From Nitrososphaerota archaeon (lineage in GTDB: Archaea > Thermoproteota > Nitrososphaeria_A > Caldarchaeales > Caldarchaeaceae), in contig JBEPYN010000002.1 in the NCBI GenBank assembly GCA_041641305.1, positions 543,509 through 567,508 of the forward strand: a stretch of DNA of 24,000 nt. Reading direction: 5' to 3'. Below, in pieces: positions 1-24,000 of this stretch; positions within the stretch are counted from its first letter, which is position 1, and each line of letters begins with the position of its first letter. The notes beneath the pieces are model-generated. The model saw only the letters and a list, made by a program, of their open reading frames with translations. It ran no database searches and was not told where the DNA came from. Both the position numbers and the translations under genes were made by a program.

Positions 1-522
1 AGAATTGACGGCCAGCCGCCTGAGAAAATCGTAGAAGAAGGTGTGGCCCTTGCTTTGGCCGAGAAAGAGCTTTTCCCGCTGATGACTGTGCACGAAAACC
101 TGATCCTCGGCGCATTCAACAAACGGGCCCGCCAAAAGTTGGATGAAAGCCTCGAGATAGTTTACAGCATCTTCCCCAAGCTAAAGGAGAGAGCTTCCCA
201 GAAGGCCGGCACCATGAGCGGAGGGGAACAGCAGATGCTTGCAATAGGCAGAGCCCTGATGACAGACTCGAAGCTTCTTCTGCTGGATGAACCATCAACG
301 GGCTTGGCGCCACTGCTTGTGAAAACCATTTTCGACGCTTTGAGAAGGCTTATGGAGACAAAGAACGAGCTCTCCATCCTGCTTGTAGAGCAGCGGACCT
401 TGCAGGCCGCGCAGCTCAGCGACAGAGGCTACGTGTTGTCAAACGGCCGCATCGTGTATGAGGGCGACATCAAAGACGCCGTATCCTCAAAGGCTTTCCT
501 GAGAAAATACATGGGGATGTAG
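1..522 (+). CDS. livF: Branched-chain amino acid ABC transporter ATP-binding subunit (LivF-type); 5' end lies outside the window
   Basis: Frame 1 is open from nt 1 (RIDGQPPEKIVEEGVALALAEKELFP...), so the GTG at 43 is not the true start. It has the ABC signature MSGGEQQMLAIGRAL and Walker B LLLLDEPSTGLAP. The stop TAG at 520-522 abuts the ATG of the next permease gene. Confidence 0.85.
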   Translation, partial: RIDGQPPEKIVEEGVALALAEKELFPLMTVHENLILGAFNKRARQKLDESLEIVYSIFPKLKERASQKAGTMSGGEQQMLAIGRALMTDSKLLLLDEPSTGLAPLLVKTIFDALRRLMETKNELSILLVEQRTLQAAQLSDRGYVLSNGRIVYEGDIKDAVSSKAFLRKYMGM

Positions 523-1395
523 ATGGATGCATCTATAATCCCGTACCTTGTTGACGGCATAGTCTTCGGGCTTGTCCTTTCACTGATAGCGGCTGGGCTT
601 ACGCTGATATATGGCTTAGCGGGCGTGCTCAATCTGGCGCATGGAGAGCTTCTCGTGATAACAACTGTCACAGCAGCCGTTCTCTCACAGTCACTAGGTT
701 TACCACTTCCACTAGCGCTGCTCGCAGGCGTTGCAGCTACAGTGGCCGCCGCCGTTGTTCTCGACCGTGTAGTATTGAATCCTGTGTACAAGCTTGAGGG
801 GGAGGAGAGGGTGTTGCTCGGTCTCTACATAACTTTAGCCTTCTCGATTTTCCTGCACAGTGGGATAATCACCACTTTCCCACTTGCTTTTCTGACAGTG
901 AATCTGCCAACTCCAAACATAGAGCTAATCGGCTTATCGTTTAGAACGGCCCAGCTGGTAGCGGCTGTAATATCGGCTGCAATACTTCTCGGCATCTATC
1001 TTTTTCTGAAGAAAACGTGGAGCGGCAGGGCGATTCGCTCACTAACACAGAACGAGACAGGGGCCTTGCTGGTGGGTGTGAGCGTGAAAAAATATAGGCT
1101 GCTCGTGTTCATGATCGGAGCTGTTTTAGTCAGCATGGCCGGCATTGTTAGAAGCATCATTGCAACGGTGGCTCCCGAAAGTGGTCTCGAGTTCACCATA
1201 CTCGGCCTACTGGTGACAGTCATCGGCGGAATAAGAAGCGTCTCGGGAACAATAGCGGCCGGGCTCGTGATAGGTGTTGCATACACGTTTCTGGTGGTCG
1301 TCGTGGGAACCTACCTCGCATACGTCGCCCTGCTTATCCTCATCATGGCGCTGCTGCTTACAAGGCCCTATGGAATACTCGGTGAGAGATGGTGA
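523..1395 (+). CDS. livH: Branched-chain amino acid ABC transporter permease (LivH-type)
   Basis: A 290-aa polytopic hydrophobic protein with the LNLAHGELLVI motif typical of LivH/BraD permeases. Its ATG directly follows the livF stop, and it overlaps the next gene by 7 nt. Confidence 0.85.
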   Translation: MDASIIPYLVDGIVFGLVLSLIAAGLTLIYGLAGVLNLAHGELLVITTVTAAVLSQSLGLPLPLALLAGVAATVAAAVVLDRVVLNPVYKLEGEERVLLGLYITLAFSIFLHSGIITTFPLAFLTVNLPTPNIELIGLSFRTAQLVAAVISAAILLGIYLFLKKTWSGRAIRSLTQNETGALLVGVSVKKYRLLVFMIGAVLVSMAGIVRSIIATVAPESGLEFTILGLLVTVIGGIRSVSGTIAAGLVIGVAYTFLVVVVGTYLAYVALLILIMALLLTRPYGILGERW

Positions 1396-2357
1396 CTGAT
1401 AGATTCCTGAAAACCAGGTTGTATGTCCTAGCGGCGCTAGTAATAATATACATCGTGTTACCTCTTCCCTTCATCAACACGCCCTACGTGGTTTTCATAC
1501 TTGCGCAGATGACCTTCTTCACAGTATTCGCCTATAGCTTTAATTTCCTGTTCGGTTTCACGCGACAGCTCTTCCTCTGCGTCGGAGCCTTCGCAGGCAT
1601 AGGCGCATACATCACGGGGATAATGTTGAGGGATGGCTTAACCGGGCCAATCGAGGCTGTCGCTTTGTCAACGGTTGCAGTCGCCCTCATCGGCTGGGCT
1701 GTCAGCATTGTCTCCGTGAGACGCAGGCTCGTAGCAATCTTTACAGGAATTTTCACACTCGCCATCACACTCGTCTTCGGCAACCTCGTCACCGGTCTCG
1801 TGGAAGTAACTGGAGGAGAAACAGGCTTCAGGATAAGAGGAGTAAGCCTATTGTTTTTAGACACCATGCCATACTACATGAGATACTACTACATCGCTTT
1901 AGCTACGCTGCTGTCGGTCACTACAGTGGCTTTCTACCTCATCTATTACACGAAAACAGGCTACGCGTATAGATGCATTATAGACGATGAGCTGAGCGCG
2001 GAGCTGGTCGGCATAAACGTGCAGAGGGTTAAGACTTTGACGGCCTTGCTTGCATCAGCTTTGCTCGGTTTTTCCGGGGCGTTGTACGGCCTTTTCTCAC
2101 AGCTCATTTCACCATCCTATTACGCCTTTGGCTCCATAGACCTGCCCGTCCAAATAATAGTGATTCTCGGCGGCAGAACCTCTCTCCTCGGCCCGTACAT
2201 AGGCTCAGCCATAATAGCGGTCGTCAACGAGTCTCTAAGGTTTCTTGGACCACTTACCCAGCTCCTATATGGTCTGATTCTGATGCTTCTTCTCGCCTTC
2301 TTCCGAAATGGGATAGTTGACTTTGTGAAAAGAAAGGTTGCGCCGTGGTTCTATTAA
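1389..2357 (+). CDS. livM: Branched-chain amino acid ABC transporter permease (LivM-type)
   Basis: A 322-aa polytopic membrane protein. It is the second permease of the livF-livH-livM arrangement and overlaps livH (ATGGTGA). Confidence 0.8.
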   Translation: MVTDRFLKTRLYVLAALVIIYIVLPLPFINTPYVVFILAQMTFFTVFAYSFNFLFGFTRQLFLCVGAFAGIGAYITGIMLRDGLTGPIEAVALSTVAVALIGWAVSIVSVRRRLVAIFTGIFTLAITLVFGNLVTGLVEVTGGETGFRIRGVSLLFLDTMPYYMRYYYIALATLLSVTTVAFYLIYYTKTGYAYRCIIDDELSAELVGINVQRVKTLTALLASALLGFSGALYGLFSQLISPSYYAFGSIDLPVQIIVILGGRTSLLGPYIGSAIIAVVNESLRFLGPLTQLLYGLILMLLLAFFRNGIVDFVKRKVAPWFY

Positions 2358-2962
2358 CGGAGACCGTCCTCGCCCTTTACCTCCTCTTTACGTAGTCCAC
2401 CAATCCGTGGCAAAGGCCTCCCCGAGTCGGTTACAGCGGCAATCACAACTATTTCGTCGGGCAGAGGCGCGTCGGGAACACGTGCCTCGACAGCGTCATA
2501 GTGGCTTCTCACAAACGCAGCTCTCTTAAAGTGCAGGGGGACGTCGATTGCTGTGCCAGGGGCCCCTAGCTTAGCCGATGAAGGAATTATAGCTTTGCAT
2601 GCATCCTGTCCGCCGCATTCTTCCCGCAGTCCACGACCAAACTTAGGATGGAGAATAGCGTGGCCATGCTCAAGCTCTCCACCCAAACCGATTATCGCGG
2701 CTTTGCCGTAGCTCTCCACATCGGCTGGCGCAATTCCCAGCGCCTCCCGAGCCCTCTTCGCCAAAAATCCGCCCAAGAAATCTCCAGCATCTATGAGCAG
2801 CTGCAAATCCTCCACATATTTGCCGGCGTATGGGTTCTTGACCACAGCCGCGGCGGCGCTTTTTCTCACAGGCTTCTGCAAAACTTTCCCATTCTCCAGG
2901 AACACCTCATCAACATAGACAGCGACTTTACGTATAGCTACACCTGGTGCAGCCTCAAGCAT
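2354..2962 (-). CDS. Amino acid synthesis family protein (PF06684-like, function unknown)
   Basis: Sequence pattern VKNPYAGKYVEDL...LGGFLAKRAREALG recalled from the AA_synth family. The ATG at 2962 shares one base with the TGA of the upstream dehydrogenase (TGATG). An alternative GTG start lies at 2971. Confidence 0.6.
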   Translation of the reverse strand: MLEAAPGVAIRKVAVYVDEVFLENGKVLQKPVRKSAAAAVVKNPYAGKYVEDLQLLIDAGDFLGGFLAKRAREALGIAPADVESYGKAAIIGLGGELEHGHAILHPKFGRGLREECGGQDACKAIIPSSAKLGAPGTAIDVPLHFKRAAFVRSHYDAVEARVPDAPLPDEIVVIAAVTDSGRPLPRIGGLRKEEVKGEDGLR

Positions 2963-4404
2963 CACCACCACCTCGTCGTCACAATCTTGTGGTCTGTAAA
3001 GAATCTTATGGTGTCGACGCGGCTATGAGCTGTTCCGAAGAAGGATTGCTTCCTTCCACCGAGAGGAAAGTAGGCCATGGGCTGTGGGACACCTATGTTT
3101 ACACCCACGTTTCCAACGTTAACATCAAGCACAAACCTGCGTGCTGTGTTCGGGTTTGATGTGAAGATAGAGGCGGCGTTGCCGTAGGGAGTGTTTCTGT
3201 TTATCAGATCGATTGCCTCGTCCAAGCTCTCCGCATAAAGAACCGATACGACGGGGCCGAATATCTCCTCCTTTGCTAGTGGGGAGCTGGGAGACACGTC
3301 TGTGAAAACTGTTGGGCCCACGAAGTAGCCGTTCAAAGGCTTAAGCGGCTTGTTCTTCCTTCCGTCGACGAGAAGCCTCCCAAATTCTTCACCAAGCTCG
3401 ATATATTTCCAAACTCTCTCCAACCCAGCCCTTGAAGCCATCGGGCCCATCTCGGTCTCCTTATCCATGCCGTATCCAAGCCTAAGCATGGACTTGTCCC
3501 GCACCAAGTCGACAACCTTCTCACCCCCCTTTACCACGACAAGGTTGGAGCCGGCCAGACAACGTTGACCAGACATTCCGAAAAAGGATGACACAGCAGC
3601 ATCAGCGGCCTTGACAAAATCTGTGTCAGGCATTACAACAAGGTGGTTTTTGGCACCGGCGTTTATAGACGCGCGTTTCCCCTCTTTCGCGGCCAGCTCA
3701 TACAGAAACTTTCCTGTCTTCGTTGAACCTATGAAACCCACGCCCTGTATATCAGGATGTCTAGCCAGCTTCTCCGCAACTCTACCGTCACCGTGGACAA
3801 CCGACATTACACCCGCAGGAACACCGGCCTCCTTCACAATCCTGGCCACCTCGTTCGCGACAACAGGTGTCACCTCACTCGGCTTAAGCACAACAGTGGC
3901 GCCAAGGGCTATGGCGTAGGGCACGTATGAGGACCATGCGTGCAGCGGAATGTTGAAAGGAGTTATCACGGCAAAGCATCCAAGCGGCTCTCGGATAAGC
4001 TCCTGATCTATGTCTGGGGATATGTTGACCATTTTCTCGCCCTTAGCCAAGGTGTAGGCGAGCGCAGCCGCTGCCTCGACGTTTTCCAGACTCCGTTTAA
4101 CCTCTCCCACCGCCTCCGCATAGGTTCTTCCATGGTTGTCGACAAGTATTCTCGAAAGCAGCTCGGTATCCCTGTTCATCAGCTCACGGATCTTCAACAG
4201 GTAGGCGACCCTTTCCGAGGGTGTAGTTTTCCGAAACTTTTCAAAAGCGGCTACACCTGCCTCAACGGCTTTAGCAACCTCTTCCTCAGTGCTGACGGGG
4301 ACGTAGGCGATGTCTGTGTCAAAAGCAGGGTTCTTTACCGGAATCCTCTCAGAAGACTTCGACTCAACAAACTGCCCAGCAATGAAGTTAGGTAGTAAAC
4401 TCAT
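2962..4404 (-). CDS. mmsA: Aldehyde dehydrogenase, methylmalonate-semialdehyde dehydrogenase-like
   Basis: A 480-aa ALDH-fold protein with catalytic Cys context FFGMSGQRCLA and EEIFGPV. NAGAKNH replaces the usual ELGGK box, which is a hallmark of CoA-acylating MMSDH. Confidence 0.8.
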   Translation of the reverse strand: MSLLPNFIAGQFVESKSSERIPVKNPAFDTDIAYVPVSTEEEVAKAVEAGVAAFEKFRKTTPSERVAYLLKIRELMNRDTELLSRILVDNHGRTYAEAVGEVKRSLENVEAAAALAYTLAKGEKMVNISPDIDQELIREPLGCFAVITPFNIPLHAWSSYVPYAIALGATVVLKPSEVTPVVANEVARIVKEAGVPAGVMSVVHGDGRVAEKLARHPDIQGVGFIGSTKTGKFLYELAAKEGKRASINAGAKNHLVVMPDTDFVKAADAAVSSFFGMSGQRCLAGSNLVVVKGGEKVVDLVRDKSMLRLGYGMDKETEMGPMASRAGLERVWKYIELGEEFGRLLVDGRKNKPLKPLNGYFVGPTVFTDVSPSSPLAKEEIFGPVVSVLYAESLDEAIDLINRNTPYGNAASIFTSNPNTARRFVLDVNVGNVGVNIGVPQPMAYFPLGGRKQSFFGTAHSRVDTIRFFTDHKIVTTRWW

Positions 4405-4441
4405 GACTTTTTCCTCATATAGCGGTATTTTAAACGTGAAT

Positions 4442-4873
4442 CTACTTGCCTGAAATGAGGACGAGCGCTGTGAGGGCGAGGGCTACGCCGACAATCTGCC
4501 TAATGGTCAACACCTCTCCGAATAACAGGAAAGATAGAATCAGTGTGACAAGCGGGTACAGCGATGTGGCGACTACGACTATGGAGGATGGGTTCAGGTC
4601 TAGGGCCAGATAAAATGTCACGGCTCCGAGAAATCCCAGGGCCCCTGCGAGAAGTGCGGCCACCCAGGCCTGATTGGTCGGAGTTACATGAGCCCTCGAG
4701 CTGATTATGAACATCAGAGAGACTATCATGTGCCCTATGGCTGCGACCGCAGCATTGTCACGCCATCCAAGTGCCGATGCTCCCACACGTGCCACAACAC
4801 CCCAGACCCCCCAGATAAACAGCGTCAACAAAACCAACGCAACCCATCTAACCTCCATGGCGATAGATGGCAT
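4442..4873 (-). CDS. Small DMT/EamA-like membrane protein
   Basis: 143 aa with 4-5 predicted hydrophobic helices, the size and pattern of a single EamA domain. An alternative start lies at M6 (4858). The 5' coding end is G+T rich. Confidence 0.6.
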   Translation of the reverse strand: MPSIAMEVRWVALVLLTLFIWGVWGVVARVGASALGWRDNAAVAAIGHMIVSLMFIISSRAHVTPTNQAWVAALLAGALGFLGAVTFYLALDLNPSSIVVVATSLYPLVTLILSFLLFGEVLTIRQIVGVALALTALVLISGK

Positions 4874-4942
4874 ATCACCGGTTCATACCTTTTTCGGTGA
4901 AGAAGCTCAACAACTAAATCTCGGCAGAAAAACGGATAACCC

Positions 4943-5191
4943 ATGAACGTGAGAATAGTATACTGTGTTCCATGCGGCCATCTACCTAATGCTCTCGAGC
5001 TCGCTAAAGACCTTCTCAGCCGATACGGGCAAAGGCTCAACAAGAAATTCTCAGTCACTCTCGACACAAGCGACGGAGGAACCTTCGAAGTCTACATAGA
5101 AGGGGAGAAAATCTTCTCACGCCACGAGGCGCGGCGGTTCCCAACACCTGACGAAATCGCGGGGCAGATTGAAAAGAGGCTTAATGGTTGA
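4943..5191 (+). CDS. Rdx (SelW/SelT/SelH-like) thioredoxin-fold redox protein, Cys form
   Basis: 82 aa. The N-terminal IVYCVPCGH motif (CxxC) followed by GGTFEVYIEGEKIFSRHEARRFP matches the Rdx family pattern. A TAAAT-type element lies about 25-30 nt upstream. Confidence 0.7.
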   Translation: MNVRIVYCVPCGHLPNALELAKDLLSRYGQRLNKKFSVTLDTSDGGTFEVYIEGEKIFSRHEARRFPTPDEIAGQIEKRLNG

Positions 5192-5466
5192 ACCTTCGCC
5201 TAATAGTCTTCGTTGTCGCATGGTCTGCAGCGACCATAGCAGCCCTCACAATCGGACAGCTCTATGAATGGCCAGACAATGTACACATCCGCTATGGCAT
5301 ACCTCTGACCTATGCTGTTCACACCGTCGTCACGATATTGGGAGCTGCTGACCACTGGAGTGTGGACACAAACATTCTCGCCTTTGACTTGGCGATATGG
5401 ATGGCAGGCCTCGTGACCGGAGTAGCTCTGCTATCGAGGCAGAAGACAAGAGATGGACATACCTAG
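5188..5466 (+). CDS. Small hypothetical membrane protein
   Basis: 92-aa ORF with 2-3 hydrophobic segments. Its TTG start overlaps the Rdx stop (TTGA). No recognisable motif. Confidence 0.45.
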   Translation: MNLRLIVFVVAWSAATIAALTIGQLYEWPDNVHIRYGIPLTYAVHTVVTILGAADHWSVDTNILAFDLAIWMAGLVTGVALLSRQKTRDGHT

Positions 5467-5478
5467 CGTAGTGGTAGG

Positions 5479-5997
5479 TCATTTTACTATTTTGAGACGC
5501 GCTGGTGCTGGCGACCTCTCAGGCAATAGCCTTATTCCTTCGTGACGTAGAAGCCAAGCCTTAACGTTCTCGTCACCCCCGTAGCGTCCGATTGAGCCGT
5601 CGGATTTCACTACTCGGTGGCAAGGTATAATTATTGGAACAGGGTTGCGGGCGACCGCGTTTCCAACAGCTCTGTACGCTTTTGGACTGCCCACAGAAGC
5701 AGCCACGTCTCTATAGCTCCGCGTCTCCCCAAAAGGGATGGAGGCGACAACGTTCAACACCTTCCCCGCGAAACCAGAGACACGGAGGTCAATCGGTACA
5801 TTAAAGACCCGCCTTACACCCTCGAAATACTCCCCAAGCTGTCTCTTAACCAAACCATTAACCTCTCCAGCGCCGTCGCCAACTATGAAACCCTCTCTAA
5901 CGAGGCCCTTAACCAAAGCATTCAAACCCACACCCCACACCACCCTAAAAACACCACGCCTCGTAGAAGCAAAACAAACCAAACCAACAGGCGACAT
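5479..5997 (-). CDS. ogt: Methylated-DNA--protein-cysteine methyltransferase (O6-alkylguanine-DNA alkyltransferase)
   Basis: Active-site motif IIPCHRVV and YGGDENVKAWLLRHEG in the C-terminal domain. The start is set at the ATG at 5997 (MSPVGLV...). The ORF stays open to a TTG at 6054 only because the tract lacks A on this strand. Confidence 0.85.
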   Translation of the reverse strand: MSPVGLVCFASTRRGVFRVVWGVGLNALVKGLVREGFIVGDGAGEVNGLVKRQLGEYFEGVRRVFNVPIDLRVSGFAGKVLNVVASIPFGETRSYRDVAASVGSPKAYRAVGNAVARNPVPIIIPCHRVVKSDGSIGRYGGDENVKAWLLRHEGIRLLPERSPAPARLKIVK

Positions 5998-6054
5998 CAA
6001 ACAACCCACCGAAACAACCTCTCCCACAAAAACCACATAAACAAAACCAACCAA
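5923..6054 (-). other. Strand-asymmetric G+T-rich tract (C+A on + strand) covering the ogt 5' region
   Basis: By hand count, 15 of 132 positions on the + strand are not C or A. The sub-tract 6001-6054 has 4 of 54 and 5923-5960 has 2 of 38. Confidence 0.8.
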
Positions 6055-6249
6055 TATGCTTTAACCCAGCTCCATTTTTCCAAACAGATGCGTCGAAAAC
6101 ATGACTAAATTTTCCCGGTCCATTAACAAAATGAACCATAAGCATGCACAAAATAATTGAATTCGCGAGATTGTGGCTGGGCCGCTTGTTAGATGTTGCG
6201 GTTGAAACATTCTTATTAAACATCGTATACAACATATTGGGGTAACCCC

Positions 6250-7050
6250 ATGTCTTCAACCCCTTTAACCGACCTAATTTCTCTGAAAGGTAGAAAAGCG
6301 TTGGTTACTGGGGCTGCTTCAGGGATAGGGCGGTCGGTCTCTGAGAGGTTTGCAGAAGCCGGCGCCAGCCTAGTTCTTGTGGACATCAACGAGCCCGCCC
6401 TAACGAGCGTCGCCTCATTTATTAGAGATGGATATGGGGTTGAGGTTGAGGCGAAAAAAGTAGACCTGTCCAAGAAGAGGGAGATAGACGAGCTATGGTC
6501 CGGCTTGAAGGAGCGGGCTCCAGACATTCTGGTTAATAACGCGGGCATATACGAGTTCCGAGACTTCTTAGAAGTTGATGAGGATTTCCTTGAGAGAACC
6601 CTCGATGTGAACTTGAAGTCCGCGTTTTACATGTGCCAGCACATGTTTAGGACGCGTGGTGATAGGGGTGGTGTGATAGTAAACGTCAGCTCCATCGAGG
6701 CCGTCCTCCATCTCGTCAAAGGCCTGACCCACTACGGCGTGAGCAAAATTGGCCTCGTCGCACTGACCAGGGCTCTGGCACGTGAATATGGAGGAAAGGG
6801 CTTCAGGGTCAACGCCGTTATGCCCGGAGGAATTCATACACCCGGCACAGATAAGGTCAGGAACGAAGCCCTCAAAAGACTCCAGCTCGGATTCTTCATC
6901 ACAGGTATGAATTTCATATCCAGAATACCCTTGAAAAGGCTGGGAGAACCAGACGAAGTGGCAAGGGCTATACTTTTCCTAGCCTCAGACCTATCAAGCT
7001 ACGTGAACGGTGCAGTACTAGTCGTAGACGGCGGATACCTAACAGACTGA
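6250..7050 (+). CDS. Short-chain dehydrogenase/reductase (SDR) family oxidoreductase
   Basis: Has TGAASGIGRS (TGxxxGxG), NNAG, the catalytic YGVSKIGLVALTRALA (YxxxK) and PGGIHTP. TTATTAAA at 6213-6220 lies about 33 nt upstream of the ATG. Confidence 0.85.
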   Translation: MSSTPLTDLISLKGRKALVTGAASGIGRSVSERFAEAGASLVLVDINEPALTSVASFIRDGYGVEVEAKKVDLSKKREIDELWSGLKERAPDILVNNAGIYEFRDFLEVDEDFLERTLDVNLKSAFYMCQHMFRTRGDRGGVIVNVSSIEAVLHLVKGLTHYGVSKIGLVALTRALAREYGGKGFRVNAVMPGGIHTPGTDKVRNEALKRLQLGFFITGMNFISRIPLKRLGEPDEVARAILFLASDLSSYVNGAVLVVDGGYLTD

Positions 7051-7080
7051 GAACCTCTCGACCATGGGCCGATGTATCAG

Positions 7081-7140
7081 TCTGGGAAAAACTAGGCTTC
7101 GCACACCAGAGATATGAGGGTTCAAACCCCTTCCCACCAG
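7081..7140 (+). pseudogene. tRNA-like 3' remnant (anticodon-stem 3' strand, variable loop, T arm, acceptor 3' strand)
   Basis: CCAGA-GATAT-GAGGG-TTCAAAC-CCCTT-CCCACCA-G has the exact spacing of tRNA positions 39-73 with a TTCAAAC T-loop. TCTGG at 7081-7085 can pair with CCAGA. There is no matching 5' acceptor strand (TGGTGGG) and no D arm upstream. A T6 run lies at 7158-7163. Confidence 0.5.
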
Positions 7141-7521
7141 AAAAATATTCTTATGTGTTTTTTCGGCATGGTTTAGTGTTTGAGTATCTTGTTTGCATCT
7201 AATGCGTGCGATAGAAGAAATATGCCGCAAGGAGAAAATTTCAGAGGAAATTATCACGTCTCTAACTCGGAGTTTCCGTGATGAATACTAGTGCCATCGG
7301 CATCTTGGACCAACCATCCCTCCTAGACAACCCTTCAAAGCTATTGTTGACAGTGCATGTAGTGTGTGCGTATTGGGTGGTTGTGCTTAGGTCTTACACT
7401 CCGCCTAATTCCTTAACGGCACAACAAAGGCCAAAGGTATACCCAAAAACTCACAAAAATCTATTGAGAGCTAAAGGATTTATGTCTGTGCTTCTATTGT
7501 AACTTAAATGCGGTGTGGTAG

Positions 7522-9399
7522 ATGGGGGTTATCGTCTGCGTCGGTAGAAAAGGTAATGTAAAGAAATCTATTATCGATGGAGTTCATTTGAGTGATTTAA
7601 GGATTGCTGATGAAGCGCTAGTTAGAGAATTAAGTAGCAAGCATCCAGACGGGTTTGTCCGGATGTGGGGGTTCAAGGAGAAAGTGCGTTATCTTTGGAG
7701 ACGCGCCCGTTTGAGCAAATATGCCCTATTTACTTATCACCCCCGGCAAGCATTGTATGCAGGTAAAATATCCCTTGTTTATCCTTTTAATGAAGACGAT
7801 GAAAAACAGCTAGAAGTCAGTACCATAATATCCACCGATGTTTGGGGGAGAGACCTTGATGGACAGACTTGGAAGTATCTCGTATTTCTTAGTGATGTGA
7901 GAGAGGTTTTACTGGGTGTAGAGACTTTGAATGATTTGACGGGGTATAAGCTACATGTCTTTCGAAACTCTTTTTACATTACCGACAACAAAGCTATGAG
8001 ACTTGAACAGTTTCTAAATCGCTACTTAGAGGAATCCGTCGAACCTTCTCGTAAAATTACGCCTTTTCAGTTAGCGCGGGAGCGACTTCGCTCACTGTTT
8101 GGAATAATGACTCCCAAGTCAGAAGACTCCTCGTTTTTACCGTCTTCAGCCACGCCATATGAGCGGATGAGAAATTTACGAATCCCTGCTAAAGAGGAAT
8201 CGATAGGCACACCGTCCCGAATGATTCGAGACATCGCCGACGCAGAGACATTAAGTGAGGACGCGGAGGTTAAGAGATTAGATGAAGAGTTCATCAACTA
8301 TTTGGATTCGTTGCTAGTGGACCGACTCGAGGAAACAATAAAATTCGGGAAATGGTTATCCGTGTCAACCCTAACTCAATACTATTTTGATTTGTTCGGG
8401 CCAGAAATATTTTTCGATCACATGCTTGCTATTAGTCAGCAATATTCAATATGCGAAACAGAAATTGTGAGCGAGGAGGGCTCATCTAAAATGACAACCG
8501 GTTTTAATTTGGCACTTTTCGGTGAGCCTGGAACTGGAAAGTCATTTACCTCTAGAGACATGATTCTCGGTAGTGAAGATAAAGGCATACCACCCCACGG
8601 AATCCCGGGCCGTAACAGATACTGTGGAGGCATGACTCCCGCAAAGTTCATAGAGGTCGGTCAAGCATATGAAAACAAAAAATTCAATTTCATAGTAACA
8701 GAGTTTAACGACTGGTTCAAATACAGGGGAATGGTGGAGCCGCTTAAGTTAGCCATGGAAAGGGGTTCTATACGGTATGAGACTAAGAGATATACTGTTG
8801 GTCCGTACCGCTTCACCTCCTTCTTTAGCGTGAATTATAATACGCGAGTTTATGACAAAGGATACGGAGTCACTGTGTCGGACCCGAATTTTAACGCTAT
8901 AGAAGACAGGATGTTATGCAGGTTACATAGATTGACCAAAGCAAAATATCAAGAATTGGCAAAAAGTCAGCGAGAAATGATGTTGGGCAAAATGCAATCT
9001 AAGATGAAAATGTTTGCGCCCCGGCTTAGAGATCATTTGACGTTATGTTACGCTATTCAGACACGGAATACTAAAGTAAATAAAACCTTCTCGGAAAAGA
9101 GGGTCTTGCTGACTAAAAACTTGTTTGATATGCTTGATAAGGCCAGAGATTTAGTTTTGGAAAACCTGAGAACAGGAATAGTCCCTTTCTCGGCGAGGCT
9201 AGAAAGCAGAGCTGTTCAATTGGCTTCTGCCATGTCGCTGATGAACTATTTTAATAGGGAGCACTATATTATATCGGTAGATAATATTGCTGCTAAAATG
9301 GCGACTAGATTTTTTGTAGAAGAAGCATGGATCAGGTCAGGCGAGACATTTCCGATCCGTGAAGTCATCAGAAAACTTGACCTAGAATTTATAGACTAA
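7522..9399 (+). CDS. Large AAA+ NTPase with unrecognised N-terminal domain (MCM/BrxL/McrB-style ATPase core)
   Basis: 625 aa. It has Walker A GEPGTGKS (nt 8521-8544), Walker B-like FIVTEFND (8689-8712), AMERGSIRYE (8752-8781), sensor-1-like FFSVNYN (8821-8841) and the Arg-finger candidate IEDRM (8899-8913). Codon composition is low-GC, unlike the neighbouring genes. Confidence 0.75.
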   Translation: MGVIVCVGRKGNVKKSIIDGVHLSDLRIADEALVRELSSKHPDGFVRMWGFKEKVRYLWRRARLSKYALFTYHPRQALYAGKISLVYPFNEDDEKQLEVSTIISTDVWGRDLDGQTWKYLVFLSDVREVLLGVETLNDLTGYKLHVFRNSFYITDNKAMRLEQFLNRYLEESVEPSRKITPFQLARERLRSLFGIMTPKSEDSSFLPSSATPYERMRNLRIPAKEESIGTPSRMIRDIADAETLSEDAEVKRLDEEFINYLDSLLVDRLEETIKFGKWLSVSTLTQYYFDLFGPEIFFDHMLAISQQYSICETEIVSEEGSSKMTTGFNLALFGEPGTGKSFTSRDMILGSEDKGIPPHGIPGRNRYCGGMTPAKFIEVGQAYENKKFNFIVTEFNDWFKYRGMVEPLKLAMERGSIRYETKRYTVGPYRFTSFFSVNYNTRVYDKGYGVTVSDPNFNAIEDRMLCRLHRLTKAKYQELAKSQREMMLGKMQSKMKMFAPRLRDHLTLCYAIQTRNTKVNKTFSEKRVLLTKNLFDMLDKARDLVLENLRTGIVPFSARLESRAVQLASAMSLMNYFNREHYIISVDNIAAKMATRFFVEEAWIRSGETFPIREVIRKLDLEFID

Positions 9400-9641
9400 G
9401 AGACAAAGATAAAAGCTCCGGCTGGAAAACGGTCGAAGGACCCGAGAACCGGAAAACCATTCAAGACCAAGAAACGACTAAACCATGAGCAAGAAGTCTA
9501 ACGGTTTTTTATGAAAGTTGAGTTCACAATAGAAACGAAACCACAGCCTCTCGAAGACATGACGCCGCCGCAAGCCAACACTTTCTCCATTCTTCCTTAG
9601 TCGTACAGAACCTCTAGGCTCTATCACAAAGTAATTAAATG

Positions 9642-9736
9642 TGCCCCGGGGCGGACTTGAACCGCCGACATCCCGGTCTTCAGCCGGGCGATAGAGGAAA
9701 CTTTTGTTTCTCTCTCCCAGTCTGAGCTACCGGGGC
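9642..9736 (-). tRNA. tRNA-Phe (anticodon GAA) with a 21-nt non-canonical intron in the D arm
   Basis: The reverse complement reads GCCCCGG-TA-GCTC-AGACTGGGA-GAG[intron]C-G-CCCGG-CTGAAGA-CCGGG-ATGTC-GGCGG-TTCAAGT-CCGCC-CCGGGGC-A. The anticodon is at 9679-9681. Removing the intron restores the GCTC/GAGC D stem and gives a 74-nt mature sequence without CCA. Confidence 0.85.
9691..9711 (-). other. tRNA-Phe intron (AGAAACAAAAGTTTCCTCTAT) within the 3' strand of the D stem
   Basis: This 21-nt insertion interrupts an otherwise canonical GCTCAGACTGGGAGAGC D arm. Together with flanking exon bases it can form the hairpin AGAG-A-GAAAC/AAAA/GTTTC-CTCT. Confidence 0.7.
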
Positions 9737-9760
9737 GCGGTATGAGTTTTTCATGGCTTG

Positions 9761-9766
9761 ATTTAA
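9761..9766 (-). promoter_or_regulatory. TATA box for tRNA-Phe
   Basis: TTAAAT on the - strand lies 25-30 nt upstream of tRNA +1 (9736). Confidence 0.55.
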
Positions 9767-9823
9767 GGTGTTTGCTGTTTTGTGTTTTTATGTAGGTTGT
9801 TTGGTTTAGGGTGGGGTTGGTGT
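9767..9823 (+). other. Strand-asymmetric G+T-rich tract at the 5' end of the 9811 gene
   Basis: By hand count, only 4 of 57 positions are not G or T (C at 9775; A at 9790, 9794 and 9808). The bias continues at about 73% G+T through 9900. Confidence 0.8.
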
Positions 9824-10350
9824 CTAAGCAGCCTGTGGCGGCGGGGAGGTTTGTTAAAGGCTATGTTTCGGGTTTTGTGGCTAGGGTTGTTTCCGATGGT
9901 ATTGTTTACTTCTTTACTTTGTCTACGCTTGAGGGTGAGGATGTGGTTTTCAGGATGCGGCAGCCCCCTGAATGGGTGTATACAGGCACGCCGGTGGAGG
10001 GGCTGTTGGTGAAGGCTGACGACGTTTACCAGATTCAGGACCTTTCTCAAGCGGCTGAGCTCGCTCAGCCACGTGTCGTCGAGGTCGACCGATGCGATGT
10101 AACCTACGTAGGCACGGGCTCTGCGAAGAAACCTGTTGTCACTGGGTCAGCGGGTAGGATGGTGATTTCCGCGCCGGCGATAAGCATGGGTGTGGCGAGA
10201 AAAGCTGAGAAAATAGGATACACAAAATGTGTGTTGCATGTGGCTGACTTGGCGACGGGGGCGAGAATAGTGGCGGTCCAAACACCTCAAGAACACAGAC
10301 GAGACACCTCCATGAAGAAAGTGATAACTATGCTGAGTCATGGCGATTAG
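9811..10350 (+). CDS. Hypothetical protein, possibly with a beta-barrel/OB-like N-terminal half
   Basis: 179-aa ORF with a GTG start. The stop lies 3 nt before the topoisomerase ATG. The alternating hydrophobic pattern GRFVKGYVSGFVARVVSDGIVYFFTLSTLEGEDVVFRM is only suggestive of an OB-like barrel. The start codon is uncertain because the A-poor tract is open in several frames. Confidence 0.5.
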   Translation: MGLVSKQPVAAGRFVKGYVSGFVARVVSDGIVYFFTLSTLEGEDVVFRMRQPPEWVYTGTPVEGLLVKADDVYQIQDLSQAAELAQPRVVEVDRCDVTYVGTGSAKKPVVTGSAGRMVISAPAISMGVARKAEKIGYTKCVLHVADLATGARIVAVQTPQEHRRDTSMKKVITMLSHGD

Positions 10351-10353
10351 TAG

Positions 10354-12156
10354 ATGACTTTGGACAAAGGTGCGATGGGTGGAGAGAAGCTGATTATAGT
10401 GGCCGAGAAGGCCAGCGTTGCTAGGGCGATAAAGGCGGTGGTCGCCGCAGCCAAGGCCAACGCCGTGGTCTCATCCGTTAGAGGCCACATGATGGAGGCT
10501 GATCTGCCGGATGGCTACGAATGGGGTGCAAAGCATCCTCTAGAGATTATCAAGCTGAGGAAAGTTGTTGACAAAATTTCGGACAACCGTGTGTTTGAGC
10601 AGCTGGTCAAAGTTTTCAGCGGGGGAGGCTTGCTCGTTATAGCGACGGACAACGACTCCGAGGGAGAGCTCATCGGCTATGAAATTCTACAGGTTTACCG
10701 CCGTGTCAGGGGCGGCGAACCCGTTGTCTTCAGGATGCGTTTTAACTCTGTTGACCGCCGTGAGCTCTTCGCAAGCTTACGGAACCTCGAGAAAGGGCTT
10801 AACATGCGCTGGGTTGAGAAGGCGCGTTTCCGCCAAATCTTCGACTTGGTCACAGGAGCCGCATTCACGCGGTTGCTTACGCTGTCTACTCGAAGGCTTG
10901 CACCTGTCAGGGTGATTAGCTGGGGCTCATGCCAAACACCAACTCTAAACTTCGTCGTCGAAAGAGAGAAAGAAATACAGCGGTTCAAACCGCAAAAATA
11001 CTGGGTTCTAGAAGCCACTCTGAGAACTGCAGGCGGAGAAGAGTTCAAGGCTGCGACGCAGCAGATATGGAGCAGGGAGAAGGCGGAGCAGGCTTTTGAG
11101 AAGGCTCGGAAAGCTGGTGAGGCTGTTGTCACAGCCTACAGCAAGGCTGAGAAAACCCTGCCAAGGCCGCTTCCGATGAGGACCGACGACGTTCTCAGGG
11201 ATTTGACGAGGATAACGGGGGTTTCGGCTAACAGGCTGCTGGCCATGATGGAGGAGCTTTACGCCGAGGGCTACATCAGCTATCCACGCACCGACACCAA
11301 CAGGTATAGACGCGGCTTCGACTTCCAAACACCTCTCAACGCCGTAACGGCCGCAGATGCCCTGCGGGACGCGAAACCAGATAAATCAGAACCCGTTCCA
11401 AGAAACGGGTCAAGAGACGATGGAGCTCATCCGCCCATTTACCCTGTGGCCACCTACCGCGGCACCGGTGTTTTAATGCAAATATGGGAATACATAGCCC
11501 GGCGCTTCTACGCCAACGCCTTCTTCGACGACGCTGTTCAGTCAACCTCAAGGGCCGAAATAGACATAGATGAGTTAACATTTTCAGCCGAGGGCTCGAC
11601 GACCACAAAACAAGGTTACCTACAGGTCTTCACATATTTCCGGCCCCGCGATAAGCCACTTCCGGAGCTCATGGTGGGTGAAAAGCTTCGGATAATCGAC
11701 GTGGCTATTCGGGAGGATGAGACAAAGCCTCCGCCACGCCTGACCGAGGCCGACCTCCTGAAACTGATGGAGAAAAACGGTATAGGAACCGATGCAACAC
11801 GCGCATCCTTCCCTCAGCTGATAACTGAGCGCAACTACGCCGTGAGGGTTGGCAGGGTTTTCAAGCCGACGCCTCTGGGAATGGCGTTGATCGAGGCTTT
11901 AGCCGAGGCAGATACACGGCTTGTAACACCTGAGACGAGGCGGCTTGTCGAAGACTATATGGCGAAAATCGAGCGCGGGGAAACAGGGTTTGAAGAAAGC
12001 CTTGAGCAAAGCCTCCGACTCTACGAGGAGCTTCTCAAGAGATGCAGCGATAAAATAGATGAGATCAGCAGTAGCCTCGCCCAACACATCAAACCCATGG
12101 CTCGAAAGAAAGCGGCTAAAAAGAAACATGATGGATTCACAAACCTTAATAAATAA
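10354..12156 (+). CDS. topA: DNA topoisomerase, type IA (topoisomerase III-like), lacking C-terminal zinc fingers
   Basis: TOPRIM elements LIIVAEKASVARAI and IATDNDSEGELIGYEI are present. It also has CQTPTLNFVVERE, the active-site Tyr context EGYISYPRTDT (Tyr codon 11281-11283) and GIGTDATRA. The C-terminal tail ARKKAAKKKH is Lys-rich. Confidence 0.9.
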   Translation: MTLDKGAMGGEKLIIVAEKASVARAIKAVVAAAKANAVVSSVRGHMMEADLPDGYEWGAKHPLEIIKLRKVVDKISDNRVFEQLVKVFSGGGLLVIATDNDSEGELIGYEILQVYRRVRGGEPVVFRMRFNSVDRRELFASLRNLEKGLNMRWVEKARFRQIFDLVTGAAFTRLLTLSTRRLAPVRVISWGSCQTPTLNFVVEREKEIQRFKPQKYWVLEATLRTAGGEEFKAATQQIWSREKAEQAFEKARKAGEAVVTAYSKAEKTLPRPLPMRTDDVLRDLTRITGVSANRLLAMMEELYAEGYISYPRTDTNRYRRGFDFQTPLNAVTAADALRDAKPDKSEPVPRNGSRDDGAHPPIYPVATYRGTGVLMQIWEYIARRFYANAFFDDAVQSTSRAEIDIDELTFSAEGSTTTKQGYLQVFTYFRPRDKPLPELMVGEKLRIIDVAIREDETKPPPRLTEADLLKLMEKNGIGTDATRASFPQLITERNYAVRVGRVFKPTPLGMALIEALAEADTRLVTPETRRLVEDYMAKIERGETGFEESLEQSLRLYEELLKRCSDKIDEISSSLAQHIKPMARKKAAKKKHDGFTNLNK

Positions 12157-12179
12157 ATAATGTTGAGACGTGCTGAGAG

Positions 12180-13328
12180 ATGGTTGTGCTGTTTGCCGCG
12201 TTTCTGAACCCGTCGTCAGGTGGAGACAATATCCTATCCCTATTGCTGTCGCTTGTATGGTTTGCTTTTTTGATGATTTTCTTCCTTTATCCATCGTTTG
12301 GTCAGCGTATGCAGCTCTCTTACATGCTTCGAGACCTTGAGAGGAAGTTGAACAAGCTCAAGCTCATCAAGGACGAGATTAACCAGATAACTGTTGAGAC
12401 AATTAAGCGGGTTGGTAAGCCTGAGAAAGACCCCGCGCCCGACATAAACAGGCTGAGCGAGTTCTTCGTAATCCAGCCCGAATCAATGGACCCCTATGGC
12501 TTGGTCTACAAACTGGAGCATATTCTCGAGACAGGGGAATCGGTGTATGAGGAGGAGGTGGCTAAGCTGGCGCCCCATGCGACAGAGCATCAGGTCAAGT
12601 CTTTGACAAACCTTGTAGAAGTTCTCCGCGGGATCAACACAATATACCGCGTCGTCCGCCACTACTACCTGCTGGGTAAAAAGACCGCCAACATCTACAT
12701 GGTTCTACAGATACAGATGATTCTGCCGCAGATAATAGAGATAGCCGAGTCCTATAGGCAGGCGGCTGTCGCCTTCAGCAAGGGGCAGCCGATAGGCGAC
12801 GGTGTTGGCCCGCTTGTTGCCGCGAAGCTTGTGGATGGTTCGGAGAAAGATAGGTATGAGATTGCTAAGGACACGGTTGTTCAGGAGATTGAGCTGGATA
12901 ACAGGAGGGTCTATGTTGTCAGGGCCATTGGGCCGGGTGGAACGGTGGGAAGACCCGGGGAAGGCGTCAAACAGCTTGTTGAGAGGCTCGGTGAAAACCC
13001 GAAGCTCATTATAACCATCGATGCGGCCCTCAAGCTTGAGGGGGAGGAGACGGGTAAAATCGCCGAAGGAGTGGGTGTAGCGATAGGGGGGCCTGGTGTT
13101 GACAAGTATAAGATAGAGGAGCTGGCGAAGAGCCGCGGCATTCCGCTATATGCCTTCGTCATCTTCCAATCCATCACAGAGGCCATAACACCCATGCGTG
13201 AATCCATCGCCAAAGCTGCTGACCAAGTGCTTGAGAAAGTTAAGCAGCTGATTCTGGAAAAAGTGAAGAGCGGCGAGTCCGTGATAGTCGCAGGCATCGG
13301 TAACACCATCGGGGTGGGCTTGGGATGA
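12180..13328 (+). CDS. Membrane-anchored conserved archaeal protein (DUF1512-like, function unknown)
   Basis: 382 aa with an N-terminal TM helix LSLLLSLVWFAFLMIFFLYP, then a coiled-coil-like segment and a Gly-rich globular C-terminal half. The family name is recalled from memory and not verified. Confidence 0.6.
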   Translation: MVVLFAAFLNPSSGGDNILSLLLSLVWFAFLMIFFLYPSFGQRMQLSYMLRDLERKLNKLKLIKDEINQITVETIKRVGKPEKDPAPDINRLSEFFVIQPESMDPYGLVYKLEHILETGESVYEEEVAKLAPHATEHQVKSLTNLVEVLRGINTIYRVVRHYYLLGKKTANIYMVLQIQMILPQIIEIAESYRQAAVAFSKGQPIGDGVGPLVAAKLVDGSEKDRYEIAKDTVVQEIELDNRRVYVVRAIGPGGTVGRPGEGVKQLVERLGENPKLIITIDAALKLEGEETGKIAEGVGVAIGGPGVDKYKIEELAKSRGIPLYAFVIFQSITEAITPMRESIAKAADQVLEKVKQLILEKVKSGESVIVAGIGNTIGVGLG

Positions 13329-13546
13329 GCGAGCCATCAATTGTATTAGGTGGACGATCAAGAGAGAAGACACCGGAGCCTCTTACGTTCCTCAAATGCC
13401 TCAGCTGCGGTGTCGAGAACTCGAGACCATTCAGAGAAAATGACTATGTTTTGAAGATTGTTGAGGATGAGAAATGTCCCAAATGCGGCGGCACTCGAAG
13501 CAAGATTGTGAACATCTACGTGCCCGAGAAGAAGATGTCTAAGTAA
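13325..13546 (+). CDS. Small zinc-ribbon protein
   Basis: 73 aa with CLSC...CPKC (two CxxC pairs). Its ATG overlaps the stop of the upstream gene (ATGA). Confidence 0.6.
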   Translation: MSEPSIVLGGRSREKTPEPLTFLKCLSCGVENSRPFRENDYVLKIVEDEKCPKCGGTRSKIVNIYVPEKKMSK

Positions 13547-14441
13547 TCACCGTGCAGCCGTCCTTTTCCACCAAAACAGTGTGCTCGGCCTGCGCCACCG
13601 GCTTATTCAGCCTCTCAACGAGCACAGGATAGGCCTTAACCCTGCCGGTTTTGACCAGCCTTTCATGGACGGAAATGGTTTCATGTCCCAAGTCTGTAAG
13701 CCATCGCAGGCTGTAGGGGAGGCCGTCGAACCTCTCGGATAAGGTCTTCAAGAGGTTGGACTCGGGGGTGGATGCTTGGCCGGTGAAGGGCTTGCCCAGC
13801 CTGAATATTGTCGCGTTTCTATGCTCAACTACTTCTCCGAAGCCGTCGGCGACTGTTGCGAAAGGCTCTATCGCGTATATGTGGCCTTCTTGAAGCTTGG
13901 CCCCGTCTCCTGCAGCTATGTTGGGTATTGAGACGCCTGCGTGAAGGTTGTATCGCTGAATCTCATGGCCTGTGAGGTTGCGTATAGGCTTCACACCATA
14001 ACGGGTCAAAACGTTCTGCACCGCCGCCCCGACCGCGGAGACCTTTACACCCGCGGACACAGTTTTCACAGCAGCTTTCAAAGCCTCTTCAACAGCTGTC
14101 TTCAACATTTCACCAACCGCGGTGTCGGTGACTGTTACAGCGGTGTCGGCGATGTATCCATCCAACAGTACACCGAAATCAATTTTCGCAACAAAATTTC
14201 TATGCAGAGTTGAGGTGTCGCCTGGAGGAGGAGAATAATGTGCCGCAACACCGTCTACGGAGATGTTGCATGGGAAAGCAGGCTTGCAGCCACTGTCAAA
14301 AATCATGTTCTCTATCTTCTCCGCTATCTGCAGCAGACTAACACCCGGAGAGACGATTAAGGGCACAGCTGCTCTGATGCGTCTCGCAACCTCCCCAGCT
14401 GTGAACAACGCATCCAGCCCAGACAACCCGTTACACAGCAT
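13539..14441 (-). CDS. map: Methionine aminopeptidase, type 2 (archaeal)
   Basis: Metal-ligand contexts AHYSPPPGD, KIDFGVLLDGYIADTAVTV, GHEIQRYNLHAG, YAIEPFAT and AQAEHTVLV are typical of archaeal MetAP. Confidence 0.9.
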   Translation of the reverse strand: MLCNGLSGLDALFTAGEVARRIRAAVPLIVSPGVSLLQIAEKIENMIFDSGCKPAFPCNISVDGVAAHYSPPPGDTSTLHRNFVAKIDFGVLLDGYIADTAVTVTDTAVGEMLKTAVEEALKAAVKTVSAGVKVSAVGAAVQNVLTRYGVKPIRNLTGHEIQRYNLHAGVSIPNIAAGDGAKLQEGHIYAIEPFATVADGFGEVVEHRNATIFRLGKPFTGQASTPESNLLKTLSERFDGLPYSLRWLTDLGHETISVHERLVKTGRVKAYPVLVERLNKPVAQAEHTVLVEKDGCTVIT

Positions 14442-14474
14442 CCTGATCCAGGTTATTTACCCTAGCGCCAGCCG

Positions 14475-15242
14475 CTACTTTTTCTGACCCGTGCGCATTT
14501 TTTCCACAAGCTCAGATATCTTGGTGTTCAGCTCAGCCACGAGCTCGTTTCTCAGCTCAGGCTGGGCCACTAGGATAACAACCTCGAGCACAGCCTCGTT
14601 TTGTCCACGCTCCTTAACGGATACAATCGGTGGAAACCTTTGGTCAAGCTTGCCTCTGTACTTGTTGCAGAGCTTGAGTATCTCGGTCTCAGCATGTGGT
14701 ATACTCACGCCCTGTGGAATATGGACAGTCAAAGTGGCTCTCCGCGGAGCGATTGGGGAGAGGTTTAGAGATATTTCTTTGAGTAGAACGGAGTTGGGGA
14801 CGACTGCTACGGAACCTTCTTCTAGGATTAGGAGCGATGCGACTGGGTTGATTTCGACCACCTTGCCCCTGAAGCTGGAGACCTGAATTTCGTCTCCCAC
14901 GTTGATGGGTATGAAGCTTCCAATCAGATATCTCGAGGAGATGTTGCTGAGAATGTCGCGGACCGCAATAATAGCTGCCACGCCAGCCAGTCCTATGAGT
15001 AGAAAAAGAACGTCGAGGTTGAGTCCAAGCTGGTTAACGATGAACAGCAGCCCTACCAGCCAGATAAAAATCGAGACACCTCTGGTTATCTGCTCGTTCA
15101 GCAGCGGGGGTGCTCTGAACAACAGTCTGCGAAGAATCGATGAGGCTATACGCGCTACGAGAGCTGTGACAAGAAGCATGATCGCTACAATGGCCAATTG
15201 TAGAGTTATCGCTGTGAGCTCGGGAAGCTCCGCCAAAATCAT
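14475..15242 (-). CDS. Small-conductance mechanosensitive channel (MscS family)
   Basis: Three N-terminal TM helices are followed by the beta-domain pattern PINVGDEIQVSSFRGKVVEINPVASLLILEEGSVAVVPNSVLL. Its ATG overlaps the stop of the upstream glycosyltransferase (ATGA). Confidence 0.8.
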   Translation of the reverse strand: MILAELPELTAITLQLAIVAIMLLVTALVARIASSILRRLLFRAPPLLNEQITRGVSIFIWLVGLLFIVNQLGLNLDVLFLLIGLAGVAAIIAVRDILSNISSRYLIGSFIPINVGDEIQVSSFRGKVVEINPVASLLILEEGSVAVVPNSVLLKEISLNLSPIAPRRATLTVHIPQGVSIPHAETEILKLCNKYRGKLDQRFPPIVSVKERGQNEAVLEVVILVAQPELRNELVAELNTKISELVEKMRTGQKK

Positions 15243-16588
15243 CCAACCACCTCCTCAACAATTTTCCTCTCAGCCTCGATGCCTCTTTCTAACGTGCAGA
15301 GTTTTGCGGTTTCACGGCCTCTGTCACCCATCTCCCTAGCGAGTGAATCGTTCTCCAACAATTGTAGCATCCTATCGGCCAAGCCATCGACATCATCGGG
15401 TTCAAAAACGTATCCGTTGTAGCCATCTTCGACGAGCTCGGCTATGCCGGCTGTGCTGCTTACTATCGCTGGTTTGCCGTACAGCCAGCTTTCCACAACC
15501 ACCAGCCCGAACCCTTCGGTGACCGAGGGAAGCACCGTGAACTGGGAGAGTGTATATGCTGCCTCAAGCTCCTTCTGGGTGACATGACCTGTGAATACAA
15601 CATGTCGTTCGAGGCCGAAGCTTTTCACAAGACCTGTGAGATAATCGCGCCACATCTCACCCTTAGAGAGGCCTAAACCCTGTCGGGAGCTGGAAAAGCT
15701 ACCGTTACCCACGATCAGAAGCTTGGCATCATGTTTTTTCACGACCTTAGCCAAAGCCTTGATAGCCCTATCATGCCCCTTCATTGGATCCATTCTAGCT
15801 ACTATTGAAACGATTTTGTCATCCATGCTGAGTCCATGCTTGTCTGCAAAACGCTGTAAATCGCCTCGTGTAGGTGCTCCATACTGACCTGCGTCGATGT
15901 AGGGATATACGTAGTAGGCTTTGCCGCCGTAACCTATGTTGAGGAGAGTTTTCATGTAGTTTTTGGAGCTGACTACGATGGCGTCGTAGGAGTTCAAAAA
16001 CCTCACCAGAAACTCGGGCCACTCGGGCGGTATGACTCGTTTGTCGAAGGGGATGTGCCACCTAAAAATTTTTGGCTTCATGGTTTTCATCATCTCACCC
16101 ATAGGTAGTTGCTGAAAATCATGAATATAGAAAACGTCAAAATCTATTTCTTTGTCAAGTGTCATCGCTGTTTCGCTGCATACTCTGTTATACATGTTGT
16201 AGTAGATGTAGTCTTCTGACCATGCGAGTTCGAGGAGCGAGAGTGTTGACTCATTCTGCATACCGTGGAAAATCTTCCACATGCTTTCCTTCACCGCACC
16301 ATAGCCCTTCAAAGCCTCGGACCCGAGCTTTACAAAATGCAGCCACAGCCTATCCAAGCGTATCTTATCAGGTGCAGCCGGGTTGAGAGATATCCAATGA
16401 GCCTCTTCCAGAAAATTTGATTCAAGCATGTGAGATAATAGGGGGTAAACCATTCTAGTCACCCCGCCAGGTGAGTAGATATAATCAGCGCCCTCCACAA
16501 GCTCCGAAAAATCAACAGACTCCACGACGCCTTCAACGGGCCTCAGAAAACGTATGAGCGGAGTTTGTGAACAAACAAGCATCCGCAT
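15239..16588 (-). CDS. GT-B fold glycosyltransferase, GT4 family, TreT (trehalose synthase)-like
   Basis: The C-terminal GT4 EX7E region is PSVTEGFGLVVVESWLYGKPAIV...GYNGYVFEP. The N-terminal half has SPGGVTRMVYPLL, FYIHDFQQLP and FRWHIPFD, resembling the GGGVAE / HDPQ / RCHID pattern I recall for TreT-type synthases. TATAAA lies about 31 nt upstream of the ATG. Confidence 0.65.
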   Translation of the reverse strand: MRMLVCSQTPLIRFLRPVEGVVESVDFSELVEGADYIYSPGGVTRMVYPLLSHMLESNFLEEAHWISLNPAAPDKIRLDRLWLHFVKLGSEALKGYGAVKESMWKIFHGMQNESTLSLLELAWSEDYIYYNMYNRVCSETAMTLDKEIDFDVFYIHDFQQLPMGEMMKTMKPKIFRWHIPFDKRVIPPEWPEFLVRFLNSYDAIVVSSKNYMKTLLNIGYGGKAYYVYPYIDAGQYGAPTRGDLQRFADKHGLSMDDKIVSIVARMDPMKGHDRAIKALAKVVKKHDAKLLIVGNGSFSSSRQGLGLSKGEMWRDYLTGLVKSFGLERHVVFTGHVTQKELEAAYTLSQFTVLPSVTEGFGLVVVESWLYGKPAIVSSTAGIAELVEDGYNGYVFEPDDVDGLADRMLQLLENDSLAREMGDRGRETAKLCTLERGIEAERKIVEEVVG

Positions 16589-16652
16589 ACATTCTTCAGC
16601 ATCATCCGACCCCTTTATACATTATCTAGTCAACCTTTCTCGAACATATGTT

Positions 16653-16726
16653 TGCGGCCGGCGGGATTTGAACCCGCGACTACCAGCGTGGAAGGCTGGT
16701 GTCCTACCAGGCTAGACCACGGCCGC
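16653..16726 (-). tRNA. tRNA-Gly (anticodon UCC)
   Basis: The reverse complement reads GCGGCCG-TG-GTCT-AGCCTGGTA-GGAC-A-CCAGC-CTTCCAC-GCTGG-TAGTC-GCGGG-TTCAAAT-CCCGC-CGGCCGC-A, a full 74-nt cloverleaf. Confidence 0.9.
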
Positions 16727-17478
16727 TACGTTCGGAGATTTGTTTCGGCGGGATAAAACCTTAACCTGTCTTTGACGCTGATTGTTCCAGGTTTGACCAC
16801 TGTGGCGTAGAGGCCGAACGTTCCGTCGCAGGTTGTTCTCAGTGTTTTGAGCAGCTCGAGTTTTCTGCTCAGGTTTTTCTGTTTGTGGGTGATGACTATG
16901 CATCGTTTCGTTGGCTTGACTATTTTCAGTAATGCTTCACCGGCTTCGAGGTATCCGCCTACAATTGTTTCATCATCCTGTTCCGATGAGAAAACGATGT
17001 TTGGCCTGAAGCGGGCTGCATCGTCGAGGCTGAGTCCCATTTTCTCAAGGCTTCTTAGATTGATTAGGTGGATGGGCATCGAGTCGTGGAAACGTGTTTC
17101 ACGTGTCTCTCCTGTTTTTTCGAAAACTATGTTCTTCTCGAAATCTATCTCAAGACCTCTAAAGCTCAGCGGTATGCCTGTGTTTTGGACAAGCCTCACA
17201 GGTCGTCCGAGGAAATTTGTCAGCATATCGTCATAGTTGTCATTAACTACGGCATCTGGGAAAATCAGGTTAAGGACCCCATTCGCAAGCCTGGCCCCTA
17301 TTGTGAGTAGACGCGGCTCTCCCTTCGCTGATAGAGCAAAGCCTGTGAGGGTGTCCACGACGGCAAATAACCGGTCGCCATCAAACCCGTCAAAAGAAAC
17401 ATCAACATACTCAAGCTCTTCACCTAACAGAGACTTGACAGGATAACGGAACAGTTTCACAACTCGAAATTCATTCAA
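16726..17478 (-). CDS. MOSC domain-containing protein
   Basis: The N-terminal beta-barrel start FRVVKLFRYPVKSLLGEE and the C-terminal KPTKRCIVIT (conserved Cys) are typical of MOSC proteins. The start is moved to the TTG at 17478 because the upstream ATG (17532) lies beyond the shared TATA element. The stop TAG shares its last base with tRNA-Gly +1. Confidence 0.7.
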   Translation of the reverse strand: MNEFRVVKLFRYPVKSLLGEELEYVDVSFDGFDGDRLFAVVDTLTGFALSAKGEPRLLTIGARLANGVLNLIFPDAVVNDNYDDMLTNFLGRPVRLVQNTGIPLSFRGLEIDFEKNIVFEKTGETRETRFHDSMPIHLINLRSLEKMGLSLDDAARFRPNIVFSSEQDDETIVGGYLEAGEALLKIVKPTKRCIVITHKQKNLSRKLELLKTLRTTCDGTFGLYATVVKPGTISVKDRLRFYPAETNLRT

Positions 17479-17502
17479 CCCTCGGCGAGATGGGGAATAA
17501 GC

Positions 17503-17512
17503 ATATAAATAT
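17503..17512. promoter_or_regulatory. Near-palindromic TATA element, candidate bidirectional promoter for tRNA-Met (+) and MOSC (-)
   Basis: ATATAAATAT is centred about 30 nt from tRNA-Met +1 (17538) and about 30 nt from the MOSC TTG (17478) on the opposite strand. Confidence 0.5.
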
Positions 17513-17537
17513 TCTTCACCACCCCTACACATGGAAC

Positions 17538-17612
17538 GCCGGGGTAACTCAGCCTGGCCAGAGTGCGGGGCTCATAATCCCGTTGTCGTGGGTTCGAATC
17601 CCACCCCCGGCA
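17538..17612 (+). tRNA. tRNA with CAU anticodon (elongator Met or Ile2; not the initiator)
   Basis: Reads GCCGGGG-TA-ACTC-AGCCTGGCCA-GAGT-G-CGGGG-CTCATAA-TCCCG-TTGTC-GTGGG-TTCGAAT-CCCAC-CCCCGGC-A (75 nt). The G1:C72 pair argues against the archaeal initiator, which has A1:U72. Confidence 0.85.
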
Positions 17613-17676
17613 TGATGCCATGAAATCTATTGCAGTTTGGTTGCATAATGTGTCAGCAACTCTATCTTTACGCAAG

Positions 17677-17684
17677 ATTTAAAA
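17677..17684 (+). promoter_or_regulatory. TATA box for ilvD
   Basis: ATTTAAAA lies about 26 nt upstream of the ATG at 17707 but only 5-12 nt upstream of the ATG at 17689. This favours a leaderless start at 17707. Confidence 0.5.
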
Positions 17685-17706
17685 GGGGATGGGCGGGGTT
17701 GTAGGC

Positions 17707-19374
17707 ATGGTTCGCCGTTTGTATAGTCATGAAGTTACTGAGGGGCCTGAGCGGGCTCCTCACCGTGCTATGCTTAGAGCTGTTGGGCTGAGAGATGAGG
17801 ACTTTGGTAAACCTTTCATCGGGGTAGCCAGCACAGGTAACGAGGTGACACCCTGCAACCTTCATCTCACAGACCTCGCGAAAGAGGCGAGGAGAGGTGT
17901 TTGGGAGAATAGCGGAGTGGGAATAGAGTTCACGACTATCGCGATAAGCGATGGAATATCGATGAACACCGAGGGTATGAAGGGCTCGCTTGTGAGCCGT
18001 GAGGTAATCGCTGACTCGATTGAGGTTATGTGTTTTGCGGAGAGGTTTGACGGTTTGGTGGGCATAGCGGGCTGCGACAAAAGCTTGCCAGGTACCGTGA
18101 TGGCTATGGCCCGCCTCAACATACCGTCCATCTTCCTCTACGGCGGAACAATCCTCCCCGGAAAATACATGGGGCGGGATGTTACTCTTCAGGATGTTTA
18201 CGAAGCGGTCGGCAGCTATAGCACAGGCCAAATGACGCTGCAGCAGTTGATTGAGCTGGAGAAAGTCGCTTGTCCGACGGAGGGCTCCTGCGCAGGCCTC
18301 TACACAGCCAACACCATGGCCTCGGCTATAGAGGCTCTGGGAATGTCTCTCCCCGGCACGGCCTCGATACCTGCCGTCGACCAGAGAATCTATGACGCTG
18401 CATACAGATCGGGTGCGCAGGTCCTGAAACTCTTGGAAAACGGGATAAAGCCACGCGACATAATGACATACGAGGCCTTTGAGAACGCGATAACAGTTGT
18501 CTGCGCGATGGGCGGCTCAACAAACTCTGTTCTTCATATACCAGCCATGGCCTATGAGGCTGGTGTAAAACTCGACATCGATGTCTTTGACAGAATCAGT
18601 AGGAGAACACCTCATATCGCCGACATGAGGCCCGGCGGCAGGTTTGTCATGGTTGACTTGGACAGGGTTGGGGGTGTGCCCGTTGTTTTGAAGAAGCTTC
18701 TTAACGCCGGTCTCCTACACGGAGACTGCCTAACAGTTACCGGAAAAACTCTAGCGGAAAACCTTAGAGAAATGAAAATAGGAGACGGCGGAGAAGTCGT
18801 AAGGCCTCTGAACAATCCTATACATCCGACAGGCGGTATAGCGATCCTGAAAGGAAACCTCGCTCCAGAGGGTGCAGTAGTCAAGTCAACAGCATCGACC
18901 GTGCAGTATTTCAAAGGCCCCGCCCGAGTGTTCAACTCCGAGGAAGAAGCCTACAGAGCTCTGCTAAGAAGGGAAATTCAGCCGGGCGAGGTCATAGTTA
19001 TCCGTTACGAGGGGCCGAGAGGTGGGCCCGGTATGCGGGAGATGCTTGCTGTCACTGCAATCGTTGTTGGACAGGGCTTGAAGGAAAAAGTGGCTCTCTT
19101 AACTGACGGCCGCTTCTCAGGAGCAACACATGGGCTGATGGTTGGACATGTCTCACCCGAGGCCGCCGTCGGCGGGCCAATAGCCGCCCTCAAAGACGGC
19201 GACATCGTGGAAATCGATGTACCAAACCGCAAGCTATCCGTCGAGCTCTCCGACGAAGAGATAAAGAAGAGGATGGAGAACTGGACGCCGCCTCCGCCGA
19301 AATATACGCGGGGCGTTCTGGCCAAGTACGCCAAGCTGGTGGGCTCTGCGAGCAGAGGAGCCGTATGCGGATAA
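17707..19374 (+). CDS. ilvD: Dihydroxy-acid dehydratase
   Basis: [37 protein letters not shown], the Fe-S ligand context [16 protein letters not shown] and the C-terminal GAVCG are all typical of IlvD. An alternative start at 17689 is given by the ORF track. Confidence 0.9.
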
Positions 19375-19437
19375 CCGTTTAAAACTCTTTATAAGAGTAT
19401 CAGCAGTGTTATCGCGGGTTGATGAGGTGGATGGCCG

Positions 19438-19719
19438 ATGGCTCAACAAAGCTCCGATTGGGAGTCAAAACGGCAGCAGGTTGTTCAGATACTGGAGACA
19501 ATCATAAACGACACGGACACTCCCCGCAACATCCGCAGAATCGCTAAACAGGCCTCCACAGAGCTTTTTAACGAAAAACTCAAGCCAGCAGTAAGAGCAG
19601 CAAACTCAATCGACCTCATCGAGGAAATAATTAACGACCCCAACATGCCATCATTCACGAGAACACAGCTCTGGATGGCGATAAGCATACTCGAAACAAT
19701 CCGCTCGTCACAATCCTAG
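19438..19719 (+). CDS. UPF0147 family protein
   Basis: 93 aa. DTDTPRNIRRIAKQA and INDPNMPSFTRTQLWMAISILE match the conserved UPF0147 pattern. A GAGGTG Shine-Dalgarno-like element lies about 15-20 nt upstream. Confidence 0.75.
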   Translation: MAQQSSDWESKRQQVVQILETIINDTDTPRNIRRIAKQASTELFNEKLKPAVRAANSIDLIEEIINDPNMPSFTRTQLWMAISILETIRSSQS

Positions 19720-19790
19720 TACAGATAAAAAGGTAAAATTCCGCACCACTAAGAAAAAGATAAACAAATACAATCCATAGGTGAAGTTCT

Positions 19791-21173
19791 TTGAACAATC
19801 TGGTAAAGTATGCAGCGATAATTGCGGCGGTCGCAGCCCTAGGCTATTTTATGGGACTAAACACTAGGCAGTTGGCTTCGCTCATAGTTCTCGGCGGAAT
19901 GATAGGCGCCACGTTGATGTTTTGGAGGTTTAGGCTTGTCTTCGCATTCTTCGCCCTCACAATAATGCTTGGAACAGACCTGCTTGAGACAGATTTGCTC
20001 ATAGAATTCGCTCACATAGACACCATATTGTTCCTCGCGACGATGATGGTTGTAGTGGGCTATCTCGAGGAAGCCCGGTTCTTCGAAGTACTGATAGATA
20101 AGCTTCTCGCCTTCGTGGGAAACAGACCCAGAACCCTCGTGATTTTCTTTATGGCGATGTCGGCCCTGCTCGCGGCTTTGGTAGATGAGGTCACCTCAAT
20201 CCTCATCATGACAGCTGTCCTCCTCGACTTCACATCCCGCTACAACCTCAACCCAATCAGATTCATACTACTATCCATATTCGCAACCAACATAGGGAGC
20301 TCGGCAACGGTTGTCGGCAACCCAGTCGGAGTCGTGATAGCTTTCCAAGCTGGACTTGGTTTTCTCGACTTCCTCAGATGGGCTACGCCAATCTCCATCG
20401 TTTCGCTTGTTCTATGCATGGCGATGGTGTTGATTGTTTTCCGCAAAGACATAGAGCAGCTTAGACAGGCTATGGCATCTATCAAATTGGAGGCCCCAGC
20501 AGCCGAAGTAGCTGATGGGGGACAGCGGGTTGATATCAGGCTGCCTGCCGTGATTTTTCTCGCAACAATCACCGGCTTAATTCTTCACACACCTATTGAG
20601 CAAGCTTTCGGACTCGGCAAAAACTCGATGCTTCTCGGTGTTCCTTTCCTGTTCTCTGGAATAGTGCTTTTACTTGAACGACAAAGAGCAAGAGAGCTGG
20701 TTGAGCGTAGAATCGACTGGTGGACCCTCCTCTTCTTCATGATTTTCTTCGCGAGTGTTGGTACTCTCAGCCACACTGGCGCGACCGAGGTGTTCGCAAG
20801 CCTCATACTGACCAACGTTGGCGAATCATCTTTCGCGCTAACCATAGTTGTCATGCTTGCCGCGGGGCTGATGTCGGCTTTCATGGACAACGTCCTCGCC
20901 GTGGCAACCTGGATACCTATAATCAAGACGTTAGGCGAGTTAGGGGTGAACGTTTTCCCACTTTGGTGGACCATGCTCTTCGCCGGCACATTCTGGGGCA
21001 ACTTAACCGTGGTGGGAAGCACGGCGAACATCGTTGCCGTAGGAATGCTGGAGCGTCGAGAACGTATACACATAACTCTCAGACAGTGGATAGGAGTCGG
21101 CGCGGCAATCACGCTACCTACCATGGCTCTTGCCCTGATACTAATTCTCCTCCAGTTACCTCTGATGACTTAG
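19791..21173 (+). CDS. ArsB/NhaD superfamily (CitMHS-like) anion permease
   Basis: 460-aa polytopic membrane protein with two hydrophobic halves separated by a hydrophilic loop (KDIEQLRQAMASIKLE...). The motifs ATNIGSSATVVGNP and GNLTVVGSTANIV are typical of this superfamily. It has a TTG start. Confidence 0.65.
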   Translation: MNNLVKYAAIIAAVAALGYFMGLNTRQLASLIVLGGMIGATLMFWRFRLVFAFFALTIMLGTDLLETDLLIEFAHIDTILFLATMMVVVGYLEEARFFEVLIDKLLAFVGNRPRTLVIFFMAMSALLAALVDEVTSILIMTAVLLDFTSRYNLNPIRFILLSIFATNIGSSATVVGNPVGVVIAFQAGLGFLDFLRWATPISIVSLVLCMAMVLIVFRKDIEQLRQAMASIKLEAPAAEVADGGQRVDIRLPAVIFLATITGLILHTPIEQAFGLGKNSMLLGVPFLFSGIVLLLERQRARELVERRIDWWTLLFFMIFFASVGTLSHTGATEVFASLILTNVGESSFALTIVVMLAAGLMSAFMDNVLAVATWIPIIKTLGELGVNVFPLWWTMLFAGTFWGNLTVVGSTANIVAVGMLERRERIHITLRQWIGVGAAITLPTMALALILILLQLPLMT

Positions 21174-21415
21174 TCAGTGCTGGGCTTAGCCACTATAACA
21201 ATTTCCTCTTTCTTCTTTGTGACCCAAATCTCGTAGCCATGCTTCAGCAGAGTAGCCAAACAGTCGTGCCACGGAAAATACGCAGGGTCTCTAACAGTAA
21301 TCTCGAAACCGCCGTACTCTGTTTTGACGTCACCGGTTTTTCCAACCTGCACCTCCAAACAAGTTTTGAGATCAGCTGCCGGAACCACAGATTCTTGGTT
21401 CAAACTCCGTATCAT
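21170..21415 (-). CDS. Hypothetical small protein
   Basis: 81-aa ORF with an ATG start and TATA-like elements upstream. It is convergent with the permease stop and overlaps it by 4 nt. No recognisable motif. Confidence 0.4.
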   Translation of the reverse strand: MIRSLNQESVVPAADLKTCLEVQVGKTGDVKTEYGGFEITVRDPAYFPWHDCLATLLKHGYEIWVTKKKEEIVIVAKPSTD

Positions 21416-21453
21416 TGACTTTATAGTCGGTATTTAACCACTACCACTTACTC

Positions 21454-21460
21454 TTTTATA
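21454..21460 (+). promoter_or_regulatory. TATA box for pheA
   Basis: TTTTATA is centred about 29 nt upstream of the TTG start at 21486, which is consistent with a leaderless transcript. Confidence 0.45.
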
Positions 21461-21485
21461 CAACAAAGTCATCATACCGGACAAG

Positions 21486-22316
21486 TTGCCGACAACCGTG
21501 GCCTTCCAGGGTGAAAAAGGCGCCTACAGCGAAGAAGCCATTCTGCATTTTTTCGGCAGCGAGGTTCAGACGCTGCCCTGCAGAAGCATCCGCGAGGTTT
21601 TCAAGAACTGTGAGGCCAGGGTTGTGGACTATGGCGTGGTCCCGGTGGAGAACAGCATAGAGGGAAGCGTATTCGAGACATATGACATGTTCCTCAGCTC
21701 AAGCGTCAAAGCAGTTGGTGAAATCATTCTCAGGATACGTCACTGCCTAATCGCGTTACCCGATGTCTCGCTCAACGAAGTCGAGACAGTCTACTCACAT
21801 CCACAGGCTCTTGCACAGTGTCGTGGATATCTTCAGTCGCTCGGTGTATCTGTCGAGGTTACATATGATACAGCCGGCAGCGTGAAGATGATTAAGGAGA
21901 GGGGGTTAAGGAATGCTGCTGCTGTTGCGAGCGAGAGGGCCGCGGAAATCTATGGCATGAAGGTTCTTGCTAAAGGGATAGAGGACTATGGCCACAACTA
22001 TACACGTTTCCTCGTAATATCCGTGAAAGAGGCGCTTCATTCCCCCAACAGCAAAACATCCATCATCTTCTCCACAGCCCACAAGCCCGGAGCGCTCTAC
22101 AACGCACTCGGAGCATTCGCGAGAAACGGGATAAACCTCACCAAGATAGAGTCACGGCCCACCCGGCAGAGGCCATGGGAGTATTACTTTTTCGTGGACT
22201 TCGAGGGTCATCAAGAAGATGAAAATGTGAAGAAAGCGTTGGCGGAGCTGGTCTCCTACGCATCCTTCATTAAAATCCTCGGCTCTTATCCACGCGCGTC
22301 CACCGACTTATCCTGA
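21486..22316 (+). CDS. pheA: Prephenate dehydratase with C-terminal ACT domain
   Basis: VAFQGEKGAYSEEA, VPVENSIEGSV, the TRF motif (NYTRFLVIS) and the ACT region LTKIESRPTRQRPWEYYFFVDFEGH are present. Confidence 0.9.
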   Translation: MPTTVAFQGEKGAYSEEAILHFFGSEVQTLPCRSIREVFKNCEARVVDYGVVPVENSIEGSVFETYDMFLSSSVKAVGEIILRIRHCLIALPDVSLNEVETVYSHPQALAQCRGYLQSLGVSVEVTYDTAGSVKMIKERGLRNAAAVASERAAEIYGMKVLAKGIEDYGHNYTRFLVISVKEALHSPNSKTSIIFSTAHKPGALYNALGAFARNGINLTKIESRPTRQRPWEYYFFVDFEGHQEDENVKKALAELVSYASFIKILGSYPRASTDLS

Positions 22317-23198
22317 CCCGATCCTTACGTTACAGAGTTTTTCGAGAACCTCTACCAAGGCTTGTGTACCATTTTCGCCGTGGCCCATTTCATCCAGTGT
22401 TTTAATCAGCTCGGACACGAGCGCTATGCCTGGTAGGCAGAGGCCGAGGCTTTCGGCTGTTTCTCGGACAAACCGCAGGTCTTTCCTGAGATGCTTGACC
22501 TTGAAACCCGGTCTCCAGTCTCTCACAACCATTCTTGGCCCGAGGTTGCTTAGCTGCCAGGAGCCGCCCGCCCCAGTTGAGATCACTTCTATTACCCGCT
22601 TCAAGTCAAGCCCTGCTTTTGCCGCGATCATGAGGGTTTCACATACGCCGAGGAGGTTGAGCGAGACAGCCACCTGATTGCATAGCTTGGTGAAGCTTCC
22701 CGAGCCCGATTCACCCATGTAGTAGATGTTTTTCCCCATGGCTTCGAAGACGGGCCGCATTTTCTCGAAGACCTCGGGTTTGCCCCCCACCATTATCGTG
22801 AGGGTTCCCTGCTCAGCGGCCATCGTGCTCCCCGAAACAGGTGCGTCAAGCATTTCTCCACCCCTTTCCTCGACACGGCGCATCATCTGCTTTGAGAAAC
22901 CTGGAGAAACAGTTGACATATCGACCACGACACAGCCAGGTGCCATGCCTTCCAAAACACCGTTCTGCCCCAGCAGAACCTGCTCAACAGCCTTCTCATC
23001 GGGCAGCATGGTTATGACGCATTCCGAGAGCTTAGCCACCTCCCTCGGTGAACCACATGGAGTGGCTCCGAGAGAGGCCAGCTCATCAACAGGTACCCTG
23101 CTCCTGTTAAACACAGCCAGCTTGAAGCCGTGCCGCAGAAGATTCTTAGCCATCGGCTTCCCCATGAGACCAAGCCCTATGAACCCAACCCGCTCCAT
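22308..23198 (-). CDS. 3-hydroxyisobutyrate dehydrogenase-like NAD(P)-dependent oxidoreductase (HIBADH/6PGDH family)
   Basis: Has the Rossmann motif VGFIGLGLMGKPMAKNL, DAPVSGS and KDLRF. The start is set at the ATG at 23198 (MERVGFIGLG). GTAAAAAAC on the - strand lies about 30-38 nt upstream of it. Confidence 0.8.
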   Translation of the reverse strand: MERVGFIGLGLMGKPMAKNLLRHGFKLAVFNRSRVPVDELASLGATPCGSPREVAKLSECVITMLPDEKAVEQVLLGQNGVLEGMAPGCVVVDMSTVSPGFSKQMMRRVEERGGEMLDAPVSGSTMAAEQGTLTIMVGGKPEVFEKMRPVFEAMGKNIYYMGESGSGSFTKLCNQVAVSLNLLGVCETLMIAAKAGLDLKRVIEVISTGAGGSWQLSNLGPRMVVRDWRPGFKVKHLRKDLRFVRETAESLGLCLPGIALVSELIKTLDEMGHGENGTQALVEVLEKLCNVRIGSG

Positions 23199-23274
23199 GC
23201 AAATGCATACCTGAGAGGCGGTATGTAGGTTTTTTACATGGTATTCCACGGAATTTCTTGCGCTGAACAAAGTA

Positions 23275-23970
23275 ATGAAGCAGCGTATACAGCAGCAGTA
23301 CCCCCTGCCTGTTAGGGTCGAGGATTTGGCGAGCCTCGTAAGACTGGCTTCTTCTCGGTGGGACTATATGCCGCATCTCATAGCCTTTCAACATCTTCAG
23401 CAAACCGTGGTCGCGTATCTTCAGACGATGCCTCTGGGCAAGGTGAGCATACCTATGCTTTTCCACACCGTTGTGCAGGAACCCGTGAAAAAATACGTCG
23501 TCTACACAGCTTTGGAGAAAGAGGAGACAAGGTTATCAGACCACCCCGAGACAGGGCGTTACGTCTCCTACCCAATAATCCACGTAGACCCTCCGCCCCG
23601 AATCATGGAAAAAGCGATAACCAGCAAACCCGGCAGAAAACTTCGCGGCATCGAAAAAATTAGAGTAAAGGGCCTTGACTCAATTATGCGGCTGGTTTCG
23701 GCGATGACTGACGAGTCGTTCAGCCCACCGGTGTGGTGCTACAGGTCCAAAAACGGCTACAGCCTCTCCGTCCTATACCCCGTCTACGAATACTACGACT
23801 CGATAGCCCTCCCCTTCCTGTACTATATTGAAATAGCGCAGAAACCGCCAGCGCCTTTCATCGCATACTCGCCCACACTTGAACGAGAGAGCATACGCTA
23901 CACAGACTCCGTCTCCGACACACGCTATTTCTACGGACGGCTGGTGTTCCTCGAAAACTTCATCGTTTAG
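23275..23970 (+). CDS. Hypothetical protein
   Basis: 231-aa ORF rich in aromatic residues, with no motif I recognise. It is divergent from the dehydrogenase gene. The true start is uncertain. Confidence 0.45.
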   Translation: MKQRIQQQYPLPVRVEDLASLVRLASSRWDYMPHLIAFQHLQQTVVAYLQTMPLGKVSIPMLFHTVVQEPVKKYVVYTALEKEETRLSDHPETGRYVSYPIIHVDPPPRIMEKAITSKPGRKLRGIEKIRVKGLDSIMRLVSAMTDESFSPPVWCYRSKNGYSLSVLYPVYEYYDSIALPFLYYIEIAQKPPAPFIAYSPTLERESIRYTDSVSDTRYFYGRLVFLENFIV

Positions 23971-24000
23971 ACTCCCACAGCTCCTTCCTCAGAAGGTCCC

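What the first reader, a model, noticed from the sequence alone, without database searches (positions are those of the whole stretch)
7051..9641. Low-GC island wedged between two inward-facing tRNA 3' ends
Composition changes abruptly between the SDR stop (7050) and the 3' end of tRNA-Phe (9642). Hand counts of G+C on printed lines give 21/60 (7561-7620) and 19/60 (8641-8700) inside the segment. Outside it they give 32/60 (6661-6720) and 34/60 (10381-10440). The segment holds one long ORF flanked by about 470 nt and about 240 nt of apparently non-coding DNA, in a window where most genes abut or overlap. Both edges carry tRNA 3' ends pointing inward: a tRNA-like remnant on the + strand (7081-7140) and intact tRNA-Phe on the - strand. 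tRNA 3' ends are classical integration targets of archaeal viruses, plasmids and integrative elements. No integrase-like ORF is visible, so this would be a decayed or cargo-only remnant. A 9-nt direct repeat AGAACCTCT sits at both edges (7050-7058 and 9607-9615), but at 9 nt it could be chance.
Basis: partly seen in the sequence, partly recalled or inferred. Interest (0 to 1): 0.7.

Follow-up and report, generated by a model that had tools for sequence, protein, structure and literature searches.

The report
Strain-specific single-gene defence-like islet
A 2.5-kb stretch of foreign-looking DNA next to a tRNA gene in a hot-spring archaeon (Candidatus Caldarchaeum) is a real insertion that sister strains lack. 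It carries one gene that joins a methylated-DNA "reader" domain to a ring-motor ATPase, a combination not seen elsewhere.

Summary
The low-GC island is real. The segment has 42.5% GC against 51.7% for the rest of the window, and the ORF's GC lies 5 sd below that of the other genes. It is also a true insertion polymorphism. Three conspecific Ca. Caldarchaeum MAGs (flanks 99.3-99.7% identical) and one relative at 86-93% have 76 bp where the window has 2,506 bp (7127-9632).

The proposed mechanism is not supported. There is no integrase, no duplicated piece of tRNA-Phe and no att repeat. The left "tRNA remnant" is only a T-arm-like hairpin (tRNA model E about 1). The right edge lies 9 bp outside the tRNA. 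The 9-mer repeat occurs four times in the window.

The DNA flanking the island (7041-7126 and 9633-10311) is 8-39% divergent from the conspecifics, against a background of 0.3-0.7%. The island therefore arrived inside a tract of about 3.3 kb, most likely by homologous recombination from a related lineage; an assembly chimera is the alternative.

The cargo is one 625-aa protein. Its N-terminal domain is YTH-like, of the Thermococcus gammatolerans McrB type that reads modified DNA. Its C-terminal part is an MCM-like AAA+ ATPase from a large unannotated archaeal family. The nearest members of that family are operonic with type IIG restriction-methylases. The predicted function is modification-dependent, type IV-like sensing of foreign DNA; this is inferred, not shown.

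The parts
7127..9632 (.). Island proper: 2,506 bp with no counterpart in conspecific genomes, replacing 76 bp of their SDR/tRNA-Phe spacer
   Evidence: blastn of the window against L081, L085, L086 and L082. There is no significant similarity to the 76 bp it replaces. GC is 0.42-0.44.
7041..7126 (.). Left divergent flank: homologous to the empty-site spacer but 10% (7041-7090) to 39% (7091-7126) divergent, against 0.3% just upstream
   Evidence: For 7091-7126 there are 22/36 ungapped matches in register, p about 3e-5, so the homology is real.
9633..10311 (.). Right divergent flank (tRNA-Phe plus most of the 179-aa gene): 7.8% divergent from conspecifics, then an abrupt return to 0.3-0.7% after 10311
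   Evidence: There are 54 differences in 688 columns, against 2 in the next 689. L081, L085 and L086 are 99.9-100% identical to one another here.
7522..9399 (+). Only gene of the island: 625-aa fusion protein (YTH-like reader plus MCM-like AAA+ ATPase)
   Evidence: ORF list. It has no match in Pfam and only insignificant matches (E 0.007-0.03) in NCBIfam, PHROGs and PADLOC, and no PDB sequence hit.
7522..8091 (+). N-terminal domain (aa 1-190): PUA-like/YTH-like modified-base reader of the T. gammatolerans McrB-N type
   Evidence: A profile of 21 homologues matches PDB 6P0F, 6P0G and 6UT5 with E = 2e-6. The AF2 model has pLDDT 93.9. Foldseek's top hits are 6P0G/6P0F (E = 2e-7, TM 0.57-0.63), followed by EVE, YTH and ASCH domains. 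W49, W59, W108 and F122 are invariant in the domain family.
8239..9396 (+). C-terminal module (aa 240-625): MCM-like AAA+ ATPase with lid and a winged-helix-like end. Walker A is GEPGTGKS at aa 334-341 (nt 8521-8544)
   Evidence: It is 55-69% identical to more than 1,300 archaeal proteins. AF2 pLDDT is mostly 75-97. The top 50 Foldseek PDB hits are all MCM subunits, best E = 1.3e-6, probability 1.00.
9642..9736 (-). Intact tRNA-Phe(GAA) with a 21-nt non-canonical intron (about 9691-9711) in the D-arm. Its 3' end is 9 bp from the island edge
   Evidence: Rfam tRNA 45.8 bits. ARAGORN calls Phe(GAA) after intron removal. The tRNA is present with the same intron in the empty-site genomes.
7116..7140 (+). 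It is not a verifiable tRNA fragment
7050..7058 (+). Left copy of the 9-mer AGAACCTCT. It lies in DNA shared with the empty-site genomes
9607..9615 (+). Right copy of the 9-mer AGAACCTCT, 18-26 bp inside the island. It is one of four copies in the window

Best explanation
The window comes from a Candidatus Caldarchaeum (Caldarchaeales, 'Aigarchaeota') genome. Between the SDR gene and tRNA-Phe it carries a 2.5-kb strain-specific accessory cassette that sister strains lack. The cassette is one self-contained gene with its own non-coding upstream and downstream DNA.

Acquisition. The island did not enter this genome by site-specific integration. It came in as part of a tract of about 3.3 kb (about 7041-10311) whose homologous parts are about 8% divergent. 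This implies homologous recombination with DNA from a related Caldarchaeum lineage that already had the island at the same locus. The polymorphism, the refined boundaries and the divergent tract are shown. That recombination happened in vivo, rather than in the assembler, is inferred.

Function. The gene encodes a chimeric protein:
- Its first ~190 residues are a YTH-like (PUA/EVE superfamily) domain of the kind that the type IV restriction GTPase McrB of Thermococcus gammatolerans uses to bind methylated DNA.
- This domain replaces the usual N-terminal domain of a large, unannotated archaeal family of MCM-like AAA+ ATPases.
- The closest members of that family are co-transcribed with type IIG restriction-methyltransferases.

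The most likely working model follows. The reader domain recognises a modified base (for example N6-methyladenine) on invading DNA. It tethers an ATP-driven, probably hexameric, MCM-like ring that loads on or translocates along that DNA. The ring then blocks replication or hands the DNA to a nuclease encoded elsewhere. This would be a modification-dependent (type IV-like) defence function built on a non-McrB motor. The folds, the domain swap and the genomic associations are shown. DNA binding, specificity, oligomerisation, ATPase activity and any defence phenotype are inferred.
For: Organism: the topoisomerase next door is 99% identical to 'Candidatus Caldarchaeum sp.' MAG proteins.

Empty sites: in L081, L085, L086 and L082 the SDR stop is followed by about 163 bp, then tRNA-Phe, a 177-aa gene and the topoisomerase.

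Boundaries: window 1-7126 matches L081 at 99.3% with no gaps, and 9633-22156 matches at 99.1%. L085 and L086 give the same boundaries.

Polarity: the more distant L082 is also empty and shares the 76-bp spacer. A relative at 69% (L083) lacks the gene as well.

Recombination tract: mismatches run at about 1 per 250 bp in the flanks. They rise to 19 in 7001-7126 and to 54 in 9633-10311. The three conspecifics are 99.9-100% identical to one another in that tract, whereas the window is 92.2% identical to them.

Foreign composition.

Protein:
- The N-terminal domain family has 61 hits. It is fused elsewhere to AAA_5 (McrB-like) motors. One such gene (L091) is followed by an overlapping 491-aa gene and lies beside an SNF2/NOV_C helicase.
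- The profile matches TgMcrB-N in the PDB with E = 2e-6, and the fold match has E = 2e-7.
- TgMcrB-N is YTH-like and prefers N6mA DNA (PMC7544203).
- The C-terminal module folds like MCM.
- The type IIG REase-MTase (PADLOC E = 6e-93) lies immediately upstream on the same strand, 0-6 bp away, in L003, L005, L074, L087 and L089/L090. It is adjacent and convergent in L001 and L002.
- Other large DNA methylases are adjacent in L017, L024, L077, L033 and L036.
- In a neighbour-joining tree the window's module falls in an 11-member clade; 7 of its other 10 members are MTase-linked.
- The full fusion has no other full-length homologue among 5.8 billion protein clusters.
Against: No nuclease or McrC-like partner is encoded in or beside the island, so no effector step is visible.

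Most family members sit in conserved, housekeeping-looking synteny (42 of 80 loci with a coiled-coil partner, mostly Bathyarchaeia, plus Nitrosocaldales). The family is unusually conserved (55-69% identity across phyla). Both features are atypical for defence genes.

PADLOC has no model for the family.

The Walker B motif reads TE rather than DE.

The divergent tract could be an assembly chimera between co-occurring lineages rather than recombination in vivo. No donor genome carrying the island was found.

The event that first put the island at this locus is unexplained. A 76-bp deletion accompanies it.
Confidence: 0.6

Rival explanations
1. One reading: the segment is the decayed, cargo-only remnant of a virus, plasmid or integrative element that integrated site-specifically into a tRNA 3' end. 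It has since lost its integrase and att repeats.
For: The island abuts the 3' end of tRNA-Phe, 9 bp away. Its composition is foreign. [quoted passage not shown] A T-arm-like hairpin sits at the left edge.
Against: No recombinase or fragment was found. There is no tRNA-Phe duplication. The hairpin fails tRNA models, is unrelated to tRNA-Phe and has the wrong orientation for a direct repeat. The 9-mer is not an att site. The junction is outside the tRNA. The cargo family is absent from viral, plasmid and phage collections and is not next to a tRNA elsewhere. In this strain the island came with divergent homologous flanks.
Confidence: 0.12
2. The island is ancestral and the other genomes lost it by deletion. 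The low GC would then reflect only the gene's own constraints.
For: There are no target-site duplications or att repeats to mark an insertion. The replaced 76 bp has no counterpart in the window.
Against: All four empty genomes, including the outgroup L082 at 86-93%, share the same 76-bp spacer and the same junctions. A relative at 69% also lacks the gene. The ORF's GC is 5 sd below that of native genes and its GC3 is 3 sd below. The window, not the others, carries the odd haplotype in the flanks.
Confidence: 0.04
3. The mosaic is an assembly artefact. The island and its 8%-divergent flanks belong to a different, co-occurring Caldarchaeum lineage, and the assembler stitched them into the contig of the main strain.
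For: The genomes compared are MAGs. The divergence switches abruptly at about 7041 and about 10311, as expected at graph junctions.
Against: The contig is 702,665 bp long and is recorded from two sources, NCBI and Logan. The switch points lie in ordinary coding sequence rather than in repeats. Even if the rival is true, the island still exists at this locus in a Caldarchaeum genome, so only the 'recombination' step changes.
Confidence: 0.15
4. The protein is not a defence factor. It is a chromosomal DNA-transaction or regulatory ATPase, for example a replication or repair accessory that reads the host's own methylation marks.
For: The MCM-like family shows conserved synteny in Bathyarchaeia and Nitrosocaldales, and very high sequence conservation. 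There is no nuclease partner. One YTH-like homologue sits among housekeeping genes (L093).
Against: The gene is strain-specific and compositionally foreign. Its ATPase module groups with the clade that is operonic with type IIG restriction-methylases. Its reader domain is otherwise found on McrB-like motors in defence-island contexts.
Confidence: 0.25

Closest known systems
McrB of type IV McrBC restriction systems, specifically Thermococcus gammatolerans McrB (PDB 6P0F, 6P0G, 6UT5)
   Same: The layout is an N-terminal modified-DNA reader fused to a ring-forming AAA+ motor. The reader domain is homologous by profile (E = 2e-6) and by fold (E = 2e-7, TM about 0.6) to TgMcrB-N, a YTH-like domain (PMC7544203).
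   Different: The motor is not the GTP-specific McrB/AAA_5 type. It has no AAA_5 hit and its fold matches MCM subunits. No McrC nuclease gene is adjacent.
MCM replicative helicases (archaeal MCM, eukaryotic Mcm2-7)
   Same: The AAA+ core, lid and C-terminal winged-helix-like region of aa 240-625 superpose on MCM ATPase domains. The top 50 Foldseek hits all have probability 1.00.
   Different: Identity is only 11-15%. There is no Pfam MCM hit and no MCM N-terminal domain: the N-terminus is YTH-like here, and in the rest of the family it is a different domain of about 240 aa. Neither the sequence nor the family profile finds MCM in the PDB.
Unannotated archaeal MCM-like AAA+ family (e.g. Thermofilum adornatum N186_07075, WP_020963060.1; UniRef label 'MCM domain-containing protein')
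   Same: The C-terminal ~380 aa are 55-69% identical, and all 90 invariant columns of the 22-sequence alignment are kept.
   Different: The window's protein lacks the family's conserved N-terminal domain (DKxxERVILLKRFLP...FRGKYYTV...GKKGYALLKAL). It carries the YTH-like domain instead. It also lacks the type IIG methylase or coiled-coil partner found next to other members.
tRNA-targeting integrative elements of archaea (SSV-type and pNOB8-type integrases), including the 1.87-kb insertion at tRNA-Thr in Caldiarchaeum subterraneum (Sugahara et al. 2012, PMC3293823)
   Same: It is a small, compositionally foreign, population-variable insertion next to a tRNA gene in the same genus-level lineage.
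   Different: There is no recombinase and there are no direct repeats of the tRNA. The insertion point is outside the tRNA. In this strain the island was acquired with divergent homologous flanks.
EVE/YTH-associated archaeal restriction-like systems (COG1743 methylase - DUF499 Orc/Cdc6-like ATPase - SWI2/SNF2 nuclease; Bell et al. 2020, PMC7641849)
   Same: The logic is shared: a PUA-like modified-base reader is combined with an ATPase related to replication initiation or helicase proteins, and with large DNA methylases in relatives.
   Different: The ATPase family is different (MCM-like, not Orc/Cdc6-like). There is no helicase-nuclease gene.

Membership tests
tRNA-integrating archaeal element (SSV/pNOB8-type) | Tyrosine recombinase gene, or recognisable fragments of one, inside the element | tested here: not met
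   Pfam at E<=0.1 finds nothing on the 625-aa ORF or on the three small ORFs in the non-coding flanks. tblastn of 1,352 neighbour and homologue proteins against the flanks gives only noise.
tRNA-integrating archaeal element (SSV/pNOB8-type) | Direct att repeats that duplicate part of the target tRNA at both ends | tested here: not met
   The best local match of tRNA-Phe to the island scores 12, against a shuffle mean of 10.2; 23 of 200 shuffles reach that score. The 9-mer AGAACCTCT is not an att site.
tRNA-integrating archaeal element (SSV/pNOB8-type) | Insertion point inside or overlapping the tRNA gene | tested here: not met
   Homology to the empty sites resumes at 9633, 9 bp beyond the tRNA's 3' end at 9642.
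tRNA-integrating archaeal element (SSV/pNOB8-type) | Empty-site alleles in relatives and atypical composition | tested here: met
   Four empty genomes. GC z = -5.
McrB (type IV McrBC restriction) | N-terminal domain that binds modified DNA | tested here: met
   Homology and fold match to TgMcrB-N. Binding itself cannot be tested here.
McrB (type IV McrBC restriction) | McrB-type GTPase AAA+ domain (Pfam AAA_5) | tested here: not met
   There is no AAA_5 hit. The fold matches MCM instead. Homologues of the reader domain that are true McrB-like proteins do hit AAA_5.
McrB (type IV McrBC restriction) | Adjacent McrC nuclease gene | tested here: not met
   The island holds one gene. The flanking genes are SDR, tRNA-Phe, a conserved 179-aa gene and topoisomerase, all of which are also in the empty genomes.
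MCM helicase | MCM-type AAA+ fold | tested here: met
   The top 50 Foldseek hits are all MCM subunits, probability 1.00.
MCM helicase | Sequence membership (Pfam MCM) and the MCM N-terminal OB/Zn domain | tested here: not met
   There is no Pfam hit. The N-terminus is a PUA/YTH-like fold. Profile and sequence searches of the PDB find no MCM.
Unannotated archaeal MCM-like AAA+ family | Conserved ~380-aa C-terminal module with its invariant residues (K340, E394, N438/N440, R463, R559 and others) | tested here: met
   Alignment A1: 43-54% full-length identity, 55-69% over the module, and all invariant columns present.
Unannotated archaeal MCM-like AAA+ family | Family-type N-terminal domain (~240 aa) | tested here: not met
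   Hits cover only about 60% of the query. The N-terminus does not align in A1. It belongs to another domain family.
YTH/EVE (PUA-like) modified-base readers | PUA-like fold with conserved aromatic pocket residues | tested here: met
   Foldseek finds TgMcrB-N, EVE (1wmm, 2p5d), YTH (Mmi1) and ASCH. W49, W59, W108 and F122 are invariant. That these residues form the pocket is inferred.
YTH/EVE (PUA-like) modified-base readers | Selective binding of a modified base | not testable with these tools
   This needs binding assays with m6A, m5C and unmodified DNA.

The most novel reading that the evidence does not exclude
The unannotated MCM-like AAA+ family is the motor of a previously unrecognised class of archaeal restriction-like defence systems, typically a two-gene 'type IIG methylase-nuclease plus MCM-like ATPase' operon. 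The window's gene would be a natural conversion of that system into a stand-alone, modification-dependent (type IV-like) version. In this reading, the usual N-terminal domain and the methylase partner, which would mark self DNA, have been replaced by a fused YTH-like methyl-DNA reader. It would be the first case of an MCM-type ring ATPase used for immunity rather than replication.
Probability: 0.3. Interest if true: 0.75.

Novelty: new variant of a known kind. Interest (0 to 1): 0.5.

Why it matters
The island itself is ordinary biology: a strain-variable accessory gene in a spacer next to a tRNA. It is nevertheless a clean, datable example of gene flow by homologous recombination in uncultivated Caldarchaeales. 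It also shows that proximity to a tRNA is not evidence of integrase-mediated insertion.

The cargo is the more interesting part. That family has at least 1,351 clusters in the protein collection and 325 loci among GTDB species genomes. Its nearest members are operonic with type IIG restriction-methylases. If the family proves to be a defence motor, it would add a new branch to archaeal immunity. It would also give a testable case of how self/non-self logic can flip from modification-protected to modification-targeted by a single domain swap.

Tried and rejected
- tRNA remnant at 7081-7140: rejected. ARAGORN finds nothing at the default or 90% threshold and gives only inconsistent calls at 80% or below. 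Rfam finds nothing at the gathering score or at E<=10 on 7000-7560. In truncated mode on 7098-7142 the tRNA model scores 12.9 bits, E = 1.1.
- att or target-site duplication from the 9-mer AGAACCTCT: rejected. There are four copies in the window, and the left copy is shared with the empty sites.
- Longer imperfect repeats or terminal inverted repeats at the edges: only chance-level matches. The 11-nt perfect inverted repeat at 7167/9477 is one of several expected by chance. The 21-nt match at 71% between 7243-7263 and the tRNA intron is not significant.
- Counterpart of the replaced 76 bp inside the island: none.
- Gene remnants (integrase, methylase, neighbours of homologues) in the 471-nt and 242-nt flanks: none.
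- Sequence-family assignment of the 625-aa protein with Pfam, NCBIfam, PHROGs, PADLOC and PDB sequences: nothing significant. The weak TraC, mad8 and SIR2 hits have E of about 0.007-0.014. The family profile against PDB sequences also finds nothing.
- Viral or plasmid origin of the family: no hits in IMG/VR, PLSDB or GenBank phages.
- tRNA adjacency as a family trait: among the 80 related loci the nearest tRNA to the homologue lies more than 1.3 kb away, and only 5 loci have one within about 4 kb; only the window has one next to the gene.
- Retrieving the window's own contig: exact-product look-ups failed. The genome is not among the GTDB representatives scanned.
- Literature search for an MCM-like ATPase tied to defence or methylases in archaea: nothing relevant by title or abstract.


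Full report
**1. Checking the observation**

The compositional break is real. The 500-bp GC profile drops to 0.41-0.44 between 7001 and 9500, while the rest of the window is mostly 0.50-0.56.

The single long ORF (7522-9399, 625 aa) has GC 0.421, against 0.521 +/- 0.020 for the other genes of at least 150 aa (z = -5.0). Its GC3 is 0.435 against 0.585 +/- 0.050 (z = -3.0). The tetranucleotide distance of 2.5-kb windows to the rest of the window peaks at 7001-9500, at 0.36 against 0.14-0.22 elsewhere. The non-coding flanks measure 471 and 242 nt.

ARAGORN reports tRNA-Lys(TTT) because it misplaces a 21-nt non-canonical intron in the D-arm. After removing AGAAACAAAAGTTTCCTCTAT it calls a canonical 74-nt tRNA-Phe(GAA).

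The left 'tRNA remnant' does not hold up. ARAGORN does not call it at the default or 90% threshold, and Rfam does not call it at the gathering score or at E<=10. The tRNA model in truncated mode on the 45-nt stretch alone gives 12.9 bits, E = 1.1. What exists is a T-arm-like hairpin (GAGGG/TTCAAAC/CCCTT, 7116-7132) followed by CCCACCA.

The 9-mer AGAACCTCT is present at both stated positions. However, it occurs four times in the window, all on the + strand, where 0.29 copies are expected.

**2. It is a true insertion polymorphism**

The neighbouring type IA topoisomerase identifies the organism as a Candidatus Caldarchaeum sp.. Contigs carrying the closest topoisomerases were fetched:
- L081: GCA_038736885.1
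- L085: GCA_038888475.1
- L086: ENA ERZ27314177
- L082: Logan DRR101363, a more distant relative

All four have the SDR gene, then about 163 bp, then tRNA-Phe, a 177-aa gene and the topoisomerase.

By blastn, window 1-7126 equals L081 2069-9194 (99.3%, no gaps) and window 9633-22156 equals L081 9271-21803 (99.1%). L085 and L086 give the same junctions. The window therefore has 2,506 bp (7127-9632) where the others have 76 bp, and the two stretches share no detectable similarity.

The outgroup L082 (86-93% identical in the flanks) is empty and shares the 76-bp spacer. A relative at 69% (L083) also lacks the gene. The empty state is therefore ancestral and the island is derived.

**3. How it got there**

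None of the marks of tRNA-targeted site-specific integration is present:
- No recombinase or recombinase fragment was found.
- There is no partial copy of tRNA-Phe in the island on either strand. The best local score is 12, the shuffle mean is 10.2, and 23-33 of 200 shuffles reach that score.
- No meaningful terminal direct or inverted repeats were found.
- The right junction is 9 bp beyond the tRNA's 3' end.
- The left copy of the 9-mer lies in DNA that the empty genomes also have, followed by 76 more shared bases. It cannot be an att core.

The flanks tell a different story. The window differs from L081 at about one site per 250 bp. The exceptions lie right next to the island:
- 5 differences in 7041-7090
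- 14 differences in 7091-7126
- 54 differences in 9633-10311, after which there are none until 10578

In the right-hand tract the three conspecifics are 99.9-100% identical to one another, and the window is 92.2% identical to them. Outside the tract all four are 99.3-100% alike. The 179-aa gene evolves only slightly faster than the topoisomerase between L081 and L082 (16.7% against 13.4%). Rate variation therefore cannot explain a more than 10-fold local excess. The stretch 7091-7126 still aligns in register (22/36 matches, p about 3e-5) but at only 61% identity.

The simplest reading is that the window's lineage imported a tract of about 3.3 kb (about 7041-10311) by homologous recombination. 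The donor would be a Caldarchaeum lineage about 8% divergent that already carried the island at this locus. A chimeric metagenome assembly would produce the same pattern and cannot be excluded here. The contig's length (702,665 bp, recorded from two sources) argues mildly against a chimera. The original insertion event, in the donor lineage, remains unexplained.

**4. The cargo**

The 625-aa protein has no match in Pfam and nothing significant in NCBIfam, PHROGs or PADLOC. It has no PDB sequence match. It consists of two unrelated modules.

*C-terminal module (aa ~240-625).* It belongs to a very large family: more than 1,351 clusters at E<=1e-3, and 325 loci among GTDB species genomes. The members come from Thermofilaceae, Bathyarchaeia, Korarchaeia, Methanomethylicia, Nitrosocaldales and others. 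They are 55-69% identical over this module.
- The AF2 model of this part is confident.
- Its 50 best Foldseek matches in the PDB are all MCM subunits (best E = 1.3e-6, probability 1.00, 11-15% identity).
- The Walker A lysine (K340), a Walker B glutamate (E394), sensor-1 asparagines and candidate arginine-finger and sensor-2 arginines (R463, R559) are invariant in the alignment. The assignment of these roles is by analogy to MCM.

*N-terminal module (aa 1-190).* The window's first ~245 residues do not align with the family's own conserved N-terminal domain.
- An exhaustive HMMER search with this part finds 61 proteins. In them the same ~170-aa domain stands alone, precedes a short C-terminal region, or is fused to AAA_5 (McrB-like) ATPases.
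- A profile of 21 of these domains matches the N-terminal domain of Thermococcus gammatolerans McrB (PDB 6P0F, 6P0G, 6UT5) with E = 2e-6.
- The AF2 model (pLDDT 93.9) is closest to 6P0G/6P0F (E = 2e-7, TM 0.57-0.63). EVE, YTH and ASCH domains follow.
- That domain is described as YTH-like, with a preference for N6-methyladenine DNA (PMC7544203).
- One McrB-like homologue (L091) is followed by an overlapping 491-aa gene and sits beside an SNF2/NOV_C helicase, a defence-island context.

No other protein in the 5.8-billion-cluster collection has the full-length fusion.

**5. Context of the ATPase family**

Among the 80 genome loci with relatives, adjacency to a tRNA is not a family trait. Three kinds of context appear:
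- Closest clade. The members most similar to the window's module (64-69% identity) have a protein of about 1,035 aa immediately upstream on the same strand, 0-6 bp away. This is seen in L003, L005, L074, L087 and L089/L090; in L001 and L002 the gene is adjacent and convergent. Pfam calls the protein Eco57I/N6_Mtase/MmeI_Mtase. PADLOC calls it a type IIG restriction enzyme-methyltransferase (E = 6e-93). In a neighbour-joining tree of the module, the window falls in an 11-member clade in which 7 of the other 10 members have this partner.
- Other methylase partners. Large DNA methylases of other families are adjacent in L033 and L036 (Eco57I-like) and in L017, L024 and L077 (N6_N4_Mtase).
- Stable synteny. 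In 42 of the 80 loci, mostly Bathyarchaeia, a coiled-coil protein of about 545 aa lies directly upstream in a conserved neighbourhood. Nitrosocaldales show conserved synteny of their own. This looks vertical rather than mobile.

The family is absent from IMG/VR, PLSDB and GenBank phage records.

**6. Interpretation**

The island is a one-gene accessory cassette. Its product combines a reader of modified DNA, of the kind used in type IV restriction, with a motor whose nearest relatives work alongside restriction-methylases. I therefore favour a modification-dependent, type IV-like anti-invader role.

The weak points are these:
- No nuclease is visible.
- The family is highly conserved, and much of it sits in stable synteny.
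- There is no experimental or curated precedent for the family.

A housekeeping or regulatory role cannot be excluded.

Relative to known systems, the protein works like McrB (reader plus ring motor) but is not a member. It fails the AAA_5/GTPase and McrC criteria. It folds like MCM but is not an MCM by sequence or by N-terminal architecture.

**7. Verdict**

The 'two inward-facing tRNA ends', the remnant and the 9-mer repeat are not confirmed.

The island is foreign and empty sites exist, but integrase-mediated tRNA integration is not supported. Homologous-recombination import is the better-supported route in this genome.

The island as such is ordinary. The gene is a new variant of a known kind of system and points to an uncharacterised, widespread archaeal ATPase family that merits a proper census.

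Noticed in passing
window 9642-9736 (-), intron about 9691-9711: tRNA-Phe(GAA) carries a 21-nt non-canonical intron in the 3' side of the D-arm. ARAGORN mis-calls the precursor as tRNA-Lys(TTT). The same intron is present in the empty-site genomes, so it is unrelated to the island. Sugahara et al. 2012 (PMC3293823) linked an intron at position 24/25 of a Caldiarchaeum tRNA-Thr to integration of a mobile element.
   Followed up: partly
window 2175-2183, 7050-7058, 9607-9615, 22345-22353 (+): The 9-mer AGAACCTCT occurs four times, all on the + strand, against 0.29 expected from shuffles. No shuffle reached four copies. The reason for the excess is unknown.
   Followed up: partly
L003 2701-7603; L005 2506-7395; L074 3425-8325; L087 3869-8749; L089 3894-8818: A recurrent two-gene operon: a type IIG restriction-methyltransferase of about 1,035 aa (PADLOC E = 6e-93), followed 0-6 bp later by the MCM-like AAA+ ATPase. 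It is found in Desulfurococcales, Bathyarchaeia, Korarchaeia-type and other thermophile contigs. It is a candidate for an undescribed defence system.
   Followed up: partly
42 of 80 loci, e.g. L018 7783-9429 (+), upstream of the ATPase gene at 10001-: Mostly in Bathyarchaeia, the ATPase gene is preceded by a conserved coiled-coil protein of about 545 aa. That protein has only weak coiled-coil-type hits to LmuB, ZorA and JetC models. The pair sits in a conserved neighbourhood (S-adenosylhomocysteine hydrolase-like gene, small membrane protein, nucleotidyltransferase).
   Followed up: partly
L091 5001-8148; proteins P0263, P0265, P0267, P0271: The TgMcrB-N-like YTH domain also occurs on AAA_5 McrB-like motors. 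In L091 such a gene is followed by an overlapping 491-aa gene and lies next to an SNF2/NOV_C helicase and a metallo-beta-lactamase-fold protein. The domain also occurs on proteins of about 310-320 aa whose C-terminal part shows a D...E-x-K-like motif by eye. These may be type IV restriction enzymes; this was not verified.
   Followed up: partly
L006, L011, L013 (MAG CALJDG01); L036 and L073 (DAOUTL01); L005 and L047 (JAWCEH01): Some MAGs carry two or three copies of the MCM-like ATPase family in different contexts. This suggests paralogous subtypes within one genome, or contamination of the bin.
   Followed up: no
window about 9776 and 9741-10311: There is a 9-bp indel in the promoter region and a cluster of substitutions in the conserved, unannotated 179-aa gene whose stop lies 3 nt before the topoisomerase start. 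The gene is 177 aa in the conspecifics and has no Pfam hit. Its function is unknown.
   Followed up: partly
window 5751-6250: A local GC dip to 0.45 with strong strand asymmetry (GC skew -0.40, AT skew +0.30). It lies at the 5' end of the methyltransferase-like (DNA_binding_1) gene and in the divergent promoter region it shares with the SDR gene.
   Followed up: no

What the first reader, a model, noticed from the sequence alone, without database searches (positions are those of the whole stretch)
7522..9399. Orphan 625-aa protein: unknown N-terminal domain fused to an MCM/BrxL/McrB-style AAA+ core, with no partner genes
The only gene of the island has three parts. The first is a ~170-aa N-terminal region rich in W/Y/F and beta-like segments (VRMWGFKEK, YALFTYHPRQALYAGKISLVYPF, VWGRDLDGQTWKYLVFLSDVREV). 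Its pattern reminds me of PUA-superfamily (EVE/ASCH-like) nucleic-acid readers. The second is an acidic, low-complexity linker. The third is an NTPase core with GEPGTGKS, FIVTEFND, LKLAMERGSIRYETKRY..FFSVNYN and IEDRM. That order and spacing (Walker A, GGMTPAKF, Walker B, AME-x-G-x-I, sensor-1 Asn, DR Arg-finger) is the pattern I associate with MCM, MoxR, McrB and the BREX BrxL ATPase (recalled as GPRGTGKS ... SGGQTT.A.LF ... DEV ... Y M.SG.F.RG). The C-terminus looks helical, like a lid or winged helix. I see no Lon-like domain, no nuclease and no McrC-like partner. A reader-plus-AAA+ fusion alone on a foreign-composition island next to a tRNA is the sort of context where stand-alone defence genes, or replication proteins of dead elements, are found. 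I cannot place it in a described system.
Basis: partly seen in the sequence, partly recalled or inferred. Interest (0 to 1): 0.8.

Follow-up and report, generated by a model that had tools for sequence, protein, structure and literature searches.

The report
Methyl-base reader fused to MCM-like ATPase
A 2.5-kb piece of foreign DNA inserted next to a tRNA gene carries one gene, a so far unique fusion of a McrB-type sensor of methylated bases to a highly conserved, undescribed archaeal MCM-like ATPase, and it most likely acts as a stand-alone defence gene against modified foreign DNA.

Summary
The ORF (7522-9399, 625 aa) and its motifs are real. Two related metagenome contigs are collinear with the window on both sides. 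They have about 75 nt where the window has 2,506 bp (7127-9632, GC 0.42 against 0.52), so this is a true single-gene insertion beside a tRNA.

[quoted passage not shown] Residues 240-620 fold like the MCM ATPase (the top 50 PDB hits are all MCM2-7).

"Orphan" is wrong for the parts. The core belongs to a family of at least 1351 proteins, found in 354 archaeal species genomes at 50-69% identity. That family matches no Pfam, NCBIfam, PADLOC or PHROGs model, and it normally carries a different N-domain. The query's closest clade sits next to Type IIG or PglX-like methyltransferases in 13 of 18 informative loci. Two of those loci also have a stand-alone EVE gene. The reader domain is elsewhere fused to McrB GTPases or nucleases.

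The fusion itself was found nowhere else. Best reading (about 0.5): a nuclease-less, modification-dependent DNA-exclusion ATPase made by an N-domain swap. It is a new variant of a known kind.

The parts
7127..9632 (.). Inserted island (2,506 bp) that carries only this gene. The true left edge may lie near 7190.
   Evidence: L096 and L087 are collinear with the window to 7126 and from 9633, with about 75 nt between. GC is 0.424 against 0.517 and 0.516 in the flanks. No repeat of 12 nt or more at the ends, no integrase, and no gene remnants in the non-coding parts.
7522..9399 (+). 625-aa ORF: reader domain, linker and MCM-fold AAA+ core
7522..8031 (+). aa 1-170: PUA-superfamily YTH/EVE-like reader domain of the McrB-N-terminal type. 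Conserved W49, G50, W59, D66, W108, W117, G141.
   Evidence: The exhaustive search found 62 relatives, aligned as A4. Profile against PDB: 6p0f/6p0g E=1.2e-7, 6ut5 E=2e-6. AF2 pLDDT 95. Foldseek: 6p0g/6p0f E about 1e-6, TM 0.60-0.63, then YTH, EVE and ASCH.
8032..8241 (+). aa 171-240: disordered S/P/R-rich linker (net charge +2). From about aa 207 it aligns with the tail of the family's usual N-region, so the swap junction lies at about aa 170-206.
   Evidence: pLDDT <50. Composition. BLAST alignments to relatives start at query 207-250.
8242..8451 (+). aa 241-310: four-helix bundle preceding the ATPase fold, conserved across the family
   Evidence: AF2 helices H241-267, H269-278, H281-292 and H297-309, pLDDT >93. 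Invariant columns.
8452..8931 (+). aa 311-470: AAA+ alpha/beta domain with an MCM-like fold
   Evidence: Foldseek against PDB: the top 50 hits are all MCM2-7 subunits, E 1.5e-9 to 3e-7. Secondary structure.
8521..8544 (+). Walker A, GEPGTGKS (K340)
   Evidence: G334, G337, G339 and K340 are invariant
8689..8712 (+). Walker B, FIVTEFND. E394 is invariant. T393 replaces the usual Asp across the family.
8767..8811 (+). aa 416-430: beta-hairpin between Walker B and sensor 1, in the pre-sensor-1 hairpin position, with conserved E420, T421, K422
   Evidence: AF2 strands E416-420 and E425-430. Conservation. Its assignment as the PS1 hairpin is inferred from its position.
8833..8841 (+). Sensor-1 region, N438-Y439-N440 (invariant)
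8908..8910 (+). R463 in IEDRM: candidate arginine finger (invariant)
   Evidence: The role is inferred from its position, by analogy with the MCM SRF motif.
8932..9396 (+). aa 471-625: helical lid and C-terminal helices. Includes the sensor-2-like SARLESRA (aa 557-564, nt 9190-9213; R559 invariant).
9641..9736 (-). tRNA-Phe(GAA) with a 21-nt non-canonical intron. Its 3' end abuts the island's right edge.

Best explanation
The island encodes a chimeric, stand-alone defence-type protein that arose by an N-terminal domain swap.

Shown:
1. A 2.5-kb low-GC segment that holds only this gene is inserted beside a tRNA, relative to two close relatives of the host.
2. Residues 1-170 are a YTH/EVE-type PUA domain. 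It is homologous to the DNA-reading N-terminal domain of T. gammatolerans McrB. Elsewhere this domain family is fused to McrB-type AAA_5 GTPases, HNH or PD-(D/E)xK-like nucleases, and STAND NTPases.
3. Residues 240-620 are the intact core of a very conserved archaeal AAA+ family with an MCM-like fold. All family-invariant residues are retained.
4. That family normally has a different N-domain of about 200 aa. In the query's own clade it sits next to Type IIG or PglX-like DNA methyltransferases, often with a gap of 0-11 nt.

Inferred:
- The protein forms a ring, as MCM and BrxL do.
- The reader domains flip out and recognise a methylated base (6mA or 5mC type) on incoming DNA that carries a foreign modification pattern. 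This tethers the ATPase ring to that DNA.
- ATP-driven loading or translocation then blocks replication or transcription of the invader, or hands it to an unlinked host nuclease.

In logic it is a modification-dependent (Type IV-like) counterpart of relatives that work beside a methyltransferase.
For: Insertion:
- The empty site is seen in L096 and L087, with the matching GC contrast.

Reader domain:
- The exhaustive phmmer search finds 62 relatives, nearly all carrying the domain at the N-terminus.
- Pfam census of 47 of them: AAA_5 in 9, HNH-type in 3+3+1, EVE in 3, nSTAND3 in 4, NACHT in 1.
- P0124, P0135, P0138, P0148, P0150 and P0152 are all reader plus AAA_5.
- The P0124 locus has a McrBC-like layout beside an SNF2/NOV_C helicase.
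- Profile against PDB: E=1.2e-7 to the TgMcrB N-terminal domain.
- AF2 pLDDT 95, and Foldseek gives TgMcrB N-terminal domain, then YTH, EVE and ASCH.
- Literature: this domain is a YTH fold that targets 6mA DNA (PMC7680126, PMC7897488). [quoted passage not shown] Modification-dependent enzymes typically lack an accompanying methyltransferase and are patchily distributed (PMC7897488).

Core:
- At least 1351 homologues and 354 GTDB loci.
- The query keeps every invariant column.
- MCM-like fold.

Domain swap:
- The N-termini of 111 relatives form one family that excludes the query.
- No other reading frame in the window encodes the usual N-domain.

Context of the query's clade:
- A Type IIG (PADLOC E=5e-95 and 2e-54) or PglXI-like (E=1.5e-59) methyltransferase is adjacent in L001, L002, L003, L005, L017, L025, L036, L039, L082, L083/84, L106, L107 and L108. 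That is 13 of 18 informative loci, against none in the other two clades.
- A stand-alone EVE gene lies in the same cluster in L002 and L107.
- One MAG (JAWCEH01) holds both a methyltransferase-linked copy and a copy of the Bathyarchaeia clade.

Precedent:
- BrxL is a nuclease-less MCM-family AAA+ defence factor that works alongside a PglX methyltransferase (PMC10164562, PMC12839542).
Against: - No function has been tested, either for this protein or for any member of the core family.
- The island has no nuclease or other effector, so the killing or exclusion step is pure inference.
- The core family is unusually conserved for a defence gene (50-69% identity across phyla). In Bathyarchaeia and Nitrosocaldales it sits in conserved, housekeeping-looking synteny. 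This suggests a cellular role for at least part of the family.
- Walker B has Thr in place of the canonical Asp, so ATPase competence is assumed.
- Stand-alone EVE genes commonly accompany archaeal RM systems anyway (PMC7641849). The EVE neighbours may therefore be linked to the methyltransferase rather than to the ATPase. They are also a different PUA branch from the query's reader.
- The fusion is a singleton, so selection on it cannot be assessed.
- PUA/YTH domains can also read RNA.
- Ring formation was not modelled.
Confidence: 0.5

Rival explanations
1. Cellular (non-defence) DNA-transaction factor. The core family would be a housekeeping ATPase of Thermoproteota-type archaea, acting in replication, repair or chromatin. 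The window copy would be an accessory paralogue that uses the reader to find the host's own methylated DNA.
For: - Very high conservation, with about 80 invariant columns.
- Conserved synteny in Bathyarchaeia, in the order NTP_transferase, small membrane protein, coiled-coil protein, ATPase, DUF1893, M24 peptidase. The coiled-coil gene lies upstream in 44 of 67 loci.
- A conserved 130-aa partner in Nitrosocaldales.
- Some close relatives lie beside ribosomal-protein or NurA/HerA/Mre11/Rad50 operons.
- MCM-like fold.
Against: - The window copy is a recent insertion that is absent from two close relatives, so it is dispensable.
- Its clade is scattered across phyla and is linked to Type IIG methyltransferases.
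- Its reader domain family is otherwise found in McrB and nuclease fusions.
- The T. pendens copy sits among toxin-antitoxin genes.
Confidence: 0.2
2. Functionless chimera. An accidental recombination product was carried in by horizontal transfer and is intact only because it is young.
For: - The fusion is a singleton: none of the 120 best core relatives and none of the 62 reader relatives share it.
- There are no partner genes in the island.
- The donor has not been sampled. The best core identity is 69% and the best reader identity is 40%.
Against: - The 625-codon ORF is intact.
- The junction falls in a disordered linker and keeps the tail of the usual N-region.
- Both halves share the same low GC (0.41), so they had coexisted in a donor for some time before transfer.
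Confidence: 0.1
3. RNA-directed system. The reader would recognise a modified base in RNA (tRNA, rRNA or viral RNA), and the ATPase would remodel an RNA-protein complex.
For: - YTH, EVE and ASCH domains are best known as readers of modified RNA, and they follow the TgMcrB domain in the fold ranking.
- JGI names a relative 'predicted RNA-binding protein'.
- Some McrB-derived systems are predicted to target RNA (PMC10542128).
Against: - The closest solved relative binds DNA. 6P0G is a DNA complex, and the domain is reported to target 6mA DNA (PMC7680126).
- The core is MCM-like.
- The relatives' partners are DNA methyltransferases.
Confidence: 0.08
4. Replicative helicase or initiator left over from a decayed integrated plasmid or virus.
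For: - MCM-like fold.
- tRNA-adjacent low-GC island.
- MCM genes are known cargo of archaeal integrated elements (general knowledge).
Against: - The core family has no match in 2.9 M viral contigs.
- The island has no integrase, att repeat or gene remnants.
- The empty-site comparison shows a clean insertion of this single gene.
- The N-domain is a restriction-type reader, not an origin binder or primase.
- The family sits in stable chromosomal synteny in Bathyarchaeia.
Confidence: 0.07

Closest known systems
McrB of McrBC Type IV restriction, especially T. gammatolerans McrB (PDB 6P0F, 6P0G, 6UT5)
   Same: An N-terminal YTH-like PUA reader joined by a linker to a ring-forming AAA+ motor. The query's reader is homologous to the TgMcrB N-terminal domain.
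   Different: The motor is not the McrB AAA_5 GTPase: there is no AAA_5 hit, and the fold ranks with MCM. No McrC nuclease partner is present in the window.
BrxL of BREX types 1 and 4
   Same: A DNA-binding N-region followed by an MCM-family AAA+ domain, with no active nuclease. BrxL works beside a PglX methyltransferase, and type-4 BrxL has no C-terminal extension (PMC10164562, PMC12839542). The query's nearest relatives are adjacent to Type IIG or PglX-like methyltransferases.
   Different: No PADLOC BrxL model matches the query or its relatives. There is no Lon or HKD domain. No BrxA, BrxB, BrxC or PglZ genes were seen in any locus. The N-domains differ: BrxL has HTH plus OB, the query has a PUA reader, and the rest of the family has a uncharacterised 200-aa domain.
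MCM replicative helicase
   Same: Best structural match. The order of motifs is the same: Walker A, Walker B ending in EF-(D/N), AME-x-G-x-I, a hairpin before sensor 1, Asn sensor 1, an Arg finger after sensor 1, and an R-x-LE sensor-2-like motif in the lid (from the sequence).
   Different: Neither Pfam MCM nor the PDB MCM sequences are detected by HMMs, and identity is 12-15%. There is no OB-fold or Zn-finger N-terminal domain. The model shows no obvious helix-2 insert. Walker B reads TE, not DE.
PUA-nuclease modification-dependent restriction enzymes (for example the EVE-HNH enzyme VcaM4I, and YTH-PD(D/E)XK fusions)
   Same: A single polypeptide with an N-terminal PUA-superfamily modified-base sensor, no accompanying methyltransferase, and patchy distribution (PMC7897488, PMC7641849).
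   Different: The effector half is an ATPase, not a nuclease.

Membership tests
PUA superfamily (YTH/EVE-like modified-base readers), McrB-N-terminal type | PUA-type beta-barrel fold similar to solved YTH/EVE domains | tested here: met
   AF2 pLDDT 95. Foldseek: 6p0g/6p0f E about 1e-6 and TM 0.60-0.63, then Mmi1 and YTHDF YTH domains, PH1033 (EVE) and ASCH.
PUA superfamily (YTH/EVE-like modified-base readers), McrB-N-terminal type | Sequence homology to a characterised member | tested here: met
   The family profile A4 hits the TgMcrB N-terminal domain at E=1.2e-7 over profile positions 9-159. The query alone hits no Pfam EVE or YTH model. Three of 47 family members hit Pfam EVE.
PUA superfamily (YTH/EVE-like modified-base readers), McrB-N-terminal type | Binds a flipped modified base in a conserved pocket | not testable with these tools
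   Conserved W49, W59, W108 and W117 are compatible with an aromatic pocket. Neither the ligand nor the specificity is known.
McrB (McrBC) | AAA_5-type GTPase motor domain | tested here: not met
   No AAA_5 hit even at E<=10, whereas reader relatives P0124, P0135 and others hit AAA_5 at 1e-13 to 1e-18.
McrB (McrBC) | Adjacent McrC (DUF2357 plus PD-(D/E)xK) partner | tested here: not met
   The island holds one gene, and the flanks are housekeeping genes.
BrxL / BREX | Match to BrxL sequence models | tested here: not met
   PADLOC returned only weak SIR2 (E 0.007) and mad8 (E 0.014) hits for the query, and none for P0004 or P0083.
BrxL / BREX | C-terminal Lon-like or HKD domain (type 1), and a BREX gene set (BrxC, PglZ, BrxA/B) | tested here: not met
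   The C-terminus is a helical lid. No BREX genes occur in the window or in the related loci inspected.
BrxL / BREX | Operonic with a PglX-type N6-adenine methyltransferase | tested here: inconclusive
   Not met in the window. Met for relatives: 13 of 18 informative loci in the query's clade have a Type IIG or PglXI-like methyltransferase adjacent.
MCM | MCM AAA+ fold | tested here: met
   The top 50 Foldseek PDB hits are all MCM2-7 subunits, E 1.5e-9 to 3e-7, with 339-447 aligned columns.
MCM | Match to the Pfam MCM model or to PDB MCM sequences | tested here: not met
MCM | N-terminal OB-fold/Zn-finger domain and helix-2 insert | tested here: not met
   The query's N-terminus is a PUA domain. 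Helix 373-383 is uninterrupted in the model.
Genomic island (horizontally acquired insertion) | Present in this genome, absent at the same site in close relatives, with deviant composition | tested here: met
Integrative mobile element | Integrase and flanking att or direct repeats | tested here: not met

The most novel reading that the evidence does not exclude
The MCM-fold core defines an undescribed, widespread archaeal DNA-exclusion motor. It would be functionally analogous to BrxL, and its targeting would be set by a swappable N-terminal module. In most of the query's clade it would work as a compact two- or three-gene system with a Type IIG or PglX-like methyltransferase, sometimes with an EVE protein. 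The window's protein would be a natural one-polypeptide version, retargeted to methylated DNA, that restricts without any nuclease.
Probability: 0.3. Interest if true: 0.8.

Novelty: new variant of a known kind. Interest (0 to 1): 0.66.

Why it matters
Archaeal immunity is poorly charted. [quoted passage not shown]

This gene ties together two things:
- a well-understood sensor of modified DNA;
- a very conserved archaeal MCM-like ATPase family, with at least 1351 proteins and 354 species genomes, that no curated library describes and that recurs next to Type IIG or PglX-like methyltransferases.

The natural domain swap is a functional hint for the whole family: its N-domain would be the targeting module and its core a DNA-directed effector. 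It also offers a simple one-gene construct to test how an MCM or BrxL-type ring can exclude DNA without a nuclease. That question is still open for BREX (PMC10164562).

Tried and rejected
- **Direct library scans.** Pfam, PADLOC, NCBIfam, PHROGs and PDB sequence scans of the whole protein and of its three sections gave only P-loop-level or sub-threshold hits. The weak PADLOC SIR2 (E 0.007) and mad8 (E 0.014) hits were not reproduced in relatives. The MADS paper says nothing useful about mad8. I dropped both.
- **Frameshift or misassembly as the cause of the odd N-terminus.** Rejected: no frame in the window encodes the family's usual N-domain.
- **Word-based homology search with the N-terminus.** It found nothing. 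The exhaustive search was needed.
- **Core-family profile against PDB sequences.** No MCM or BrxL hit.
- **att sites, target-site duplications or gene remnants in the island.** None found.
- **Rfam over the island.** Only the tRNA was found.
- **Viral contigs.** No relatives. The BFVD fold search gave only generic helicase or primase AAA+ similarity.
- **Host identification.** It failed because the window's proteins are not on record as called genes.
- **Homology between the stand-alone EVE neighbours and the query's reader.** Only the short WG...GD...FY core aligns, so they are different PUA branches.
Full report
**Observation**

The window has an ATG-to-TAA ORF at 7522-9399 (+) of 625 aa. 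GC falls to 0.41-0.44 over 7001-9500, against about 0.52 around it. A tRNA lies at 9641-9736 on the minus strand.

None of Pfam, PADLOC, NCBIfam, PHROGs or the PDB sequences recognise the protein beyond the P-loop.

**The island is real**

I used the flanking topoisomerase as a probe against metagenome contigs. Two close relatives of the host region came back.
- L096 matches window 4094-7126 (87%) and 9633-11024 (88%).
- L087 matches 5927-7126 (91%) and 9633-17612 (81%).

Both have only about 75 nt between the two blocks, where the window has 2,506 bp. So 7127-9632 is an insertion. Its left edge may lie nearer 7190, because the first 60 nt or so align weakly with the empty-site spacer.

The insertion has GC 0.424, against 0.517 and 0.516 in the flanks. 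It carries this one gene plus 395 nt upstream and 233 nt downstream, and it abuts the 3' end of the tRNA. It has no integrase, no terminal direct repeat of 12 nt or more, and no remnants of other genes. The flanking genes are ordinary: aldehyde dehydrogenase, EamA, Ogt and SDR on one side, and topoisomerase IA, DUF1512 and M24 peptidase on the other.

**The core is not orphan**

A homology search returned at least 1351 proteins. The best 120 all score E<1e-133 and are 55-69% identical, but they cover only query residues 207/250 to 620. A scan of GTDB species genomes found 354 loci. Most are in Bathyarchaeia. Others are in Nitrosocaldales, Thermofilaceae, Korarchaeota, Marsarchaeota, Desulfurococcales and further groups.

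The core is strikingly conserved, with about 80 invariant columns in 74 sequences, and the query keeps all of them. An AlphaFold model built on this alignment is confident for residues 240-620 (pLDDT >90). It shows:
- a four-helix bundle (241-310);
- an AAA+ alpha/beta domain (311-470), with a beta-hairpin at 416-430 between Walker B and sensor 1;
- a helical lid and C-terminus.

In a Foldseek search of the PDB, the 50 best matches are all MCM2-7 subunits (E 1.5e-9 to 3e-7, 12-15% identity). This kinship shows only at the level of fold and motifs. Neither the query nor the family profile detects MCM or BrxL sequences, and PADLOC's BrxL models do not match. Across the family, Walker B reads TE where AAA+ proteins normally have DE.

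**The N-terminus is a domain swap**

The N-terminal 200 aa or so of 111 relatives form a single family, with a wHTH-looking GKKGYALLKAL...ASEIYGEK segment. The query is not part of that family. No other frame of the window encodes that domain. Alignments to relatives begin at query residue 207-250, so the junction lies in the disordered stretch at about 170-206. That stretch is S/P/R-rich with net charge +2, not acidic.

**What replaced it**

A word-based search with residues 1-215 found nothing. An exhaustive phmmer search of 1.84 billion cluster representatives found 62 relatives, 19 of them at E<=1e-10. The shared domain covers query residues 1-170 and is almost always N-terminal. None of these relatives has the MCM-fold core, so the fusion is unique in the databases searched.

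In a Pfam census of 47 relatives, the partner domains are AAA_5 in 9, HNH-type in 3+3+1, nSTAND3 in 4, and NACHT and NOV_C in one each. Three relatives hit Pfam EVE. Six longer relatives are plainly reader plus AAA_5, which is the McrB architecture. One of them sits in a McrBC-like two-gene layout beside an SNF2/NOV_C helicase. The closest relatives (about 320 aa, 40% identical) carry a C-terminal region with a D...E-x-K-like motif and lie inside an element that has an integrase.

A profile of the trimmed domain (A4) hits PDB 6P0F/6P0G at E=1.2e-7 and 6UT5 at E=2e-6. All are named 'GTPase subunit of restriction endonuclease', and the match covers the whole domain. An AlphaFold model of residues 1-180 built on that alignment has pLDDT 95. 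Its best PDB matches are the same two entries, the N-terminal domain of Thermococcus gammatolerans McrB (E about 1e-6, TM 0.60-0.63). YTH domains, the EVE protein PH1033, ASCH domains and VcaM4I follow.

The literature agrees with this picture.
- The TgMcrB domain is described as a YTH fold that targets 6mA DNA (PMC7680126, PMC7897488, PMC12707154).
[quoted passage not shown] These are the partners I found. No MCM-like fusion is mentioned there.

**Context of the core family**

I clustered the ORFs of 80 loci and built a neighbour-joining tree of the core. Three clades emerged, and they coincide with three kinds of gene context.

1. **The Bathyarchaeia clade.** A coiled-coil protein of about 548 aa lies immediately upstream on the same strand, in 44 of 67 loci with enough flank. 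The surrounding synteny is conserved: NTP_transferase, small membrane protein, coiled-coil protein, ATPase, DUF1893, M24 peptidase.
2. **The Nitrosocaldales clade.** A 130-aa gene lies upstream.
3. **The query's clade.** It is scattered over Korarchaeota, Desulfurococcales, Marsarchaeota, Bathyarchaeia, Micrarchaeota, Methanosarcinales and Thermofilaceae.
   - In 13 of 18 informative loci the neighbour is a DNA methyltransferase-containing protein of 700-1130 aa, from three different families.
   - Two of those families score as Type IIG restriction-methyltransferases (PADLOC E=5e-95 and 2e-54; Pfam Eco57I and N6_Mtase). The third scores as PglXI-like (E=1.5e-59).
   - The methyltransferase gene is often directly upstream with a gap of 0-11 nt, and otherwise convergent downstream.
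   - No locus of the other two clades shows this.
   - Two loci add a stand-alone EVE gene to the same cluster: L002 (EVE then ATPase, with the Type IIG gene convergent downstream) and L107 (EVE, Type IIG, ATPase). These EVE proteins belong to a different PUA branch from the query's reader. Stand-alone EVE genes are also known companions of archaeal RM systems (PMC7641849). The parallel is therefore suggestive rather than proof.
   - One MAG holds both a methyltransferase-linked copy and a copy of the Bathyarchaeia clade.
   - The Thermofilaceae copies lack a methyltransferase. The T. pendens copy lies among PIN and HepT/MNT toxin-antitoxin genes.

The family has no match in 2.9 million viral contigs.

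**Most likely mechanism**

The domain identities, the swap, the insertion and the methyltransferase linkage of the closest relatives are shown. The rest is inferred.

The protein probably assembles into a ring, as MCM and BrxL do. Its reader domains would recognise a flipped methylated base on DNA carrying a foreign modification pattern. The ATPase would then load on or move along that DNA and block its replication, or pass it to an unlinked nuclease. This is Type IV-like, modification-dependent logic, and it fits the absence of a methyltransferase in the island (compare PMC7897488).

BrxL is the precedent for a nuclease-less MCM-family defence ATPase that works beside a PglX methyltransferase. 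Type-4 BrxL even lacks the Lon-like extension (PMC10164562, PMC12839542). I put this reading at about 0.5. Several facts limit the confidence:
- no member of the family has been studied;
- the effector step is unknown;
- Walker B is atypical;
- the family's high conservation, and its stable synteny in two clades, point to a cellular role for at least part of it.

**Rivals**
- A cellular DNA-transaction factor whose window copy reads host methylation (0.2).
- A young, functionless chimera (0.1).
- An RNA-directed system (0.08).
- A leftover replicative helicase of a dead element (0.07). This last is disfavoured by the absence from viral contigs, the clean single-gene insertion and the restriction-type reader.

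**Comparison and novelty**

The protein works like McrB (reader plus AAA+ motor) and like BrxL (an MCM-fold ATPase in methylation-based defence). It fails the membership tests for both. It has no AAA_5 GTPase domain, no McrC partner, no match to BrxL models, no Lon or HKD domain and no BREX gene set. It is not a canonical MCM either, since it has no OB/Zn N-domain and no sequence-level match.

I rate it a new variant of a known kind. The architecture was found nowhere else, and it is built from a known reader and an undescribed, widespread archaeal ATPase family. Literature searches found no description of that family or of its link to Type IIG methyltransferases.

**Limits**
- The host organism could not be identified.
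- The family's usual N-domain was not modelled.
- Only the 80 best of the 354 genome loci were inspected.

Noticed in passing
window 9641-9736 (-): ARAGORN calls this tRNA-Lys(ttt) with an intron. The Rfam alignment, and a comparison with the 74-nt tRNA-Phe of L088, show it is tRNA-Phe (anticodon loop CUGAAGA). It has a 21-nt insertion between the D-arm and the anticodon stem, which is a non-canonical intron position. L096 has the same intron.
   Followed up: yes
window 7113-7136 (+): 'GAGGGTTCAAACCCCTTCCCACCA', just after the SDR gene and at the island's left edge, looks like a tRNA T-arm plus 3' end. It is partly conserved in the empty-site contigs L096 and L087, so it predates the insertion. 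It has no Rfam hit.
   Followed up: partly
L080:5952-7595 and 43 other loci (for example L024, L057, L058): In Bathyarchaeia a protein of about 548 aa with a long central coiled coil lies immediately upstream of the ATPase, in conserved synteny. It has no Pfam or PADLOC match apart from noise (ApoLp-III, ZorA). Its function is unknown.
   Followed up: partly
L056:6805-7197 and L047, L050, L055, L066, L077, L079: In Nitrosocaldales-type genomes a conserved 130-aa gene (Cys/His-rich: CRYHGNSECAH) lies directly upstream of the ATPase, in place of the coiled-coil protein. It matches no family.
   Followed up: no
L034:344-3631: A 1095-aa member, on a contig binned as Dehalococcoidales, has the usual N-domain and core plus a helical C-terminal extension of about 480 aa with no Pfam match. 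It may be a further functional module, or the contig may be an archaeal one that was misbinned.
   Followed up: partly
P0045, P0049 (also P0003, P0034, P0037, P0041, P0044, P0055, P0060, P0064): Members of 656-667 aa carry a C-terminal tail of about 80 aa. In the two members aligned (P0045, P0049) it is a P/E/K-rich spacer followed by a conserved 'G-x-G-M-x-K-D-x-A-G-N-I-W-D-Y-R-x-G-P-D' motif. This could be a docking peptide.
   Followed up: no
L083:996-9818 (same island in L084): One island combines an Orc1/Cdc6-type ATPase (AAA_22, Cdc6_lid, Cdc6_C), a PLD-family nuclease, a 61-aa gene, a Type IIG methyltransferase and the MCM-fold ATPase. This is reminiscent of the ORC-like BrxC and MCM-like BrxL pairing noted for BREX (PMC10164562).
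   Followed up: no
L003:2452-2679, L036:3524-3757, L039:1464-1748 (and 61-aa genes in L083, L084, L106): A small gene recurs just upstream of the Type IIG methyltransferase in the methyltransferase-ATPase clusters. The 75-94-aa versions in L003, L036 and L039 have CxxC...CxxC zinc-ribbon motifs. The 61-aa genes were not examined.
   Followed up: no
L104/L105:6001-6969 (P0186/P0121 type): The closest relatives of the query's reader are 322-aa proteins. Their C-terminal half has a 'YDVVW...FEVHVKG' motif (D...E-x-K-like), so they are probably reader-nuclease Type IV enzymes. They are encoded within an integrase-bearing element full of small ORFs.
   Followed up: partly
P0116, P0102: Two core-family members have a different, short N-terminus. 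P0116 is annotated with zf-AN1 (PF01428). N-terminal variation in the family is therefore not limited to the query.
   Followed up: no
window 9811-10350 (+): A 179-aa ORF with no Pfam match ends 4 nt before the topoisomerase IA gene, which suggests co-transcription. It is conserved in L096, L087 and L098 at the DNA level.
   Followed up: no
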